A DNA stretch of 63,992 nucleotides from Burkholderiales bacterium (GCA_030681095.1 JAUXTZ010000043.1:1-63992), one strand, 5' to 3'. Shown: positions 1 to 63,992, counted from the first letter of the stretch. The notes: generated from the sequence alone by a model not told the origin. Numbers and translations: made by a program.

Positions 1-66
1 CACTGAAGGTGCAGCGACTCCCGGCAGCCATCCGGCCTGAGGCGATCAGAAACCGGGTCAGAAAAC

Positions 67-99
67 AAAAAAGCGGCCTTTTGACGGGCCGCTTTTTTT
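67..99. terminator. bidirectional rho-independent terminator
   Basis: Perfect stem aagcggcc (71-78) / ggccgctt (87-94) with an 8-nt loop. An A-run lies upstream and a T-run (93-99) downstream. Confidence 0.6.
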
Positions 100-342
100 G
101 CATCTACCTTGCTAACTTGCTAACTTGTTGATGAACAAGGAGATTGTTCTGGTGGCCTGGGGCAGCTTCTAAAAACCTCCTGCAGACCGCATGAATCCTA
201 GCTCTTCACCAAGTCCTGCAATTGCGGGTACACAGTGGGTACCGCAAACCGCAGGAATGAACTTCAATTGTACGTCGTTAGCCTTCTGAAATGTATTCAG
301 GAGGTCTGCATCGAACCACGTCGCAGCACAGAGGCCAGACAG

Positions 343-1305
343 TTAGTTTCCCCAGATTCTTCTAGCCCGCGACTCATCGACAAAGCGCTCACTCACATGG
401 GGATCGTGGGCTGCGCAGTAAACCCCTAAATTGCTGGGATTAGGTGACCCGCGTAGGTCCCGCAGGGCAACGAACATCTCATGATTTTGAGTTGTTGCAG
501 TACAACCGCCGACGTGCTCGCATTTCTGCCGAACTGTCAGCAGCCGGATCGTCCAAAACATGCGGGGAAGCTCGTGCAATGTCGTCCCTGAGAATACGAA
601 GCCCTGTGCAGCAGGCTTCGGATCCACCCCTGTGTCGTAAATTGATAGCCGAGCACCCTTATGGCTGTTGCACCATCCACAAGCCAAAGCAAAGTTGGAC
701 CCCGCTCCGCCCCCTCCAGCGACGGGAATGATGTGATCTACCTCGATTTGCAAGTCTCGTTCGATCAGTCCCCTCGGCCGAAAAAGGTCCACAATTTTTG
801 GAAGAACTAACGACACAGGAGGTTTGTTCGCCCCCAAAAAATTAGAAATTGCATCGCTCCTAAACGCGTAACCGCACATCCAACAGCGCGGCGGCGTCGC
901 GGCAGCGATAAGGTTCTGCTTTATTAAGCGAGTGGGTGCGGTACGTGCGGTTCCCCTCCGGCGGTGAACCTCCTGCATCAATACACGCGCCACAATTTTG
1001 GCAAATGCCTCCTTGTCATTGGCTGACTCGTTAGGAAAAAGTGAACCGGCACGCGAGATTGCCTCGACATAGATTGCGGCTTCGGAGGCCGACTTATCGA
1101 GCGTCCACCGCTGTGGGCTACTGAGTCCTGCCAGATACCACCGCAGCCACATGCTGGATGCGTCCGCCCGTAGCACCTGCTCGTTGACGGAGGTAACCGC
1201 ATCCGGCAGACGCAGGTTAGTGAGCCGTTGCAACTCGGGAAACTGCCACACCGCCTCAAAGTCTGGAGCTTGGTGAATGAACTGCGTCAGTGAAGCCAAA
1301 GACAT
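343..1305 (-). CDS. HNH endonuclease-domain protein (320 aa)
   Basis: HNH signature EVDHIIPV...ALACGWCNSHKG plus an upstream CWMCGY. The start lies 3 nt after the stop of the DGQHR gene, so the two form an operon. Confidence 0.8.
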   Translation of the reverse strand: MSLASLTQFIHQAPDFEAVWQFPELQRLTNLRLPDAVTSVNEQVLRADASSMWLRWYLAGLSSPQRWTLDKSASEAAIYVEAISRAGSLFPNESANDKEAFAKIVARVLMQEVHRRRGTARTAPTRLIKQNLIAAATPPRCWMCGYAFRSDAISNFLGANKPPVSLVLPKIVDLFRPRGLIERDLQIEVDHIIPVAGGGGAGSNFALACGWCNSHKGARLSIYDTGVDPKPAAQGFVFSGTTLHELPRMFWTIRLLTVRQKCEHVGGCTATTQNHEMFVALRDLRGSPNPSNLGVYCAAHDPHVSERFVDESRARRIWGN

Positions 1306-1308
1306 CGC

Positions 1309-3036
1309 TTAGGCCCGATACGTCCTGGAGAAGTTCGATGTCGCGGGAAGTGCTTTAGGGTCACGGCGATATGCGTACCACATAGATGACCACTGCTTCC
1401 GCGTGCCAGTCGCATCCTTCTTGACGTTCTCCAGCTTCCAGTCCCTGTTGAAGTAGCCCGCATTTACTTCTAGCAGCCAATCGTCAACGATCTGCGCCAC
1501 TTCTGCAATGTCTGTGATGGGACGTCGAGATTCGACCAGATAGGCGAAGAAATCGGTTGCGAGCGTCTGAAGCATTGGCTTGTTGAAGAGATTCGATGAC
1601 CGGGGATTGCCCCAGTAGTTCGGGGAACCGGCTGCACTCGGATCCGTTGACGCGAGTTTGTCCCGGACCGCCGTCCAAAATTGCACGAACACTTGCTTCC
1701 ATGGCCCCTCTTGGGCACTCCATGCCGCCTCGGCCTCTTTTAAAGTGCTGACCCCTTCGGAGTCCAAGACCTCAGACTTTTCGAGGAAGCGGCGCTTCCA
1801 CACATCTGCGTAATCCATCTTCGGGTCGTGGAAATACTTCGCGCCGCGCAACTCGCGAAACATTGCCACGAGCTGACCGAGAACCGACCAGGGGAGCTGG
1901 TTGTTGCCATCGGTTGAGAAACCCCGCGATACGAGATTACAAAACGGGCTTTGTTGATTGACCGCAAAATACGTTATGGCCAAAGCGCTCTGGAGGGGGA
2001 TGCCTGCATCGTCCAGCCTTTCTGCGATGCGATCGAGTTCAGAGTCAGCAAGACTTGTAGAGATGATTGTTCCAAGAAGAGACTTGCGCACGGGCGTAGC
2101 CTTTTGATTGACCACAACAAACTGGAAAACGTGCTCATCCGGCCGATCGTCTAGAAGTAAGGAAATGGGAAGGAGCCGAGAGTACGTTGTCAGCAACTCG
2201 TCCGTGATCTGCGATGGTTGCGCGCCTTCTGCCGTTCGGCGAGCGATCACATCGAGCCGAGTTTCATCCGCATCCATTGCCTTTTGCGCAGCAAGGAGAG
2301 CACCGCCCAGTCGGTGCTGTCCGTCCACAAGCACGATCGGACTCAAATATGCCTTCAACGCCTCACGTGAGAACCCGATCAACCCATCGGCCGGTGCCGA
2401 GGTCCCAAGCTCTGTCAGTACTTGGATGCGCGCTGCAATCTGATCCCAGAAATCAGTGACATAAGACTGCTCAAGCAAAGCCTCTTCAAGCGGCGGGTCA
2501 CCATCGCTGCCGACCTCCGAGTTCGAACTCTCGTTCTCCGCTGCGCCTGAGTTAACGAATGCACGCAACTCGTCAATCAGTCGTGCGGGCATTGCCCTTC
2601 CGCTCAGCGCGGGAACCCTAGCCTCCAAGTAGGTCTTCGCCTCTTGCATCATCTCCAACAGGGAGGCCCCTGATTTGTCGGCAAATGAGATCCGCAGAAG
2701 GCCGAGTGCCATTCCATCCTTTGACGGTGCATCGTTGGTCTGCTCGAAGAAAACTTCGGTGCCCTCTGCCAGACGAAGTGCGCAAAGCAGCGGGTCTTGC
2801 AAAACGTTATTCGGGTTACCGTAAAAGCTCGCGATCTGCTGAATACGGTCGGGATCCTGCTCGCGCTGAAAGCCTAGAAGCTCAGTGGCACCACCATCGT
2901 CGACGCGGGCAAGTTTCTGTGGGACCCCCGCCCACTTGCCAACTTCAGTTGCAGGCGCTGCGAGCAGGACGAGCGGCCGCCCCGAAGAGCTTTCCATAAT
3001 CTTGACTGCGGGATATTCATAAGTGGTGTTTGTCAT
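1309..3036 (-). CDS. DGQHR-domain (DndB-like, ParB/Srx-fold) protein (575 aa)
   Basis: Motifs LGFQREQD, VLVDGQHRLGGAL and FVVVNQKATPV match the DGQHR/DndB-type domain. No other domain recognised. Confidence 0.8.
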   Translation of the reverse strand: MTNTTYEYPAVKIMESSSGRPLVLLAAPATEVGKWAGVPQKLARVDDGGATELLGFQREQDPDRIQQIASFYGNPNNVLQDPLLCALRLAEGTEVFFEQTNDAPSKDGMALGLLRISFADKSGASLLEMMQEAKTYLEARVPALSGRAMPARLIDELRAFVNSGAAENESSNSEVGSDGDPPLEEALLEQSYVTDFWDQIAARIQVLTELGTSAPADGLIGFSREALKAYLSPIVLVDGQHRLGGALLAAQKAMDADETRLDVIARRTAEGAQPSQITDELLTTYSRLLPISLLLDDRPDEHVFQFVVVNQKATPVRKSLLGTIISTSLADSELDRIAERLDDAGIPLQSALAITYFAVNQQSPFCNLVSRGFSTDGNNQLPWSVLGQLVAMFRELRGAKYFHDPKMDYADVWKRRFLEKSEVLDSEGVSTLKEAEAAWSAQEGPWKQVFVQFWTAVRDKLASTDPSAAGSPNYWGNPRSSNLFNKPMLQTLATDFFAYLVESRRPITDIAEVAQIVDDWLLEVNAGYFNRDWKLENVKKDATGTRKQWSSMWYAYRRDPKALPATSNFSRTYRA

Positions 3037-3252
3037 GAGCTTCTAGTAATGGTTTTGCCGGGCCAGCAATTTCTTCTGATATCAACCTCCGACAGCCCAT
3101 CAGATTTTGAAGTGCATAAAACGACGATAACCCGGTCGGATTTAATCATTGAGCACCTGAATAAGAAAATGTAGCCCCTCCGCCCTTCTCCGGCAACTGA
3201 GATGCGCGGAAGTCGCCAGCACGGTCGCAGAAAGTCGCCGAGCCGACGCCTC

Positions 3253-4197
3253 CTACATAATCAAGATGTGCTGATGAATACGCTCCAGCATCGCTTCAAA
3301 GGTAGGCTGCCCGTTGTAGTAAAGGGCGGCCGTCCTCTTAAACTCCTCCTCAAATTGCTTTCGTTGCTCTTGGTCCTCTAGACGAAATGCCGCGTTGCGA
3401 GCGATCACCAGCTCGTCGCCTGACCTAAAGCGGACTTTCTTGCGCTCCTGGTAATCGTGTCGACCGCAGAAGACCTGCACCTCGTCGAGTTCCAGCAGGC
3501 AGTACACGTCGTAGTAGTGGCGCAGGAAATTTCCGGGGAAGGTCTTGGACTCTGCGAGTCGCCGATATTTGGTAGAGACGGTCTGCAGCTTCTCGACGAA
3601 GGTGTGGGTAGGCGCATAGCAAAAAACGTCCTGCGCGCGGTTATCCGCGATCTTGACACCCTTGCCTGCGGCAGTGTCATATGCCCAGGACGAGATCGTC
3701 ACTGGTCGGTTCGGTGCGGTGTCGTCAAATCCTAGCTCGAGCAAAATGCCGGTTTTTACGCCTTCCAGTGCCTTGTTCTTAGTGGGATAGCTTAAACGGA
3801 TGCCCGCGCTGCGCAACCGATCGTCATCGAACGCTGTATCACGCTCGCAGGACGTGATGCCGGGGATCTTGATCTCTTGAGTCAACCAGTCGTAAAAGGT
3901 CCGCCGCGATTCAACGTGCGCCGGTTTGTCCTGGTTGCGGCCGATTTTGACGTCCATGCCCTCTGGAGGCTCGATGCGGATGTCGATGTCCTCGGAAAAG
4001 CGGTGGATGATCCCGAAGCCTTTTGAGAGCGAGGTGCCGCCCTTTAGCTCGAACCGAAACCCCTGCGCCTGCAGTCCCCACAGGCAATGCATGATCCAGT
4101 AATCCTTCTCCACCAGGACCGGATCGATCTCGCGCTCGTCTGAAACTACGCCAATCAGCTCGCCGAAATCCCGACGCTCGTGCAGAAAATCATGCAT
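3253..4197 (-). CDS. abiEii: AbiEii/AbiGii-family nucleotidyltransferase toxin (type IV TA)
   Basis: GGTSLSKGFGIIHRFSEDIDIRI nucleotidyltransferase motif, N-terminal EKDYW. Overlaps the upstream antitoxin gene by 8 nt. Confidence 0.8.
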   Translation of the reverse strand: MHDFLHERRDFGELIGVVSDEREIDPVLVEKDYWIMHCLWGLQAQGFRFELKGGTSLSKGFGIIHRFSEDIDIRIEPPEGMDVKIGRNQDKPAHVESRRTFYDWLTQEIKIPGITSCERDTAFDDDRLRSAGIRLSYPTKNKALEGVKTGILLELGFDDTAPNRPVTISSWAYDTAAGKGVKIADNRAQDVFCYAPTHTFVEKLQTVSTKYRRLAESKTFPGNFLRHYYDVYCLLELDEVQVFCGRHDYQERKKVRFRSGDELVIARNAAFRLEDQEQRKQFEEEFKRTAALYYNGQPTFEAMLERIHQHILIM

Positions 4198-4801
4198 CGA
4201 GCCAACTCATGACGCGCTTCTTTGTGGCCATCGCACCGTAACTTTCAACAGCACGCTTGAGCCGCTGCTTGTCAAAGGCGCCCGCCCGCTCCTTCGCGCG
4301 GGCCAGAACACTGCCTTGGTCTTCCGCAAGCTCACTGAGATTGTTCAACGCGTCGACGAACAAAAACTCAGGAGTCAGCTTCTTGGGAAAGCGCTGCTTC
4401 ATGCGGAAGTCGAACTGCCGGTTGCCCAGTTTGAACACGCCATGCCGCTTGTGGTTGTAGACCACGGTCTGGTTGTACAGCTGAGTCGTGCCTAGCCCCG
4501 CCGAGTTATAGGCTGACGGCGAGAACATCAAAAAGTCCCTGTCGCGAAGAAAGGCGCCGACCAGTTGGGACTCGTCGGGAGGCAGTGCGCCAAAGGTCGA
4601 AGCTCGTGGAGCGTAGTAGAGCCCTTGGGCTAGCTTGGTGAGCTGCCCGTTGTCGACCAGTTCCCGCAGGTCGCGATCAACGGCCTTCGAGAAAGGGACC
4701 AAGTCCTCCCGTCGATACACCCTGCCGGCGCGCAGCGACCCCTTCAATCGCTGTTTAGCGGCTTGCAGCGGTGCTTTGAGCATAGAGTCGGCTGTGGTCA
4801 T
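4190..4801 (-). CDS. abiEi: AbiEi-family antitoxin / transcriptional regulator
   Basis: 203-aa ORF with an N-terminal winged-helix-like segment (LRELVDNGQLTKLAQGLYYAP) typical of AbiEi. Translationally coupled to abiEii. Confidence 0.7.
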   Translation of the reverse strand: MTTADSMLKAPLQAAKQRLKGSLRAGRVYRREDLVPFSKAVDRDLRELVDNGQLTKLAQGLYYAPRASTFGALPPDESQLVGAFLRDRDFLMFSPSAYNSAGLGTTQLYNQTVVYNHKRHGVFKLGNRQFDFRMKQRFPKKLTPEFLFVDALNNLSELAEDQGSVLARAKERAGAFDKQRLKRAVESYGAMATKKRVMSWLDA

Positions 4802-4934
4802 GCTTGGTTTTTCATTAACGTTTCATGCATTTTAACCCAACTTCTTCCTTCTGTGAGGCATCTCTCCTGGCATGTCGATCACCGGCGCCTGAATAACATT
4901 CCGAAATTATGGATTTGACAAACAGCATTCCATT

Positions 4935-7406
4935 TTGGCAGAATACAGGCATCTAATTGTTTTGGAGCCCTCCTTGGCCAGACTCAACGTACAAAGCGAG
5001 CGTGTGCAGCGCCTCATTGACGAGCGCGTCGTTCCGCTCTTCTTTGCGCACGGCAGCATTGGCGCCATGACAAAGGCGCTGAATGGGTCGCTCCAGGGCG
5101 CCGGAATCGTCGGTACGCTTCACCCCAACCGCCTCCACACCTTGCTGTCAAACGACCTGTCTCGCGGGGTGAACGAAGCGACGATTGAGCTGACCGAGCA
5201 GGCTGCGGTGCTGGCATTCGCGCAGGACCCCACCCTGCCCGACCGCGCCACGACAGCCATGGCCGCCCTGCAGCGCGAAGCCGCACGCCTGCATCTCTTC
5301 GCAGACGCGACGGGAACCGAGGCGGGCTCCCGGCTAGGACTCCCGCCTGCCGTCGCCATTCGGCTCATACCGCGTGCGGCAGCTGCCGCGCCAGGCCTGG
5401 CCATTGCCCTTCCCGACGAATTGGCAGACCAGCGTGCGCTGCCGCCGGACTGGGGCTACCAGGACACGGCGGTTACGCGCTGCCTGGAAGCGTTCGGACG
5501 ACGGCCCAACGGACGTATTGGCCTGATCCTTCCCACCGGCGCCGGCAAGACGCGCACGGCGCTACGCATCGTCCTGGCAATGCTGGACCGCGCCACGGAA
5601 CCCAAATCGCCTGTGTATTGGGTTACGCATCGCCGCAACTTGCGCGAACAGGCACACCGCGAACTGCAGAAACTGATTGCCGAGGGACACGAGCATCTGT
5701 CAGCGGAGCGGTTGATCGAGCTCGCGAACCGCATCAAGTTCGTCATGGTCGGCGATTTGTCGCCGCTGCTTGAGGGCGCAGCGATCAAGCCCACCCTGAT
5801 CGTAGTCGATGAAGCCCACCACGCCGCAGCGCCGTCCTACGGTCCAGTCTTCGCCAACCCGTGGGCTGCGCCCGTGCTTCTGTTGACGGCAACGCCCAAC
5901 CGCACCGATGCGCTGCCGATCGGCATCGACGAGATCGCCTTCACCATCACGTACCGTGAACTCGCCGAGCGACGCGCTGTCCTCACGCCCAAGTTTCTCG
6001 ACCTCCCGGTCGAAAACTTCGACTGGTCACCCGAAGCTATCGACGATCTTGCGGACTTCATCGTGGACCGCACAGCCGCCGAGTTCACCAAGGTGCTTGT
6101 GCTGGCCCCGCGCGTCGACCGCGTTGAGGAGTTTTATCGTGCACTGGTGGACCGGCTTCCGCTCGACCATCCTTTGGAGCAGGAGGACTTGGGCTTCGTC
6201 CACGGCACGGGGAACTCCCTGGGCATCGGCAACGAGGATTTCCTCGCGCGGTTCAGCAACAAACCGCGTGCGATCCTCATCTCCGCTCAGTTGTTGCTTG
6301 AGGGATTCGACGATCCGGCCATCAACACCGTCGTCCTGACCTATCCCTCCAGCTCGGTGATCCGACTGATGCAGGCGGCGGGTCGGTGCGTGCGCTATGC
6401 GCCGGATAAGCGCGCCGCCTACGTGGTGCAGGCCCGCAATGACAGCCTGGCCTACCACTTCGACCAACGCTGGCTCTACCAGGAGATCGACGATTTCCTG
6501 CGCCCCCGACTCAAGGACGTTGAATATGGCAGCCTCACCGAGCTGCGGTCCTCGGCGGCCGATATCCTGCGGGCCCACAACGTCGATCCCGCCGTGTCGG
6601 CGCGGCTTCTCACCCGCATCGACTCGATCGCGCCGGGCGAAACCTGCCGGCTCTTCCTCTACGGACTGCCCTACTTCGGCCCTGCGGAGAACTTCGAGGC
6701 GGACGCGAAGTGGAGCGGCATGCTCGAGTCCCCCGAAGTTTCGAACCTGCTTCGCACCCTCTTTAACGGTTTTTGCGCACTGGGCGCGGACCTGTCCGAC
6801 CCTTCAGACTACCTGCTGCGGGATGGAGCGGCTCACGGCCTTGCAAAGGACACGTCTCCAGGCAGCATGTGGGTGGCCATGACAGGCCTGCTAACGGCTG
6901 GCTACTTCGCCAAGCGCGAAGTGCATGGGCCGACTTCGATCGATTCTTCCGGCAGCCGTCCCTACCGAGCCAATGGTGCGACGACCTGGCTGAAGTACGT
7001 CACCTTCACTTATCGCCCGGCCGTGCCCGCAGCGCTGGCGGAGTTCCTCAGTGACTGCCACAACGCAGAGCGAATCGCGTCCCTGTACCTGGAACGCGTG
7101 ACCGAGCACGCGGCAGCGGTCAAGGTACCGCTTCCCCTCGGTGGCAGCGAGGCGTTCCTGCTGGATCCGGCCGCCAAGCAGGAGCTCGACGGCGCGACCT
7201 CCATTCTCCGCACAAAATTGGCGGACGCCAAACCTGAAGATCAATTCGGCGTACTGGCGGCTTTCATCGCCGGCGCCGACTACAAGGACCTCCCGATGCG
7301 CCTGCTGCACCGCACAGAGTTCCTCGTGAACGCAGACCGAGGCGAGCGTGTGCTCGTCCTGCAAGATTTCTTGAACCATGACCCGAAAGAGGTGAACCAT
7401 GCATGA
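4935..7406 (+). CDS. SF2 DEAH-box helicase (ResIII-like), 823 aa
   Basis: Motif I LILPTGAGKTRTAL, motif II VVDEAHHAA, motif III LLTATPNR, motif VI QAAGRCVR. About 170 aa at the N-terminus and about 300 aa at the C-terminus are unassigned. The start at 4935 is a TTG and is uncertain. Confidence 0.8.
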   Translation: MAEYRHLIVLEPSLARLNVQSERVQRLIDERVVPLFFAHGSIGAMTKALNGSLQGAGIVGTLHPNRLHTLLSNDLSRGVNEATIELTEQAAVLAFAQDPTLPDRATTAMAALQREAARLHLFADATGTEAGSRLGLPPAVAIRLIPRAAAAAPGLAIALPDELADQRALPPDWGYQDTAVTRCLEAFGRRPNGRIGLILPTGAGKTRTALRIVLAMLDRATEPKSPVYWVTHRRNLREQAHRELQKLIAEGHEHLSAERLIELANRIKFVMVGDLSPLLEGAAIKPTLIVVDEAHHAAAPSYGPVFANPWAAPVLLLTATPNRTDALPIGIDEIAFTITYRELAERRAVLTPKFLDLPVENFDWSPEAIDDLADFIVDRTAAEFTKVLVLAPRVDRVEEFYRALVDRLPLDHPLEQEDLGFVHGTGNSLGIGNEDFLARFSNKPRAILISAQLLLEGFDDPAINTVVLTYPSSSVIRLMQAAGRCVRYAPDKRAAYVVQARNDSLAYHFDQRWLYQEIDDFLRPRLKDVEYGSLTELRSSAADILRAHNVDPAVSARLLTRIDSIAPGETCRLFLYGLPYFGPAENFEADAKWSGMLESPEVSNLLRTLFNGFCALGADLSDPSDYLLRDGAAHGLAKDTSPGSMWVAMTGLLTAGYFAKREVHGPTSIDSSGSRPYRANGATTWLKYVTFTYRPAVPAALAEFLSDCHNAERIASLYLERVTEHAAAVKVPLPLGGSEAFLLDPAAKQELDGATSILRTKLADAKPEDQFGVLAAFIAGADYKDLPMRLLHRTEFLVNADRGERVLVLQDFLNHDPKEVNHA

Positions 7407-8667
7407 CATCAACCAGAAACCCATCAACGAGTTGCAAGACGCAAAGCTGGTCTCGTTCGACAAAATCTACCTCGATCCGAACAACCCGCGCATCGCTCCT
7501 GAGAATCCGCCCGGCTACAGCGATCCGGAGGCGCTGTTCGCGCCCAACCTCCAAGAGGACCTCGAGCGCCGCGTGCGCCAGGTCTACGACGTCGCCAATC
7601 TCGAAGACTCGATCGTTGCGCATGGCTGGGTTCCCATCGATTCGATCATCGTCTGGGAGCACCCTAAGAAGCCGGATCATTACGTGGTCGTAGAAGGCAA
7701 CACACGCACGGTGGCGCTGCGTTCATTGCGGAGCGAACGCCTGGAGCGCGAGCAGAAAAAGCTCGAGAAGCTGAAGAAGACGCCCTCGCGCTTTGCCGAG
7801 GAACTGAAGGTTCAAGAAGACACCGTCGCGCGGCTCGAGGCCATCGCCGCCAAGACAAGCATGCTGCGGGTCTTCCCCGTGGCAGCCAAGACTGTCGACG
7901 AGCTCCAGGCCATCTTGCCGCGGCTGCTGGGCGTGCGCCACATCAGCCATGCCCGTGAGTGGAAGCCCTATGCGACTAACCTGTATATCCTGTCCCTGTA
8001 TGAACGCCTGTTCCGTGACCGCCATGGCAGCAAGGGCGCTTTGCGACTGGAGGACGACTTGGTCATCCAAGTTGGAGAGCTTGTCTCGCTGGGCAGCACG
8101 AAGACCCGCCGCAACATCCAGGCCGCATCAGCTTTCAGCCACTTCAAGCGGGACTTCGAAGACCGTTTGCCGGAAGGTGAGTCGTTCACTGACGAAGACC
8201 ATTATTTCTTCGAGCTCATCTTGCAGAACTCCTATCCCAAAGAGCAGTTCAGCGTGACAAAGGACGCGCTGCGCCTGCCGCCAGAGTCGGAGGAAGTGCT
8301 CTTCCAGTGGGCTTTCGCCAAGCCGCGCAGCGGCAAGGAAGACGAGAACGAGAACATCTTCTACAAGGCCGAGAGCGTGCGATTGTGGAACCAGATGGCA
8401 ACGTACGACGGCAAGGCACGGACCAACTTCGCCAAGCAACTGGACGTCAATGCCCCGGAAGAGGCGCGTCCCATCCGCGTCATTGAAGCTGAGTTTCTGC
8501 AACACAAGACCCAACGTACGCCCATCGACGCGCTGAGCTCGCTACTGAACACGCTGCAGGATCTCAAGGTGGATACGCTGGTGTCGCAGCAGGAGCACCT
8601 GCGGCCAATCCTCGGCAAGATCTCGCAGCTGGTGACCACCTACGAGAAAATGATGAAGGTGGTCTAA
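7399..8667 (+). CDS. ParB N-terminal-domain (ParB/Srx fold) protein, 422 aa
   Basis: LDPNNPRI and YVVVEGNTRTVALRSL resemble ParB box I and the arginine-patch region. The ATG overlaps the helicase stop by 8 nt. Confidence 0.7.
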   Translation: MHDINQKPINELQDAKLVSFDKIYLDPNNPRIAPENPPGYSDPEALFAPNLQEDLERRVRQVYDVANLEDSIVAHGWVPIDSIIVWEHPKKPDHYVVVEGNTRTVALRSLRSERLEREQKKLEKLKKTPSRFAEELKVQEDTVARLEAIAAKTSMLRVFPVAAKTVDELQAILPRLLGVRHISHAREWKPYATNLYILSLYERLFRDRHGSKGALRLEDDLVIQVGELVSLGSTKTRRNIQAASAFSHFKRDFEDRLPEGESFTDEDHYFFELILQNSYPKEQFSVTKDALRLPPESEEVLFQWAFAKPRSGKEDENENIFYKAESVRLWNQMATYDGKARTNFAKQLDVNAPEEARPIRVIEAEFLQHKTQRTPIDALSSLLNTLQDLKVDTLVSQQEHLRPILGKISQLVTTYEKMMKVV

Positions 8668-8715
8668 AGTTAGCGGTAGGCAGAAGAAATCACAAAAACC
8701 AAATGGAGGTGGAAC

Positions 8716-9528
8716 ATGACGATTGTCGAAGCGATCAAACAGGTGATGCGCGAAGCTGGGCGGCCACTGACCGCCCGAGAGGCGTTCACGGCAATCGTGG
8801 CGAAATCGCTCTATGAGTTCCACGCGAAGGATCCACTGCATGTCGTTTCCATGCAGATCCGACGCCATTGCGCCGGCATCGACTTCCCAAGTGCTGCACC
8901 AACGAAGCACTTCCAGCAGCACGGGGACGACCGCTTCTCTCCACTGCCCGAGATCCTCAAGAGCAAGCGCACCACCAAACCGCGCCAGCGCCGGGTGGAT
9001 GCTACGCCGCCGCCCGAGTCGGCAGGTGGCAGCGCGCTGTCCTCCGTCGAAGACGAGTTATGGGCGCTTCATGCCAAATACTTGAAGCTCTTCGAGGAAC
9101 ACATGCTGCGGGAACTAAAGCTGCTCAGTCCGGCAGGGTTTGAAGCATTCTCACGCGACCTGCTCGACGCGTACGGTTTCAAGGATACGAAGGTAACCAC
9201 CATCTCCCGTGACGGCGGCATTGACGGTTACGGAAAGCTCAAAGTTGGCTTGGCTCACTTAAACGTCGCCTTCCAGTGCAAGCGCTGGACGAATGCCAAC
9301 ATCCAACGACCCGAGATCGACAAGTTCCGCGGCGCAAGCCAGGGCGCTTATGAGCAGGGGATCTTTTTCACAACGGCGTCGTTTTCCAAAGGTGCAATTG
9401 CCGTGACAACCCAACCGGGTGCGATTCCGGTGGTCATGATCGACGGGCCGCAAATCGTGAGTCTGATGGTGGAGAAGAAGTTCCGAGTGGAGTCCAACGT
9501 CATGGAGATTCCTGCCTTTGCGCTCTAA
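8716..9528 (+). CDS. HARE-HTH-like winged helix fused to an Mrr-type restriction endonuclease core, 270 aa
   Basis: N-terminus MTIVEAIKQVMREAGRPLTAREAF is HARE-HTH-like. C-terminus ISRDGGIDGYGK...VAFQCKRW is a PD-(D/E)xK Mrr_cat-like core. A GGAGG RBS lies upstream. Confidence 0.75.
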   Translation: MTIVEAIKQVMREAGRPLTAREAFTAIVAKSLYEFHAKDPLHVVSMQIRRHCAGIDFPSAAPTKHFQQHGDDRFSPLPEILKSKRTTKPRQRRVDATPPPESAGGSALSSVEDELWALHAKYLKLFEEHMLRELKLLSPAGFEAFSRDLLDAYGFKDTKVTTISRDGGIDGYGKLKVGLAHLNVAFQCKRWTNANIQRPEIDKFRGASQGAYEQGIFFTTASFSKGAIAVTTQPGAIPVVMIDGPQIVSLMVEKKFRVESNVMEIPAFAL

Positions 9529-9560
9529 GCTTTCCCGGCGAGCAGTTACTCGCTGAAAGC
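9529..9560. terminator. convergent-gene hairpin (possible bidirectional terminator)
   Basis: The whole 32-bp gap between the Mrr-like stop and the dndE stop folds as gctttc..cgag[cagtta]ctcg..gaaagc. There is no U-tract. Confidence 0.35.
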
Positions 9561-9941
9561 CTACGGACTGACAGCCTGGATGGATTTGGCCATCTCCACC
9601 AGCAGATCCTCCTCACGGCGGCTCACGAGGTAGGAAAGCCCTCGATGCACGTGTACGGTAAGGGCCTGGCGAATTGTGTCTTCCGTGACTCGCTTCCCCT
9701 CGGAAAGCAGGCGTACGGCCAGAAGGTTGTAGTACAGGGCGTCCTCGCCCCCCGTGAATGTTCGCCAGTCGATCTCAATGCCACCATTGAAAGAGAAAGT
9801 CTCGTTGGGGGCAACCGACGCATTGGCGAGCGACAAGCACAACGCGTGGCGGCAGATCGCGTTGTTGTGTTCCATGCCCGTACGCCGCTTCAGCGTGACT
9901 AGCTGGTTACGCGCGGCCGCGTTCAATTTGATGCGTTCCAT
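9561..9941 (-). CDS. dndE: DNA sulfur modification protein DndE
   Basis: 126 aa with a MERIKLNAAARNQLVTLKRRTG.. DndE-like N-terminus. Last gene of the dndBCDE operon, 3 nt after dndD. Confidence 0.8.
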   Translation of the reverse strand: MERIKLNAAARNQLVTLKRRTGMEHNNAICRHALCLSLANASVAPNETFSFNGGIEIDWRTFTGGEDALYYNLLAVRLLSEGKRVTEDTIRQALTVHVHRGLSYLVSRREEDLLVEMAKSIQAVSP

Positions 9942-9944
9942 TGA

Positions 9945-11924
9945 TCAGCCTTTGTGCGAGCCAGCGCTCAGGATAGACGTGTGACCTGTAGCGTCGTCGA
10001 AGTGAAGCGAGTATTCGGCGTTGGTGAAAGGCTTGAGCGCCTCATACGCCAGACCGTCAACCTCCTGATCGGTCGACAACACGACAACTTGGTGAGACAC
10101 CGTCGCGAAGAATCGCTTGATGAGCGCTGAGCGGTGCTGCTGGTCCAGTCGCGCCAGCGGTGTATCGACCACCACCGGGAAGCGTCCCTTCCTCTCCTTG
10201 ATCAGCGCGCTGAGCACGGATATGGCTAGCAGCTGCCGCTCGCCGGCAGAGAGACGATCCATCGGCAGTTCCTGGTTCTTCCCATCTACGATGGAAACGC
10301 GGTACGTTTCGGGATCGACAAGCACTTTTGCTACCAAGTTGCGCTTACGCATCAGGTTTCGAAACTCCGTGGTGATCATCTCTGACAACCATTGCGCCTT
10401 TGAGGCCAGCAGCCGCTCTTTGAAGACAAGGAGGGCTTTGCGGGCGCGTGCCGACGCGTCGAGGCTTTTGGACTCAAGCGACCGGTCGCGGAACTCTGTG
10501 CCCAAGCGCTCTTGCGCGGCATTCAATCGGATGCGCACGTGGCTCAGGTGACTTTGCGTCTCCTCGACTTTCTGAGTAAGTCCTGACAGGTGAGCTTCGG
10601 CGACAGACGCCACCTTGGAGCGATCCTGCAGCGACTTGAGAATGCCCCCAATCTGCTCTTCGGCAGGAATTTGCCCGATCAGCTGCTCGGCACGGTCAAG
10701 GTCGACTTGCGTCTGCTGCAGGCCATCAAGCTGACTGCGCAGGCGCGCCAGGCCTTCCTGGAGCCGTCGTTCCGCATCCCGCGGAGGAGCATCCTGCAGC
10801 GTCACTGCCGCCGATGTGCGCTTTCCGCCATATGCCCGCAAGTCCTCCGCCAGTGCTTGGCGCACGGCTTCCATAGCTGGCCGCGGCATGGCTTTGACCA
10901 ATGCGGACACCACACGCTCGTCACGCTTTTTGAACTCCTGCGCAAGTAGTTTGGAATGTCGTTCGTGTTGGTCGTCGTTCCACGTATCGCGATAACGTTG
11001 CCACAGGTTCGGCAACCACGCCAGCGGCAGCAAGGGATCGGACATAGCCTCGGCGAGACCGACCCGCGCGGCGACTGCATCCCGCTTTGTCGTAACTACT
11101 GAATTGCGGATCGTCGCCGCCTGTTCATACGCGGCCAGGCCCTTGCGTTGTGCGTCGGAAGTGAATTTGTCAAGAGCTGCCTGTGCTTGCTGTGCCCCGT
11201 TTCTAGCCGCGGCCTGTTCCTGAATAAGCCTTAGCAGCGTTTCCTCAAGCTCTTTGACCTGTACATCCCAAGCGGCGACGTTCGCACGTGCCGCCTCGAA
11301 CTCGGCGGAGGTGTTTTTGTTCTTGAGCGCTGCGCGCCGCTCCAATGCCTTCAGGTCATTGCCGAGTGCCTCGATCCCCCCAATTCCCAAAAACACCTCA
11401 GTGGCACGCTTTAGCAGCTCCGGCAAGCGTTCAGGATTGGCCAGAGCCTCGATTTTTTCACCGTCGAAAAGAAACAGCTGGACAAGCTCGGCCGGCAGAA
11501 TCGATCCAATGAACTCCTCCCACGTTTGGGAAAATTCGAGATCCTTGCTACCGCCCTCGAAGACAGTCAGCACTTCGGATAGTTCGTCGCCCTTACGAGT
11601 CCATTCCCGGCGCACAACCAGCTCGCGGCGTGATCCACCGATCTCCACTTTCACGCCAATCTCGACAACCGGGGTGCCAAGGGCGTCCTTGCGATGCAGC
11701 CCAAGCAGCATCTGCTCGTACTCTGAACGGCGCATCCCATTGATCGCCTTGTAACCGTAAAGGCCGATCTGAAGTGCCGTCAGGAGCGTGGTTTTACCGC
11801 TGCCGTTGAGTGCTTTGACAAGAATGACGGGACGGGCGCCTGATACGGCCAAATCAAGAGTTTGTCGCTCGCGAAAAGGACCAAAGTTCTCGACTGAGAT
11901 GTTCGCTATTGTTATTTTTGCCAT
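9945..11924 (-). CDS. dndD: DNA sulfur modification protein DndD (SMC-like ATPase)
   Basis: Walker A LNGSGKTTLL, long coiled-coil middle, C-terminal VVVDTPLARLDQQHR...VVVLSTDQEV typical of DndD. Confidence 0.85.
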   Translation of the reverse strand: MAKITIANISVENFGPFRERQTLDLAVSGARPVILVKALNGSGKTTLLTALQIGLYGYKAINGMRRSEYEQMLLGLHRKDALGTPVVEIGVKVEIGGSRRELVVRREWTRKGDELSEVLTVFEGGSKDLEFSQTWEEFIGSILPAELVQLFLFDGEKIEALANPERLPELLKRATEVFLGIGGIEALGNDLKALERRAALKNKNTSAEFEAARANVAAWDVQVKELEETLLRLIQEQAAARNGAQQAQAALDKFTSDAQRKGLAAYEQAATIRNSVVTTKRDAVAARVGLAEAMSDPLLPLAWLPNLWQRYRDTWNDDQHERHSKLLAQEFKKRDERVVSALVKAMPRPAMEAVRQALAEDLRAYGGKRTSAAVTLQDAPPRDAERRLQEGLARLRSQLDGLQQTQVDLDRAEQLIGQIPAEEQIGGILKSLQDRSKVASVAEAHLSGLTQKVEETQSHLSHVRIRLNAAQERLGTEFRDRSLESKSLDASARARKALLVFKERLLASKAQWLSEMITTEFRNLMRKRNLVAKVLVDPETYRVSIVDGKNQELPMDRLSAGERQLLAISVLSALIKERKGRFPVVVDTPLARLDQQHRSALIKRFFATVSHQVVVLSTDQEVDGLAYEALKPFTNAEYSLHFDDATGHTSILSAGSHKG

Positions 11925-11927
11925 GGG

Positions 11928-13382
11928 TCATGCAATCGATGCGGTCGGGTCCGACGCATCTCCTTCAGATTCTTTGGTTGTGATGCTGGAGCGGGCAAAT
12001 TCCAGTGCCTCCTCCTCGTTGCGGAAGGCGTAGTGCTGCAACACGCCTTCGAGACGGTCGAGGTGCTTCGAGCGCTTGTGTGACTCCATCGACTGGAACT
12101 GCACAGCGAGCAAGCTGCGGGTCAGCTTGTACAACTCGTTGGCGGCCGCCGGATCGATCTCTTTGGCCACGCCTTCCAGCAAGCTCAGGTCAGTGGCATC
12201 CAGGGGGACCTGCTCGAGTTCCTTGCCCGGGTAAGGTTCATCGAAAACCTCCGAGTAGATTCTCGGCACATGGTCCTCAATCTCGCCCTTTTCTTCGACC
12301 CATAGCCGTCGAATCTCGTCGAGTTCCTCGATCGAAATCAACTCTATCAGTTGTGTGCCCTGCTTCTGGTCGGCATTGCGGACCACTCGTTGTGTGAGCA
12401 GCAGCTCGCGAAGCAGCTGAATGCGATGCGCTTGGGTATATGGCCCGTGCACCAATTCGTCACGGAACATGGTCAGCCGCCCATTCATCCGGCGGAAGTC
12501 CCGCACCGACCGGTCTTCGATGGCGAGGTGCTTGTTGCGGAAGTCCAAGATCGGCTGCATCCATTGCTTCTGCTCGTCGTTCTGGATCATGGCCTGCATG
12601 GATTTGTCCTGCGTCACCATCGTGCAAACGTAACAGCCAAAGCGGCTATCACCGCAGCTGGGCGTCGACGTATCGACAACAATGGGGCACTCCGCGTCGG
12701 GCGTTGCCCCGCGATAAATGCTGAAGAGTTCCTGGTTGTCGATGCCCCAAGGATTCGGCTGCGTGATTAGATACTCCCAGACGTCGTCGCTGGTCCAACT
12801 CTCGATCGGAGGGTAGACCCACACGCGAGACAGCCTGGGGTCCTTGTTCTTGCTCAGGCGAGCGCGCGTACTGCCCTGGTACTGATCCATGACTTTATCG
12901 CGCGCCTGGCTCTCGCCACGCCGCTGGCCCAGAACCAGGATGGCTTCACCATTGTTCTCGGACAGTTCCTGAATGAATTTGGTCGAAGCGCTGATTTTGA
13001 GCCTATCAGTGCACCATCTGAACTTCGGTCGCGGCGCGGGATAGCCCTTGCCAATGAGGTTTACCCAAAAGCGGTTCTCAACGGACGGTGTGAGCCGGTG
13101 GGCAGTGATGTTCAGCCCCTGCTGCTGCGCGGATATGCCGATGCGAAGCAACGACGTATGCACCCAGGCGGCAATCACCGGATTCTCGACAAGGGTGTCG
13201 GTGCTAATCACATGGATTGGTTTAACGCGTTTCTCGGGCGGCAGTGACGCGACTGCTGTCCACAACAGTTGCAACGACGCCGTCGAATCCTTCCCCCCGC
13301 TGTACCCGACGATCCATGGGATCGAGTCTGATTGATACAGCTCGCGGATCTCCTCGACGATTTTTTCAAATGGAATGCTCAT
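11928..13382 (-). CDS. dndC: DNA phosphorothioation protein DndC (PAPS-reductase-like)
   Basis: PP-loop GYSGGKDSTA and Cys cluster CGDSRFGCYVC. Start refined to MSIPFEK (ATG at 13382), which overlaps the dndB stop as ATGA. The longer track ORF to 13790 is rejected. Confidence 0.9.
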   Translation of the reverse strand: MSIPFEKIVEEIRELYQSDSIPWIVGYSGGKDSTASLQLLWTAVASLPPEKRVKPIHVISTDTLVENPVIAAWVHTSLLRIGISAQQQGLNITAHRLTPSVENRFWVNLIGKGYPAPRPKFRWCTDRLKISASTKFIQELSENNGEAILVLGQRRGESQARDKVMDQYQGSTRARLSKNKDPRLSRVWVYPPIESWTSDDVWEYLITQPNPWGIDNQELFSIYRGATPDAECPIVVDTSTPSCGDSRFGCYVCTMVTQDKSMQAMIQNDEQKQWMQPILDFRNKHLAIEDRSVRDFRRMNGRLTMFRDELVHGPYTQAHRIQLLRELLLTQRVVRNADQKQGTQLIELISIEELDEIRRLWVEEKGEIEDHVPRIYSEVFDEPYPGKELEQVPLDATDLSLLEGVAKEIDPAAANELYKLTRSLLAVQFQSMESHKRSKHLDRLEGVLQHYAFRNEEEALEFARSSITTKESEGDASDPTASIA

Positions 13383-14503
13383 GCTCGCTTTCTTCCTGCG
13401 GCACGGCGCGGGCTCCGCGAAGCCTCCCAAGCCATTTCCGCAGCACTTTCTTCCGGTGAGAGTTGGATGCCCAAGACCCGCTTGATCTCGTTGCAGGTGA
13501 GCGTGATGTTTTGGCCTGATTTGGCCATGGCCCCCCCGACCATTGCGCGGCCTTCCCAGGTAGGGGCGTTCTTCCTCGACCAATCGACACCGCGCAGCCG
13601 TTTCAACCGCTTTGCTCGCTCCGCTGCTGGCAGCTGATAGAGGGCGCGGCCAGCGCGTCCGAGTGCCTGCAGGACGATGGCGTGAGAATGAATGAAGTCG
13701 CGCCGCAGCTCGCCCGACGTCATTTTGGACTGCCGCACATAAGTCCATTCGGGAATGTGCTCGCCCACTGCCTCCCAGAATTCCGCGCATTTTTTGCTTG
13801 CGGAATGGAAGTCCTCAAGCTCTTTGTCGACCAGCAACTCCGTTGTCGCGAAGTTCACCGCACTCAGCGTGAACAGCTTGCGTGACCGCGGTGACAACGA
13901 CGAGCGCTCAGTTTCGATCAGGTTCTTGAAGACCGACGAAGTGAGGCTCAGATGCCGCGCCAGGCTGGCAGCCGCGCTCCGATGGTCATAGAGCACGCCC
14001 AAGGACGCGGACGGCTTCACCGCGTACCGGTTCAAGTCCGCAAACATCTGCTGGCAATGCTCGAGTCCACGATCCAGAAAGAATACGACCGCAATGGTCT
14101 CTTCGCCCAGATCCGGGGCCGTTTCCAGGGCTTGCACGATGGCCGCCCTCCGGTGCTGCCCATCGTTGACAATGAGCTTGGCGTCCATCGATACCGTCAA
14201 TGCGCCCATGCGGAAGTTTGCCGGTCCATCGGCGCCGACCGGGTCGAATTGGATCGTACCATCGATGGAAACGGTAATTGCTGAAAAGATGTAGCTGTTC
14301 TTGTTCTCGACGATGTAACGCGCGATGTCGGGAACCCTGGCCTTGTTCAGGGTGCGCTGCGCGCGCAGCTCCGGCACCAGTTCTTCTTCATCGAAAATAA
14401 ACAGGCGCGTAAGCAGACGCAGCGGACACATCGAGACGTAGTACTCACGCCCCGCCTGTACCCCCCGAATCGCCGGGAAGACGTACGAAAAATTCTCAGC
14501 CAT
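13379..14503 (-). CDS. dndB: DNA sulfur modification protein DndB (DGQHR domain)
   Basis: FPAIRGVQAGREYYV N-terminus and VNDGQHRRAAI. The start at 14503 gives about 374 aa, the typical DndB size. The alternative ATG at 14635 would abut the divergent gene. Confidence 0.85.
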   Translation of the reverse strand: MAENFSYVFPAIRGVQAGREYYVSMCPLRLLTRLFIFDEEELVPELRAQRTLNKARVPDIARYIVENKNSYIFSAITVSIDGTIQFDPVGADGPANFRMGALTVSMDAKLIVNDGQHRRAAIVQALETAPDLGEETIAVVFFLDRGLEHCQQMFADLNRYAVKPSASLGVLYDHRSAAASLARHLSLTSSVFKNLIETERSSLSPRSRKLFTLSAVNFATTELLVDKELEDFHSASKKCAEFWEAVGEHIPEWTYVRQSKMTSGELRRDFIHSHAIVLQALGRAGRALYQLPAAERAKRLKRLRGVDWSRKNAPTWEGRAMVGGAMAKSGQNITLTCNEIKRVLGIQLSPEESAAEMAWEASRSPRRAAGRKRA

Positions 14504-14515
14504 TAGGGAGTTAAT

Positions 14516-14551
14516 GTACCATGTTTGTATGTCAATACACAAACGTACGTC
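14516..14551. promoter_or_regulatory. imperfect palindrome in the dndB divergent control region (candidate operator)
   Basis: GTAC(cat)GTTTGTAT-gtcaat-ACACAAAC-GTAC. ACGTACG occurs at 14543-14549 and again at 14481-14487. Confidence 0.3.
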
Positions 14552-14633
14552 TTTTCCCAGGTCGCTCCGTAATGCATCAAATGTTGGCAATTCGCGTCGG
14601 CTCGGGCCGCTCGCAGGAAGCTGAGAGATATCC

Positions 14634-15920
14634 ATGCATGAAGCGCTTGTCGTGTTCTCACGCGCCGGCCTGTTTCAGACCTCTATTCTCGCCAAAGACG
14701 TACGCAGCCGAGAGCATGCGCGCAAGCTCTGGCCGTTGGTAGCGCCGGACGCGCACGGACAGCTGCTGACCTGGGTTAGCCCCTCCTTTCAGAACGGACG
14801 CTGCCGGCGCCGTTCGCACTTTCGCTGTTTGCCGACATCAGCCTCGTATGACCTGAAGGCGCACTTCGAGACCGAAGAGCGCGAGCGATTACAAGCCACC
14901 GGCGAAAGTGCCGAGCATATGCAAGCAAAGCAGTTGATTGCCCAGGAGCTCCAGAGCCGCTTGTCCGCCGGCTTAGGACTGCCCTGGTCCTTCAACGACC
15001 CCGATGCAACCGACTACCACCTCGAAGGAAACCTCCTCCTCGGCGCTGACCGAATTGCCATGGAGCACACACTCAGGACCCCGTTTGGCAGCAGCTTCCG
15101 TTTAGACATCGCGGTTCTCGGGCCACCGATTCGCAAGAAACCCATGGTGCTCGGGGGCATCGAGATTGAACTGGGTCACGCCTTCGACGGTCGCAAGGCG
15201 TTGATCGGCAAATCCCTCGGGTTTCCTTTGATCTCCGTCGACATTTCGGACATGAGCCTAGGGGACATCACTACCGATTGGGCGCGCAATGCTCTTAGCG
15301 CAACGACGCGAAGCGATGAACAGGGTCGCAGGCGGACCTACTACTATCTTCACGATCTTCTCTACCCGGAGTTCACTCAACTGCCGGCCTTCTTGGACAG
15401 CGAGCAGCGACATCAGTACCTGATCTTCGCCGACGACACGACGCTCTCTAAACTTGTGCGGTGGTTTGAAGCGCTCAGCGTCAACCTCGGGTATAGCAAA
15501 GGCGCAGTTGCCATTGCTATTGTGAATTCAAGTAGCGAGCAGTCGCAAAAAATGCTTCAGTACGCTGGCGACATCGTGGGCTCGGGCTGGCAGCAGTTCA
15601 ACGACCGACAGTGCTTGCGCATCACTGTCCCACGCCCGAAGGGCCCGGCAGATCTCCAGGCGCATCGCCTGCACATGATGCTGGCATACATTCTTCTCGA
15701 TCATGCGGATGCCTTGGTAGGCTACAAGTACCGCAAAGGGATCCAGAACGACCATCCCGAAGAGAATCTCTGGGTGACGCGCCGCTGGGATTCGCAGCAG
15801 GGGGTCGCCACGACGCATCGCGTGTTGCCCAAGCGGTTGGCCGAGCCGGTGAATCGTCTAGTTCAGTTCGTCCGCGAGCTGCAAGCGGGCTCCCCGCATG
15901 CGCCGGCACAGATACGCTAG
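14634..15920 (+). CDS. hypothetical protein, possible CoiA-like PD-(D/E)xK nuclease (428 aa)
   Basis: ESAEHMQAKQLI ... FRLDIAVL ... GGIEIELGH resembles the CoiA-type nuclease signature (ES..H..AK / D / E.E). Divergent from dndB. Start uncertain. Confidence 0.5.
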   Translation: MHEALVVFSRAGLFQTSILAKDVRSREHARKLWPLVAPDAHGQLLTWVSPSFQNGRCRRRSHFRCLPTSASYDLKAHFETEERERLQATGESAEHMQAKQLIAQELQSRLSAGLGLPWSFNDPDATDYHLEGNLLLGADRIAMEHTLRTPFGSSFRLDIAVLGPPIRKKPMVLGGIEIELGHAFDGRKALIGKSLGFPLISVDISDMSLGDITTDWARNALSATTRSDEQGRRRTYYYLHDLLYPEFTQLPAFLDSEQRHQYLIFADDTTLSKLVRWFEALSVNLGYSKGAVAIAIVNSSSEQSQKMLQYAGDIVGSGWQQFNDRQCLRITVPRPKGPADLQAHRLHMMLAYILLDHADALVGYKYRKGIQNDHPEENLWVTRRWDSQQGVATTHRVLPKRLAEPVNRLVQFVRELQAGSPHAPAQIR

Positions 15921-15976
15921 AGGTAAGCCTACGTCACGAGGGCGAAAGCATCAACACCGTCCTGCGTTGAAAGATT

Positions 15977-16915
15977 TCATTTCGAACTCTTCTTTCGAAG
16001 CATCAGCTGGATCATGGCAAACAGGCGATGGAACAAGTAATCGACATGATCCACATCAATCACCGGCACCTGCTGCACCTCGTAGTGGCGGATGAGGTGA
16101 CTGTTTCCGATGTCGTTGAGTTCCTTTGCTTCGGCTTCGAGGCGCGCGCGGAGGTTTGGCTCTGATGTCACGGCATCTAGAATCTTCTGTACTGACCTCC
16201 TCTTGTCCGCAGGATCGGAAAGCGACTTCAAGCGCTCCCATGCATCCCACAACCGTTCGAGAGCCTCGCGGCGGACAAGAGGATTGCGATCTGTGAACTT
16301 GGTGCGGCACTCCTCAAGCAGGAGGTCCAATGTGCGATCACCAGAATTGAACGCAGTCCGCTGGAGATCCTCGCCAATCACTGGCGGCAACACACGTACG
16401 ATCCGTCCGCTGGTGAGCATTTCAAATGCCAGGCCATTGCGAGAAAACAAGCGATTGGCCAGCGCGCGAAATTCATCGCGGCCTGCTACTTCGTCGAATG
16501 TCAGGTGGTGATGGCTGAAGAATTTGTGGTGTTCGCCGGGGATCGGCTTTGCCACCGCCGCATAGACGAACTCGATGAAATCGAGAATGAGTAGCGTGGA
16601 AGGAGCGAAGGGCTCATAGCGGACGTCGAATCCCTCCCCAACCTCGGCGGTGACCGCCAGAGGCCAAGCCAAACCTGGCATTTCAGCCAAGACAGAGGCA
16701 GCAAGCGCAGTCTCGTCACAACCGCAGATCGCCTGCCCATCGGGGCATCGCTCGGGAAATCGAAACGCCAAGGCGCCGCTGTTCATCAGCCCCTGGACAG
16801 CTGCAACGAGCGCAGCCCATACGGTGGGCCCAATGGTCTGTTCTGTTCGGGCGCGCGGTCCGTTTTCCCGATCGCTAAAGTAGGAGTCGTTCATGGCGTT
16901 TTCCGTTTCTTCCAT
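15977..16915 (-). CDS. hypothetical protein (312 aa), weak AbiJ-like resemblance
   Basis: Long ORF with protein-like composition. The N-terminal YFSDRENGPRAR...VWAAL and C-terminal NDIGNSHLIRH recall AbiJ N-terminal and HEPN-like patterns. This rests on recollection only. Confidence 0.45.
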   Translation of the reverse strand: MEETENAMNDSYFSDRENGPRARTEQTIGPTVWAALVAAVQGLMNSGALAFRFPERCPDGQAICGCDETALAASVLAEMPGLAWPLAVTAEVGEGFDVRYEPFAPSTLLILDFIEFVYAAVAKPIPGEHHKFFSHHHLTFDEVAGRDEFRALANRLFSRNGLAFEMLTSGRIVRVLPPVIGEDLQRTAFNSGDRTLDLLLEECRTKFTDRNPLVRREALERLWDAWERLKSLSDPADKRRSVQKILDAVTSEPNLRARLEAEAKELNDIGNSHLIRHYEVQQVPVIDVDHVDYLFHRLFAMIQLMLRKKSSK

Positions 16916-16981
16916 GTCCTCAGTTGAGACATGAGGTTATAGCCATCAGCGTACCCTGCAAAACCCATGCCCTTACCGGAC

Positions 16982-17506
16982 TCAGTCCTCTTCCTCAAAC
17001 CCAAGTTGAGCCAGCGACGCTGCCCAAAATTCGATGCCTCGGGCACCACAGAAGGCGCGCAGTGCAAGGTCCCAATACACGACAACCCGCAGTCCCATGC
17101 TGCTCTGAAAAGTCGCCCAGGACTGAAACTCCAGTTCGTCAGACTCGCTCTTCAGCATTTCAAGCCAAAGGCAAACTGCATAGAGTGCGCGTTCCAGCAA
17201 ATGCGTGCTCAGGCCGCGCCCCTGAAACCTTGGCTTTATGAAAATGTATTCGACACAGCTATAGCCTACAGTCTTGCCCTCGAAAACCTGTTCGGACAGA
17301 GCGAGTCCCAGAAAGCCAACAGGGTTCCCGCGACCAGAGTGCAGCTCGAAGCAGTGTATTGTCGGCTCTGCATCTGAACGGCAACGGGCGTACTGGGAAA
17401 CGATCGAAAGACCATCTTCATCGAATGCAGTGTTCCGCTCACGCGGGCCGCGCGTCTTGGGAAGCGGGCCTTCCACCGAAAACTGTTCCATGTTGCGTCC
17501 TGCCAC
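16982..17506 (-). CDS. GNAT-family N-acetyltransferase
   Basis: 174 aa with the acetyl-CoA binding motif FIKPRFQGRGLSTHLLERAL. Confidence 0.7.
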   Translation of the reverse strand: MAGRNMEQFSVEGPLPKTRGPRERNTAFDEDGLSIVSQYARCRSDAEPTIHCFELHSGRGNPVGFLGLALSEQVFEGKTVGYSCVEYIFIKPRFQGRGLSTHLLERALYAVCLWLEMLKSESDELEFQSWATFQSSMGLRVVVYWDLALRAFCGARGIEFWAASLAQLGFEEED

Positions 17507-17599
17507 AATTTAGGTTGCAGATTCGTGAATTGTGCAGGAGGGCATGGACTGACGCCGATGGTCTGTCCAAAACCTGTCCGCCATTGCAAACTGAATCAG

Positions 17600-19090
17600 T
17601 TAACGGGCAAGGCCCCCGTCCGCCAGGCGGTTTACCCAGCGATCGGTGAGTGCGATCCAGCCCTCATGCGTGCCCACGCCCGGCAGGCCGGCGCGTCCGA
17701 AACCGCGCCAAGCCCGGCGCAACTCGTCCTCCGCTTCGAGCACCGCTGGCTCGGCCAGGAACGCCGCGCAGCTGGCAAGCAAGCCGGGCACGCAATGACA
17801 CGCCGGCCAGCCAAAGGAGACAAAGGTCTCAAGGTCGGGCTGGACGCCACGGAATCCATTTTCGCCATCAGGCAGCGGCCCCGTTTGGTTCAGCAGGATG
17901 AGGCGCAGTGCCGGCAGCGTGAACAGTGCGCGTGCCAGTTCGCGACGGAAGCCGCGCATGTCACCCTGCGCATACGCACAGAAGGCGCGAATTGCGGCGC
18001 ATTGCCGGTCAAGCTCATCGCGAAACCGCCGCGTCTCGCGCTGTGCGGCTGCCGCATGGCCGGCTTGGAGCAGCAGCAGCGGCAACACGTAGCGCGCCCC
18101 GACGTTATCGTTTAGGTTGAGGGCGAGCAGCTTGCGCGCCAGGGCCGTGGCCTTGCGCAGTTCCCATCGCTCGTGGTGGATTTTCATCCGTAACCAGAGC
18201 ATGCGGTGGTAGGGGCGGTTGTCCAGGAAACCCCAGGCTAAGCCGCCGTCATAGCCGGTTGGCACCAAGGCCTCCGCTTGGCGGATAAAGCGGTCCAATG
18301 TGGCACCGGCCTCGGCCTCGCCTTCCTCATGCTGCAGCCACGCCAGCTGAAGCCCCGCTTCCAGAAAGCCCGGCTGCGCGGCCAGCGCCGCTTCGATCCA
18401 GGGGCGCGCCGGGCGGAAGTCTTCAATGACCTGGTCCAGATGATCTACGACCCGCTCGTCCAACTGCTCTATCAGGTCATGGCAGGCCGGGCTGCGGACG
18501 AAGCGGCCGCGCGGGCCGTCGGCATCGACCTCAAAGCGATAGAGCGGCTCTGCGGCGCGCAAAGGGGTGCGCTCGCGGACCGCCAACCATTGGCCATCAC
18601 TGCACAGGCGCGCGCACACGTCGTCGAGAAAGCGCTGCGGCTGCATGTCGGTCAGCATTGCCAGGGCTGAGGCCAGTCGCTCGTACGCGCTCACCACCTC
18701 AGATGGGACACGGACAGCCGGCGGCGTCTTTACCAGCAGCACGGCAGCAAGCGCCAGCCGCTTGGCCCAGGGCCCGGGCGCGCCATCGCGCTGGAAGCCC
18801 GAGGCGCGTGCCAAGTGCTGCGACAGATCGTGCCACGAGGCAAAGCCAAGGGCTTGGGCCAGCGTTTCGAGGGCGTGGCCACGCTGTTGGCCCGTCACGC
18901 AGCCAATGAGCTTGGCGGCGTGCTTCAGCCGCGCCGACAGTTCTTGCGCGCAACGCACAGGCGCCGTGCGCAGCCAGAAGCCAAGACGGTCATGCTCCAG
19001 CAGGTCGTTGGCGCCGTCCGACGCCCCAGTGGGGGAAGGAATTAAGGACACAAATTCTCCAGACAGGCGGCAAACGAATGGCCCGCTCAT
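17600..19090 (-). CDS. hypothetical helical-repeat (TPR-like) protein, 496 aa
   Basis: Long high-GC ORF, alpha-helical and Leu/Ala-rich. The N-terminal HALETLAQALGFASWHDLSQHL module is seen in many uncharacterised proteins. No catalytic motif. Confidence 0.55.
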   Translation of the reverse strand: MSGPFVCRLSGEFVSLIPSPTGASDGANDLLEHDRLGFWLRTAPVRCAQELSARLKHAAKLIGCVTGQQRGHALETLAQALGFASWHDLSQHLARASGFQRDGAPGPWAKRLALAAVLLVKTPPAVRVPSEVVSAYERLASALAMLTDMQPQRFLDDVCARLCSDGQWLAVRERTPLRAAEPLYRFEVDADGPRGRFVRSPACHDLIEQLDERVVDHLDQVIEDFRPARPWIEAALAAQPGFLEAGLQLAWLQHEEGEAEAGATLDRFIRQAEALVPTGYDGGLAWGFLDNRPYHRMLWLRMKIHHERWELRKATALARKLLALNLNDNVGARYVLPLLLLQAGHAAAAQRETRRFRDELDRQCAAIRAFCAYAQGDMRGFRRELARALFTLPALRLILLNQTGPLPDGENGFRGVQPDLETFVSFGWPACHCVPGLLASCAAFLAEPAVLEAEDELRRAWRGFGRAGLPGVGTHEGWIALTDRWVNRLADGGLAR

Positions 19091-19300
19091 TCCGCGCCTG
19101 CAGAATTGGTGTCGTGGTTGGCGAAGAAAGGATTACGGTCGCTGGGGTGTTTTACCGATGCGGGCGGAAGGCGCGCGACAAGTGCCGGATCGAAGCCTAG
19201 CACAGGGTGCGGACGGGATCAAGTTCACGCCCATCCGCGCCACAGGACACAATCACTCTAGGGGAACGGGCAGATTAGCCCGGCATTCAGGGGGAATTGC

Positions 19301-20746
19301 ATGCTGAATTTCATCGGCTTCGCGTTCATCGTCCAACTGCTGTTGGCGATCGCGTTCGCAATGTTCCGGGACATGTTCACTCGGCACAGCCTGGAAGTGG
19401 GTCGCGTGCTGCGCCTGCCGACCCGGTCCGAATTGCTTGCACGGACCATGATGGCCAAGGTCTTGCACTGGACCGCTGTCGATTACCGGCGGCGCGCTCG
19501 GGCCGCGCCCGCGCAACGGCTGCAGCCCTTTGGCGATGCCCATCCCACCGACCCCACGCATCTGGCGGTATTCGTGCGCGGAACCTTCGGCGCGCCCGGC
19601 TACGACAAGCGCTGGAACCAAGTCGAAGCCACGCTGAAAGCGGTTCACCCGCGCACCGCATTCTTCTGCTTCTATTGGCCGGGGCACAACGGCGAGCGCG
19701 CGCGCCGGGCCGACGGTGCAGCTTTGGCCGAGGCGCTAGCGGCTTTGTCCGCACGCCACCGCGGCCGCCCGATCCTCGCGGTCGGCCATTCGCACGGCGG
19801 TACGGTGATCGAGCATGCCTCGCGCACCCTCTCCTGTGAGGTGCCGCTGGTGCCGATTCTGCTGGCGGCACCAACCTTGCAATACGACGAAAAGCTGGCG
19901 GACCGATCGCATGCCCATCTCACCGCCTTGCTCTACGCCAGCGCGGTCTTCATCCCAGCCCTGCTGCTGCACCTCATGGGCTGGGCGCTGTGGCTGCTGA
20001 GGCAGCCCGCGCTGCAGCAATGGAACCTCGCCTGGTTTGAACCCCTGGGCATCGCCGCCGTTGTTGCCGTGTTCGCCTTGCGGCCTGCGGCACGACGCGC
20101 AAGGGAGACCCTCGGCGCCGCCCCGCCCGCGCCGCGGCATGCGGTCCGCCACATCTGGTGCCGCGGTGACGAGGTCTTCGACCTCTTCACACGGGCAGAC
20201 GCGGTTCGCGTCGCCAGCGACACTTTGCGCGAAGCATGGCACGAGCGACTGGAGCGGCTGCGGGCTGAACCCTGGGTGCGCGTTATCCTGTTCGAGCTAG
20301 TGGCTTGCGTGCTGTGCTGGATCCTGATGGATGCCTCTGTGCGCGAACTCGCACGCAGCGACCCGGCCATGCTGCATCCCCTGGTCCGGGAACCCGGCTT
20401 GATGCGCGACATGTCGGTGATTCTTGCAGCGATGTTCCTGAAGTTGCTGGTGTACGGCAGGCCCCGGGTTTACCGGGCGCTCGCCTCGATGACAAGCCTG
20501 GTGCTTTTCGCGATGCGCGCAGGCCTGGCCCAACTCTGCCGGGTCACGTTGGCCGGCCTCTCGTTTACTGAGGGCATCTTGGTCGAGGTGCTCCCTCGCT
20601 TGCCGGTGTCTGACGGCTGGCACGAGGTCGAAGTTGAGCCTTCGGTCAAGTCGTCGCGCGCGATGGCTGTCCACTCGGCCACGCTGGGAGACAAAGCCGT
20701 GATGCAGGCCCTGGCCAAGATGGCTAGTGCGGTCGCGTCAGACTGA
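19301..20746 (+). CDS. membrane-anchored alpha/beta-hydrolase (putative serine esterase)
   Basis: N-terminal TM segment (FIGFAFIVQLLLAIAFAMF), nucleophile elbow VGHSHGG, and several hydrophobic segments in the C-terminal half. Confidence 0.65.
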   Translation: MLNFIGFAFIVQLLLAIAFAMFRDMFTRHSLEVGRVLRLPTRSELLARTMMAKVLHWTAVDYRRRARAAPAQRLQPFGDAHPTDPTHLAVFVRGTFGAPGYDKRWNQVEATLKAVHPRTAFFCFYWPGHNGERARRADGAALAEALAALSARHRGRPILAVGHSHGGTVIEHASRTLSCEVPLVPILLAAPTLQYDEKLADRSHAHLTALLYASAVFIPALLLHLMGWALWLLRQPALQQWNLAWFEPLGIAAVVAVFALRPAARRARETLGAAPPAPRHAVRHIWCRGDEVFDLFTRADAVRVASDTLREAWHERLERLRAEPWVRVILFELVACVLCWILMDASVRELARSDPAMLHPLVREPGLMRDMSVILAAMFLKLLVYGRPRVYRALASMTSLVLFAMRAGLAQLCRVTLAGLSFTEGILVEVLPRLPVSDGWHEVEVEPSVKSSRAMAVHSATLGDKAVMQALAKMASAVASD

Positions 20747-20775
20747 GACCGGACTCCGAGGGTCCCAATATCCGT

Positions 20776-21213
20776 TCAGGCCGCCAATTCAGCCAATCGG
20801 ACGGCGGCCTCCTTCTTACCCATCTTTCTTAAGGCCGCAATCGCCGACAGCTGGCTCGCGCGAGGACGCGCCCTGCTGTCCTCCCACTTGTAGACCGACT
20901 GTCCCGAGACACCCAGCAAAGTGGCCAGCGCGTTTGCTGACAGTCCAAGCCGCTGCCTTTGTGCTGCGAATCCCTTGGCGCTGAAGCGCAGCGAGGTCTT
21001 AGGCTCGTCCACCGCGGTCGGTTGAGACTTCTTTCCTTGCACCTTGCTCAGTCTGCCGAGTTGCTGGCGCAGGGCGGCCACCTCGCGTTTCAGCGCGGCA
21101 ATGTCCGAGCGGTATTGCGCGGATGCTTTCTTGAGCCGCTGGGTTTCGCCGCGCACCTCTTTGCGAGAGACGCGTGCAATCTCTTCTTTCAAAACTGATG
21201 CGATATTGGGCAT
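20776..21213 (-). CDS. XRE-type HTH DNA-binding protein with N-terminal coiled coil
   Basis: 145 aa. C-terminal HTH GLSANALATLLGVSGQSVYKWE, charged coiled-coil N-terminus. Confidence 0.7.
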   Translation of the reverse strand: MPNIASVLKEEIARVSRKEVRGETQRLKKASAQYRSDIAALKREVAALRQQLGRLSKVQGKKSQPTAVDEPKTSLRFSAKGFAAQRQRLGLSANALATLLGVSGQSVYKWEDSRARPRASQLSAIAALRKMGKKEAAVRLAELAA

Positions 21214-22059
21214 GGAGCAATTTTCTTAAAAGTACGATGCGCTCACTTTAGCCGCATCTGCGATCCGAACTGCCTTGCGTCCCGGCCTCTGGCCGTCGGG
21301 CTCCCGGGCCTTGCCCCGCGCCTTTCAGTCGCGGCCATACGGCTTTGATCCCTGACACCTCCGCCAGCATCGCCGGCTGCGCGCTGGACTTGCCGAAAAG
21401 CATCAGACTGCGGGGAGATGACCTCGACGCTCCTGTTGCCGTGCCACGGCGCGACGAAGGGTCGATGAAAACCAGGCGGTCCCTCCAGGGGACTGGCTAA
21501 AGCCAATCCCCGCCGCGCAGGCTTGGCGCCCCTCTATACCGCCGACCAGGCGGCGCCTGATCGGCCAGCGCATGGTGCCGATGCACGCTGTGCGCTTGTT
21601 CACCTCCAGCCAGGCGTGCCCGTGGCACGCAGTGGCGCTCGCCGCGCGGCCGTGGCTTCGTCGCTCCCCTGGCCGTTGGCCGGGTATCCGTCTTTCCCCT
21701 CCTTCATCGCTGATCCCGCGACCGTAGCCGCCGGTGCCTGGCCGTCAAGGCGCGCAGGGCCGTGTCCTCGCCTTCGGCTGCGGGCCGCACCAACCCTGCG
21801 CTTGTTTCCTTGACGGCCAGTCCCCGCCGGCCCGGTTTTTCGCGGGCGATGAACTCAGGAAAGACGGCGGCAACGGCGACCAGCCCAGGTCACTGCGCCG
21901 AACCCACCGAAGCCAACACCGGGCTCCGAATCTTGGAATCCGGCTGGTGTGGGAAACCACAGGAGAGCCGCGCATGCAGATACCGACACCTTGAACACCT
22001 TCCTTTTCTTTCTTCCATTTTCACTTTCAACGTCCCGGCAAGGGACAGGAGATTTCAAT

Positions 22060-24066
22060 ATGAACACCGCTACCCTTCACGAAACCACCGCCATCGCCGC
22101 TGCTGTCGCAGCCGTCACGGCTGCGCAGGAACTCCTGCTGATTCCGCTGTCCAAGCTGCGGCCTTCCAGCCGCAACGTGCGCAAGAGCGGCGGCACGTCG
22201 ATTCCCGAACTCGCTGCCAGCATCGCCCGCGTCGGTTTGCTGCAAAACCTCAACGTGGTGCTGGCCCCCGATGGCGATCACTACGAGGTCGTGGCCGGTC
22301 GTCGTCGCCTCGCCGCGCTCAAGCTGCTGGTCAAGCGACGCAAGCTCGCGAAAGACTTCGAGGTGGCTTGCCTGCTGGGGTCTGATGCTGCTGCGCGCAC
22401 CGTCAGCCTCACCGAGAACGTGCAGCGCGAGGCCATGCACCCGGCCGACCAGTTCGAGGCTTTTGCCGATCTGGTGGCCGAAGGACGGCCCATCGAAGAC
22501 ATTGCCGCCGACTTCGGCGTGACGCCCTTGGTGGTGCAGCGGCGCTTGAAGCTCGCTAACGTCTCGCCGCGCCTGTTGGCCGACTACCGGGGTGACGCCG
22601 TCACGCTGGAGCAGTTGATGGCGCTTGCCATCACCGACGACCATACGGCGCAGGAAGCGGCGTTCTATGAGTCGCCGCAGTGGCAGCGCAGCCCGGAAGC
22701 ACTGCGCGATCACCTCACGCATGAAGAGATCGACGCGGGCCGGGATGCGTTGGCCAAATTCGTGGGCGTCCAGGCCTACGAACAGGCTGGTGGTGCTGTG
22801 CGGCGCGACCTGTTCGCGGATGAACAAAACGGCATCTTTTTCACGGACGCGGCACTGCTGGAGTCGCTGACGAAAGACAGGCTCGTGCCGATGGTCGAGC
22901 AGGTACAGGCCGAGGGCTGGGGTTGGGTGGACGTGGCCCCGCGTGCTACCTACGCCGACTTGCACCAGTTCCAGCGCATGCGCAGCAAGCGGCGCGAACC
23001 GAGCAAGGCCGAAGCCAAGCGCATCGCCAAGCTCGAAGCGCAGCAAGGCAAGCTGCAAGACCGCCTCGACGACGAGAACGAGGACATGACGGATGAGCAG
23101 GCGCAGGGCGTGCAGGACGAGATGGACACGCTGGGCAACGAACTCGAAGCCATCGAGCGCACGTTGGTGGTCTATCCGCCCCGCACGATGGCGACGGCGG
23201 GGGCAGTGGTGTCGCTCGACCATATGGGCGGCGTGATCGTGCATCGCGGGCTGCTGCGCGAAGAGCAGGCCAAGACGCAGCGGCAGCAAGAGCGCGATGG
23301 GCACAGTGCGGGTGACGAAGCCGAAGGGGGCGGCGATCAGCAGGAAGCCAAACTCAACATTTCTGAGAGGCTGGTCAAGCGCCTGAGTGCCCATCGCACC
23401 GCCGCCCTTCAGGCCGAGGTCGCCCGGCATCCGCACGTCGCACTGGTCGCGGTGGTGCATCGGCTTGCGATGCGCGTCATCCATGACGCGCACTATGGCT
23501 CGCCCATCAATATCACCGCCAATCCGCAGGACCGGCTGGAGCAGTACGCGCCGGACGTGGCCGAGGCACCGGCTGCGGTGGGCATGCGGCAGGTGCGGGA
23601 GGCTTGGGCTGAACGCCTGCCCCACGACCCGGATGCGTTGTTCACCGAGTTGTTGGCGATGCCGCAGCAGGAACTGCTGTCGCTGCTCGCGGTGTGCGTG
23701 GGCTTCACGGTGACAGCCATTGGTTCGCGTGAGGACGAAGCCCCGGCTGTTGCGCTGGCGCAGGCCGTGGGACTGGACATGCATGCGTGGTGGACGCCGA
23801 CCGCCGCGGGCTACTTCGATCACGTTTCCAAGGCCAAGGCACTGGAAGGGGTGCGGGACTTCGCGTCCGGTGAAGTGAACCGGCTCGGCAAACTCAAGAA
23901 GGCGCAGATCGCCAGCGAGGCCGAGCGGCTGGCTGCGGGTACAGGCTGGCTGCCCGCGATGTTCTGCGCCCAGGAAGCAGTGGCGGTTGACGTTGCAGGC
24001 GCTGAACCGCTTGCTGAGGGGCAGGCTGATGCCGAAGCCCAAGAGGACGCGCACGCAACGGCGTGA
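22060..24066 (+). CDS. large ParB-like nuclease-domain protein (ICE-type), 668 aa
   Basis: LIPLSKLRPSSRNVRK and YEVVAGRRRLAALKLL ParB motifs. Start refined to ATG 22060 with an AGGAG RBS at 22047-22051. Confidence 0.85.
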   Translation: MNTATLHETTAIAAAVAAVTAAQELLLIPLSKLRPSSRNVRKSGGTSIPELAASIARVGLLQNLNVVLAPDGDHYEVVAGRRRLAALKLLVKRRKLAKDFEVACLLGSDAAARTVSLTENVQREAMHPADQFEAFADLVAEGRPIEDIAADFGVTPLVVQRRLKLANVSPRLLADYRGDAVTLEQLMALAITDDHTAQEAAFYESPQWQRSPEALRDHLTHEEIDAGRDALAKFVGVQAYEQAGGAVRRDLFADEQNGIFFTDAALLESLTKDRLVPMVEQVQAEGWGWVDVAPRATYADLHQFQRMRSKRREPSKAEAKRIAKLEAQQGKLQDRLDDENEDMTDEQAQGVQDEMDTLGNELEAIERTLVVYPPRTMATAGAVVSLDHMGGVIVHRGLLREEQAKTQRQQERDGHSAGDEAEGGGDQQEAKLNISERLVKRLSAHRTAALQAEVARHPHVALVAVVHRLAMRVIHDAHYGSPINITANPQDRLEQYAPDVAEAPAAVGMRQVREAWAERLPHDPDALFTELLAMPQQELLSLLAVCVGFTVTAIGSREDEAPAVALAQAVGLDMHAWWTPTAAGYFDHVSKAKALEGVRDFASGEVNRLGKLKKAQIASEAERLAAGTGWLPAMFCAQEAVAVDVAGAEPLAEGQADAEAQEDAHATA

Positions 24067-24076
24067 TCCTCATGAT

Positions 24077-24098
24077 TCCCCGGCCGCGAGGCCGGGGA
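24077..24098 (+). terminator. 9-bp GC hairpin after the parB-like gene
   Basis: tccccggcc / ggccgggga with a gcga tetraloop. No U-tract follows, so terminator function is uncertain. Confidence 0.4.
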
Positions 24099-24308
24099 TC
24101 GAGAAATCGGCGCGACGCGCGCGGCAGGTCTGCCGCGCGCGTTTTGACTTCCGGGTCACCCGGTCCTCAGCTCCCTGAGTAGTGCACTACGCCAGCGCTC
24201 GCTGTGGTGGGTTGAGGATGCCTGCTGGACACGGGAGCATCGAACAGCACCGATCGCCTGCTATCCAGCGCGCTGATCGAGCCTTCGACAACCCCACCCG
24301 GATACCCT

Positions 24309-24758
24309 ATGAACCACCAAGGCGTCAGCGAGATATTCTTTGAAGAGTCCTACACCGTCCCGGCAGACCAGACGGCAAAGTCGCTTTTCTCGCGGCTTCC
24401 TCACGGAAGCGGGTATGCGGAGCGGCTGATCGAATGTCTTGCCACCGGCTACCTGGTGGCGGTGGTCGAATCCATTTGCATTCGTGAGATGCAGCAGCAC
24501 GTCGATGCCGCCGCTGAAGTGGTGGTCGGCCGAACGATCCGCATCGACCACCGCGGGCCGATCCCGCCTGGGTCGCCCCTGCGGTTGTGCGGATGGCTCG
24601 AACGGCTGGGAGATCGGAGCGCGACATTCCGCGTTCAGGCCCACGATGCGCACGAAATCGTCTGCGAGGCCACTGTCACACTGGTGGCCGCACAGCGGGC
24701 ACATCTGGAGTCGCGCATTGCGACAAAGGTTCTGGCGCTCCAATGCCCTGGAACCTAG
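24309..24758 (+). CDS. hotdog-fold thioesterase (FlK-like family)
   Basis: 149-aa ORF. The pattern ATGYLVAVVESICIREM...VVGRTIRIDHRGPIP resembles the FlK/thioesterase-superfamily core (recollection). Confidence 0.55.
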   Translation: MNHQGVSEIFFEESYTVPADQTAKSLFSRLPHGSGYAERLIECLATGYLVAVVESICIREMQQHVDAAAEVVVGRTIRIDHRGPIPPGSPLRLCGWLERLGDRSATFRVQAHDAHEIVCEATVTLVAAQRAHLESRIATKVLALQCPGT

Positions 24759-25352
24759 AAACGAGGCGCTCCGCCGTTTGCGGAGCGCGGATCATCGCTC
24801 AGCTTGATGCGCTTGAATGTCATGGGCGCCGTCCCGAGTAAATCCGGCGGGCAGGCTGCCGTGACGATGGTGGCTCACCGAGGGCCTTCCCGCGTGCACT
24901 TCCTTCCACGCCGCAAATGCCGATCCGCTGGCCAGCGCCGATGCGGCGGGATCGTTCTTCCTTGTCTCGTTGTCGGCCGACATGGACCTGGGCTGCATCG
25001 GGGGGCCTGCCGGAACGCTGTTGCAGCGATGACGGTGCTGGGGCCATGCGTCCTTTCGCTACAGGATCACACCCACAGCGGCCTTGCATTTGTCGTGAAT
25101 CCTGGCTCGGGCACGGCGGCGCTGCACTTCGTTTCGCGCCGCCTCGGGCTTCTTCGCCGCAACCGTCCAGCCCGACAAATTTCCCCGACCTGCGGTCTTC
25201 CTCGCGAGGCAAATTTCTCGGGCTTCCCGGTCCTTCACTGCGTTGCGGCCCCTTCGCTTCGCTACGGGATGCGGCGCGCCCGGACCCTCACCCATCGGAT
25301 CACGCCAAGGCCGCGATGGGCGCGACCTGGTTAACTTCAAAAGGACTTCATC

Positions 25353-25658
25353 ATGGCCAACATCGGCACCTTCACCGCACAGAACGACAGCTACACCGGC
25401 ACGGTTCGCACCCTGACGCTCAACGTCAAGGTCAAGATCGTGCCCAACAACAAAGAGAGCGAGAACGCCCCGGACTACCGCATCGTCGCTGGCAACTTCG
25501 AGATCGGCGCGGCGTGGAAGAAAGTGAGCAAATCGGATCGCCCCTACCTGTCGGCGACCCTGGATGACCCGTCGTTCCCTGCAACCATCTATGCCCGCCT
25601 GGTAGAAGGCGAGGACGGCGCGCACAACCTGATCTGGTCACGCAGCAAGGGCGACTGA
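25353..25658 (+). CDS. DUF736-family protein
   Basis: MANIGTFTAQNDSYTGTVRTLTLNVKVKIVPN...DYRI is the canonical DUF736 N-terminus common in ICEs and plasmids. Confidence 0.85.
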   Translation: MANIGTFTAQNDSYTGTVRTLTLNVKVKIVPNNKESENAPDYRIVAGNFEIGAAWKKVSKSDRPYLSATLDDPSFPATIYARLVEGEDGAHNLIWSRSKGD

Positions 25659-25669
25659 GCGTCGCCCTC

Positions 25670-25700
25670 GGCGCCCCGCCACTGCGGGGCGCCTTTTTAT
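25670..25700 (+). terminator. rho-independent terminator
   Basis: 10-bp perfect stem ggcgccccgc / gcggggcgcc, loop cact, followed by tttttatt. Confidence 0.8.
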
Positions 25701-25713
25701 TCCCCGTCAGCCG

Positions 25714-26382
25714 TCATTTCAACAGCTCGGGCAGGCAGTCGGCGAACGCGGGCTGGATCTTACTCATGGGCTTAACGACGGCTTCGTCCCACGTCAGGAC
25801 CGCGAGGGCCATGGCGGTCATCGTGAGCAGGCCATTGGAGTTGCGCAGGATCTGCAGGGCCAGGTGAACCGGGAAGCCCTCGGCCTGCCGGCGCAGCGGA
25901 TGGATGCCGCCATGCACGAAAGAGTTCATGGCATGCCAGGACACGTCCTTGAAGTGGGCCAGCATTTGGTGTGCGGCCGCGGGCACGTTGATGCCGACAC
26001 GCTTGCCAATTTGCTCGATCATTTCGCTGGCCGAAGGTAGATTTTTTGCGGCCAACTCGCTCTCGGTGGTCAGCGGCGCGGTGAGCTTTTCGATGGCCAG
26101 GTCGTTGGCCGCGTACTGCAGCCACATGGCGCGAGTCAAAGCCTCGAACTGCAGCCGCATCAGGCCGACCGCCGACGTGGCCAATCCCATCGCCATCAAG
26201 GCTCGCAGGCTGAGACCATGCTCAAGCGCAACGGAACACATACTGAAGGCAGCCTCGCCGCGAGGTGAAGGATCGAACTCGGCACCGTCGAGCAGGTGCA
26301 ACAGGGCTTCGTGCAGCTCGTCGGAACGACGGAGCATGACTTCCAAGGGATCGACAGAGGTTTCTTGTTGGGGAGCTTCCAT
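25714..26382 (-). CDS. hypothetical helical protein (222 aa)
   Basis: Clean ORF with protein-like composition on the strand opposite its neighbours. No motif recognised. Confidence 0.6.
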   Translation of the reverse strand: MEAPQQETSVDPLEVMLRRSDELHEALLHLLDGAEFDPSPRGEAAFSMCSVALEHGLSLRALMAMGLATSAVGLMRLQFEALTRAMWLQYAANDLAIEKLTAPLTTESELAAKNLPSASEMIEQIGKRVGINVPAAAHQMLAHFKDVSWHAMNSFVHGGIHPLRRQAEGFPVHLALQILRNSNGLLTMTAMALAVLTWDEAVVKPMSKIQPAFADCLPELLK

Positions 26383-26946
26383 ACAGGCATCGTATTCGTT
26401 CAGTGCCGCTCTTGCGCGTCAGCGGATGGAACGGACTGACACCTGACTCGCGGCATTGCGGATGGCCTCAAACAAGTACATCCGTATCTGCGCCTGCTCG
26501 CCAATCAGCTTATGCGACTTTGTGGTTCTGCGGGTTGACGGCGATTCGTGAAGACGGCTTTGCGCTTCCGCGGGTTTGGTGAATGCCGTATCGGTGGGTC
26601 TACGACTCTCTGCATATTCGTGATTAAGCCTATGAGTTTTCGTGCGTCTCCGGCGATGCCGGCCGCGCTGTTGTGCTGCGCATCGAGCCGCCGGTGGCGT
26701 CTCGCCCCTTCGGGCTTTCATCGCTGACGCCTTCGCGCCTGGCGGCGCTGCGCACTGCGTTTGCAGGAGCGAGTGGGCTGGTTTGCTGTTCCCTTCACCG
26801 TATCACGCCGTTCTCGCCGTCAAGGTCTGCGCGTGCCTTGCACGCTGGCGTCCTGGCGGCCGTCTGTTGAACCCTGACGGCTGCGCTGCGACGTGCTGCT
26901 TCCGGTCTCGGGCAATCCCGCCCTTATTCCTTCCAAGGAGAAGACC

Positions 26947-27294
26947 ATGACGAAGCTCATCACCGACGACCAACACATGCAGTTGCTTGCCAACGGCCGA
27001 CAGTCCCTCGAACAGGAAAACTTCGATCCCGCCCCGGTGGTCAAGTTGTTCACCCCGGACGCAGGGGCGACCTGGCTGCTGACCGAGATCGATCCGGACG
27101 ACCACGACCATGCGTTCGGGCTGTGCGACCTGGGCTTGGGGTTTCCCGAGCTGGGGTGGGTCAGCCTGGCAGAGATCGCGGCGGTGCGCGGCGGGCTCGG
27201 ACTTCCGGTTGAACGGGATCTGCACTTCGCACCGCAGACGCGTCTGAGCTCGTATGCGCGGGAGGCGCGGTTGGCCGGGCGGATCGTGGTCTAG
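26947..27294 (+). CDS. DUF2958-family protein (paralog 1)
   Basis: KLFTPDAGATWLLTEIDPDD...GLCDLGLGFPELGWVSL is the canonical DUF2958 pattern. Start refined to ATG 26947 with an AAGGAG RBS. Confidence 0.85.
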   Translation: MTKLITDDQHMQLLANGRQSLEQENFDPAPVVKLFTPDAGATWLLTEIDPDDHDHAFGLCDLGLGFPELGWVSLAEIAAVRGGLGLPVERDLHFAPQTRLSSYAREARLAGRIVV

Positions 27295-27339
27295 CGTCGA
27301 TCTATTGGCCGCCGGCGACTGCTGGCGGCCAATCCTGCC

Positions 27340-27630
27340 TTAACCCTCTTCCTTGAGCAGCCGTGCTTCGGTTTCCAGCATCAGTTCACCTGCGCTGCGG
27401 CCTAACGCTCGGGCGATCTTCAAGATCATGGCCAAGGTTGGCATGTGCTCGCCGCGCTCAATCTTCCCCATGTGGGAGCGCTCGATGCCCGCCACGTGGG
27501 CCAGGGTTTCCTGGGCGATGCCGTCCTCGGTGCGCAGGCTGCGCACGGCATCGCCAAAGGCCCGTGCCGGGCCCGCCTCAAATGTCGTCGCGCCGGTTGG
27601 CCGCCCGCGCTGAATTCCTTGCTTCTGCAT
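27340..27630 (-). CDS. XRE-family HTH transcriptional regulator (96 aa)
   Basis: QETLAHVAGIERSHMGKIERGEHMPTLAMILKIARAL is a Cro/CI-type HTH. Confidence 0.85.
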   Translation of the reverse strand: MQKQGIQRGRPTGATTFEAGPARAFGDAVRSLRTEDGIAQETLAHVAGIERSHMGKIERGEHMPTLAMILKIARALGRSAGELMLETEARLLKEEG

Positions 27631-27664
27631 ACACAGAAGCGTCGTGTTTCATGTCTATTAAAAC

Positions 27665-27694
27665 CACGTTATCTTTAACTCATAAAATAACGTG
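27665..27694. promoter_or_regulatory. perfect 8-bp inverted repeat (candidate XRE operator)
   Basis: CACGTTAT (27665-27672) and ATAACGTG (27687-27694), 14 nt apart, in the AT-rich divergent intergenic region. Confidence 0.35.
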
Positions 27695-27806
27695 CATTGT
27701 TCCAGCGCGCTTGTGTCCCGAAATTTACGGTTCGAGAAGCGCTGTCGCAGTGGGGCTTGCGTTATGCCTCCCGCGAATTAGTATGTAACTACCTCACGAA
27801 ATCGCC

Positions 27807-28148
27807 ATGACATTTCTCACAGACGAACAGCGAGGCCGGATGCTGGCCAACGGTGTCGCGCGGGTGCGTGGGGACACTCTTGACCCCTTGCCCGTGGTCA
27901 AGCTCTACACGCTGGACGCCGGGGCTGCCTGGCTGCTGACCGAGCTCGACGCCGATGGAGACAAGGCCTACGGCCTGTGCGACGCCGGCACCGGGAGTCC
28001 TGAGCTTGGGCAGGTCAGCCTCTCGGCCCTTGAAGGTGTCCGCGGGCCACAGGGCATGCGCATCGTGGCCGATCCTCACTTCAAACCGCGCCAGCCGTTG
28101 TCAGGCTACCTGGCCGACGCACAGCGCGACGGTTCGATCAACGACTGA
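27807..28148 (+). CDS. DUF2958-family protein (paralog 2)
   Basis: KLYTLDAGAAWLLTELDADG...GLCDAGTGSPELGQVSL. Divergent from the XRE gene. Confidence 0.85.
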   Translation: MTFLTDEQRGRMLANGVARVRGDTLDPLPVVKLYTLDAGAAWLLTELDADGDKAYGLCDAGTGSPELGQVSLSALEGVRGPQGMRIVADPHFKPRQPLSGYLADAQRDGSIND

Positions 28149-28250
28149 TGTGTTGCTGCAACATCGCTAATCGCGCGGCGTAAGGTCGCCTTAAAGGCGA
28201 TCCTGCTTTTCCTCGTCTGTGGCAGTGTTCCTCTTCCAAAGGAGGATTCT

Positions 28251-28451
28251 GTGACCAAACCCAACCCCGAAGACCTGCCTGGCGCGCCATGGGGCGTGTC
28301 CGCCGCCTACCTCTATGTGCTGGACTTGGACAACTCTGCTCTCGCCTGGGAGTACTTGCGCCGCCATCCGAGCTACCGCTCGGATTGGGCGCGCCGCAAG
28401 CGCGTGGTGTCCTTTGCCCGTTGGGGGTTGCGATGTCGCCGAAAACCCTGA
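28251..28451 (+). CDS. DUF6499-type N-terminal segment of an FseA-like activator (frame 0)
   Basis: GTG start with a GGAGG RBS, motif AWEYLRRHPSYRSDW. The frame ends at TGA 28449-28451, while the conserved sequence continues in the +1 frame. Confidence 0.7.
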   Translation: MTKPNPEDLPGAPWGVSAAYLYVLDLDNSALAWEYLRRHPSYRSDWARRKRVVSFARWGLRCRRKP

Positions 28452-29049
28452 TAGGGACGGGCGCAATGCACAGCCGCTGTGGCTGTCGTCCTCGGACGAC
28501 TTGTTGCATGTGCGTCCTGCGCCCGCGCGCAAGTCAACAGCTAGCCGCTTCGACCTGTGGCGCATCCCTGGCCGCAAGCGTTTGGCGCTTGACGGCCGCG
28601 ACTTGGCGCTGACTGCCGACCTCAGCGCGCAGCGCATGCGCTTGTCGCTGTCTGGCGTCCTGGCTGACGGCGCCGCTTACGCGAGCGCCGTACCGCTGGC
28701 GCCGCGCCTTCGTGGCCAGCTCGACACTTTCTCCGCGCAAGCGCAGGCCTTGGAAGGCCATACGCCGCAGGTCGACCCTGCACGGGCAGTGTCCCGCGCC
28801 GCGCTGCTTCATTTACGCGCCCTGCAGGCGTTCGACGCCTCGCAAGCAGGCGCTTCGCATCGCGACATCGCCCAGGCCTTATTCGGTCTCGAAGCTGTTG
28901 TTCTACGTTGGCACGAGGATGGTGAACTCCGCGCTCAGGTGCGCCACCTGATGCGACGGGCAGAGGCGTATGTGACCCGCGGCTACCTGGCCCTGGCCGG
29001 CGTATCGCATCCCGCCGCGAAGCACCCCGGAGACGAACGAGTGCGCTGA
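28438..29049 (+). CDS. DUF2285-type C-terminal segment of an FseA-like activator (+1 frame, no start of its own)
   Basis: AENPDRDGRNAQPLW continues the WGLR.. motif of the upstream ORF, followed by a C-terminal HTH-like GASHRDIAQALFG. Either a programmed +1 frameshift or a pseudogene. Confidence 0.65.
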   Translation, partial: AENPDRDGRNAQPLWLSSSDDLLHVRPAPARKSTASRFDLWRIPGRKRLALDGRDLALTADLSAQRMRLSLSGVLADGAAYASAVPLAPRLRGQLDTFSAQAQALEGHTPQVDPARAVSRAALLHLRALQAFDASQAGASHRDIAQALFGLEAVVLRWHEDGELRAQVRHLMRRAEAYVTRGYLALAGVSHPAAKHPGDERVR

Positions 29050-29141
29050 ATTTCTCCCTGCCCTGATCGGGCCTGATTCCCGAGACTGCCTCCATCGGGC
29101 CGCGAATGGTTTGCGGCCCATCGACAGCGATGGAGGTCGTC

Positions 29142-29447
29142 ATGGCAGTTGGCAGTTCTTTCTCTTCCCGCACGGCCGCCGCGCCTGCGCCGCAGCCCTC
29201 TGCGGCTTCGGCGGTCCCAGCGGCCCCCGCTAATCCCGAATTCCTGACCACCGACGAAGCCGGCGCGTTCCTTCGGCTCTCGCCGCGCACGCTGGAAAAG
29301 CACCGCGTACTAGGAGGTGGTCCGCGGTTCCGCAAGTTCGGCGCGCGCGTCGTCTACGCGGCCGCTGACCTGCGTGCCTGGGCCGACAGCCGCGCCTACG
29401 GCATGACCTCGGACCCAGGCTACGTGCAGCGAGATTCGGTTCGCTGA
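29142..29447 (+). CDS. excisionase-family (MerR/HTH_17-type, RdfS-like) DNA-binding protein
   Basis: LTTDEAGAFLRLSPRTLEKHRVLGGGPRFRKFGARVVYAAADLRAWA. Start refined to ATG 29142 with a GGAGG RBS at 29132-29136. Confidence 0.7.
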   Translation: MAVGSSFSSRTAAAPAPQPSAASAVPAAPANPEFLTTDEAGAFLRLSPRTLEKHRVLGGGPRFRKFGARVVYAAADLRAWADSRAYGMTSDPGYVQRDSVR

Positions 29448-29471
29448 ACGGCCGCACGGGGGACACACGGC

Positions 29472-30476
29472 ATGTCGAAGCGACTGAGCGAGCGCGAACA
29501 GCTCACGCTGTTCCGCGCGTTGCCGCACGGCGACATGGCGCTGCGCGATGCGCAGGACCTGATGGCCTACCCGTTCTTCTCCCTGGCCAAGTCGCCGCGC
29601 ATCGTGCCGATCCGCTTCGAGGCCGGCGGCATCTCGCTCACCGTCGAGGGGGTGCCCGAGCACGGCATCGCCACTATCTGGGATGCCGATGTGTTGATCT
29701 GGGCCGCCAGCCAAATCATCCAGGCGAAGAAGGAAGGCATCGCGCCTTCGCGTCTGATGGTGGCCACGCCTTACGAGATCCTGCGTTTTGCGCAGCGGGG
29801 TACCGGTCGCAGCGACTACCTGGCGCTGCGCGCCGCGCTGGACCGCCTGCAGTCCACCACCGTCGCCACGACGCTACGCCAGCGCGAGCGCCCGAACGGC
29901 GGCAAGCGCGTGCACCGCTTCTCCTGGATCAACGAGTGGAAGGAATACATCCGGCCCGACGGGCGTTCCGACGGCATCGAGCTGATCTTGGCCGACTGGT
30001 TCTTCAGCGGTGTGATGGATGAGGCCCTGGTGCTCACGCTCGATCCGACCTATTTCCGGCTTTCAGGTGGCATTGAGCGCTGGTTGTACCGGCTGGTGCG
30101 CAAGCACGGCGGCCGGCAGCCTGCGGGCTGGCGCTTCGAGATGCGCCACCTGCACCTGAAATCCGGAAGCCTGCAGCGCGCTTCGGACTTCGCGCTTCAA
30201 GTGCGCCAGCTCGCGCGGCGCCAGGCGCTGCCCGGCTACCAGCTGTCTCTGGAGCGCAGCGGCGGCATCGAATGGCTGGCCTTTCGGCCCGGCCAAACCG
30301 AACCCTCCGAGAGTGACTTATCCACAGCTTCTGTTGAAGAACCTGTGGATGGCTTGGGGATGGGCTCGGTGGATCACCCGCACGACCCTCGGTGGATCGC
30401 CCGCAGAAGTATCGGTGGATCGCCCGCACCAATCGTCCGGAAAGCCGCGCCCAGCAACGGTTTCGGGTCGCCCTAA
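29472..30476 (+). CDS. repA: replication initiator protein A (RepA)
   Basis: DLMAYPFFSLAKSPRIVPIRFE is the RepA-family N-terminal signature. The position before parA fits the ICE family. Confidence 0.85.
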   Translation: MSKRLSEREQLTLFRALPHGDMALRDAQDLMAYPFFSLAKSPRIVPIRFEAGGISLTVEGVPEHGIATIWDADVLIWAASQIIQAKKEGIAPSRLMVATPYEILRFAQRGTGRSDYLALRAALDRLQSTTVATTLRQRERPNGGKRVHRFSWINEWKEYIRPDGRSDGIELILADWFFSGVMDEALVLTLDPTYFRLSGGIERWLYRLVRKHGGRQPAGWRFEMRHLHLKSGSLQRASDFALQVRQLARRQALPGYQLSLERSGGIEWLAFRPGQTEPSESDLSTASVEEPVDGLGMGSVDHPHDPRWIARRSIGGSPAPIVRKAAPSNGFGSP

Positions 30477-30496
30477 ACATCTAAAGGAATACATAA

Positions 30497-31245
30497 ATGG
30501 AAGTCACGCGCGCGCGAACCGAAGCTGCTCAAAAGACGGGCAGTGCCTCGCCGGAGGCAGTCCAAACAGCCGAAAACCGCTTACCAGGAAGACACGAGCG
30601 GCCCGGAAGGGTGATCGCGCTGCTCAACCAGAAAGGCGGCGCAGGCAAAACCACGCTCGCCACACACCTGGCCGGTGAACTGGCGATGGCGGGAAATCGC
30701 GTGACGCTGCTCGACGCCGATCCACAAGGCTCAGCCCTCGACTGGGCGCAGCGACGGCTTCAGAACGGCCAGGAACGGCTCTACGGCGTGTTCGGGCTGG
30801 CGAGGGACTCGCTGCACCAGGAAGCGCCGCAGATCGCCCTGGAGGCGGATTACTTGGTGATCGACGGACCGCCCAGGGTCGCAGCCCTTGCGCGCTCCGC
30901 GCTGTTGGCCGCCGACCTGGTGCTGATTCCGGTGCAGCCCAGCGCCTACGACGTGTGGGCCAGCCAGAGATGGTGACGCTCATCGCCGAGGCTCGGGTGT
31001 TCAGGCCGCAGCTACGCGCGGCCTTCGTGATCAACCGGCGTGTGGTCGGCACGGTGATTGGGCGCGAAGCACGCGCCGCGCTAGCCGATCAGCCCTTCGC
31101 CGCGCTGCACACCGAAGTCTCGCAGCGCATCGTGTTCGCCGACAGCGTGGCTGCAGGCCGGCTCGCATGCGAAGCCGCGCCAAAGAGCGCCGCCGCGCGC
31201 GAGATCGCCGCACTTGCGCAAGCGGTACGGGAGATGCTGCGATGA
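30497..31245 (+). pseudogene. parA: ParA partition ATPase, interrupted by a -1 frameshift near 30962-30967
   Basis: Walker A LNQKGGAGKTTLATHLA lies in frame 0, which stops at 30976. The conserved continuation PEMVTLIAEARVFRP... lies in the -1 frame (track ORF 30955-31245). The N-terminal start is uncertain. Confidence 0.75.
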
Positions 31246-31505
31246 CGGCATCTGCGTCATCTGCAGCGCCCAAGCGGGCACCCATCGGCCGCAAGCCGGC
31301 GGTCGACCCGGCTTCGACCTGGGTGCGGCAGGCCGATGCACCAGAGGGTGCCCCCAAAGCATCGATCTACACCGCTCGCCTGACCATTGACGTGACGCCG
31401 TCGCTTCGCGGGCGCATCAAGGTGATCGCGTTCGAACGCGGCGACACGGCGGCCGAGATGTTGCGCGAGCTGCTGGAGCGCGAGTACGGCGCAGGCCAGC
31501 CATGA
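31242..31505 (+). CDS. ribbon-helix-helix partition/centromere-binding-like protein
   Basis: Start refined to ATG 31242, an ATGA overlap with the parA stop. C-terminal ARLTIDVTPSLRGRIKVIAFERGDTAAEMLRELLE is RHH-like. Confidence 0.65.
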   Translation: MTASASSAAPKRAPIGRKPAVDPASTWVRQADAPEGAPKASIYTARLTIDVTPSLRGRIKVIAFERGDTAAEMLRELLEREYGAGQP

Positions 31506-32020
31506 TGCAGTTGCTCCCCGTCACCGTGCAGGCTTGGCCCCAGGCTGTGCTTCCGCCACGGCCTGTCCATATGCGGGTCTCGCTCGCCTTCGTCGAGCAT
31601 CGCGTGAACGTCTGGCTGCGCTTCGGCCAGCCGGTGCGCGAGACGGTGTTGGACCGCTGGCGGCGTGTGGCGACATTCGAACCCAACTCAGTCTGCTGCC
31701 GCGTGAAGTGGATCGGCAATGACTACGGCACGGCGCTCTGGCAGCTCATAGTGCTGCAGGCGCCGACGCCGTTCGAGGGCGCGCAACGCATCGCGGGCGT
31801 AGCCCCCGGCGCGCACATCCTGCTGCGCGCCGATGGCGAGCAGCAGGTCAAGGCGGTGCTCGAAGTGATCGACGCCATCGAAGTGCTGGGCGTCAATCCG
31901 GCCGCGGTTGCCGTCACGTACTGGCGCACGGTCGGCAACCGGCTGGCAGCACGCCAGCCGCTGCCGGACTACACCACCGAGCGGCATGCGGCGCATCTTG
32001 CGCGAGGAGCATTGAGATGA
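31502..32020 (+). CDS. DUF2840-family protein
   Basis: 172-aa ORF coupled by ATGA overlaps on both sides. Position between par genes and traF, and a sequence pattern recalled from Tn4371-like ICEs. Confidence 0.65.
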   Translation: MMQLLPVTVQAWPQAVLPPRPVHMRVSLAFVEHRVNVWLRFGQPVRETVLDRWRRVATFEPNSVCCRVKWIGNDYGTALWQLIVLQAPTPFEGAQRIAGVAPGAHILLRADGEQQVKAVLEVIDAIEVLGVNPAAVAVTYWRTVGNRLAARQPLPDYTTERHAAHLARGALR

Positions 32021-32550
32021 GCCGGCGCGTGCTCCTCGCCGGGATGGGCATTGGCCTGGCTGCACTGTGCGCGCCGGCCTTCATGCCGATATCGGCGCAT
32101 GACCGGGTGTTCGTGGTCTACAACCCGACGGACAGCGTGCCGCGCGGCTGGTACCGGGTCAGCAGCATCGACAACGCAGCCTCGCTGCATGTCGGCAGCA
32201 TCGTGCTGGCTCAGCTTCCCGCCGACGTAGCCTCGTTTGCGGGACAGCGCGGCTATCTTCCGAACGGCGTGCCAATCCTCAAACGTGTTGGCGCCGTCGC
32301 GCCGCAGCTGGTGTGCGTTCGGGAACAGGCTGTGCGCGTGGACAAGGTAGTGGTGGCGACCGCGCGAACGCATGACGGCGAGCGCCGGCCGCTGGTGGCT
32401 TGGGCACAGTGTCGTCCGCTTTCAGATGGCGAACTGTTCCTGCTCAGCGACACGAACCCAGCGTCCTTCGACAGCCGTTACTTCGGCCCCATACCGGTGT
32501 CCGCCGTCCTCGGCATCGCGCGACCACTGTGGCCCTGGAGCGCGCTATGA
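32017..32550 (+). CDS. traF: conjugative transfer signal peptidase TraF (S26 family)
   Basis: N-terminal TM segment, LLSDTNPASFDSRYFGPIP S26/TraF motif. Confidence 0.85.
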   Translation: MSRRVLLAGMGIGLAALCAPAFMPISAHDRVFVVYNPTDSVPRGWYRVSSIDNAASLHVGSIVLAQLPADVASFAGQRGYLPNGVPILKRVGAVAPQLVCVREQAVRVDKVVVATARTHDGERRPLVAWAQCRPLSDGELFLLSDTNPASFDSRYFGPIPVSAVLGIARPLWPWSAL

Positions 32551-32922
32551 GTTCGGGTCCATCGCGTCATCAAACATGTCGCCGAACTGCAGCCGGGCAT
32601 GCGCCTGCACTGCACTCGGTCGTGCAGGGAGCCCGTCGCCAGCGTGCAGCATGCGCTGCACCGCCGCTGCCTCTCGGGCAGCGTTGCGCACCCGGTGCGC
32701 GGCTGGCGGCAAGTCGGAGCCGGGAGCGGATGCGGAAGGCGGAGACGGAGGGCCAGATAAAGGGGGTGGCACGTCGCGCCCCTCCAAGCCAGTCTGCACG
32801 TGGGTTTGCGGCGGCACCGCAAGGGGTCCTGCGCGTGCCGCGCAGAGCCTGCAAGCCGGATGGTAGCGGCGTCTGTCGCGTGCCGCTTCCGATGCGCTGC
32901 GCCGCTGTGCGCTGGAGTCTCC
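32551..32922. other. candidate oriT region
   Basis: 372-bp stretch with no credible ORF, immediately upstream of the relaxase. GC hairpins such as ttgcgg-cggca-ccgcaa and ctgcgcg-tgc-cgcgcag. The call rests on position only. Confidence 0.3.
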
Positions 32923-34866
32923 ATGGCTGGCAATGACGAGGATCGCTTTCGGGTCAAGCCCGCGGAGCCGAAGTCGCGCGGCGGGCCCCGCTCGCAGCGC
33001 TTTGTTTCTGAGGTTCTCAAGCAGGTGTCGAAGACCGGCGCGAAGCCCTCGGGCAAGAGCCTTGGTAGACCCGCCAACACGTTCGGGCGCGGCCGCGTCG
33101 CGGCGTCCACGGCTGGCCAGCGCCTGCTGCCGAACGCGCGGCGTGTGGTCATCAAGTCGCGTTTCGTCGTGCTCAAGCGCGCCAGCCCGAACTCGGTGGC
33201 AGTTCACCTGCGCTACATCGAGCGCGACGGTGTCACCCGCGATGGGCAGAAGGGCCAGGCCTACGGCCCGGACACCGATGGGGTCGACCTCAAGGCTTTC
33301 CAGGAACGCGGCCAAAACGACCGCCACCAGTTCCGCTTCATCGTCTCGTCCGAAGACGGGCTGGAGCTGGAAGACCTCAAGGGATTCACCCGCCAGTTGA
33401 TGCGCCGCATGGAGATCGACCTGGAGACCCGATTGGACTGGGTGGCCGTCGATCACTGGGACACGGACAACCCGCACACCCACATCGTGTTGAACGGTCG
33501 TACCGCCAGCAAGAAGGATCTAGTGATCGCCCCTGACTACATGGCGCATGGAATGCGCATGCGCGCCAGCGAAATCGCCACCGAGTGGCTGGGGCCGCGT
33601 ACAGAAGCTGAGATGCGGCAGCGCCTGCTGCGCGAGGTGGACCAGCAGCGACTGACCAGCCTCGACCGGGCGTTGATCCGGCAAGCCGGCCCGGATGGCA
33701 TCGACCTGACAGGCAACCCGACGGATGGGCAACGCCAGAACGTTCTGCGGGCGCGGCTACAGCGTCTCGAAGGGATGAGACTTGCCGAGCGGGCGGATGC
33801 GAATCGATGGAAGCTCCAGCCCGGTATGGCGGCCACGCTTAACACCATGGGCGAGCGAGAGGATGCACTGGACACCATGCGCCGCGCACTCAAGGATCAG
33901 AAGCGCGAACTGGTGGTGCATGACGCCGATCTTGCCAACACAGCGCCTGTGATCGGCCGCATCGCCGGCAAGGGTCTGGCTGATGAGTTGAACGACCGGG
34001 GGTATCTAGTGATCGATGGCGTCGACGGTCGGGCGCATTACCTGAAGCTACCGGTCAGGGTCGATTTGGCCGAGCTGCCGATGCACGTCATCGTGGAGGT
34101 CAAGCCACCGGCGCAGGAAAAGATTGTAGACATCAACATCCTGACGGCGTCCAAGGACGGCATCTACAGCACGAGCAGTCATCTGGACCAGCTCGAGCAG
34201 GCCGGCGATCGTGATCCGCAGGCCGCCATCGAAACCCATGTGCGCCGGCTTGAAGCCCTGCGGCGCGCGGGTGTGGTGGAACGCATCGTCGATGGCGTTT
34301 GGACGATCCCGAGCGACCTGAGGCAGAGAGCGCAGCAGTACGACTCGGAGAAGACAGCAGGCTACGTTATCGAGCTACGCTCGCATCTACCCATCGAGCA
34401 GCAGGCGCGGGCAGTCGGCGCGACCTGGCTGGACCGTAATCTAGTCGCTGTTGGCGGTGTGGCAAATCATGGCTTCGGCGCGCAGGTGCGAGACGCGATG
34501 CAGTATCGAGAGGACTTCCTCGTCGAGCAAGGGCTGGCGAAACGCCGAGGCAAGCGTGTGGTCCTTGCGCGCAATTTTCTGGGGACTCTGCGCGACCGTG
34601 AACTGACAGCCGTGGGTAAATCCCTCCAAGACCAGACCGGCCAAACCTACCGTCCGCTGCAGGACGGCCAGCAGTCCAGCGGCGTCTACCGCCGGTCCAT
34701 TCAACTCACCAGCGGCCGCTTCGCCATGCTCGACGACGGCATGGCTTTCAGCTTGGTACCGTGGCGGCCTGTGATCGAGCGGCGACTGGGCCAGCGCCTC
34801 AATGCCGTGGTTCGTGGCCCATCAGTCACTTGGAATTTCGACAGGCAGCGAAGTCATTCCATCTGA
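32923..34866 (+). CDS. relaxase/mobilisation nuclease (VirD2-like with DUF3363-type C-terminus)
   Basis: HLRYIERDGV and the histidine triad DHWDTDNPHTHIVL. Start refined to MAGNDEDRFRVKP (ATG 32923). Confidence 0.85.
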   Translation: MAGNDEDRFRVKPAEPKSRGGPRSQRFVSEVLKQVSKTGAKPSGKSLGRPANTFGRGRVAASTAGQRLLPNARRVVIKSRFVVLKRASPNSVAVHLRYIERDGVTRDGQKGQAYGPDTDGVDLKAFQERGQNDRHQFRFIVSSEDGLELEDLKGFTRQLMRRMEIDLETRLDWVAVDHWDTDNPHTHIVLNGRTASKKDLVIAPDYMAHGMRMRASEIATEWLGPRTEAEMRQRLLREVDQQRLTSLDRALIRQAGPDGIDLTGNPTDGQRQNVLRARLQRLEGMRLAERADANRWKLQPGMAATLNTMGEREDALDTMRRALKDQKRELVVHDADLANTAPVIGRIAGKGLADELNDRGYLVIDGVDGRAHYLKLPVRVDLAELPMHVIVEVKPPAQEKIVDINILTASKDGIYSTSSHLDQLEQAGDRDPQAAIETHVRRLEALRRAGVVERIVDGVWTIPSDLRQRAQQYDSEKTAGYVIELRSHLPIEQQARAVGATWLDRNLVAVGGVANHGFGAQVRDAMQYREDFLVEQGLAKRRGKRVVLARNFLGTLRDRELTAVGKSLQDQTGQTYRPLQDGQQSSGVYRRSIQLTSGRFAMLDDGMAFSLVPWRPVIERRLGQRLNAVVRGPSVTWNFDRQRSHSI

Positions 34867-34904
34867 GCCCGCTGGCGCGTGATCACGGGTGCGGCGGCGA
34901 GTAG

Positions 34905-35807
34905 TTATGTGAGGGCGCGAGGAGCAGTGAGATGGAAGCAGAACTTGATCATTTCACGCAATTCTGAGATCAGCAGCCTGGAGTCGTCTCTTCGCCATTG
35001 GGCGGCGTATGTCAATGGCGCCAGGGTCTCGTCTCGAGCCAAAATCTGCAGAGCCGCTCTAGCCTCCAATTCTTGAGCCCATCGTGTCGGCATGAAACCA
35101 AAGCCGGTGCCAGCTACGAACATGCCGACGACAGCGCCCCAGTTGTTGCATGTCAGTCGCCTGTTTACTGAGACACGTTGCTCTGACAGCCACTGGTCCA
35201 AAATGCGAGTGCTCCCAGCGCCATCCGGCAATGAGACCAAAGTTTGGTTTCCTATGAGCAATCTCGGATGGTCGGCGCCTGCACGTTCGATCAACTCCCT
35301 GCTGGCGACCCAGACAAACTGACCATCACCCACGATCTCAGTTGCCAGATGATTTCGGGATGCATAACCGGCGATGACAACGCAATCCAATTCTCCGTCG
35401 TCAATCCGCTGTTCAAGCACTTGGCCGATGTCCACGCAGGGCTCGATCTCTAACGCCGGATGCAGTTCCGCCGCCTTTCGCACGAGGTCAGGAAGCCATG
35501 TCAATGCACTCAGTTCGCCCATGCCCAGACGGCATCGACCCTGCAGTCCCAGATGCTGACCAACAGATTGCTGAAGCTGAACACTGGCACGCAAAAACTC
35601 ACGTACGCGGGGCAGCAGTTGCTCTCCACGCTCCGTCAGTTTGGCATTTCGACCGCTGCGGTCGAATAGCTGAACATTCAGGGAGTTTTCCAATTCACCA
35701 ATGCGCTTCGACAACGAAGAAACGGACAGATGAACCCGCTGCGCCGCAACAGCGAAGTTGATGCAAGTTGCCGCCCAGTAGAAAGCTTCCAGTTGCTTCA
35801 AGGTCAT
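34905..35807 (-). CDS. LysR-family transcriptional regulator
   Basis: MTLKQLEAFYWAATCINFAVAAQRVHLSVSSLSKRIGELE is a LysR HTH. Confidence 0.9.
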   Translation of the reverse strand: MTLKQLEAFYWAATCINFAVAAQRVHLSVSSLSKRIGELENSLNVQLFDRSGRNAKLTERGEQLLPRVREFLRASVQLQQSVGQHLGLQGRCRLGMGELSALTWLPDLVRKAAELHPALEIEPCVDIGQVLEQRIDDGELDCVVIAGYASRNHLATEIVGDGQFVWVASRELIERAGADHPRLLIGNQTLVSLPDGAGSTRILDQWLSEQRVSVNRRLTCNNWGAVVGMFVAGTGFGFMPTRWAQELEARAALQILARDETLAPLTYAAQWRRDDSRLLISELREMIKFCFHLTAPRALT

Positions 35808-35905
35808 GTGGACAGAAGTTTCAGATCGAATGTTCGAAAAAGGTGTAATGATAATGTGAAAACTATTCGCTTTTCTTAGGTCTCAGTGGTTCCTATAGTG
35901 AGGAT

Positions 35906-37192
35906 ATGTACAGCGTTCTCGCCACCAACACCCGAGAGACCGATCACCGGAACGCCTCAGCTCATACCCAGAGGGTGTGCAGATCAATTTTGTCCCTGGA
36001 TGATTTCGAGAATCAGGCGCGGCGTCACCTCCCACGCCCCATCTACGCCTACATAAGCGGGGCAGTTGAGGACAACGCTTCGCTGACCGGGAACCGTCAG
36101 GCCTTCGCAGAACTGGCATTTCGACCTCGCGTGCTGACGAACGTCTCGCAACGCAGCACAGAAATTGAGCTTTTTGGGCGTCGCTATAACGCGCCAATCG
36201 GCATCGCACCGATGGGCATCTCGGCGCTGTCAGCCTACCGGGGCGACATCGTGCAAGCGCAGGCGGCACAGGACGCTGGAGTGCTGGCCATCATGAGCGG
36301 ATCCTCGCTGATCCGGCTTGAAGATGTGATGGCCGTCGCGCCGCACACCTGGTTCCAGGCCTACCTCCCCGGGGACCCGGTCGAAATTGACGCCTTGCTG
36401 GATCGCGTCGAGGCCGCAGGCGTTCGAACGCTTGTTATCACCGTCGACACGCCAGTGGCGGCCAACCGCGAGAATAACCTCCGAGCGGGCTTTTCAGCGC
36501 CACTGCGCCCGAGCATTGGCTTGGCATGGGAAGGCATCACCCACCCACGCTGGCTGGTGGGGACTTTCCTGCGGACGCTGCTGCGGCATGGCATGCCGCA
36601 CTTCGAGAACTCGTATGCCAAGCGCGGTGCGCCGATCCTGTCTCCAAACGTCCTTCGCGACTTCTCGGACCGCAGCCATCTGGCATGGAGCCACATCGCC
36701 GCGATTCGGCGCCGATGGACGGGCACCTTGGTGATCAAGGGAGTTCTCACGGCCGAGGACGCGATCATCGCCCAGAGGCATGGCGCCGACGGTCTCATTG
36801 TGTCCAACCACGGCGGAAGGCAACTGGATGGGGCAGTAGCGCCACTGCGCGCCTTGCCTGCGATCGTCCGTGCCGTGCCGCAGCTTCCCGTCATGCTCGA
36901 CAGTGGCATACGTAGAGGCACTGACGTCCTGAAAGCCTTGGCCTTGGGCGCCCGCTGCGTTTTTGTAGGGCGCCCCTTCAACTACGCAGCTGCAGTAGCT
37001 TCGACGACAGGTGTGGCACATGCCATTGAGCTGTTGCGGACGGAAGTCTCAAGAGACTTGGCAATGCTGGGCTTGAGGTCTATCGCCGAGGTTTCACCTG
37101 CCTGCATCCAGTCTGCGACTGACTGGCAACTGGCCCCACTGGGTGCTGGTGTTGTGCCCCTTCCCAACTCATCAACAGAGACAAAGCCATGA
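35906..37192 (+). CDS. FMN-dependent alpha-hydroxy-acid dehydrogenase/oxidase (LldD/mandelate dehydrogenase family)
   Basis: VSNHGGRQLDGA active-site motif, DSGIRRGTDVLKALALGA. RBS TGAGGA before ATG 35906. Confidence 0.85.
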   Translation: MYSVLATNTRETDHRNASAHTQRVCRSILSLDDFENQARRHLPRPIYAYISGAVEDNASLTGNRQAFAELAFRPRVLTNVSQRSTEIELFGRRYNAPIGIAPMGISALSAYRGDIVQAQAAQDAGVLAIMSGSSLIRLEDVMAVAPHTWFQAYLPGDPVEIDALLDRVEAAGVRTLVITVDTPVAANRENNLRAGFSAPLRPSIGLAWEGITHPRWLVGTFLRTLLRHGMPHFENSYAKRGAPILSPNVLRDFSDRSHLAWSHIAAIRRRWTGTLVIKGVLTAEDAIIAQRHGADGLIVSNHGGRQLDGAVAPLRALPAIVRAVPQLPVMLDSGIRRGTDVLKALALGARCVFVGRPFNYAAAVASTTGVAHAIELLRTEVSRDLAMLGLRSIAEVSPACIQSATDWQLAPLGAGVVPLPNSSTETKP

Positions 37193-38199
37193 AAACCAGT
37201 TCACACACGATTCGATCCCGTCCAATTCAATTCGGTCGTTGGGTAGTCTTCCTGATGATCGCCGGCCTGGCGTTGCTCAACGCACCAGCGGGCGCAGAGG
37301 CGGTCTATCCCAATCGACCTGTCACTCTGGTCGTCGGATGGCCTGCGGGCGGGCCTGCAGACAACGTTGCACGCTTGATCGCGACACACATGACATCCGC
37401 GTTGGGGCAGCCGATCGTCATCGACAACCGAATTGGCGCGGGCGGAAACATCGGCTCCGACCTCGTCGCGAAGGCCAAGCCGGACGGCTATACCATCATG
37501 CTCGCGACGGTGGCGTCGCACGGCCTGAACTCTGAGCTGTACTCCAAACTCAACTACAAGCCGATCGAAGATTTTGCGCCGATCGGCCTGATCAACACCT
37601 CGCCCGGCACATTGCTCGTACCGAAGGATTCACCATACAAGTCTGTCCGGGACGTGATTGACGCTGCAAAAGCGACTCCCGGCAAGCTGAACTACGGGTC
37701 CGGTGGTGTGGGTTCCACGCAGCACTTGGCAGGCGCGACGTTTAGGAAGCTTGCCGGCGTGGACATCGCGCACATTCCGTTCAAGGGCACTGCGCCGGCA
37801 ATCACAGACCTGATGGGCGGTCGATTGGACTTGGTCATCACCACTGGCGCGGTGACTTTCATCCATTCGGGCAAGTTGAGGGCCCTGGCTGTCGCATCGC
37901 GGCATAGGATTCCCGCGCTGCCAGACGTTCCTACCTTCGACGAGGCCGGCGTGAAGGGCTTCTATACGGACTCTTGGTACGGACTCGTTGCACCTGCCCA
38001 AACGCCACGTCCGGTCCTTGAAACACTGAATTCAGCGCTCGCAAAGGCGCTTCAGAACCCTGAAGTGCAGAAGCAGTTCACGGATCAAGGCGCGATTCCC
38101 GCAAAACCGATGAAAGTCGACGAATTCTGGGCATTCGTGAAGAAGCAGATGCCGGAGGCTGCGGAACTCGTGCGAACCTCGGGCGCCAAGGTGGATTGA
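37189..38199 (+). CDS. Bug-family (TctC-like) tripartite tricarboxylate transporter substrate-binding protein
   Basis: YPNRPVTLVVGWPAGGPADNVARL and YGSGGVGSTQHLAG motifs, signal peptide. ATGA overlap with the upstream gene. Confidence 0.85.
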   Translation: MKTSSHTIRSRPIQFGRWVVFLMIAGLALLNAPAGAEAVYPNRPVTLVVGWPAGGPADNVARLIATHMTSALGQPIVIDNRIGAGGNIGSDLVAKAKPDGYTIMLATVASHGLNSELYSKLNYKPIEDFAPIGLINTSPGTLLVPKDSPYKSVRDVIDAAKATPGKLNYGSGGVGSTQHLAGATFRKLAGVDIAHIPFKGTAPAITDLMGGRLDLVITTGAVTFIHSGKLRALAVASRHRIPALPDVPTFDEAGVKGFYTDSWYGLVAPAQTPRPVLETLNSALAKALQNPEVQKQFTDQGAIPAKPMKVDEFWAFVKKQMPEAAELVRTSGAKVD

Positions 38200-38245
38200 C
38201 GACTGCACTACGGCCATGCCGCTGGTTAAAGCGGAGTTTGACAGT

Positions 38246-39133
38246 TCAACTAGGCAGAGAGAACGACCGCTTCGCGATTTCCGCGACACCATAGCCCAGT
38301 GCTGAGTGAATATGACTCAAGAAGCAAAAGTGATAAGGTACTCTAGGGGCCGCAGGGGTGGTGTTCACGAGTTGCAATTGTCCGCGTTCGATTTCCTGAG
38401 TGAACATTGCAATGGGCAGGCAACTGATGCCTACCCCTGCAGAGATAAGTCCAGCCAAAGCATTTACGTTATTCCCGCCATAAATGCGTTCTGGATACAC
38501 GCCCGCCTCTTCCCAAAGCTGTCCACACAACTCCGTAATTATCGAATTCGCGCTTTGCTCGATTACCGTGAATGCTGCTAGGTCGCGCAATGAGTGAGCG
38601 AACTCGGCAGAAAATGTGCCAGGTGCAGCAAACCAACCGAAAGGAACTGTGCCGAGCAACATGCGCTCAAGCCCGGCGACTGGCGGGGGGTCCGGCAGGA
38701 TTGCAAAGTCGAGACGCCCTTCTTCCACACCCCGGCGCAACAACGTAGACAGATCAATTTCCGGTTGAACTGCAACTGACGGGTAGATGTTCTTCATCTC
38801 CTTGATGAAACGGCCAAACCACGTTAATGCGGTCAATTCGGTCAGTCCTATGTGCACTAGGCGAGCAGGCTGCTGGGTCGATCCCTTCATAAGATCGAGT
38901 TCGTTGAGCAAGGCGAACAGCCGTTCGCATTCGCTCGCAAGTTCCTGACCTTTCGAGGTCAACACGTTTTTTCGCCCAACATTTTCGAAGAGAGGCACAG
39001 CGGCAAGCCCTTCGACCTCCTGCAATCGTTTCGTTGCGGCCGACTGTGTGATATGCAGCTTTTCAGCGGCCTTGCTGAGTGTTCCCAAACGTGCCACCCA
39101 GTAGAAGGCCTGCAACTGCTTAATCGTCATCAT
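38246..39133 (-). CDS. LysR-family transcriptional regulator
   Basis: MMTIKQLQAFYWVARLGTLSKAAEKLHITQSAATKRLQEVE. Confidence 0.9.
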   Translation of the reverse strand: MMTIKQLQAFYWVARLGTLSKAAEKLHITQSAATKRLQEVEGLAAVPLFENVGRKNVLTSKGQELASECERLFALLNELDLMKGSTQQPARLVHIGLTELTALTWFGRFIKEMKNIYPSVAVQPEIDLSTLLRRGVEEGRLDFAILPDPPPVAGLERMLLGTVPFGWFAAPGTFSAEFAHSLRDLAAFTVIEQSANSIITELCGQLWEEAGVYPERIYGGNNVNALAGLISAGVGISCLPIAMFTQEIERGQLQLVNTTPAAPRVPYHFCFLSHIHSALGYGVAEIAKRSFSLPS

Positions 39134-40059
39134 GCAGATGGCCCCAGTAGACGGCGATCAGGCTGCGCATGGAACGGCGTGTCGAAGTCGCAACTGCGCT
39201 GTGCCACCTGAATAGCAGCTCTGTGGAAGGCTGAGGCCGTGTCGATGCGCGCGATAGCCACGTAACGGAGGTTGGGGGATTCGACAGGAATTCTTGTTTC
39301 GCGCAGGCGGCCTCGTTGGAGCGCGTCAGACGCGACCGCCATCGGCAGATTCGCAATGCCAAGCCCTGCTGCGGCGATGCCTGAAAGAGCAGCCAAACTG
39401 TCACTGTGGATCACATTGACTGGCTTCATTGACCGCTCTCTTAGCCACGCCTCGAGTCGTTGGCCGGCACCGGTCGATGGACCCTGTAGCAGCAGAGTAT
39501 GCGACTCAAGTTCGTTCAGAGATAGGGTTTCAGTGTGCAGTAATCCTGGCGCACTGAACCACCCCATAGTAGCCGTTCCCACCGGAATACGGACCATATC
39601 CGTCGTCCGAACTACATCGATCACCACGGCCAGGTTCAGTCTTCCGCTATGAACTTTTTGATAGAGCTGGGGCGATGAACCTACCTCTACCTCGAGAAGT
39701 AGCTTGGGGTATCGATCGCGTAGTCTGCCCACGAACTGCGGCAGCCATGTCACCGCCGCCAACTCCGTGACGCCGAAACGCAGCGAAGGCGAAACGAGTT
39801 CCGCACTGCAAAAGCGCTCGGTCAAGGTATCACGTTGCTTGAGAGCAGCCCTCGCGATGCGTAGCGCTTCTTTGCCTGTCACGGTCAGGCGGGCAGCACG
39901 CTGATCGCGAGAGAACAGGGGCAACCCGAACTCAGATTCCAGTTCATTGATTAGCCGGGAAACAGCCGATTGGGAGGTGTTGAGGCTACGGGCGGCGCCT
40001 TTGAACGACCTCTGATCGACAACTGCTGTGAGCGCTTCCAGTTCACGAAAAGTAGTCAT
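39130..40059 (-). CDS. LysR-family transcriptional regulator
   Basis: MTTFRELEALTAVVDQRSFKGAARSLNTSQSAVSRLINELE. Its stop overlaps the start of the downstream LysR gene (ATGA). Confidence 0.9.
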   Translation of the reverse strand: MTTFRELEALTAVVDQRSFKGAARSLNTSQSAVSRLINELESEFGLPLFSRDQRAARLTVTGKEALRIARAALKQRDTLTERFCSAELVSPSLRFGVTELAAVTWLPQFVGRLRDRYPKLLLEVEVGSSPQLYQKVHSGRLNLAVVIDVVRTTDMVRIPVGTATMGWFSAPGLLHTETLSLNELESHTLLLQGPSTGAGQRLEAWLRERSMKPVNVIHSDSLAALSGIAAAGLGIANLPMAVASDALQRGRLRETRIPVESPNLRYVAIARIDTASAFHRAAIQVAQRSCDFDTPFHAQPDRRLLGPSA

Positions 40060-40263
40060 CTGGTCCTTATGAGTTCCAAAGAGACCTGAGCATAGGGCCT
40101 TACCCTGATTTTAGTTATCAAAAAAGAATGAAATTATATCAATAAATATCCCTTTACGGAATATGACAACTTGCGAAGAATACATATGTCCGCGGGTTAT
40201 GTCCGCCCCATTGCTGCTGAGGCCAGCTCGCGGACCTCCTCCTCAACTTCGAAAGCAATGACC

Positions 40264-41082
40264 ATGAAACTCCAAAATATCTTCTCTTCCCTCGCTGTGG
40301 CCGGCCTGTTCTGTTCTATCGGGGCCGCGCACGCGGACACGCTGACTGACGTTAAGGCCAGAGGCACCCTGGTGTGTGGCGTCGTCGGGACGCTGGAGCC
40401 CTTCGCGTTCCAGGACACCGCTTCGCGCGAAGTCGTCGGCTACGATGTGGACTTCTGCAAGGCAGTCGCCAAGCGGATGGGGTTGAAGGCTGAGCCCAAG
40501 GTCGTTTCCTTGGAAGCGCGCATTCCCGAGTTGACGCAGGGGCGCGTGGACATCCTGGCGGCGGTGCTCGGCTACAACCCGGCCCGCGCCGAACAGATCG
40601 CGTTCTCCAGGGCCTACTTCGTCAGCAATCAATCCATCGCCGCCAAGAAGGGAGCCTTCACGCAACGTGATGACTTGGCCGGCAAGCGCGTTGCAACCAT
40701 CAAGGGCTCGAGCAACATCCCGCTCATGCAAAAGGTGGTGCCCTCAGCTCAGTTGGTGAGTTATGACGACGCCCCTTCAGCGTTCACGGCATTGGTGCAG
40801 AACAAGGTGGACGGCTACGTCTTGTCCGAATCGCTCATGCGCCGCTTCATCTCAAAGCTGGGCACGAGCGCAAACATCGATGTGCTCAGCCCGCCAGTGG
40901 GTCGCGAGTCCTGGGGTCTGGGCCTGCGAAAGGGTGAGCCTGCGCTGGAAGCGGCCGTGAACGAAGCCCTCGACGCCATGGAGAAGTCAGGCGAAGCGCA
41001 GCAAATCTTCGACAAGTGGATGGGCCCGAGTACGCAGTACCAGATGCGCCGCGACTTCAAGGTCGAGCCCATCAAGGGCTGA
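40264..41082 (+). CDS. amino-acid ABC transporter substrate-binding protein
   Basis: Signal peptide MKLQNIFSSLAVAGLFCSIGAAHA, family-3 SBP pattern (GVVGTLEPFAF..GYDVDFCKAVA). Start refined to 40264. Confidence 0.85.
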   Translation: MKLQNIFSSLAVAGLFCSIGAAHADTLTDVKARGTLVCGVVGTLEPFAFQDTASREVVGYDVDFCKAVAKRMGLKAEPKVVSLEARIPELTQGRVDILAAVLGYNPARAEQIAFSRAYFVSNQSIAAKKGAFTQRDDLAGKRVATIKGSSNIPLMQKVVPSAQLVSYDDAPSAFTALVQNKVDGYVLSESLMRRFISKLGTSANIDVLSPPVGRESWGLGLRKGEPALEAAVNEALDAMEKSGEAQQIFDKWMGPSTQYQMRRDFKVEPIKG

Positions 41083-41112
41083 GATGAAGGTGCGTCATCG
41101 ATCGGTGCTGCC

Positions 41113-41811
41113 ATGTCAATCAGTCTGAACTTCAGCTCGCTCCTGGCGGCGCCCAATCTTGACCACCTTATAACGGGTATCAAGTACACAGGTCTGTTGA
41201 CCGCGTCGAGCTTGCTACTCGCCTTTTTCCTTGGGGTGGCCTTGGCCACTCTGCGGGTCACCGGCAATCCGGTAGCGGAACGCGCTGTTGCTGCATGGGT
41301 GTCGTACCAGCAGAACGTTCCCATCCTCGCGCACCTGTTCCTGTGGTACTTCGGTATCCCCACCCTGCTGCCCGATGCGGCGCAGTCTTGGATCAACGCG
41401 CACAACGGAGAACTTATATTCGCCTCCATTGCTATCGGGTTGTGCATGTCCGCATACTTCTGCGAAGACGTCCGCAGCGGCTTGCGTGCCGTGCCGCCGG
41501 GTCAGCTTGAAGCATCCCGATCGTTGGGATTGAGCTTCATCAAGACCATGCGCTTCGTGGTGATGCCCCAGGCCATGCGCACGGCTTTGCCGCCGTTCAT
41601 CAACCACACCGTCATCCTGTTTAAGAACACGAGTCTGGCCATGGCGCTGGGCGCGGCGGAACTGACGTACGTCGTGCGGGAAATCGAGAACCAAACCTTC
41701 AGGACGTTTGAGGCCTACACGTTGGCCACAGGGTTCTATCTGGTGGTTTCGCTGGGGCTCATGGGCATTGGCGCTCTCGTGGCCCGGCGCATGCAAGTGC
41801 CTGGGAGATAA
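41113..41811 (+). CDS. amino-acid ABC transporter permease
   Basis: Multi-TM ORF with the EAA-like loop EASRSLGLSFIKTMRFVVMPQA. Confidence 0.85.
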   Translation: MSISLNFSSLLAAPNLDHLITGIKYTGLLTASSLLLAFFLGVALATLRVTGNPVAERAVAAWVSYQQNVPILAHLFLWYFGIPTLLPDAAQSWINAHNGELIFASIAIGLCMSAYFCEDVRSGLRAVPPGQLEASRSLGLSFIKTMRFVVMPQAMRTALPPFINHTVILFKNTSLAMALGAAELTYVVREIENQTFRTFEAYTLATGFYLVVSLGLMGIGALVARRMQVPGR

Positions 41812-41814
41812 ATC

Positions 41815-42546
41815 ATGTGGGAGATTTTACAAGACCATCTGCCCAGCCTGTTGATCGGTCAAGCACCTCGCGGGCCGCTTGGCGGACTGGCGCTCACGCT
41901 GATTCTGTCCGTGCTTGGTCTGGGCTTGGCATTTCCCTTGTCCATCGTATTGGCGCTATGTCGCTTGTCTTCCCACGCGATTCTGAGATGGCCCAGCACC
42001 GTGTTCGTCTACGTGATCCGCGGCATACCTTTGGTGATGCTTGTGTTCTGGAGCTACTTTCTTGTGCCCGTGCTGATCGGCAGACCTACGAGCGCATTCA
42101 CCACACTGGTTGTGACCCTGGTGCTGTACCAGGCAGCCTACATGTCCGAGATCGTGCGTGCGGGCATTGAGGCGCTGCCACGAGGGCAAACCGAAGCTTC
42201 CCGCTCGTTGGGCATGAGCTATGGGTTGACGATGCGCCAAGTCATCTTGCCGCAGGCACTCTACAACATGCTGCCAAGCCTGATCAGTCAGTTCGTCTCC
42301 ACCATCAAGGAAACGTCCATCGGCTACGTTATCAGCGTGCATGAGCTCACCTTCTCGGCCAATCAAGTCAATTCCGCGCTACTCACCAAACCGTTGCAGG
42401 TGTTCGTGACGCTGTCGTTGATCTATTTTTCCGTCTGCTTCGCCCTTACCAAAACCGCGCAGGTCGTTGAACGCCGCGTGGAGCGTCGAAGAAACCGTGT
42501 TACCTCTTCCGCAGGAGTCCCAAATGATTCGATTCTCCAAAGTTAA
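41815..42546 (+). CDS. amino-acid ABC transporter permease
   Basis: Multi-TM ORF with [22 protein letters not shown]. Confidence 0.85.
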
Positions 42547-43252
42547 CAAGTGGTATGGCGAATACCAAGCTCTTGTCGATGTGACAGAGCAAGTCGGCAA
42601 AGGGGAGGTTGTGGTTGTCTGTGGTCCGTCAGGTTCAGGCAAGTCAACGCTGATTCGTACGGTCAATAGGCTCGAAGAAATCAAGGGTGGGCAGATCTTC
42701 CTTGAGGGCAAGGATGTGCACGAGAAATCAGTGGACATCAACAAGTTCCGAACTCGTGTGGGCTTCGTTTTCCAGAGCTTCAACTTGTTCCCCCACATGT
42801 CTGCGCTTGACAACATCATCTTGGCGCCCATGAAAGTCGCTGGCAAGTCAAGGAAAGTGGCGCGAGATAAGGGGATGGAGCTGCTCGACCGCGTCGGTTT
42901 AGCAAATAAGGCGGAGTCCTATCCGCAGCAACTATCAGGTGGCCAACAGCAACGAGTCGCCATTGCCCGTGCGTTAGCTATGGAGCCTCCGGTCATGCTT
43001 TTCGATGAACCGACAAGCGCGCTGGATCCGGAGATGGTGGGCGAGGTTCTCAACGTCATGAAGTCCTTGGCGCGAGAAGGCATGACGATGATGTGCGTGA
43101 CTCACGAAATGAACTTCGCGCGCGAAGTCAGCAACCGCGTGTGGTTTATGGACCACGGTCGATTGGTCGAGACTGGTACGCCCGACGCATTTTTTACAAA
43201 CCCGCAAAGCGAACGCGCCCAGCGTTTTCTATCGGACCTCCGAGGCCATTGA
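42524..43252 (+). CDS. amino-acid ABC transporter ATP-binding protein
   Basis: Walker [10 protein letters not shown], signature [15 protein letters not shown], Walker [12 protein letters not shown]. Start refined to MIRFSKV (ATG 42524) with an AGGAG RBS. Confidence 0.9.
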
Positions 43253-43265
43253 GGAAGTGGTTGCC

Positions 43266-44522
43266 ATGAGCCGTTCTGCCTCGAAGGAATCGATCGCCGT
43301 GGTTGGCGGTGGAATTATTGGGCTTTCAGTCGCCATGGAGTTGCTGCGCAACGGCAAGCGCGTGACCGTTATCGAGCGCGACATGCCCATGCAGGCATGT
43401 TCTGCCGGAAATGCCGGTTATCTGTCCGAGGCCAACATTTTCCCCCCAGCCTCGCCAGACATGCTCTGGCAGATACCCAAATTGCTGTTGGCTAAGGATG
43501 GCCCACTTGTCATTCGACCCAGCTATATAGGCCAGATGCTGCCGTGGGGTCGGCGTGCGCTAAGTGTGCTAAACCTCGAAGCCCACTCCAAGGTGACTGA
43601 CACCCTTGCGGCCATGACACGGCTCTCATTCGAATCTATCTCGAAGCTAGCTTCGCAGGCTGGTGCGGCAGAGCTGCTGACGCGTAATGGAGGGCTTGTC
43701 GCCTTCAAAACTATCGCGGGGCTGGAGAAGAAGGCTGCAGCCATAGACACATGGAACCGCTATGGATTTGCTGTAAAGCGGTTGTCTGGGCACCAGATGC
43801 GGGAGCTTGAGCCTGCTCTGGTCCCCGAGATCATTGGAGGCCTTCTATTTGAACGTTCAGGCCGCTGCAGTAACCCGCAACGTTTGGGCCTTCGCTATGC
43901 GGAATATCTACGAAACCACGGAGTGGAATTCGTGCAGGACGAGGTGAAGGCGTTGGCCTGGACGCCCAACGGTGAAGTTGAAGTGCAGGGTACGCGAAGT
44001 GAGGTTTGCTATTCGCAGGCCGTGGTGTGCGGTGGTTTCTGGAGCGGTGTGCTGATGAAGCGCTTCTTTCGCACGGTTCCTCTGGTGTCTGAACGGGGCT
44101 ACCACCTCATGCTGCCAAGCCCCGGGCTCACGCTGAGCCGTCCGATCGTTTTTGGCGAGCCCCACTTTGCTGCCACACCGATGGATGAGGGCCTGCGTCT
44201 GGCCGGTACGGCCGAGTTCGCGCGGTGGGATTCACCGCCGAGCTGGACACGGGCTGACATGTTGTTGTCGTTGGCACAGAAGTACCTGCGCCATGTCGAT
44301 GGCAGGCAAGCCAAGCCCTGGATGGGTATCCGTCCCTCACTGCCTGACGGTCTGCCAGCGATCGGAACCGTCCCTGACGCACCTGGCATTCATTACGCGT
44401 TCGGTCATGCGCACAACGGTTTGACTCTTTCCGGGGTGACGGCGCAGTGCGTGGCGGCATTGGTGCATGGAACGGAACCGCCGGTCTCCGTCGCACCCAT
44501 GGCGCTCGCGCGCTTCAACTAA
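43266..44522 (+). CDS. FAD-dependent oxidoreductase (D-amino-acid dehydrogenase-like)
   Basis: Rossmann IAVVGGGIIGLSVA, DadA-like length and C-terminus. Start set to ATG 43266, 8 nt after GAGGAAG. Confidence 0.85.
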   Translation: MSRSASKESIAVVGGGIIGLSVAMELLRNGKRVTVIERDMPMQACSAGNAGYLSEANIFPPASPDMLWQIPKLLLAKDGPLVIRPSYIGQMLPWGRRALSVLNLEAHSKVTDTLAAMTRLSFESISKLASQAGAAELLTRNGGLVAFKTIAGLEKKAAAIDTWNRYGFAVKRLSGHQMRELEPALVPEIIGGLLFERSGRCSNPQRLGLRYAEYLRNHGVEFVQDEVKALAWTPNGEVEVQGTRSEVCYSQAVVCGGFWSGVLMKRFFRTVPLVSERGYHLMLPSPGLTLSRPIVFGEPHFAATPMDEGLRLAGTAEFARWDSPPSWTRADMLLSLAQKYLRHVDGRQAKPWMGIRPSLPDGLPAIGTVPDAPGIHYAFGHAHNGLTLSGVTAQCVAALVHGTEPPVSVAPMALARFN

Positions 44523-44580
44523 CCGGTGACAGCTGTCGCCCTCATCAATTGACCCTCTTGTTTCTCACAAAGATTAAACC

Positions 44581-44952
44581 ATGTCTCTGCCAATTCGCTA
44601 TCCCTCGCCTCTTGCCGCCCCCTTGTCGAAAGCTGTGCGCGCAGGAGATTTCGTTTTCCTTTCCGGCCAGACGCCGAAGAACACCGATCTGACGCCGCTG
44701 CGCGGTGACATCCAGACGCAGACGCGCAATGTTCTCGATGCCATCGCTGCCAGCCTAGCTGAACATGGTCTTGGCATGGAGCACGTGGTGCGCGCGACGT
44801 GCTGGTTGTCTGACATCAAATTCATGAAACCCTTCAACGAGATCTACGCGACTTACTTCATCGAAGGGCTGCCGGTGCGCAGCACAGTGGAAGCGAAGTT
44901 GTCGCAGGACGTAGATGTCGAGATCGAAGTCACCGCTTGGTCGCGTACATAG
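44581..44952 (+). CDS. RidA/YjgF-family enamine/imine deaminase
   Basis: 123 aa. FVFLSGQTP...VRATCWL...PVRSTVE is the RidA family pattern. Confidence 0.85.
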   Translation: MSLPIRYPSPLAAPLSKAVRAGDFVFLSGQTPKNTDLTPLRGDIQTQTRNVLDAIAASLAEHGLGMEHVVRATCWLSDIKFMKPFNEIYATYFIEGLPVRSTVEAKLSQDVDVEIEVTAWSRT

Positions 44953-44970
44953 AGCGAGGCGTGCTGGAAC

Positions 44971-46215
44971 ATGAACACGACAACCTCTATCGTCGCCTCC
45001 CGGCTGGGTCAAGTAAAGCCGTCAGCCAGTATTGCCGCCAAGGCCAAGGCCGACACGCTGCGCGCCGCTGGCCGCGAGATCATTGACTTCACGTTGGGTG
45101 AGCCCGACTTCCCCACGCCCGCTCACATCGTCAAGGCTGGAAGCAACGCGCTGCTGCAGGGCCATACCCGCTATACCGCATCGGCAGGCACGCTGCCGTT
45201 GCGAAACGCCATCATCAAAAAGCTCCAGCGGGAGAACGAGCTGACCTATGCCCTCCCCGAGATCGTGGCCGGGAGCGGTGCCAAGCACATCATCTTCAAC
45301 GCCTTCACTGCATCTCTCAATGCGGGTGACGAAGTCATCATCCCGGCGCCATATTGGGTCTCCTACCCCGAGATGGTGTTGATCAACGGTGGCGTGCCAA
45401 AGATCGTGGACTGTCCAGCTACGAGCGGATTCAAGCTCACGCCCTTCGCGCTGGAGAAGGCGATTACGCCACGCACGCGTTGGCTGGTGCTGAATTCTCC
45501 GAACAACCCGACCGGCGCGGTCTATTCGGAGGGCGAGCTGCGAGCGCTGGGTGAAGTGCTGCTTAAGTACCCACAGGTGTGGGTGATGACCGACGAAATC
45601 TATGAGCACTTCGTCTACGGCGGTGCGCGACATGTCTGCATCCTGAACACCACACCTGGCCTACGTCAGCGCACGCTGGTCATCAATGGTGTTTCCAAGG
45701 CGTACGCGATGACTGGCTGGCGCATTGGCTACGGCGCCGGCCCGGCCGAACTGGTCAAGGCCATCACGCTGCTAATCACGCAAAGTACGACTTGCGCGAC
45801 TTCAGCCGCCCAGGTCGCAGCCGTGGAGGCCTTGAACGGCCCACAGGAATGCGTGGCAGAGGCAGCGAAGCTCTTCCAGAGCCGCCGCGACCGACTGGCC
45901 AATCAATTGAGCTCCATCGACGGCATCGCTTGTGATCTTCCTCCGGGCGCGTTCTACGTGTTTGCATCGGTTGCAAGTTTGATCGGGCGCAGCACGCCTG
46001 ACGGCACCGTTCTCAAGACCGACCTGGACGTCGCCAACTATTTCATCGAGCAAGCCGGCGTCGTGACCATCGACGGCGCTTCCTATGGCTTGTCGCCCTA
46101 CTTGCGCGTCTCCTTCGCGACTGCGACCACTGAGATCGACCGTGGCTGCGCGGCCATCTCCGCGGCAGTAGCCGAACTTCGCAAAGTGACCCATTCTTCA
46201 CAGGAGCTTTCATGA
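44971..46215 (+). CDS. class I/II PLP-dependent aminotransferase (aspartate aminotransferase-like)
   Basis: NSPNNPTGAVY and the PLP-lysine motif SKAYAMTGWRIGY. Confidence 0.9.
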   Translation: MNTTTSIVASRLGQVKPSASIAAKAKADTLRAAGREIIDFTLGEPDFPTPAHIVKAGSNALLQGHTRYTASAGTLPLRNAIIKKLQRENELTYALPEIVAGSGAKHIIFNAFTASLNAGDEVIIPAPYWVSYPEMVLINGGVPKIVDCPATSGFKLTPFALEKAITPRTRWLVLNSPNNPTGAVYSEGELRALGEVLLKYPQVWVMTDEIYEHFVYGGARHVCILNTTPGLRQRTLVINGVSKAYAMTGWRIGYGAGPAELVKAITLLITQSTTCATSAAQVAAVEALNGPQECVAEAAKLFQSRRDRLANQLSSIDGIACDLPPGAFYVFASVASLIGRSTPDGTVLKTDLDVANYFIEQAGVVTIDGASYGLSPYLRVSFATATTEIDRGCAAISAAVAELRKVTHSSQELS

Positions 46216-46886
46216 CCTATCAATCCACTGCAGAATTCGAACGCGTTACACCGGATCAGATCGCGCGTGCTCGTCAGTTTCAGGCCGCGATCCTGTGCGA
46301 CGTGGCCGGCCGCAGAGGTACCCTGAACGCCCGTATTCGAGCTCTCCACCCGGCGATGACCGTGTGTGGGCCGGCTTACACCGTGGAGGTCCGCCCGGGC
46401 GACAACCTGATGTTCCACGTCGCCTTGGCCGTAGCCAAGCCCGGCGACGTGATCGTGGTCGACGGCAGAGCTGACAATACCTGTGCGCTGTTCGGTGATC
46501 TGATGGTCACGCAGGCCGAAGCAGCCAAGCTGGGTGGCTTTGTCGTTGATGCGGCGTCGCGCGATACGGCTTCCCTGGCGGCAGGCAACTTTCCGATCTT
46601 TGCCGCGGGCACCAACCCCTGCGGCCCCACCAAGGGCTTGCCCGGGCGCCTGAGCATTCCGGTGTCGGTGGGCGGTGTGGCCGTCTGCCCCGGCGACTTG
46701 GTCGTGGGCGACGTCGATGGCGTGGTGGTGATTCCGCGCGGTGAAGTCGAAGGAGTTCTCGCCGCGGCGCAGAAGAAAGTGGAAGCGGAGGCGCAGCGTA
46801 TCAAGGAGATCGAGGAGGGGCTGCTGGTTTCCCCTTGGCTGGATGACGCCTTGCGCCAGGCCGGCCTTCCCGTACTGGGCGCCTGA
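46212..46886 (+). CDS. RraA-family protein (HMG/CHA aldolase / oxaloacetate decarboxylase type)
   Basis: GDVIVVDG...ALFGDLMVTQAEAAKLGGFVVDAASRD is the RraA/aldolase family core. Confidence 0.8.
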   Translation: MTYQSTAEFERVTPDQIARARQFQAAILCDVAGRRGTLNARIRALHPAMTVCGPAYTVEVRPGDNLMFHVALAVAKPGDVIVVDGRADNTCALFGDLMVTQAEAAKLGGFVVDAASRDTASLAAGNFPIFAAGTNPCGPTKGLPGRLSIPVSVGGVAVCPGDLVVGDVDGVVVIPRGEVEGVLAAAQKKVEAEAQRIKEIEEGLLVSPWLDDALRQAGLPVLGA

Positions 46887-46912
46887 GGGAGCGAACTTAC
46901 ACGGCAGCCATC

Positions 46913-47917
46913 ATGACGCTTCTCGATCAAATTCCCGTTGCACCAGTGGGCCAGTATCCGACGCCACTGCAGGAGCTCAAGCGGCTTTCGGCGCTCATCG
47001 GTGGTGCGCGGCTGTGGGTCAAGCGTGATGACCTCACAGGATTGGCTTTTGGCGGTTCCAAGACGAGATCGTTGTCGACGCTGTTTGGCCGGGCACTGGC
47101 CGAGGGCGCGGACACCGTCATCACCTGTGGACCGACGACCTCCAACCACGTCCGCCTAACGGCCGCTGCCGCCAACCAGCTGGGGCTGAAGGTGGTGTTG
47201 GTTCTGCGTGGATCCAGCTGCGGCGCTGGGCCCCTCCAGGGCAACATGCTGCTGAACCACATGCTGGGCGCGCGCTTGGTGTTTGCCGAAGTGGACTCGC
47301 TGGCCGACCTAGAGCCAGCAATGGAACGGGAGGCCCACGAGATCCAGGCCCGTGGTGGCAAGCCATTCATCATTCCTGGCGGAGGCTATTCGCCTGTGGG
47401 TGCGCTTGGCTACGTCGGATTGATGCAGGAGCTCATGCAACAGACTGCAGAAGCAGGCGTCGGCATCGACGGAGTCGTTTTTGCTTCGGGATCAGGATGC
47501 ATTCAGAGTGGCTTGCTGTTAGGCGCGCTGGTGGCAGGCGTGCGCATGCCGGTCATTGGTCTGACGATCAATCGCCGCGTTGACGAGTTGGAGCCGCGCA
47601 TTCGGCACGACGTAGAGGCAGCTGCCGCATTGATCGGGCTCGACGGTCATCTGCCTGCCGGTGCGGTGCAGGTGCTCGACGACTATCTCGGCCCTGGCTA
47701 TGCCGTCCCCTCGGAAGCCGGGATAGAAGCCATCGATCTGCTAGCGCGAATGGAAGGGCTGCTGCTCGATCCCTGCTACACGGGCAAGTCGATGGCCGGC
47801 GCAATGGACTTGGCGGTACGTCGATTCGAACCGGGTCAGAACGTGATTTTCATCCATACCGGTGGCACACCGGGCATCTTCAGCTACGCCGCCGACTTGT
47901 CCCAGCAGCGCACATAA
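46913..47917 (+). CDS. D-cysteine desulfhydrase / ACC deaminase-family PLP enzyme
   Basis: TPLQELKRLSALIGGARLWVKRDDLTGLAFGGSKTRSL (PLP-lysine region), C-terminal HTGGTPG. Confidence 0.8.
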   Translation: MTLLDQIPVAPVGQYPTPLQELKRLSALIGGARLWVKRDDLTGLAFGGSKTRSLSTLFGRALAEGADTVITCGPTTSNHVRLTAAAANQLGLKVVLVLRGSSCGAGPLQGNMLLNHMLGARLVFAEVDSLADLEPAMEREAHEIQARGGKPFIIPGGGYSPVGALGYVGLMQELMQQTAEAGVGIDGVVFASGSGCIQSGLLLGALVAGVRMPVIGLTINRRVDELEPRIRHDVEAAAALIGLDGHLPAGAVQVLDDYLGPGYAVPSEAGIEAIDLLARMEGLLLDPCYTGKSMAGAMDLAVRRFEPGQNVIFIHTGGTPGIFSYAADLSQQRT

Positions 47918-48000
47918 GCGCGCTGATGTCGCCACCTCATTCAACGAATTATGAGTGTCCTGCGCTAAGACCGAGTGAGATAGATCGAGGAACGCCTTTC

Positions 48001-51000
48001 ATGAACGCCACTAACCCTATCCGCTCTCTGCTGATTGCCAACCGTTCCGAGATTGCCATTCGCGTGATGCGTGCGGCCTCGGAGATGAACATCCGGACTG
48101 TTGCGATCTACTCGCGTGAGGATCGGCTGGCATTGCACCGCTTCAAGGCGGACGAGAGCTACCTGGTCGGCGAGGGAATGAAGCCGCTGCAGGCCTATTT
48201 GGACGTTGAGGACGTGTTGCGCATCGCTCGCGCGGCTAGGGTAGACGCCATTCACCCGGGCTACGGCTTCCTGTCGGAGAACCCCGACTTCGCCGAAGCC
48301 GTAATAGCGGCCGGCATCACATGGGTGGGGCCACCTCCCGACGTGATGCGCACGCTGGGAAACAAGGTGGCGGCGCGCAACGCGGCTGTGGCGGCAGGTG
48401 TACCAGTCATGCCAGCCACGCCTCCGTTGCCGCGCGATCTGAACGATTGCAAAAGGTTGGCCGCTGGCATCGGGTATCCCGTGATGCTCAAGGCCAGTTG
48501 GGGGGGCGGCGGGCGAGGCATGCGTGTCATCCTCAGCGAAGCGGAGTTGCCGGATGCCTTGGCTGCCGCCCGACGCGAGGCATTGGCCGCTTTCGGCAAC
48601 GACGAGACGTACTTCGAGAAGCTGGTGCAGCGCGCTCGCCACGTGGAGGTGCAAATCCTCGGTGACCTGCACGGCACTGTGGTGCACCTGTACGAGCGTG
48701 ACTGCACCGTGCAGCGACGCAATCAGAAGGTAGTGGAGCGCGCGCCCGCGCCCTATCTAGATGAAGTCCAGCGCAAGGCCCTGTGCGATAGCGCCTTACG
48801 CCTGATGAAGGCGGCGAAATATACGCATGCTGGCACGGTGGAGTTCTTGATGGACGCCGACAGCGGGCAGTTCTATTTTATTGAGGTAAACCCACGAATT
48901 CAGGTCGAGCACACGGTGACGGAACTCATCACCGGCGTGGACATTGTCAAGGCCCAGTTGCGCATCAGTGAAGGAGGGCGCATCGGCCTCACCGAGGACA
49001 GCGGTGCAGGCGACCCCTTGAACCGAGCCAGCGGCGTGCCATTACAAGGCGACATTCGAATCAACGGCACAGCACTGCAATGCCGCATTACCACAGAAGA
49101 TCCGGAGAACGGCTTTTTGCCTGACTATGGCCGTCTTTCGGCATACCGCAACGCGGCAGGCTTGGGTATCCGGCTAGACGAAGGAACTGCGTACAGCGGT
49201 GCAGTTATCACGCCGTACTATGACTCGCTTTTAGTCAAGGTCACAGCCTGGGCACCCACCGCGCAAGAGTCTGTGCAACGCATGACACGCGCGCTGCGCG
49301 AGTTTCGGATTCGCGGTGTCGCCTCCAATCTCCAGTTCCTGGAGAACGTGATCAACTACCCTGATTTCGCGACCGGCAACGTGACTACGCGCTTCATCGA
49401 AACCACGCCCGAACTGCTGGAGTTTGCCAAGAGGCGCGATCGTGGCAGCAAGCTGCTGGGGTTCATGGCTGACATTACCGTAAACGGCAACCCGGAGATG
49501 GCGGGACGCAAGATGCCCGACCTGCCCTTTCCTAAACCGTTGTTGCCTCGCGTGGATTTGAGCACGCCAATCCCCTCCGGAACGAGGGACCGTCTCAAGG
49601 AACTCGGGCCGCAAAAGTTCACCCAATGGATGCTGGACAGCAAGCCGGTTTTGATGACCGACACCACGCTACGTGACGCACACCAGTCGCTGTTCGCCAC
49701 GCGCATGCGCACAGCCGACATGCTGCCCATCGCGCCGTTTTATGCGCGCGAACTGCCGCAGTTGTTCTCGTTGGAATGCTGGGGTGGCGCCACGTTCGAC
49801 GTGGCCATGCGGTTCCTGAAGGAAGATCCCTGGCAGCGCTTGGCGCAACTGCGCGAGCGTGTTCCCAACATCCTGTTCCAAATGCTGTTGCGCGGCGCCA
49901 ACGGCGTGGGTTACACCAGCTATGCTGACAATGTTTTGCGATTCTTCGTCCAGCAGGCGGCCGCAGCAGGAGTGGACCTGTTCCGCGTCTTCGATGCTTT
50001 GAATTGGGTGCGCAACATGCGCGTGTCCATAGACGCCGTGCTGGAGGCCGGTGCGTTGTGCGAGGGGGCTATCTGCTACACAGGGGATCTGTTTGATCCG
50101 GGCAGAAGCAAGTATGGCCTGAAATACTACACCAGCATCGCAAGGGAGTTGCAGCAGGCTGGCGTTCATATCCTGGCTATCAAGGATATGGCGGGCATCT
50201 GCCGTCCGCGTGCCGTGGCCGCCCTTGTCAAGACGTTGAAGGAGGAAACCGGCCTACCGGTTCACTTCCACACGCACGACACCAGCGGCATCGCGGCCGC
50301 CTCGGTTCTGGCGGCAGTTGAGGCCGGCTGCGATGCGGTGGACGGTGCGCTTGACGCAATGAGCGGACTAACGGCGCAGCCCAACTTGTCGGCAATGGCG
50401 GCCGCATTGGTGGGCACCGAGCGTGACTCTGGCTTGTCACAACATGCGCTACACCAGGCGTCCACCTACTTCGAAGGCGTCCGCCGCTTCTACGCGCCCT
50501 TCGAGAGCGACATCCGATCTGGCACGGCCGACGTCTACCGCCACGAAATGCCTGGTGGCCAGTACACAAATCTGCGCGAGCAGGCACGTGGCATGGGACT
50601 TGAGCACCGCTGGACCGAGGTGTCGCAAGCCTATGCCGACGTCAACCGGTTGTTTGGTGACATCGTCAAGGTCACGCCTACCTCCAAGGTGGTGGGCGAT
50701 ATGGCACTCATGATGGTTGCAAGCGACGTCACGCCCGCTCAGGTGATCGATCCGGCACACGAACTGGCTTTCCCAGAGTCAGTCGTTTCGCTCTTCAAGG
50801 GTGAACTGGGCTTCCCGCCGGACGGTTTCCCACGTGAGCTTGCTCGCAAGGTGTTGAAGCTTGGCGAAGGAGACGAACCACCCGATGCTTACCGGCCCGC
50901 AGATCATTTGCCGTTCGTGGATCTGGAGGTAGTTCGGGCCAAGTTGGGACAAGAGTGGGGCGTGACACTGGACGACCGCAAGTTGGCCAGCGCGCTCATG

Positions 51001-51510
51001 TACCCCAAAGTCATGCGGCAATTCCACGAACACCTGCAGCAACGTGGAGATGTCTCCGTCCTGCCCACGCCGGCGTTTTTCTATGGACTTAGGCCGGGAG
51101 ATGAGGTTGCGCTGGAGATCGATCCAGGAAAAACCCTGTTGGTCAGCCTGCAAACCATCCACACCGACGAAACTGCCGGCGTAGTCAAGGTGCAATTCGA
51201 GCTCAATGGGCAGTCTCGGATGATCACTGTTCCGCGCACCGATGGCGGCATCGCGACCACACGCGAAATCGCGGAACCCGGCAATCAGTTCCAGGTCGGT
51301 GCTCCCATGCCGGGCAGCGTTGTGACGGTGGCCGTGTCTGCCGGTCAATACGTACAGGCAGGAGCCACACTGCTCTCGCTCGAAGCCATGAAGATGGAGA
51401 TGCACATCACGGCCGAACGCGCGGGGACTGTGGCGCGCGTACTAGTCAGGCCAGGTGATCGAGTGCAGGCCAAGGACCTTCTGGTTCAATGGAGCAGCGA
51501 CTCCACCTAG
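48001..51510 (+). CDS. pyc: pyruvate carboxylase (single-chain)
   Basis: Biotin carboxylase N-terminus (IRSLLIANRSEIAIRVMRAA, ATP-grasp), carboxyltransferase domain (TTLRDAHQSL), C-terminal biotinyl motif EAMKME. Start refined to ATG 48001. Confidence 0.9.
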   Translation: MNATNPIRSLLIANRSEIAIRVMRAASEMNIRTVAIYSREDRLALHRFKADESYLVGEGMKPLQAYLDVEDVLRIARAARVDAIHPGYGFLSENPDFAEAVIAAGITWVGPPPDVMRTLGNKVAARNAAVAAGVPVMPATPPLPRDLNDCKRLAAGIGYPVMLKASWGGGGRGMRVILSEAELPDALAAARREALAAFGNDETYFEKLVQRARHVEVQILGDLHGTVVHLYERDCTVQRRNQKVVERAPAPYLDEVQRKALCDSALRLMKAAKYTHAGTVEFLMDADSGQFYFIEVNPRIQVEHTVTELITGVDIVKAQLRISEGGRIGLTEDSGAGDPLNRASGVPLQGDIRINGTALQCRITTEDPENGFLPDYGRLSAYRNAAGLGIRLDEGTAYSGAVITPYYDSLLVKVTAWAPTAQESVQRMTRALREFRIRGVASNLQFLENVINYPDFATGNVTTRFIETTPELLEFAKRRDRGSKLLGFMADITVNGNPEMAGRKMPDLPFPKPLLPRVDLSTPIPSGTRDRLKELGPQKFTQWMLDSKPVLMTDTTLRDAHQSLFATRMRTADMLPIAPFYARELPQLFSLECWGGATFDVAMRFLKEDPWQRLAQLRERVPNILFQMLLRGANGVGYTSYADNVLRFFVQQAAAAGVDLFRVFDALNWVRNMRVSIDAVLEAGALCEGAICYTGDLFDPGRSKYGLKYYTSIARELQQAGVHILAIKDMAGICRPRAVAALVKTLKEETGLPVHFHTHDTSGIAAASVLAAVEAGCDAVDGALDAMSGLTAQPNLSAMAAALVGTERDSGLSQHALHQASTYFEGVRRFYAPFESDIRSGTADVYRHEMPGGQYTNLREQARGMGLEHRWTEVSQAYADVNRLFGDIVKVTPTSKVVGDMALMMVASDVTPAQVIDPAHELAFPESVVSLFKGELGFPPDGFPRELARKVLKLGEGDEPPDAYRPADHLPFVDLEVVRAKLGQEWGVTLDDRKLASALMYPKVMRQFHEHLQQRGDVSVLPTPAFFYGLRPGDEVALEIDPGKTLLVSLQTIHTDETAGVVKVQFELNGQSRMITVPRTDGGIATTREIAEPGNQFQVGAPMPGSVVTVAVSAGQYVQAGATLLSLEAMKMEMHITAERAGTVARVLVRPGDRVQAKDLLVQWSSDST

Positions 51511-51603
51511 GCTGTGGCGCAGCCCAATAGGCATGACTGTCTTACCCAGGTTTGCTCGTGCATATGGTGCATTTTTCAAAGTAGCTATTGGAGGCAAGTG
51601 AGT

Positions 51604-52749
51604 ATGTTCAGATTGATCACAAAAATGGGCTTCGCTTGGGTACTGGCCCTCGCCAGCTTTCTGGCACTGGCCCAGGACGCGGCACTCCGTGGCCCCGTGC
51701 GCATTGCGTTTATCGGTCCTCTGGAAGGAGTACCGCAAGCACCCATCGCCCAGGACGCGCTCGTCGGTGCCCGCATCTATGCATCGCGCACTAATAGTTC
51801 GGGTGGGATCGCTGGCCGCAAGCTCGAAATTGTGCCGTTCGACGACAAATTCGACCCGGCGCAAACCGTGAAGAAGGTACAAGAGTCCACTCTGGTGTCG
51901 CCTTCGGCAATCCTAACCATTGGAACCGCGCCAGCATTGGCTGTTCTGGAGGCCAAGTTACCGGAAAGCCTCAACCTGCCGCTGATTCCGATGCGTACCG
52001 GAGCCGGCAGTGTTCGGGAGCCCCTCAACCCTTTTGTATTTCACGTTCGTGCAGGATATCGGCAGGAGCTTCAGAACATTGTTTCGCAGCTTCTCGCCGT
52101 GGGTGTCGAGCGTATCGCGCTGCTCTACCAGGACGACGCCTTCGGTCAGTATGGTCGAGGCGTCGTTCGCGCGATCATGAGCAAGAATGGCAAAAGTCTT
52201 GTCGCCGAGGCCGCCTATGACCGGACAACGGCGGACCTCGCTCCAGCCACGCGAAAACTTGCAGCATCGGGTTCCGACGCACTCATCATGGTCGCTGGAG
52301 GTGCTCAGAGTATGCAATTCGTAGCCCATGCGCGCGATCTTGGCTACAAGGGCCAGATCGTTGGATTATCCGATGTGGATCCCAATCAACTCATTTCAAA
52401 AGTTGGCGCGCAGCGTGCCCGCAATGTCGCGATCTCGCAAGTATTTCCGAATCTGAACAACGCGATCGCACACCCTCTCGTGCGCGAGTTCAAGAAAAGC
52501 ATCGAGCAAAGCGAAATTCCCAACGCGCGACCCAATAACGCCACTTTTGAAGGATGGTTGTCGGTCAAGTTCTTGGTCGAGGGCTTGCGTCGCGCCGCTG
52601 CTCAAAAGAAATCATTGAAGGATGCGCTTGAAAGTTTCAGAGATCTCGATCTTGGGTCTTACCGGCTTAGCTTTTCTCCTGCGCAGCATGAGGGCAGTAC
52701 CTTGGTGAATCTCTTGATCATCGGTGCAGAAGGCCGAATCATCTACTGA
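51604..52749 (+). CDS. ABC transporter substrate-binding protein (branched-chain amino-acid/LivJ-like family)
   Basis: Signal peptide MFRLITKMGFAWVLALASFLALAQD, type-I periplasmic binding-fold pattern. Start refined to 51604 with a GGAGG RBS. Confidence 0.8.
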   Translation: MFRLITKMGFAWVLALASFLALAQDAALRGPVRIAFIGPLEGVPQAPIAQDALVGARIYASRTNSSGGIAGRKLEIVPFDDKFDPAQTVKKVQESTLVSPSAILTIGTAPALAVLEAKLPESLNLPLIPMRTGAGSVREPLNPFVFHVRAGYRQELQNIVSQLLAVGVERIALLYQDDAFGQYGRGVVRAIMSKNGKSLVAEAAYDRTTADLAPATRKLAASGSDALIMVAGGAQSMQFVAHARDLGYKGQIVGLSDVDPNQLISKVGAQRARNVAISQVFPNLNNAIAHPLVREFKKSIEQSEIPNARPNNATFEGWLSVKFLVEGLRRAAAQKKSLKDALESFRDLDLGSYRLSFSPAQHEGSTLVNLLIIGAEGRIIY

Positions 52750-53030
52750 CACACCACCTTGACAGGCGAACGAAAGCAAAGTTTGGAGATCTGTCGGTCG
52801 TCGTCAGACTTCCACAAGCAGGTGTTCCAAGGAATTTGACAGGGCCATTGTTATAAAAGCCTGAACAGATAGAAAGTGGCACGGAGCGGCTCGCCACGTG
52901 AGAAAGAATCTACTGAAGGAGGACGGATCATGATCCGTGTTGAGTTCTCTGTGACACTTCGCTATCTCAAGCGTTCTGCTCACCATGCACAGTGCTCTGT
53001 TTCATCTTCTAGCCGGCCGAGTATGTGTCG

Positions 53031-53918
53031 ATGATCGAGCTGCGTCATCTTCGTTACTTCGTTGCTGTCGCAGAGGAACTCAATTTTCGCCGTGCTGCTG
53101 AACGGGTTCATATTGATCAAACCCCCCTGTCGAGAACGGTACGCGACCTTGAAGACCGGCTCGGTCTTCAGTTGTTTGTTCGCGGCCCTCGCAAGCTACA
53201 TCTGACTCCTGCCGGTCTGCGCCTTCTGAAAGAGGCACGCAAGATCTTCATCCGCATCGAACGCGCCTATCGCGTTGTGCGTGAGACGGATGCGCGCTTT
53301 CGTGCTCCACTGCGCATTGGCGTGGCCGATGGCATTGCCCAGCCAAAACTCTCCGAATGCTTCGGCCGCTGGAGCAAGCTGGCCCCTGCGATCCAACTAG
53401 AACTGACGGAGATGCGTGCTTCGGAACTCGCAAACGCGTTGGAACGGGAAGAGTTGGATGCCGGGTTTTCGTTCGGCCTTCCCGACAACGAAGCGATTGC
53501 GCAACAGCCAGCGTGGAACTACCCGGTCATGGCACTCCTTCCCAGGGGGCATGAGCTAGCGGCGCAAGCTGTCCTTCCCATCGCCGAACTGCTGGCTTTC
53601 CCTCTACTTTGTTGTCATTCCGAGCGGCAGCCAGGCCTCTCGCATCAAATGCGAACCATCGTGCAGCGACACTCGACAACACTCACACTCGCCGGCGAAG
53701 CCGGCACGCTAAGCGGCTACGTCACACGCATCGCTGCAGGCATGGGTGTGGGGCTGGGAGACGCGGGCCACATTGCCACACTACTCCGCCCGGATGTCGT
53801 GGCCGTACCGCTGCGTGAGGACGAGCGAATCACCACCTTTGTGCTACACAAGCACCAACGCTTCGGTTTGTCCAATGAGCTGCAACGTTTTGTTGCGCAC
53901 GTCAAAACTTTGCATTAA
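53031..53918 (+). CDS. LysR-family transcriptional regulator
   Basis: MIELRHLRYFVAVAEELNFRRAAERVHIDQTPLSRTVRDLE. The track start at 53025 is a GTG; ATG 53031 is preferred. Confidence 0.9.
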   Translation: MIELRHLRYFVAVAEELNFRRAAERVHIDQTPLSRTVRDLEDRLGLQLFVRGPRKLHLTPAGLRLLKEARKIFIRIERAYRVVRETDARFRAPLRIGVADGIAQPKLSECFGRWSKLAPAIQLELTEMRASELANALEREELDAGFSFGLPDNEAIAQQPAWNYPVMALLPRGHELAAQAVLPIAELLAFPLLCCHSERQPGLSHQMRTIVQRHSTTLTLAGEAGTLSGYVTRIAAGMGVGLGDAGHIATLLRPDVVAVPLREDERITTFVLHKHQRFGLSNELQRFVAHVKTLH

Positions 53919-54192
53919 TCGTTACACCGATCGCTCATACGACGCGCCGTATGGCTTGATCGGCCTTGGACAGTTCGCACAGTTGCCGCGATGCTGCTAC
54001 ACGCAGCCGAGTTAAACGCATTGAAGGCGCAACTTTGTCGTTCGAGGCCAGCTCCTTCCGCCAGCTTACGCCACAACCCGCTCCAGTACGCCGTCATGGG
54101 TGCGCGGTTTGGCGACTCGATTCCAGACTCGGGCAAGCGGTGCCATTGCGGCACGCGCGCGCTGGAATCAAGACGCGAAGGAGTATTAGCCC

Positions 54193-56193
54193 ATGCCAAC
54201 CAGGGGTGCGACTGGCATTTTGTTCGGACAGATTGTTGTGGTGCTGGGTGTCACCCTCGGCGGCGTCTGGGCGGGCACGCAATGGACGGCGCATGCGCTG
54301 GGCCACCAGACCCGGCTGGGTCAACCCTGGTTCGACGTTTCTGGCGTGCCTGTTTATGAACCCTGGAAGCTGTTCGAATGGTGGTACTTCTACGGTGCCT
54401 ACACACCCAAGATATTTGAGCGCGGCGGGATCATCGCCGCTTCGAGCGGGATGCTCGCCACCGGTGCAGCCATCGGCATGGCGGTGTGGCGTTCGCGGTT
54501 GGCCAAGCAGGTCACGACCTACGGGTCCGCTCGATGGGCCGAGCGGGAGGAGATTGCCAAGGCCGGCCTGACCCAGCCCGCCGGTGTGTTCCTTGGCAAG
54601 ACCGCGCACAAGGATACCGACTACCTGCGCCACGAAGGTCCGGAACATGTGATGGCTTTTGCCCCGACGCGCTCCGGCAAGGGTGTGGGCTTGGTCGTGC
54701 CTTCGTTGCTGTCCTGGCCGGGCTCGGCGGTGATCCACGACATCAAAGGTGAAAACTGGAACCTCACCGCCGGATGGCGCTCGCGGTTCTCGCATTGCCT
54801 GCTGTTCAACCCGACCGACGCCAAATCGGCCGCGTACAACCCGCTGCTCGAAGTGCGGCGCGGCATGCACGAAGTGCGGGACGTGCAGAACATCGCCGAC
54901 ATCCTGGTCGACCCCGAAGGGGCGCTGGAGCGGCGCAACCACTGGGAGAAGACCAGCCATGCCCTGCTGGTCGGTGCCATCCTGCACGTGCTCTACGCCG
55001 GCGACGACAAGACGCTGCGCGGCGTGGCCAACTTCCTGTCCGATCCGGCGTGCCCATTCGAGGTGACGCTGCACCGGATGATGACCACCGGACATCTGGG
55101 CGAAGAGGTCCATCCGGTCGTCGCTTCTGCAGCGCGCGAAGTGCTCAACAAAAGCGACAACGAGCGTTCGGGTGTGCTGTCGACCGCCATGAGCTTCCTG
55201 GGCCTGTACCGCGACCCCACGGTCGCCGAAGTCACCTCGCGCTGCGACTGGCGCATCGCCGACCTGATCTCGGCCGCAAACCCGGTGTCGCTCTACCTGG
55301 TCGTGCCGCCCTCGGACATCAGCCGCACCAAGCCACTGATTCGCTTGATTCTCAACCAGGTCGGCCGGCGACTGACCGAGTCACTGGACGGCTCGGACGG
55401 CATCGCACGCAAGCACAAGCTGCTCCTGATGCTCGACGAGTTTCCGGCGCTGGGCCGACTGGACTTCTTCGAGTCGGCCTTGGCGTTCATGGCCGGCTAC
55501 GGCCTGCGGGCCTTCCTGATCGCACAGTCGCTCAACCAGATCGACAAGGCCTACGGCCAGAACCATTCCATTCTGGACAATTGCCACGTGCGTATCGCGT
55601 TCGCGACGAACGATGAGCGCACGGCCAAGCGCATCTCCGAGGCGCTTGGGACGGCGACCGAACTGCGCGCCCAGCGCAACTACGCGGGCCACCGGCTCGC
55701 GCCCTGGCTCGGCCACCTGATGGTGTCGCGCCAGGAGACGGCCCGGCCGCTGCTCACGCCGGGCGAAGTGATGCAACTGCCGCCGGACGATGCCGTGGTG
55801 ATGGTCTCGGGCCATCCGCCCATCAAGGCGAAGAAGCTACGGTATTACCAAGACAGGAACTTCACGACGCGCGTCCTGCCTGCGCCGGTGCTGACTGCTG
55901 GCAGCTATGTGGATCGGCCTGCCGTTCGTCTTGACGACTGGAGCGGGCTCACCGCGCCGGCGTCCGCGCTTCCCTTAGCCAGTGACGTCGGAGGCATCGC
56001 CGACGAGGGCGGTCACCAGCTCAAGCCCGAGCTGGATGTCGCCGCCGATGCGCCGTCGCTTCCAGACGCCGACGGCCTGTTGGTGCTCGACGACGAAGAC
56101 GACGCGCCGCTGCGGCCGCAGGACGTGAATCGGCAGCTGATGCGCACCGCGCGTCTGGCCGCACTGGACCCTGATGACGGGATCGCGCTATGA
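54193..56193 (+). CDS. traG: conjugal transfer coupling protein TraG (VirD4 family)
   Basis: N-terminal TM segments, Walker A APTRSGKGVGLVVPS, Walker B LLMLDEFPALGRL. GAAGGAG RBS. Confidence 0.9.
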   Translation: MPTRGATGILFGQIVVVLGVTLGGVWAGTQWTAHALGHQTRLGQPWFDVSGVPVYEPWKLFEWWYFYGAYTPKIFERGGIIAASSGMLATGAAIGMAVWRSRLAKQVTTYGSARWAEREEIAKAGLTQPAGVFLGKTAHKDTDYLRHEGPEHVMAFAPTRSGKGVGLVVPSLLSWPGSAVIHDIKGENWNLTAGWRSRFSHCLLFNPTDAKSAAYNPLLEVRRGMHEVRDVQNIADILVDPEGALERRNHWEKTSHALLVGAILHVLYAGDDKTLRGVANFLSDPACPFEVTLHRMMTTGHLGEEVHPVVASAAREVLNKSDNERSGVLSTAMSFLGLYRDPTVAEVTSRCDWRIADLISAANPVSLYLVVPPSDISRTKPLIRLILNQVGRRLTESLDGSDGIARKHKLLLMLDEFPALGRLDFFESALAFMAGYGLRAFLIAQSLNQIDKAYGQNHSILDNCHVRIAFATNDERTAKRISEALGTATELRAQRNYAGHRLAPWLGHLMVSRQETARPLLTPGEVMQLPPDDAVVMVSGHPPIKAKKLRYYQDRNFTTRVLPAPVLTAGSYVDRPAVRLDDWSGLTAPASALPLASDVGGIADEGGHQLKPELDVAADAPSLPDADGLLVLDDEDDAPLRPQDVNRQLMRTARLAALDPDDGIAL

Positions 56194-56669
56194 CTCGCGC
56201 CCGCCTGAACATCTTCATCGAGCCGGAGCATGCGAAGCGGCTGGACCAGGTTGCGACGCACAAGGGCGTGTCGAAGTCCGCCGTGATCGCCGCCGCGCTG
56301 GCCTCGTTCCTTTCGCCGGACGGCGAGGACCAGCGCGAGGCGGCCATCGCCAAGCGCCTGGACCGGCTCTCACGCCAGTTCGACCGCCTGGAGCGTGACC
56401 AGAACGTGCTGATTGAGACGACAGCCCTCTACGTCCGTTATTTCCTGACGGTCTCGATCCCTGTGCCCGAGGGTCAGCAGGAGGCGGCTCGCGCGCAGGG
56501 CCGAGGCCGCTACCTGCAGTTCATCGAACAGCTCGCGCGCCACATTCAGCGCGGGCGCAGCTTGGTGCGTGAAGTGCACGAGGACATTCCGCCCGCCGAA
56601 TCCGCGCGAGCCGGCGCCCAAGCTGGGTCAGGCACCGACCCACAGGAGGTTCTTCGTGAAGCTGCCTGA
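56190..56669 (+). CDS. CopG/ribbon-helix-helix family protein
   Basis: MTRARLNIFIEPEHAKRLDQVATHKGVSKSAVIAAALASFL is an RHH N-terminus. ATGA overlap with traG. Confidence 0.75.
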   Translation: MTRARLNIFIEPEHAKRLDQVATHKGVSKSAVIAAALASFLSPDGEDQREAAIAKRLDRLSRQFDRLERDQNVLIETTALYVRYFLTVSIPVPEGQQEAARAQGRGRYLQFIEQLARHIQRGRSLVREVHEDIPPAESARAGAQAGSGTDPQEVLREAA

Positions 56670-57672
56670 GCCGAACGCCGTGGACACCTCGCTGGAGCGG
56701 CGTATCCGCATGCTGCGCACGGCCATGGGCCCGGAGATCGCGGCAGCGTTGGAGGACCCGGAAGTCGTCGAAGTCCTGCTGAACCCGGACGGTTCTCTCT
56801 GGGTGGACCGGCTGGGTACGGGCCGCGAAGCCACCGGAGCGGCCCTACCGCCGGCCGTCGCCGAGCGAATCATCCGGTTGGTGGCTGCGCACGTGCGCAC
56901 CGAGGTACATGCGGGCGCGCCGATCCTGTCAGCCGAGTTGCCCGAGACGGGCGAACGCTTCCTGGGCGTGTTGCCGCCCGTCGTGCGCGCGCCGTCCTTT
57001 GCGATCCGCAAGCGGGCGCTGCGCGCCATGACGCTGGCCCACTATGTCGCCGATGGTGTCATGACCGAGGACCAGGCGGCGGTCCTGCGCCTCGCGGTAC
57101 GTGAGCGCCTGAACATCGTCATCGCGGGCGGCACTAGCACCGGCAAGACGACGCTGGCCAATGCCTTGCTCGACGAAATCGCCGAGACGCGCGACCGTGT
57201 GCTGATCCTCGAAGACACGGTGGAGTTGCAGTGCCGCTCTGACGACCACGTGGGCATGCGCACCGAGCCGGGCGTGAGCACCATGGCCGACTTGGTGCGC
57301 GCCACGTTGCGGCTTCGACCCGACCGCATCGTCGTTGGCGAGGTGCGCGGCTCCGAGGCACTCGACCTGCTCAAGGCCTGGGGCACCGGGCATCCCGGCG
57401 GCATCGCGACCGTGCATGCGGGCTCCGCGCACGGTGCGCTCACGCGATTGGAGCAGTTGGTGCAGGAGGTCAGCGTGACCGTCCCGCGCGCCCTGATCGC
57501 TGAGGCGGTCAACGTCATCGTCTTCATCGCCGGCCGCGGCCGTGCGCGCCGCGTGCGCGAGATCGCGCGCGTCATCGGCCATGACAGCCACGGCTACCAG
57601 CTCGATACCGAGCTGTCTTCCTTCCCGCCGCTTCCTCCGTCCAACCCTTCCTCCACAGGAGATCCTTCATGA
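56656..57672 (+). CDS. trbB: P-type conjugative transfer ATPase TrbB (VirB11 family)
   Basis: Walker A GGTSTGKTTLANALL, VGEVRG, HPG motifs. Start proposed at GTG 56656, 6 nt after AGGAGG (uncertain). Confidence 0.85.
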   Translation: MKLPEPNAVDTSLERRIRMLRTAMGPEIAAALEDPEVVEVLLNPDGSLWVDRLGTGREATGAALPPAVAERIIRLVAAHVRTEVHAGAPILSAELPETGERFLGVLPPVVRAPSFAIRKRALRAMTLAHYVADGVMTEDQAAVLRLAVRERLNIVIAGGTSTGKTTLANALLDEIAETRDRVLILEDTVELQCRSDDHVGMRTEPGVSTMADLVRATLRLRPDRIVVGEVRGSEALDLLKAWGTGHPGGIATVHAGSAHGALTRLEQLVQEVSVTVPRALIAEAVNVIVFIAGRGRARRVREIARVIGHDSHGYQLDTELSSFPPLPPSNPSSTGDPS

Positions 57673-58001
57673 CGACTTCACGCCTTTCCGTAAAACCGCT
57701 TCTGTACGTCGCCGCCGCAGCGGCGCTGCTGCTGACCGTGGCACTGCCCGCGCACGCAGCAGGCTCGAACATGCCTTGGGAGGCGCCGCTGCAGTCGGTT
57801 CTCGAATCCGTCCAAGGACCAGTTGCACGGATCATCGCGGTGATCGTCATCATCTCGACCGGCCTCGCGCTGGCCTTCGGCGACACCAGCGGAGGCTTTC
57901 GCAAGCTGATCCAGATCGTGTTCGGCCTGTCGATCGCGTTTGCGGCATCCAGCTTCTTCCTGACCTTCTTCAGCTTCACGGGTGGGGCGGTGCTGGCATG
58001 A
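57669..58001 (+). CDS. trbC: TrbC/VirB2-family pilin
   Basis: 110 aa with a signal sequence and two hydrophobic helices. ATGA coupling to trbB and trbD. Confidence 0.8.
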   Translation: MTTSRLSVKPLLYVAAAAALLLTVALPAHAAGSNMPWEAPLQSVLESVQGPVARIIAVIVIISTGLALAFGDTSGGFRKLIQIVFGLSIAFAASSFFLTFFSFTGGAVLA

Positions 58002-58267
58002 GCGCGACCGGGACCATCGCCGGCTTCGAAGTGCCGCTGCACCGGTCGCTGACCGAACCGATCCTGCTGGGCGGTGCCCCTCGTACCGTGGCGATTGCCA
58101 ACGGCACGCTGGCCGCCGCGGTCGGATTGGGCCTGCAGCTCTGGCTGCCCGGCCTCGTGCTGTGGATCGTCGGGCATTCGCTCGCCGTCTGGGGTGCGCG
58201 CCTGGACCCGCAGTTCATGCGGGTCTTCTCGCGGCACATCAAGCACCGGCAGCTGCTGGACGTGTGA
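57998..58267 (+). CDS. trbD: conjugal transfer protein TrbD (VirB3 family)
   Basis: MSATGTIAGFEVPLHRSLTEPILLGGAPR is the canonical TrbD N-terminus. Start refined within the longer track ORF. Confidence 0.85.
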   Translation: MSATGTIAGFEVPLHRSLTEPILLGGAPRTVAIANGTLAAAVGLGLQLWLPGLVLWIVGHSLAVWGARLDPQFMRVFSRHIKHRQLLDV

Positions 58268-58274
58268 GGTCACG

Positions 58275-60713
58275 ATGTTGAACCTCACCGAATACCGCAA
58301 GCGCCCCGCGCTGCTGGCCGACTGGCTACCGTGGGCCGGACTGGTGGCGCCGGGCGTCGTGCTCAACAAAGACGGCTCGTTCCAGCGTACGGCGCGGTTC
58401 CGAGGCCCGGACCTGGACAGTGCGACACAGGGTGAACTGGTCGCCACGTCGGCGAGGCTCAACAACGCGCTGCGGCGTCTCGGCTCAGGCTGGGCCTTGT
58501 TCGTCGATGCCGAGCGGCGTGAAGCGGCCGACTATCCGGAGTCCATCTTCCCGGAGCCGCTGTCCTGGCTGGTCGACGAAGAACGCCGTGCCGCTTTCGA
58601 GGAGGACGCCAGTCACTTCGAAAGCAGCTACCACCTGACACTGCTGTACCTGCCGCCCGAGGAATCGACGGCCCGCGCCGCCCGGCTGCTCTACGAGAAC
58701 AACCGCACCGAAGGAGTGGACTGGCGTGAGCGGCTTGAAGCCTTCGTCTCCGAGACCGAACGCTTCTTCGGCCTGCTCGAAGGCGTGATGCCGGAAATCT
58801 CGTGGCTCAACGATGCGCAGACCCTGACCTACCTGCACGGCTGCGTGTCAACGCATCGGCATGCGGTGGCCGTGCCCGAGGTAGCCATGCACCTGGATGC
58901 GCTGCTGGCCGATCAACCGCTGGTGGGCGGCCTGGCACCGATGCTTGGGAACCATCACATGCGTGTTCTGTCGGTGCGCGGGTTCCCAACCTCGACCTGG
59001 CCGGGATTATTGGATGACCTGAACCGATTGGGCTTCGCCTACCGTTGGAGCACGCGCTTCCTTTGCCTGGACAAGGCTGAGTCGGAGAAGGAACTGCGTC
59101 GCTTGCGCCGCCAGTGGTTCGCCAAGCGCAAGAACATCGTCGCGCTACTGCGCGAAACCATCTTCCAGCAGGAAAGCCCGCTGGTGGACTCGGATGCGTC
59201 CAACAAGGCATCGGACGCCGACGCGGCGCTGCAGGAGCTGGGCGGCGACCAGGTGGCCTTCGGCTACGTTACGGCCACAGTGACCGTACTCGACGCCGAC
59301 GCGACGGCGGCCGACGAAAAGCTGCGTGCCGTGGAGCGGGCCATCCAGGGTCGCGGCTTCGTCACCATTCCCGAGACCCTGAATGCGGTTGACGCATGGC
59401 TGTCGTCGGTGCCGGGCCACGCCTACGCCAACGTCCGCCAGCCCATCGTCTCGACGCTGAACCTCGCGCACATGATGCCGGTGTCGGCCGTGTGGGCCGG
59501 GCCGGAGCGCAATGCGCATCTTGATGGTCCACCGTTGATCGTCACCCGCACCGATGGGGCCACGCCGTTCCGTCTGGTCACGCACATCGGCGACGTGGGC
59601 CACACGCTGGTTGTGGGACCGACCGGGATGGGCAAATCAGTGTTGCTCGCCACGCTGGCGATGCAGTTCCGCCGCTACCCGGGCTCGCGCATCTTCGCTT
59701 TTGACATGGGGCGTTCGATGCGTGCCACGATCCTCGGACTCGGTGGTGAACACTACGACCTTGGTAGCGAGGGTGCCATTGTGTTCCAGCCGCTGGCGCG
59801 CATCGACCAGCACGGCTACCGAACCTGGGCGGCCGAATGGATCGAAGGACGGTTGCTGCAGGAAGGCGTGGTTGTGGGTCCCCCCGAGAAGGATGCCGTC
59901 TGGTCCGCGCTCAATAGCCTGGCCAGCGCGCCCGTCGAACAGCGAACCATGACCGGGCTGTCGGTGCTGCTGCAGTCCAACGCCTTGCGGCAGGCCCTGC
60001 AGCCCTACGTGCTCGGCGGCGCCCACGGCAAGCTGCTCGATGCGGACGCGGACAGGCTCGGCGCTGCCACCGTGCAGGGCTTCGAGATGGAAGAGCTGAT
60101 GCACAGCAAGGCCGCCGTACTGGCGGTGCTCGGCTACCTGTTCGCTCGCTTCGACGAACGATTCGATGGCGCGCCGACTTTGCTGATCCTCGATGAGGCC
60201 TGGTTGTTCCTGGACGAACCGGTGTTCGCCTCGCGCATTCGCCAGTGGCTCAAAGCGCTGCGCAAGAAGAACGTCTCGGTGATCTTCGCCACGCAGTCGC
60301 TCGCGGACATCAAGGATTCGACCATCGCGCCGGCCATCGTGGAGAGCTGCGCGAGCCGCATCTTCCTGCCGAACCCGCAGGCGGCCGAGCCTCAGATTCG
60401 GGTGATCTACGAAGGCTTCGGACTGAACAGCCGGCAGATCGAGATCGTCGCAACCGCACAGCCCAAGCGGGATTACTACTACCAGTCGCGGCTGGGCAAT
60501 CGCGTCTTCGACCTCGGGCTTGGGCCGGTGGCGCTGGCCTTCGCCGGTGCGTCCACGCCCGAAGACCAACGGGCCATCGACGCCGTGTCCGCTGCCAGCA
60601 ACTCCCCAGACTTCGCCGCGGCTTGGCTTCGACATCGCGGCCTTGATTGGGCCGCCAACCTCATCCCCTCGTTTCCGTCCATTCCGTCATCACCACAGGA
60701 GAACTCGCCATGA
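58275..60713 (+). CDS. trbE: conjugal transfer ATPase TrbE (VirB4 family)
   Basis: MLNLTEYRKRPALLADWLPWAG N-terminus, Walker A GPTGMGKSVL, Walker B LLILDEAW. Start refined to ATG 58275. Confidence 0.9.
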   Translation: MLNLTEYRKRPALLADWLPWAGLVAPGVVLNKDGSFQRTARFRGPDLDSATQGELVATSARLNNALRRLGSGWALFVDAERREAADYPESIFPEPLSWLVDEERRAAFEEDASHFESSYHLTLLYLPPEESTARAARLLYENNRTEGVDWRERLEAFVSETERFFGLLEGVMPEISWLNDAQTLTYLHGCVSTHRHAVAVPEVAMHLDALLADQPLVGGLAPMLGNHHMRVLSVRGFPTSTWPGLLDDLNRLGFAYRWSTRFLCLDKAESEKELRRLRRQWFAKRKNIVALLRETIFQQESPLVDSDASNKASDADAALQELGGDQVAFGYVTATVTVLDADATAADEKLRAVERAIQGRGFVTIPETLNAVDAWLSSVPGHAYANVRQPIVSTLNLAHMMPVSAVWAGPERNAHLDGPPLIVTRTDGATPFRLVTHIGDVGHTLVVGPTGMGKSVLLATLAMQFRRYPGSRIFAFDMGRSMRATILGLGGEHYDLGSEGAIVFQPLARIDQHGYRTWAAEWIEGRLLQEGVVVGPPEKDAVWSALNSLASAPVEQRTMTGLSVLLQSNALRQALQPYVLGGAHGKLLDADADRLGAATVQGFEMEELMHSKAAVLAVLGYLFARFDERFDGAPTLLILDEAWLFLDEPVFASRIRQWLKALRKKNVSVIFATQSLADIKDSTIAPAIVESCASRIFLPNPQAAEPQIRVIYEGFGLNSRQIEIVATAQPKRDYYYQSRLGNRVFDLGLGPVALAFAGASTPEDQRAIDAVSAASNSPDFAAAWLRHRGLDWAANLIPSFPSIPSSPQENSP

Positions 60714-61438
60714 AGAAGCACCTTCTCGCCGCCGTTGCGGCGTCGCTCATCGCGCTTGCGCCCGCCGCCCAGGCGCAATGGGTCGTGATCGACCCGACCA
60801 ATTTGGCGCAGAACATCATGACCGCCGCCAACACCCTTGAGCAGATCAACAACCAGATCAAGCAACTGCAGAACCAGGCGCAGTCGCTGACGAATCAGGC
60901 GCGCAACCTCGCAAGCCTGGATTTCAGCGCGTTGGGCGAGCTGCGGGCCGCCTTGTCGGCGACAAACCAGTTGATCCAGCAGGGCCAGGGCCTGGCCTTC
61001 AATGTCACTCAGATGGAATCGGATTTCCGACGGCTATACCCCGAGTCGTACACGGCGGCGATCTCGGGCACGCAGATGGGGGCTGATGCGCGCACGCGCT
61101 GGACCCATTCGCTCGAAGCACTGCGCACCGCGACCAGGGTGCAGTCGCAGGCGGTGCAGAACTTCACGTCGGATGAGCGGACCTTGACCGACCTGGTGAA
61201 CCGCAGCCAGTCGGCCACCGGCGCCTTGCAGGCGATGCAGGCGACGAACCAGCTTCTCGCTTTGCAGTCGCGCCAGGCCATGCAGGCCCAGCAGCTCCAG
61301 ATCACGCAGGACCGTGCGGCGGCGCTGGAGCAGGCGCGGCAGGTTGCGGTGCAGGAGCGTGCGCGCGAAGTGCGCCGGCGCTTTCAGGGCGACGGCACGC
61401 CGTACACGCCCTACACGGTCAACTTCTACGGCAACTGA
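60710..61438 (+). CDS. trbJ: P-type conjugative transfer protein TrbJ (VirB5-like)
   Basis: Signal peptide MKKHLLAAVAASLIALAPAAQAQWVVIDPTNL, coiled-coil Q-rich body. Overlaps the trbE stop. Confidence 0.85.
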   Translation: MKKHLLAAVAASLIALAPAAQAQWVVIDPTNLAQNIMTAANTLEQINNQIKQLQNQAQSLTNQARNLASLDFSALGELRAALSATNQLIQQGQGLAFNVTQMESDFRRLYPESYTAAISGTQMGADARTRWTHSLEALRTATRVQSQAVQNFTSDERTLTDLVNRSQSATGALQAMQATNQLLALQSRQAMQAQQLQITQDRAAALEQARQVAVQERAREVRRRFQGDGTPYTPYTVNFYGN

Positions 61439-61449
61439 GGGGAGCGACC

Positions 61450-61740
61450 ATGAAACAGTTTCCGAGCTTAATCCTGGCCGCCGTGGCAGCCATGCTACTG
61501 GTCGCTTGCGGCAAGCCCGCACTCATCGAGTCCGTCGAATCGCTGGTGGCCAATCCCGAGCGCCTGAAAGAACTGCGCGCGCAGTGCAAGGCCGACCATG
61601 CCAAGGTCGGCGATGAGCAGTGCAATGCTGTGGCCGAGGCCACGCGCCGGCGCTTCTTCGGCAGCGGTGGGCCGAAACACACGCCGGCAGCGCCGGCGGA
61701 ACCGGCACTGGCGGCTTCAGCACCAGCGCCCAAGGACTGA
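61450..61740 (+). CDS. trbK: entry-exclusion lipoprotein TrbK
   Basis: 96 aa with lipobox LLVAC. Position between trbJ and trbL. Confidence 0.7.
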   Translation: MKQFPSLILAAVAAMLLVACGKPALIESVESLVANPERLKELRAQCKADHAKVGDEQCNAVAEATRRRFFGSGGPKHTPAAPAEPALAASAPAPKD

Positions 61741-61743
61741 TCG

Positions 61744-63111
61744 ATGAATGACCTGTCGGTCATTGACCGCTTCCTCGACGTCTTCTCGCGCTACATCGAT
61801 TCCGGCTTCGGTCTGCTGGGCGGCGAGGTGGGGTTTCTGACCGCCACGCTGGTCGTGATCGACATGACGCTGGCCGGGCTGTTCTGGGCGATGAGCAATG
61901 CCAGCGGCGGTGGTGGCGACGACGTGATCGGCAAGCTGATCAAGAAGGTGCTCTACGTCGGCGCTTTCGCCTTCATCTTGAACAACTTCAACAGTCTGTC
62001 GGGCATTGTGTTCCGGTCCTTCGCGGGGCTCGGGTTGGTGGCGTCGGGTTCGTCGATGACGCAAGGCGAGCTGCTGCAGCCGGGCCGGCTGGCGCGCGTA
62101 GGCGTGGAAGCCGGCGCGCCGATCATGAAGCAGATCAGCGACCTGACGGGGTTTCCAGAGGTGTTTGCCAATCTTGATGTCATCACCGTGCTGTTTCTGG
62201 CTTGGCTTGTGCTGATCGTGAGCTTCTTCGTGCTTGCGGTTCAGCTCTTCGTCACATTGATCGAGTTCAAGCTGACCACGCTCGCAGGCTTCGTGCTGGT
62301 GCCGTTCGCGTTGTGGAACAAGACGGCTTTCTTGGCTGAACGGGTCTTGGGCAATGTGGTGTCTTCGGGCATCAAGGTGCTGGTGCTGGCCGTGATTGTC
62401 GGTATCGGCACAGGCCTGTTTGCCGAGTTCACGGTGCCGCCCGGCACCGAACCGTCCATCGACCACGCGCTGGTCATCATGCTGGCCGCCCTGGCGATGC
62501 TGGGTTTGGGGATCTTCGGGCCGGGCATTGCCACCGGGCTGGTGTCGGGTGCGCCGCAGCTTGGCGCCGGGGCGGCAGCGGGCACGGTGCTGGGTGCTGC
62601 CGGTCTGGCTGTTGCCGGCGGCGCGGCCGTGGCGGGAGCCGCCTCGGCTGTGGCCGCAGGAGCACGCATGGCACCGAGTGCCGCGCGTGCTGCCATCGGC
62701 GGAGGTGCCGCCGCGGCACGGTCTGCCAGTTCGATGGCCAGCGGCGCGAAATCGGCCTACCAGGCTGGTGCCGCCGCTTCGGGCGCAGGCGGCATGCGCG
62801 CGGCCGGTGCCGGTCTGGCCAACGCCGCGCGCAGCGGGGCCAGTGCCTCCGGACAGCGCGTAGCGGCCGGCGCCAAGGCGGTCAAGGACGGCATGGTGAG
62901 CTTCGTTGCGGATGCCGCAGCTCCAGCAGCTTCGAAAGCGGCCGAAGTAAACGGATCTAGCACACCGTCGGCTGAGCCCGCTTGGGCCAAGCAGATGCGC
63001 CGCAAACAACAGATGACGCATGCGGCCACGACGGCTGCGCATGCCTTGCGCTCGGGCGATGCCGGCGGTAGTGGCGCCAGCCCGAGCTTGCGCGACGACT
63101 CAAATTCTTAG
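61744..63111 (+). CDS. trbL: P-type conjugative transfer protein TrbL (VirB6 family)
   Basis: Multi-TM N-terminal two thirds and an Ala/Gly-rich low-complexity tail, typical of TrbL. Confidence 0.85.
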   Translation: MNDLSVIDRFLDVFSRYIDSGFGLLGGEVGFLTATLVVIDMTLAGLFWAMSNASGGGGDDVIGKLIKKVLYVGAFAFILNNFNSLSGIVFRSFAGLGLVASGSSMTQGELLQPGRLARVGVEAGAPIMKQISDLTGFPEVFANLDVITVLFLAWLVLIVSFFVLAVQLFVTLIEFKLTTLAGFVLVPFALWNKTAFLAERVLGNVVSSGIKVLVLAVIVGIGTGLFAEFTVPPGTEPSIDHALVIMLAALAMLGLGIFGPGIATGLVSGAPQLGAGAAAGTVLGAAGLAVAGGAAVAGAASAVAAGARMAPSAARAAIGGGAAAARSASSMASGAKSAYQAGAAASGAGGMRAAGAGLANAARSGASASGQRVAAGAKAVKDGMVSFVADAAAPAASKAAEVNGSSTPSAEPAWAKQMRRKQQMTHAATTAAHALRSGDAGGSGASPSLRDDSNS

Positions 63112-63120
63112 GAGATATCC

Positions 63121-63834
63121 ATGCTATTCAAACGCCCTCAGGTGCGGTACTCGGCGACGCCCGAACCCGTCACTCCCTACCAAGCCGCCGCGCAGGTCTG
63201 GGATCAGCGCATTGGCAGCGCACGCGTGCAGGCCAAGAACTGGCGGCTGATGGCCTTCGGTTGTCTGTCCCTCGCGCTGCTGATGGCCGGCGGCCTCGTG
63301 TGGCGTTCGGCCCAGTCCATCGTCACGCCCTTCGTCGTCGAGGTGGACAACGCCGGCCAGGTGCGCGCGGTGGGCGAAGCCGCCATACCCTACAAGCCCA
63401 ATGACGCGCAGATCGCACACCATCTGGCGCGCTTTGTCACCGATGTGCGCTCGCTCTCCATCGACCCGATCGTGGTGCGCCAGAACTGGCTCGAAGCCTA
63501 TGAATACACGACGGACCGCGGCGCCGCGACGCTGAACGAGTACGCGCGGGCGAACGACCCCTTCTCGCGCATTGGGCAGAGTTCGGTGGCCGTGGAGGTC
63601 ACAAGCGTGGTACGGGCCAGCGACACGTCTTTCCAGGTGCGCTGGATCGAGCGCAGCTATGCCAACGGCTCGCCCTCAGGGACGGAGCGCTGGACGGCCG
63701 TGTTGTCTGTCGTGCTGCAGCCACCGCGCACCGAGCAGCGCTTGCGCAAGAACCCACTGGGTATCTATGTCAACGGCCTGTCCTGGAGCCGTGAACTCGA
63801 AGCCACCGATTCATTGAAAGGAACAAAGCCATGA
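63121..63834 (+). CDS. trbF: conjugal transfer protein TrbF (VirB8 family)
   Basis: 237 aa with a single TM (WRLMAFGCLSLALLMAGGLVW) and a VirB8-like periplasmic domain. Gene order. Confidence 0.85.
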   Translation: MLFKRPQVRYSATPEPVTPYQAAAQVWDQRIGSARVQAKNWRLMAFGCLSLALLMAGGLVWRSAQSIVTPFVVEVDNAGQVRAVGEAAIPYKPNDAQIAHHLARFVTDVRSLSIDPIVVRQNWLEAYEYTTDRGAATLNEYARANDPFSRIGQSSVAVEVTSVVRASDTSFQVRWIERSYANGSPSGTERWTAVLSVVLQPPRTEQRLRKNPLGIYVNGLSWSRELEATDSLKGTKP

Positions 63835-63992
63835 ATACTCTTTCCCGTAAATCCGTACTGCCGATGATTCTGCTGCTCCTTGCTGGCTGCGCCACGCAAG
63901 GCAAGCCGCCGCCGACGATCTCACTGGACGAGCCCGTTACCGTCGCTGCGCAGCCGCTGCCGGAACCACCCAAGCCCATCGAGGTGGTTGAA
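63831..63992 (+). CDS. trbG: P-type conjugative transfer protein TrbG (VirB9 family), 5' partial
   Basis: ATG 63831 overlaps the trbF stop. N-terminus MNTLSRKSVLPMILLLLAGC carries a lipobox. Runs off the window end. Confidence 0.7.
   Translation, partial: MNTLSRKSVLPMILLLLAGCATQGKPPPTISLDEPVTVAAQPLPEPPKPIEVVE

Follow-up and report, generated by a model that had tools for sequence, protein, structure and literature searches.

What does a two-gene unit joining a DGQHR-domain protein to a stand-alone HNH nuclease do in a bacterial defence island that also carries DNA phosphorothioation (PT) genes, and is it a split version of a known enzyme or something else? The question is raised by positions 343 to 3,036 of a stretch of Burkholderiales bacterium DNA (63,992 nucleotides, hereafter the window). 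Both genes are on the minus strand (575-aa ORF, 1309..3036; 320-aa ORF, 343..1305) and their junction reads TAA-GCG-ATG, i.e., a gap of 3 nt from the stop of the 575-aa gene to the start of the HNH gene, so that translation of the latter is probably coupled to that of the former. The ORF calls reproduce exactly what an earlier note on this DNA had described, from the two reading frames and their spacing to the motifs GFQREQD (residues 55–61), VDGQHRLGG (237–245) and FVVVNQKATPV (306–316) in the larger protein and EVDHIIPV (188–195) and CGWCNSHKG (209–217) in the smaller. A terminator-like hairpin (67..98, minus strand; 12-bp stem and T-run) lies 245 nt past the stop codon of the HNH gene and probably marks the end of the pair's transcript; at the other end, a promoter scan of the 216-nt gap before the pair yielded no sigma-70-like site. 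Purifying selection is strong on both genes, with dN/dS of 0.03–0.05 for the 575-aa gene and 0.06–0.08 for the HNH gene in comparisons with relatives 83–90% identical at the protein level; values in this range (0.03–0.08) indicate real genes rather than chance ORFs.

The larger protein appears to belong, as the earlier note had it, to the DGQHR family (DndB/DpdB-like, ParB superfamily), and has two insertions as well as a helical C-terminal domain rich in Trp (ORF, TIGR03187, family alignment A1, AF2 and dN/dS). TIGR03187 was matched by all 24 family members tested (best 2e-13), and PF14072 by 14 of 24. The intact window protein scored 45.5 bits against TIGR03187, in two stretches and below the cutoff of 58.85; in silico excision of insertion 1 (residues 122–228; 2353..2673) raised this to 56.4 bits, and excision of both insertions (the second at residues 257–286; 2179..2268) to 67.3 bits in a single stretch covering profile positions 23–244 of 276. 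Insertion is also why only the N-terminal half of the family aligned by hhalign to a single DndB or to a DndB profile, a point that the excision test resolved; in these comparisons the family reached E ~3e-4 against the DndB profile vs. 3e-59 against its own sister branch, described below. On these profile matches, we accept the 575-aa protein as an insertion-bearing variant of the DGQHR domain family (TIGR03187).

Within this protein, the first half of the DGQHR domain (residues 1–121; 2674..3036), which carries the WxGxPxK and GFQR motifs, is the part covered by the hhalign match to the DndB profile. It is followed by insertion 1, made of helices and an acidic low-confidence linker (165–190) and common, in the alignment, to the dnd-linked family and its dpd-linked sister branch, then by the VDGQHRLGG motif (2302..2328), a ParB Box-II-like GxxR nucleotide-binding motif. 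Insertion 2 is restricted to the dnd-linked branch and missing from the sister branch, and the third DGQHR-domain motif, FQFVVVNQKATPV (residues 304–316; 2089..2127), is conserved in both. Across 75 dnd-branch and 7 dpd-branch sequences, GFQR (55–58), VDGQHR (237–242) and FQFVVVNQKATP (304–315) are invariant; residue by residue, W35, G37, P39, G55, Q57, R58 and R64 are conserved in the two branches, D238, G239, Q240, H241 and R242 are invariant, and Q305, F306, V307, V308, N310, A313 and P315 are again conserved. The helical C-terminal domain (residues ~330–575; 1312..2049), defined from the alignment and the AF2 model, bears NLFNKP and VKKDxxGxRxQW motifs, and Pfam and NCBIfam profile searches recognised neither a nuclease motif nor a family match in it.

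The AF2 model of the 575-aa protein (pLDDT 83, falling below 50 at the 165–190 linker) has a strand (234–238) followed by a helix (240–256), with DGQHR at the strand-to-helix junction. Foldseek with this full-length model returned no PDB match below E=0.1 and, against BFVD, one unnamed match at 1e-5 alongside weak DndB/ParB-like matches (E 0.4–1.1), and the full-length model of the HNH protein had no significant match in the PDB; for both models this outcome is uninformative rather than negative. A PDB sequence search with the 575-aa protein likewise gave no match. The predicted ParB fold is one suggested by sequence-family membership. NTPase activity may also be expected, since ATP is bound or hydrolysed by proteins of the DGQHR family: DNA stimulates the ATPase activity of DpdB (PMC10164549), and DndB is modulated by ATP (PMC10853773). 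In DndI, the arginine equivalent to that of the DGQHR motif is essential for ATPase activity (PMC11662687).

The 320-aa partner (ORF, PF01844, alignment A2, AF2 and dN/dS) carries the clear HNH domain that had been claimed for it. PF01844 scores 27.2 bits over residues 186–219 (gathering score 21.4), and the only other Pfam match is PF14279. The HNH core (residues 139–220; 646..891), delimited with PF01844 and the A2 profile, contains two CxxC zinc ligand pairs and the catalytic residues, and C141/C144, C209/C212, H191, N204, N213 and K216 are all invariant in 79 dnd-branch and 8 dpd-branch sequences. The HNH domain of Cas9 is matched by the A2 profile at E=6e-5, and PDB sequence matches are confined to Cas9, IscB and other classical HNH domains. 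Judged by residue conservation the protein appears catalytically intact, and nuclease activity is predicted for it. On either side of the core, the alignment and the AF2 model (pLDDT 88) delineate an all-helical N-terminal domain (residues 1–135; 901..1305) with conserved W20, D48, W53 and W56, which had no Pfam or PDB match and is a candidate docking or regulatory domain, and a beta-rich C-terminal domain (~245–310; 376..573) with a putative second zinc site of the CCCH type (C262, C268, C297 and H300, all conserved). One relative whose HNH gene was called at 269 aa (L081) had been considered truncated; this was rejected, as only the start-codon call differs and the ORF is intact.

The earlier note had made conservation of the two genes as neighbours a test of its idea, and they are so conserved: the HNH homolog lies immediately downstream of the DGQHR gene in 78 of 80 loci, the other two being contigs that end at the match, so that both genes are adjacent in all 78 testable loci. 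These span Proteobacteria, Actinobacteria, Cyanobacteria, Acidobacteria, Planctomycetota and Saccharibacteria, and a search of 1.84 billion representative proteins puts the whole family at 146 clusters (E<=1e-30). The intergenic gap has a median of 4 nt, with many −4/−1 overlaps, and one apparent in-frame fusion of the two genes was found (P0321). The pair also co-diverges, with pairwise distances correlated at r=0.92 (partial r=0.86 when controlling for Dnd divergence), as compared to 0.88 for DndC and DndD. The DGQHR and HNH proteins are predicted to form a physical complex. Carriage as a phage gene was considered and rejected, as the pair was found in none of 50,697 phage records and in only 2 loci among the 2.9 million contigs of IMG/VR.

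How, then, does this pair relate to known modification-reading nucleases? SspE, GmrSD and BrxU (DUF262+DUF1524) share its domain logic, in which a ParB-fold NTPase sensor is combined with an HNH-type nuclease to read DNA modification; SspE is a sensor of PT whose nicking is gated by its GTPase activity. They differ in that both domains of our pair come from other families, and that its genomic association is with dnd or dpd rather than ssp; GmrS and GmrD are sometimes separate genes, like the pair, but are DUF262 and DUF1524 proteins. DUF262 (PF03235) was matched at E<=1 neither by the window protein nor by the 24 family members, whose motif is DGQHR and not DGQQR, and DUF1524 (PF07510) had no match in the HNH partner. 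Origin by fission of SspE, GmrSD or DndI was rejected for lack of any DUF262/DUF1524 signal, and is further disfavoured by the PDB searches, which gave nothing for the 575-aa protein and only HNH domains, with no DndI or SspE entry, for its partner. The description "split SspE/GmrSD" in the earlier note thus holds as an analogy of domain logic and fails as family fission: as far as profile matches can tell, the pair is an analogue of SspE, GmrSD and DndI, not a split copy.

Closer in family are DndB and DpdB (TIGR03187; TIGR03233; NF041060), which share the DGQHR domain and the arrangement of a ParB-type N-terminal domain followed by a helical C-terminal one. However, the 575-aa protein is ~200 aa longer, has two insertions, is always followed by an HNH gene and usually co-exists with a canonical DndB (60 of 78 loci); it scores 25.3 bits against the DpdB equivalog NF041060 (cutoff 300) and has no match to the DndB equivalog TIGR03233 (cutoff 328 bits). 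Another dnd-satellite DGQHR protein, TIGR04172 ("DNA phosphorothioation-associated DGQHR protein 1", of the Serratia odorifera type), was identified through phylogenetic profiling, with its gene located between dptH and dptE (PMC3226654), but forms a separate family of other length (model of 381 positions); assignment to it was rejected at 12–26 bits vs. a cutoff of 450 (native E=0.068; 25.7 bits after excision). No match above cutoff was obtained for the dnd-satellite families TIGR03236, TIGR03237, TIGR03238, TIGR04095 and TIGR04062. ScoMcrA-type SBD-SRA-HNH enzymes are alike in being HNH nucleases often found in dnd neighbourhoods (PMC10853773).

In the window, the pair lies 6.5 kb from the dndB-dndC-dndD-dndE operon that had been noted earlier (9561..14635, minus strand; dndB, dndC and dndD at 9945-14635, dndE at 9561-9941) and that is presumed to be its cognate modification module, with TIGR03233, TIGR03183 and TIGR03185 above cutoff and 534 bits to TIGR03233 for the true DndB. 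Between the two are an AbiE toxin-antitoxin pair, the abortive-infection genes AbiEi/AbiEii, which directly adjoins our pair, and a helicase/REase block; there are no DptFGH or Pbe-like genes in the window. The island also encodes a HARE-HTH+Mrr-type REase.

The survey of neighbourhoods found the enrichment beside dnd that the earlier note had asked about, with dndC or dndD within 10 kb of the pair in 73 of 78 loci (94%), on either side and in either orientation, vs. a genome base rate of 1.8% for dndBCD (PMC11662687; binomial P ~1e-120). Such near-exclusive co-location with dndBCDE (73/78) is what would be expected of a dnd-associated restriction module, and part of the pair's divergence follows that of DndC and DndD (r 0.6–0.7). 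Three loci (L028, L039 and L053) have the order dptF-dptG-dptH-[pair]-dndE-D-C-B and a fourth (L062) the same layout with a degraded dptH; all four are gammaproteobacterial. In Salmonella Cerro 87 this slot between dptH and dndE is held by DndI, a DUF262+DUF1524 protein that acts as a PT-stimulated ATPase and nickase (PMC11662687).

DndI (Salmonella enterica Cerro 87; PDB 9JFL; PMC11662687) is among the closest points of comparison in design. Its ParB-superfamily NTPase-type domain, which bears a D-G-Q-x-R motif, is joined to a His-Me/HNH nuclease, its gene lies beside dndBCDE, and the dptH–dndE slot that it fills is the one taken by the pair in dptFGH-containing loci. DndI has been proven to be a PT-sensing ATPase and nickase, and provides phage defence together with IscS-DndBCDE (PMC11662687). 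It differs in being one polypeptide, DUF262 (DGQQR) plus DUF1524, whereas the pair is two, with a sensor from the DGQHR/DndB family bearing two insertions and a nuclease of the classical CxxC-zinc HNH type (PF01844) with extra N- and C-terminal domains.

The HNH–DGQHR design is not limited to dnd. A sister dyad of ~490 aa (DGQHR) and ~282 aa (HNH) sits beside dpd/que clusters in 6 of 8 contexts and, among 19 metagenome loci of 8 kb or more, in 14, which shows that DNA-modification systems have this module as a recurrent partner. The sister pair is, in several dpd loci, embedded in the que/dpdA biosynthesis-modification block and not grouped with dpdD-K, a placement that fits a modification-side role equally well.

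Our preferred reading, to which we give about an even chance, is that the pair is a two-subunit modification-coupled restriction effector that works with the dndBCDE phosphorothioation system nearby. Sensing and switching would fall to the 575-aa DGQHR protein, with a ParB-superfamily NTPase-type domain as in DndB and DpdB whose invariant DGQHR arginine would bind and hydrolyse NTP; this protein would read the modification state either of the DNA or, possibly, of the modification machinery. The executor would be the 320-aa protein, as a zinc-stabilised HNH nuclease or nickase that the sensor restrains or sets free, such that foreign DNA lacking the modification would be cut or nicked while self DNA marked by PT would be spared. 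Experiments on DndI and SspE, in which ParB-like and HNH parts are fused, have demonstrated discrimination of this kind; that the pair senses PT, and discriminates in this direction, is what we would predict by analogy. Points against this reading are the structure searches above, in which the 575-aa model had no clear ParB match, and the AbiE and helicase/REase genes that separate the pair from dnd in the window.

In favour of the restriction effector, DptFGH/TIGR04095 restriction genes are absent within 10 kb in 51 of 78 loci, as DptFGH and Pbe-like genes are from the window; the remaining 27 hold TIGR04095 (PLD+helicase; 23 loci) or DptFGH (4 loci), so that the pair is not always the sole nuclease. 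This co-occurrence suits an alternative in which the pair is a backup, guard or addiction module, i.e., a toxic nuclease checked by intact modification and unleashed on self or on all DNA when a phage inhibits dnd/dpd or the island is lost, with abortive infection or stabilisation of the island as the result. Stand-alone endoDNases at dnd loci have been proposed as suicide backups in a comparative-genomics reappraisal of Dnd (PMC10853773), DndI and DndFGH are toxic in PT-less cells (PMC11662687), and an AbiEi/AbiEii abortive-infection pair stands directly beside the dyad in the window. Nevertheless, we consider this unlikely: the nuclease is never stand-alone but has a sensor-type DGQHR partner in 78/78 loci, and the pair occupies the slot of DndI, a restriction effector against phage. 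The mechanism also overlaps with that of a restriction effector, and sequence alone cannot separate the two.

Alternatively, the pair could serve modification itself, with the DGQHR protein, as a DndB/DpdB-like paralog, regulating or targeting it by ATP-dependent loading or repression, and an HNH nick or distortion helping DndCDE or DpdA to reach DNA. Both of the closest families work on the side of modification, DndB as a regulator and DpdB as an ATPase required for the insertion of preQ0, the sister pair sits between folE/queD and dpdA in dpd loci (L090, L104-L106, L123-L125, L131), and DndB was not detected in a few cyanobacterial and enterobacterial loci (L007, L037, L057, L061). However, canonical DndB is present in 60/78 loci, which indicates that the pair is no DndB replacement; that idea, first prompted by cyanobacterial loci without DndB in tblastn, was rejected as a general rule when ORF clustering found an inverted DndB in most of them. 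Moreover, dndACDE alone suffice for PT (PMC11662687) and dpdA/B/C alone for dPreQ0/dADG (PMC10164549) in characterised systems without the pair, only a small minority of dnd clusters have it (given the size of the family), and its variable orientation and side relative to dnd are as expected of an independent module. A role as modification accessory thus appears quite doubtful. Finally, a Type IV nuclease that cuts foreign-modified DNA (e.g., with PT at another motif or with the hypermodified bases of phages) and merely co-travels in the defence island seems very improbable, for although GmrSD/BrxU-type ParB+HNH enzymes are Type IV, SBD-SRA-HNH Type IV enzymes also occur in dnd loci (PMC10853773) and the window island has its HARE-HTH+Mrr-type REase, the 94% dnd linkage and dpd-specific sister branch are far tighter than generic defence-island hitch-hiking, co-divergence with DndC and DndD is partial but present, and a PT-dependent cutter beside a PT writer would risk autoimmunity.

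Returning to the restriction effector, dnd and dpd each have their own DGQHR protein (DndB or DpdB), and the dyad may thus read self status via this resident ParB-fold partner. It is tempting to speculate, although we regard this as a long shot, that the dyad is a portable, modification-agnostic effector, a single ancestral two-gene module plugged into two marking systems of unrelated chemistry, the backbone phosphorothioation of dnd and the 7-deazaguanine base exchange of dpd. It would then recognise self through the resident DndB/DpdB, e.g., by NTP-dependent heterodimerisation on DNA, and not through the chemical mark. If true, restriction and modification would be coupled here by a novel route.

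Full-text literature searches found no paper describing a DGQHR+HNH dyad, and, apart from the generic HNH domain, we found no family model for either protein in Pfam, NCBIfam or PADLOC. In PADLOC-DB v2.0.0, the pair had no significant match to any known system component model, the 575-aa protein giving only an N-terminal DpdB match (6.7e-9) and the HNH protein only marginal PtuB/REase matches (E 1e-3 or weaker). Without family model or name, the dyad is missed by current defence-system annotation, which defining the family would improve, and its enzyme could become another PT- or deazaguanine-discriminating reagent.

Overall, the pair is probably an undescribed restriction partner of dnd/dpd systems. 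Most dnd clusters lack DndFGH, and the PT field still asks which gene is their partner in restriction (PMC10853773). The dyad is a specific and testable candidate for a subset of these clusters, including plasmid-borne (Agrobacterium pTi), Streptomyces, cyanobacterial, Vibrio and Pseudomonas-like islands. The dpd-linked sister branch further suggests that the same sensor-nuclease design serves two unrelated DNA modifications, which would make the dyad a natural system for how ParB-fold NTPases read modification state.

The gene pair consists of two minus-strand ORFs, one coding for a 575-aa DGQHR protein (1309..3036) and the other for a 320-aa HNH protein (343..1305), separated by 3 nt (junction TAA-GCG-ATG); all motifs quoted for the two proteins in the earlier note are found in these ORFs. 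A T-tailed hairpin with a 12-bp stem (98..67, minus strand) lies 245 nt downstream of the HNH gene, and the 216-nt gap ahead of the pair yielded no sigma-70-like promoter. Compared with the closest relatives (loci L081 and L082, 83–90% protein identity), dN/dS is 0.03–0.05 for the DGQHR gene and 0.06–0.08 for the HNH gene; both genes are functional.

No Pfam model matched the 575-aa protein, and the intact sequence scored 45.5 bits, in two stretches, against the curated DGQHR domain model TIGR03187, under its cutoff of 58.85 bits. Removing residues 122–228 in silico raised this score to 56.4 bits, and removing 257–286 as well gave 67.3 bits in a single match (profile positions 23–244 of 276), which argues for a genuine DGQHR domain (predicted DndB/DpdB-type, ParB superfamily) broken by two insertions. 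Across the family, TIGR03187 was matched by all 24 diverse members tested and PF14072 (DndB) by 14 of them, and the hhalign alignment with the DndB profile covered only the first ~120 residues because a ~107-residue insertion sits just ahead of the DGQHR motif. The C-terminal domain is helical and Trp-rich (model pLDDT 83). The protein has no sequence relative in the PDB, and structure searches with its model gave no independent confirmation of a ParB fold.

PF01844 (HNH) matches residues 186–219 of the 320-aa protein above threshold (27.2 bits vs. a gathering score of 21.4). Catalytic conservation is apparent in a 31-sequence family alignment (A2), where a CxxC (C141, C144), H191, N204, a further CxxC (C209, C212) and K216 are invariant and N213 nearly so, alongside a conserved second cluster (C262, C268, C297, H300) and a conserved, helical, Trp-rich N-terminal domain. 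The A2 profile matched the Cas9 HNH domain (E = 6e-5). The protein was modelled by AF2 with good confidence (pLDDT 88); its full-length fold found no match in the PDB, where sequence matches are to classical HNH domains only.

To evaluate the distribution of the pair, we used a profile scan with one genome per species, which yielded 80 loci from Alpha-, Beta- and Gammaproteobacteria, Actinobacteria, Cyanobacteria, Acidobacteria, Myxococcota, Planctomycetota and Saccharibacteria. In 78 of these, the next gene downstream, encoded on the same strand, is an HNH homologue, the remaining two contigs ending at the match; pairing is thus obligate, and the conservation as neighbours that the earlier note required is borne out. 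The median intergenic gap is 4 nt, with frequent 4- or 1-nt overlaps. Pairwise distances of the two proteins are correlated (r = 0.92; partial r = 0.86 with Dnd divergence controlled) as tightly as those of DndC and DndD (0.88), and those of the pair against DndC and DndD at 0.61–0.72. One metagenomic representative protein (P0321, 761 aa) is an apparent in-frame DGQHR–HNH fusion with an N-terminally truncated DGQHR part and an HNH portion 36% identical to that of the window (E = 8e-61); it may reflect a real fusion of the genes or an artefact of sequencing or of a stop codon. With 146 clusters at E ≤ 1e-30 in 1.84 billion representative proteins, the family is compact; the pair has no match in 50,697 phage records and almost none in IMG/VR.

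Unsupervised ORF clustering around the 78 pair-bearing loci identified dndC or dndD in 73, DndB in 60, DndE in 52 and DndA in 49. Given a dndBCD base rate of 1.8% of genomes (PMC11662687), the 73 dnd-linked loci correspond to a binomial P of ~1e-120, an enrichment beside dnd clusters of the kind the earlier note asked about; only four loci lack any dnd gene, two of them at contig edges. Further neighbours include TIGR04096, a ~487-aa uncharacterised [quoted passage not shown] (41/78, e.g., L069 12803–14266), a Pbe-like set of TIGR04095 PLD+helicase restriction enzyme, DndD paralog and TIGR04062 (23/78), and DptFGH (4/78). The pair occurs on both sides of dnd and in both orientations, as would be expected of an autonomous module, and the conjugative Agrobacterium plasmid pTiAF3.44 carries it beside a helicase, a 423-aa protein and dndEDCB|A.

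The window's own dndB, dndC, dndD and dndE (9561–14635, minus strand) all exceed curated cutoffs. DndA, DptFGH, the TIGR04095 enzyme and the TIGR04096 methyltransferase are absent from the window. G+C is 55–62% in the first ~18 kb, below the next 16 kb (about 62–67%) and in line with an island, and the layout is identical in two close relatives. Directly upstream of the DGQHR gene, after the 216-nt gap and on the same strand, lies an AbiEii/AbiEi type IV toxin-antitoxin (abortive infection) pair (3253–4801, minus), an arrangement kept in L081 and L082, and the two pairs may be co-transcribed. It is followed by an 823-aa SF2 helicase (4935–7406, plus; ResIII/DEAD/Helicase_C) and an overlapping gene for a 422-aa protein (7399–8667, plus) with no Pfam match and a resemblance to PADLOC PD-Lambda-5_A limited to the N-terminus. 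This two-gene unit is also found beside dnd and the pair in L002, L008, L018 and pTiAF3.44 (43–44% identity), and may represent a further module linked to dnd. A 270-aa HARE-HTH + Mrr_cat restriction endonuclease (8716–9528, plus) converges on dndE; in 12 of 80 loci a homologue adjoins dnd genes. The enzyme fits the “HARE-HTH+REase” class recorded at dnd loci (PMC10853773) and is a candidate second restriction partner in the island. Diverging from dndB, where most other loci have dndA, is a 428-aa ORF (14634–15920, plus) without a match in Pfam, NCBIfam or PADLOC, and a 312-aa AbiJ_NTD4 protein (15977–16915, minus; PADLOC PDC-S32, 2e-46) is a further defence-type gene in this low-GC ~18-kb island.

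The earlier note described the pair as a split SspE/GmrSD-like cassette. The likeness to DndI, SspE and GmrSD stands at the level of how the pair would work, but neither protein gave a DUF262 or DUF1524 signal, and membership of these systems was rejected since both domains come from other families. Likewise, the 575-aa protein is not DndB, DpdB or TIGR04172, though it belongs to the DGQHR superfamily. Three loci (L028, L039, L053) have the order dptF-dptG-dptH-[DGQHR-HNH]-dndE-D-C-B-(A), and L062 the same layout with dptH degraded; this dptH-[ ]-dndE slot is filled by DndI in Salmonella Cerro 87 and, in Serratia, by the unrelated TIGR04172 DGQHR protein. No PADLOC system model matched the pair, whose proteins are publicly annotated as “hypothetical protein” or “HNH endonuclease”. 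Full-text searches of the literature, with targeted reading, turned up no description of it, the closest statement being a generic one that HNH and other nucleases are present in dnd neighbourhoods (PMC10853773).

A Bradyrhizobium pB41S5 plasmid homologue (24.5% identity; N-terminus truncated in the RefSeq annotation) led to a sister branch made of a ~490-aa DGQHR-like subfamily and a ~282-aa HNH partner. Profile comparisons of the two branches (DGQHR: 100%, E = 3e-59, 482 columns, insertion 1 included; HNH: 98%, E = 2e-13, 267 columns) show both components to be full-length homologues of the window's proteins. Residues conserved in both branches are W35, G37, P39, G55, Q57, R58, R64, DGQHR 238–242, E301, Q305, N310 and P315 in the DGQHR protein, and C141, H191, N204, C209, N213, K216 and C262 in the HNH protein. 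These dyads (L084–L091 and L094–L131) lie beside or inside dpd/que clusters (e.g., L085 10001–12337, L090 10001–12363): in six of eight contexts the surroundings are a 7-deazaguanine cluster that includes TGT/DpdA, DpdB and QueC/D/E, and among 19 metagenome loci of at least 8 kb with the HNH partner downstream, 14 have TGT/DpdB/Que genes, two DndC/DndD and three neither, one of which (L117) has DpdD.

Other arrangements were also observed. Two sister-branch members, in L086 (7480–9780, 1148–7483) and L091 (12556–21209), have no dpd genes within 10 kb; in their place the flanking genes encode a ~760-aa protein and an SF1-type helicase of ~2100 aa (AAA_11/AAA_12), which may be a third partner system. 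The dpd locus L087 holds a second pair on the opposite strand (4128–6226, minus) in reversed order, HNH (286 aa) then DndB-like (413 aa) with a 4-nt overlap, so DGQHR/HNH pairing recurs in more than one form. Divergent dyads in L128 (318–2896) and L129 (3364–5994, a human-gut metagenome contig), 24–25% identical to the sister-branch query, have DndC/DndD homologues after them; the dnd linkage thus reaches a more distant clade, gut bacteria included.

DpdB, which has a ParB-fold N-domain and a helical C-domain, is an ATPase stimulated by DNA (PMC10164549), and DndI and SspE couple a PT-sensing ParB-like NTPase to HNH-type nicking (PMC11662687). By analogy, the DGQHR protein would be an NTP-dependent sensor and switch, the HNH protein a nuclease under its control, and the two, perhaps as a complex, would restrict DNA without the host's PT mark, a reading to which we give an even chance. 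A guard, abortive-infection or addiction module is unlikely. Somewhat less likely again is a modification-side accessory: the location of the sister pair inside que/dpdA blocks speaks for it, the sufficiency of the core dnd and dpd genes and the rarity of the pair against it. A Type IV modification-dependent nuclease is highly improbable. Restriction of DNA without the PT mark is the reading we prefer. The full-length homology of the two branches, together with their dnd and dpd contexts, shows the dyad to be a single ancient module that has become a partner of DNA-modification systems again and again.

What the first reader, a model, noticed from the sequence alone, without database searches (positions are those of the whole stretch)
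4935..9528. Helicase / ParB-fold / HARE-HTH-Mrr operon converging on a restriction-less dnd operon: candidate new PT-linked restriction system
Three co-directional genes form an operon. The first two overlap by 8 nt (7399-7406), and the third follows after 48 nt with its own GGAGG. They encode an 823-aa SF2 DEAH helicase with about 170 N-terminal and about 300 C-terminal residues I cannot assign, a 422-aa ParB/Srx-fold protein (LDPNNPR, VVEGNTR), and a winged-helix (HARE-HTH-like) domain fused to an Mrr-type PD-(D/E)xK core (GGIDGYG...FQCKRW). The operon stops 32 bp from dndE in convergent orientation. The window contains no dndFGH, sspE or other recognisable phosphorothioate (PT)-dependent restriction partner for dndBCDE. 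Mrr and HARE-HTH modules are generally modification-reading. A ParB-fold NTPase domain (DUF262) is the PT sensor in SspE. A helicase is the motor in DndFGH. This trio therefore carries the same functional parts in a different architecture. I do not recognise it as a named defence system.
Basis: partly seen in the sequence, partly recalled or inferred. Interest (0 to 1): 0.85.

Follow-up and report, generated by a model that had tools for sequence, protein, structure and literature searches.

The report
Helicase–ParB pair tied to DNA phosphorothioation
A helicase gene and a ParB-like gene sit next to the DNA sulphur-modification (dnd) genes in almost every genome where the pair occurs. They are therefore a strong, apparently undescribed candidate for the missing restriction partner of dnd clusters that lack dndFGH, whereas the third gene (an Mrr-type nuclease) is an optional companion of dnd loci that has already been reported.

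Summary
The 8-nt overlap, the 48-nt gap with GGAGG and the 32-bp convergent gap to dndE are all correct. The domain calls also hold: SF2 DEAH helicase, ParB fold, HARE-HTH plus Mrr.

The functional unit is the helicase–ParB pair, not the trio.
- Among 25 informative species-level loci carrying a ParB homologue, 24 have the helicase adjacent and 23 have dndBCDE within 10 kb. This holds across four phyla and several gene orders.
- A sister family (a shorter helicase plus 2–3 ParB paralogues) is also next to dnd.
- No model of DndFGH, SspE, SspFGH, Menshen or Azaca matches.
- No paper I could search describes the pair.

The Mrr gene is present in only about 9 of 25 loci. Its position is filled elsewhere by HNH, GIY-YIG, other PD-(D/E)xK-like or DGQHR genes, or is empty. 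Close Mrr homologues occur next to dnd without the pair, and also alone. A HARE-HTH–REase next to dnd was already reported (Rakesh et al., NAR 2024).

My best reading (confidence about 0.5) is a PT-coupled restriction module: a ParB/KorB-like nucleotide switch, an SF2 translocase and an exchangeable nuclease. Every activity in that model is inferred. I rate it a new variant of a known kind, interest about 0.7.

The parts
4915..4944 (+). Promoter-like site (TTGACA, 18-nt spacer, TG-CAGAAT) upstream of the helicase gene
   Evidence: 10 of 12 consensus positions, with an extended -10 TG. This is a consensus match only. It overlaps the 4935 TTG and so favours the 4974 start.
4974..7406 (+). SF2 DEAH helicase/translocase, 810 aa from TTG 4974 (the longest ORF starts at 4935). 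It has an N-terminal helical, HTH-like domain (about aa 1-135), an SF2 core (about aa 160-490, with PTGAGKT, DEAH and QAAGRCVR) and a family-specific C-terminal domain (about aa 495-800).
   Evidence: Pfam ResIII, DEAD and Helicase_C. AF2 model pLDDT 76.7; best Foldseek hits are RadD (E 1.8e-15), LlaBIII, HsdR of EcoR124I, XPB and SauUSI. Motifs are invariant in 20 homologues. The N- and C-terminal domains have no Pfam or PDB sequence hit. The C-terminal domain is shared with the sister-family helicase (tblastn reaches aa 760).
7399..8667 (+). ParB/KorB/Noc-like protein, 422 aa. The N-terminal ParB fold carries Box I-like LDPNNPR and Box II-like VVEGNTR, with a roughly 50-aa helical hairpin (aa 101-152) inserted after Box II. 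A conserved GVRHxxHAxxW segment and an all-helical C-terminal half follow.
   Evidence: No Pfam or NCBIfam hit. PADLOC matches only the N-terminal ~120 aa (PD-Lambda-5_A, PDC-M38A). AF2 pLDDT 83.8. Foldseek: KorB 8qa9, ParB 6t1f/7bm8 and Noc 7ol9, probability 0.92-1.0 over 247-292 columns. Conserved columns. There is an 8-nt overlap with the helicase gene.
8716..9528 (+). HARE-HTH (aa 1-53) joined by a variable basic linker to an Mrr-type PD-(D/E)xK nuclease (aa 137-251; DGGIDG...AFQCKR). It is an optional, exchangeable companion and not part of the conserved core.
   Evidence: Pfam Mrr_cat 4.9e-22 and HARE-HTH 8e-7. PADLOC PDC-S02 and mREase_IV. Catalytic motif invariant in 10 homologues. Present in about 9 of 25 related loci. 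Found without the pair, or alone, elsewhere.
9561..9941 (-). dndE, convergent with the Mrr gene across a 32-bp gap
   Evidence: Pfam DndE 5.5e-27. The gap folds into a 12-bp hairpin, but this is no better than shuffled sequence (z -0.71).
9945..11924 (-). dndD (canonical DndD-clade ABC ATPase; it contains no cysteine, so it is not the CxC/PbeC clade)
   Evidence: PADLOC DndD 1.4e-136; the best-scoring model carries the label PbeC. Zero Cys residues.
11928..13790 (-). dndC (PAPS-reductase-like). The longest ORF is shown; homology begins at about aa 139, so the true start is probably near 13400.
   Evidence: PADLOC DndC 1.3e-163, matching aa 139-606; Pfam PAPS_reduct.
13379..14635 (-). dndB (DGQHR/ParB-superfamily regulator)
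   Evidence: Pfam DndB 1.5e-128.

Best explanation
**What it is.** Genes 1 and 2 form a conserved two-gene module that works with the adjacent dndBCDE phosphorothioation genes. It is most likely the restriction (non-self discrimination) arm of a PT-based defence system in clusters that lack dndFGH.

**Proposed mechanism (all steps inferred).**
1. The ParB/KorB/Noc-like protein binds DNA as a nucleotide-controlled switch or clamp and reads whether the DNA carries the host's PT marks.
2. The RadD/HsdR-like SF2 ATPase, which carries its own N-terminal HTH-like domain and a family-specific C-terminal domain, translocates along the DNA.
3. A nuclease encoded in the variable position after ParB cuts DNA that is judged foreign. 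Here that nuclease is HARE-HTH–Mrr. Elsewhere it is an HNH, a GIY-YIG or another PD-(D/E)xK-like protein, or possibly the nearby DGQHR+HNH pair.

**Shown.** Gene order and likely translational coupling, the domain folds and motifs, the near-obligate genomic linkage of the pair to dndBCDE, and the absence of any match to named systems.

**Inferred.** Nucleotide binding, PT sensing, translocation, recruitment of a nuclease, and whether PT protects DNA or activates the system.
For: **Linkage.**
- Of 26 species-representative loci with a ParB homologue, 25 are informative. The helicase is adjacent in 24 and dndBCDE lies within 10 kb in 23.
- The hosts are beta-, alpha- and gammaproteobacteria, Acidobacteriota, Myxococcota and Bacteroidota.
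- Gene order varies: convergent, tandem with dnd upstream, or tandem with dnd downstream.
- Further loci agree: pTiAF3.44 and metagenome contigs.
- Taking 6.3% as a generous genome-level frequency of dnd/ssp (PMC12914056 abstract), 23 or more of 25 by chance has P = 6e-26.

**Sister family.** A related family (hhalign probability 99%) shows the same theme, with a 620-638-aa ResIII helicase plus 2-3 ParB_N-like paralogues beside dndBCDE(A). Its helicase shares the C-terminal domain.

**No competing restriction partner.** No locus contains an ORF over 1,100 aa, so no DndH-sized gene lies near these dnd clusters.

**Protein features.**
- The helicase fold is close to restriction motors LlaBIII, HsdR and SauUSI as well as RadD. 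PADLOC hits are to mREase_IV, REase_I, Cas3 and PbeA helicase cores.
- The ParB fold has intact Box I- and Box II-like motifs. ParB-superfamily domains are the PT sensors in SspE and DndI (PMC11662687).

**Effector position.** The gene immediately 3' of ParB is polymorphic and usually a nuclease: Mrr, HNH_2, GIY-YIG, an HNH+DGQHR pair, or a putative PD-(D/E)xK protein. In L009, where dnd lies upstream, that gene (a putative PD-(D/E)xK protein) follows ParB rather than dndE.

**Co-inheritance.** Identity to the window of ParB and helicase co-varies (Spearman 0.89), and both co-vary with DndB/C/D (0.64-0.84). This is consistent with co-inheritance but is confounded by species phylogeny.
Against: - There are no experimental data of any kind.
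- The conserved core has no recognisable nuclease domain, and some loci (L001, L010, L033) have no nuclease gene directly after ParB.
- The best structural match of the helicase is the repair helicase RadD, not a restriction enzyme.
- The ParB Box III catalytic glutamate of classical ParB appears to be replaced by GVRH (the comparison is from memory of ParB motifs).
- Two loci lack dnd within 10 kb. L024 has the pair. L013 has ParB only and sits next to integrases.
- All instances are on mobile islands, so part of the linkage could reflect co-transfer.
- The Mrr nuclease clearly also functions outside this context.
Confidence: 0.5

Rival explanations
1. The helicase–ParB pair is an accessory of the modification side rather than a restriction arm. 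It might load or displace the DndCDE scanning complex, tune PT frequency alongside DndB, or repair nicks and stalled forks caused by Dnd activity or PT oxidation.
For: - The top structural match is the repair helicase RadD.
- The conserved core has no nuclease domain, and some loci have no nuclease after ParB.
- DndB, a known regulator of PT modification, is itself a ParB-superfamily protein (PMC10853773).
- The linkage to dndBCDE is as tight as that of a core component.
Against: - Most dnd clusters in nature work without this pair; canonical systems do not need it (established knowledge; PMC10853773).
- Every locus with the pair also keeps DndB.
- hhalign finds no relation between this protein and DndB.
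- The polymorphic nuclease position directly downstream and the defence-island setting are typical of conflict systems.
Confidence: 0.2
2. The HARE-HTH–Mrr enzyme, or the DGQHR+HNH pair at 343-3036, is the real PT-linked restriction component and acts alone. The helicase–ParB pair is then a separate defence system that merely shares the same mobile island.
For: - Rakesh et al. 2024 proposed HARE-HTH–REase as an alternative restriction component of Dnd loci.
- Mrr homologues lie beside dnd without the pair in Burkholderia and Chromobacterium.
- DGQHR+HNH pairs recur in these loci.
- DndI and SspE show that a ParB-superfamily domain plus an HNH domain is enough.
Against: - Island hitch-hiking does not explain 23 of 25 loci, across four phyla and several gene orders, having dnd next to the pair, nor the same link in the sister family.
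- Mrr is absent from most pair-containing loci and also occurs alone.
- No single nuclease type is shared by all loci.
Confidence: 0.15
3. The pair serves the biology of the conjugative element that carries it, for example entry exclusion, partitioning or protection of transferred DNA. It is near dnd only because both are common ICE or plasmid cargo.
For: - The window is ICE-like: relaxase, T4CP, VirB4 and a 705-aa ParB_N protein.
- Other instances sit by relaxases or T4CP genes, or on a Ti plasmid.
- ParB-like proteins are common on mobile elements (PMC12704722).
Against: - Adjacency is specifically to dndBCDE, within a few hundred bp to about 9 kb, and not to transfer genes.
- Only 2 of 72,556 plasmids carry a homologue, and both are the same Ti-type plasmid. 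H1 has dnd adjacent; H2's neighbourhood was not inspected.
Confidence: 0.07

Closest known systems
DndFGH (PT-dependent restriction partner of DndBCDE)
   Same: It is encoded beside dndBCDE. [quoted passage not shown]
   Different: - There is no sequence relationship (no PADLOC, NCBIfam or Pfam hit).
- The motor here is an active SF2 helicase, not a HerA/FtsK ATPase.
- There is no DndF kinase-like or DndG protein.
- The nuclease is a separate, exchangeable gene rather than a domain of a roughly 1,700-aa DndH.
DndI / SspE (DUF262 ParB-superfamily NTPase fused to a DUF1524 HNH nickase)
   Same: A ParB-superfamily domain is paired with a nuclease next to PT modification genes. In those proteins the ParB-like domain senses PT and its NTPase activity switches nuclease or DNA binding.
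   Different: - The window protein has no GmrSD_N/DUF262 or DUF1524 hit.
- Its fold is closest to classical ParB, KorB and Noc.
- It has no fused nuclease.
- It is always partnered with a helicase.
PbeABCD (CxC ABC-ATPase system; PbeA is an HKD nuclease fused to an SF2 helicase)
   Same: It is a dnd-linked module that contains an SF2 helicase. PADLOC PbeA models give weak hits.
   Different: - The hits cover only generic helicase motifs (aa 433-498, 36.8 bits).
- There is no HKD/PLD domain, no second ABC ATPase–DndE pair and no small disordered protein.
- The only ABC ATPase in the cluster is a cysteine-free canonical DndD.
ParB / KorB / Noc CTP-dependent DNA clamps
   Same: They are the best structural matches over the N-terminal nucleotide-binding domain plus the following helical DNA-binding region. 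The window protein has Box I-like LDPNNPR and Box II-like EGNTR motifs.
   Different: - There is no detectable sequence similarity to any solved ParB.
- A roughly 50-aa helical hairpin is inserted after Box II.
- The Box III region differs.
- The C-terminal half is unrelated.
- The partner is an SF2 helicase, not ParA or KorA.
HARE-HTH + REase nucleases of Dnd neighbourhoods (Rakesh, Aravind & Krishnan 2024) / Mrr-type type IV enzymes / PADLOC PDC-S02
   Same: Gene 3 has exactly this architecture and position, immediately beside dndE.
   Different: Nothing substantial differs. This part of the finding is already described computationally. Its substrate preference is still unknown.
Type I / type ISP restriction motors (HsdR, LlaBIII), SauUSI and RadD
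   Same: The SF2 core fold is shared. SauUSI and the type ISP enzymes couple such a motor to a nuclease for restriction.
   Different: Those enzymes carry the nuclease in the same polypeptide. Here no nuclease domain is detectable in the helicase.

Membership tests
DndFGH | Homologues of DndF, DndG and the roughly 1,700-aa DndH (HerA/FtsK ATPase plus REase) beside dndBCDE | tested here: not met
   None of the 20 window proteins scanned with PADLOC hit a DndF, DndG or DndH model. There is no NCBIfam dnd_assoc hit. No ORF over 1,100 aa occurs in any of the 26 related loci.
SspE / DndI | DUF262 (GmrSD_N, DGQQR motif) fused to a DUF1524/GmrSD_C HNH domain | tested here: not met
   Pfam finds neither GmrSD_N nor GmrSD_C in genes 1-3. 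PADLOC gives no SspE hit. The motif is EGNTR, the fold matches ParB/KorB/Noc, and there is no fused nuclease.
PbeABCD | PbeA (HKD/PLD nuclease plus SF2 helicase), PbeC (CxC-clade ABC ATPase) and PbeD (a second DndE-like protein) | tested here: not met
   The helicase matches PbeA models only at helicase motifs (36.8 bits) and matches TIGR04095 at 32 bits against a cutoff of 600. There is no PLDc hit. DndD has no cysteine. Only one ABC ATPase–DndE pair is present.
Menshen (NsnABC) and Azaca | NsnA DUF262, NsnB ABC ATPase and NsnC inPIN-effector (PMC12065111); ZacABC profiles | tested here: not met
   No PADLOC Nsn or Zac model hit at E<=0.01. The motor here is SF2, not an ABC ATPase.
SF2 helicase/translocase | Walker A (motif I), DEAH (motif II), motif VI arginines and two RecA-like domains | tested here: met
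   PTGAGKT, DEAHH and QAAGRCVR are invariant in 20 homologues. Pfam ResIII, DEAD and Helicase_C. Fold match to RadD, E 1.8e-15.
ParB/Srx superfamily, classical ParB_N type | ParB N-domain fold with a Box I (PNPxQPR-like) and a Box II (GxxR) motif | tested here: met
   Foldseek to KorB, ParB and Noc, probability 0.92-1.0. LDPNNPR and EGNTR are conserved. Sister-family members hit Pfam ParB_N. Assigning these motifs to Box I and Box II rests on my knowledge of ParB.
ParB/KorB/Noc CTP-dependent sliding clamps | CTP (or other NTP) binding and hydrolysis, NTP-driven N-domain dimerisation, site-specific loading through the HTH domain, and a C-terminal dimerisation domain | not testable with these tools
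   Only the fold and motifs were assessed. The Box III region differs (GVRHxxHAxxW) and the C-terminal half has no match.
Mrr-type (type IV-like) PD-(D/E)xK restriction endonuclease | Mrr_cat domain with an intact D...(Q/E)xK catalytic motif | tested here: met
   Pfam Mrr_cat E 4.9e-22. PADLOC mREase_IV 2.5e-18. D166, D170 and Q187-x-K189 are invariant.
Mrr-type (type IV-like) restriction endonuclease | Cleavage depends on a DNA modification | not testable with these tools
   This would need enzyme assays on PT-modified, methylated and unmodified DNA.
Dnd-neighbourhood HARE-HTH+REase nucleases (Rakesh et al. 2024) | HARE-HTH fused to a REase-fold domain and encoded immediately beside the Dnd modification genes | tested here: met
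   HARE-HTH 29.8 bits (gathering threshold 25.9) plus Mrr_cat. The gene ends 32 bp from dndE. Described.

The most novel reading that the evidence does not exclude
The helicase–ParB pair, together with its sister family that has several ParB paralogues, is a previously unrecognised and widespread class of PT-reading restriction module. In this reading a ParB/KorB-type nucleotide-gated DNA clamp senses the phosphorothioate status of DNA, an SF2 translocase acts on that signal, and the cutting enzyme is a swappable cassette (Mrr, HNH, GIY-YIG or a DGQHR–HNH pair). It would be the missing restriction arm for a substantial share of 'orphan' dnd clusters, and the first defence role for a classical ParB-type clamp.
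Probability: 0.35. Interest if true: 0.85.

Novelty: new variant of a known kind. Interest (0 to 1): 0.7.

Why it matters
Most dnd clusters lack dndFGH, and what restricts foreign DNA in those hosts is an open question. Rakesh et al. 2024 found DndFGH in only 806 of the 3,416 taxa whose Dnd neighbourhood encodes at least one endonuclease.

A two-gene module that is almost never found away from dndBCDE gives that question a concrete, clonable candidate. It would also extend the role of classical ParB-type nucleotide switches, so far known from chromosome and plasmid partitioning and from transcriptional silencing, into self/non-self discrimination.

The exchangeable nuclease position suggests a modular sensor–motor–effector design, comparable to the polymorphic effectors of Menshen. 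The Mrr part of the finding adds an example to an association already published.

Tried and rejected
- **Named systems.** PADLOC, Pfam, NCBIfam and PHROGs scans of all three proteins found only generic helicase, ParB-N and Mrr domain hits. The PD-Lambda-5_A hits cover only the ParB N-domain. That system is described as a compacted RM+Abi system with a methyltransferase, so I rejected it as a relative.
- **Nuclease in the helicase.** I looked for one in the C-terminal 315 aa and the N-terminal 135 aa using Pfam at E<=10 and a profile search of PDB sequences. Nothing was found. The full-length Foldseek search was dominated by the helicase core, so the C-terminal fold remains unassigned.
- **ParB-like protein as a DndB paralogue.** hhalign shows no relation.
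- **DndD as a PbeC/CxC ATPase.** The best PADLOC model is labelled PbeC, but the protein has no cysteine, so I take this as a labelling artefact.
- **Terminator between Mrr and dndE.** A hairpin exists but folds no better than shuffled sequence.
- **Plasmid search.** A megablast of 4000-16000 against plasmids found nothing.
- **Literature.** Searches, with reading, found no description of a dnd-linked helicase–ParB pair. Subscription-only papers were not searchable.
- **Failed look-up.** The look-up of P0093 found no gene with exactly that product on record, and P0257 sits on a 1.4-kb contig with no context.

Full report

Yes. The three co-directional ORFs are at 4935-7406, 7399-8667 and 8716-9528.
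- Genes 1 and 2 overlap in ATGCATGA.
- Gene 3 follows after 48 nt, with GGAGG 5 nt before its ATG.
- Its stop is 32 bp from the stop of the convergent dndE.
- dndE, dndD, dndC and dndB follow on the minus strand.

One correction concerns the helicase start.
- Database homologues are about 810 aa and align from residue 11-14.
- A GGAG lies 6 nt before TTG 4974.
- A TTGACA-18-CAGAAT promoter-like site at 4915-4944 covers the 4935 codon.
- The gene therefore most likely starts at 4974.

**2. What the proteins are**

*Gene 1* is an SF2 ATPase.
- ResIII, DEAD and Helicase_C cover aa 175-490 only.
- PTGAGKT, DEAHH and QAAGRCVR are invariant.
- The AF2 model (pLDDT 76.7) is closest to RadD (E 1.8e-15). 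The type ISP enzyme LlaBIII, HsdR of EcoR124I, XPB and SauUSI follow.
- The conserved N-terminal ~135 aa are helical. The motif HPNRLHxLLSxDxSRGxNEAT looks like an XRE-type HTH to me, but no tool confirmed this.
- The conserved C-terminal ~315 aa have no Pfam or PDB sequence match.

*Gene 2* has no Pfam or NCBIfam hit.
- Its AF2 model (pLDDT 83.8) matches C-terminally truncated KorB, ParB and Noc over 247-292 columns, with probability 0.92-1.0. That covers the ParB N-domain plus the following helical DNA-binding region.
- LDPNNPR and VVEGNTR are near-invariant. From my knowledge of ParB, they correspond to Box I and Box II.
- A roughly 50-aa helical hairpin is inserted after Box II.
- hhalign finds no relation to DndB.

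*Gene 3* is HARE-HTH plus Mrr_cat, with an intact D...QxK motif.

**3. What is conserved with what**

A scan of one genome per GTDB species with a profile of gene 2 returned 26 loci. I searched them by tblastn with the window's proteins.
- The helicase is adjacent to ParB in 24. The exceptions are L013 (ParB only, beside integrases) and L023 (a 1.3-kb contig).
- dndBCDE lies within 10 kb in 23. L024, in Hymenobacter, has the pair but no dnd within reach.
- The hosts span beta-, alpha- and gammaproteobacteria, Acidobacteriota, Myxococcota and Bacteroidota.
- Gene order varies. The pair is convergent with dndE, or dndBCDE lies upstream in tandem (L009, L016, L021, L022), or dndA-dndBCDE lies downstream (L010-L012).

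Additional instances agree.
- The Ti plasmid pTiAF3.44 of Agrobacterium larrymoorei carries the pair. RefSeq annotates the two genes only as 'DEAD/DEAH box helicase family protein' and 'hypothetical protein'.
- Metagenome contigs L034-L037 show the same pattern.

Even with a generous 6.3% genome-level frequency of PT genes (abstract of PMC12914056), 23 or more of 25 has P = 6e-26. None of the loci has an ORF above 1,100 aa, so no DndH-like gene is nearby.

An exhaustive profile search found a compact family: 74 clusters at E<1e-30. It also found a sister family of 370-410-aa proteins (hhalign probability 99%). In the sister family, a 620-638-aa ResIII helicase is followed by two or three ParB_N-like paralogues, again directly beside dndBCDE(A). 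That helicase shares the C-terminal domain of the window helicase. The link between a helicase–ParB module and dnd is therefore older and broader than the window's own family.

**4. The third gene is not part of the conserved unit**

Mrr is present in about 9 of 25 loci. It sits either directly after ParB or, in L005 and L019, after an inserted HNH+DGQHR pair.

In other loci the gene after ParB is one of the following:
- an HNH_2 protein (L025);
- a GIY-YIG protein (L014);
- a GHKL ATPase (L003, after Mrr);
- a 660-aa DGQHR protein (L002);
- a 479-aa protein with an FVECKRQ motif, which I read as PD-(D/E)xK (L009).

In L001, L010 and L033 there is no such gene.

The Mrr family is much larger than the ParB family (1,391 hits). 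Sampled relatives at 53-62% identity have these contexts:
- Burkholderia: beside a Pbe-like module, a GmrSD protein and dndED.
- Chromobacterium: beside a DGQHR-like gene and dndDCB.
- Geothrix and a Massilia plasmid: alone.

None of these has the pair nearby.

Rakesh, Aravind & Krishnan (NAR 2024) already reported REase domains fused to HARE-HTH immediately beside Dnd genes and proposed them as alternative restriction components. That paper, its supplement, the DndI paper, the ParB-fold survey, the Menshen analysis and the dnd-evolution paper do not mention a helicase–ParB pair.

**5. Mechanism**

The best-supported reading is a PT-coupled restriction module. Its parts would be a ParB/KorB-like nucleotide switch that binds DNA and reads PT status, an SF2 translocase, and an exchangeable nuclease.

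The supports are:
- the near-obligate linkage to dnd;
- the absence of dndFGH near these clusters;
- the similarity of the helicase core to restriction motors;
- the precedent that ParB-superfamily domains sense PT in SspE and DndI;
- the polymorphic nuclease position, which follows ParB rather than dndE where the two can be told apart (L009).

The weaknesses are:
- there is no nuclease in the conserved core;
- RadD is the best structural match of the helicase;
- the Box III region of the ParB-like protein differs from classical ParB;
- there are no experiments.

I therefore keep three rivals open: a role on the modification or repair side (0.2), an independent role for Mrr or DGQHR–HNH as the true restriction arm (0.15), and a function in mobile-element biology (0.07).

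**6. Comparison with known systems and novelty**

The module fails the membership tests for DndFGH, SspE/DndI, PbeABCD, Menshen and Azaca. It works most like DndFGH or the type ISP enzymes (motor plus reader plus nuclease) and like DndI/SspE (a ParB-superfamily reader), but with different parts.
- The Mrr gene belongs to a class already described.
- The helicase–ParB pair appears undescribed as a dnd partner in the literature I could search.

I rate it a new variant of a known kind, interest 0.7.

**7. Context**

The region is low-GC cargo (0.55-0.62, against about 0.65 in flanking DNA) of a conjugative element with a relaxase, a T4CP, a VirB4 and a ParB_N protein. It sits in a defence island that also holds AbiEi/AbiEii, an AbiJ-like protein and a DGQHR+HNH pair.

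Noticed in passing
window 343-3036 (- strand): 1309-3036 (575 aa) and 343-1305 (320 aa): This is a two-gene pair: a DGQHR-domain (DndB/DpdB-like ParB-superfamily) protein followed by an HNH endonuclease. Homologues of both genes lie beside dnd and helicase–ParB in L005, L015, L021 and on pTiAF3.44 (L033). Other DGQHR+HNH or DGQHR+unknown pairs occupy L001, L002, L004, L005, L007, L019 and L034. The pair looks like a split version of the DndI/SspE design and is a second candidate PT-linked nuclease module in this window.
   Followed up: partly
window 3253-4801 (- strand): An AbiEi (203 aa, PADLOC 1.8e-84) and AbiEii (314 aa, 1.5e-68) toxin-antitoxin/abortive-infection pair lies directly upstream of the helicase and divergent from it. 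The same pair is in the same position in L007 and L019.
   Followed up: partly
window 15977-16915 (- strand): A 312-aa protein with AbiJ_NTD4 (Pfam 1e-10) that matches the PADLOC candidate PDC-S32 over its full length (2.1e-46). It is another defence-island gene, just beyond dndB.
   Followed up: no
window 14634-15920 (+ strand): A 428-aa ORF divergent from dndB occupies the position where other loci (L010, L033, L034) carry dndA. It has no Pfam, PADLOC or NCBIfam hit and no homologue in any of the 26 related loci. I saw no cysteine desulfurase gene in the cluster.
   Followed up: partly
window 21949-24066, 32800-34866, 54193-56193, 58074-60713: These are genes of a conjugative element: a 705-aa ParB_N protein, a DUF3363 relaxase, a TraG/VirD4-type coupling protein and a VirB4/TrbE ATPase. 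With the GC drop to 0.55-0.62 over 1-18 kb, they indicate that the dnd island is cargo of an ICE. No tRNA gene is present in the window.
   Followed up: partly
window 9945-11924 (dndD): The best PADLOC model for this DndD is labelled PbeC (977 bits, against 455 for the best DndD model). The protein contains no cysteine, so it cannot be a CxC-clade (PbeC) ATPase. The model label is misleading.
   Followed up: yes
window 11928-13790 and 13379-14635: The longest dndC ORF (620 aa) overlaps dndB by 412 nt. DndC homology starts at about aa 139, so the overlap is a longest-ORF artefact and the true start is probably near 13400.
   Followed up: partly
L028 5774-11215; L029 3577-8942; L030 6966-12331: In the sister architecture, a 620-638-aa ResIII helicase is followed by two or three paralogous ParB_N-like genes next to dndBCDE(A). 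Different nucleases are nearby (PLDc_2 in L029/L030, a NERD–UvrD-like protein in L028), and in a separate JGI contig carrying P0335 (no DNA held) a ScoMcrA-type SBD-HNH gene lies four genes away.
   Followed up: partly
L039/L040 9001-18831 (Burkholderia), L041/L042 (Chromobacterium): In these genomes the dnd island, with its Mrr homologue, is inserted immediately after dnaA-dnaN-gyrB at the chromosome origin region.
   Followed up: no
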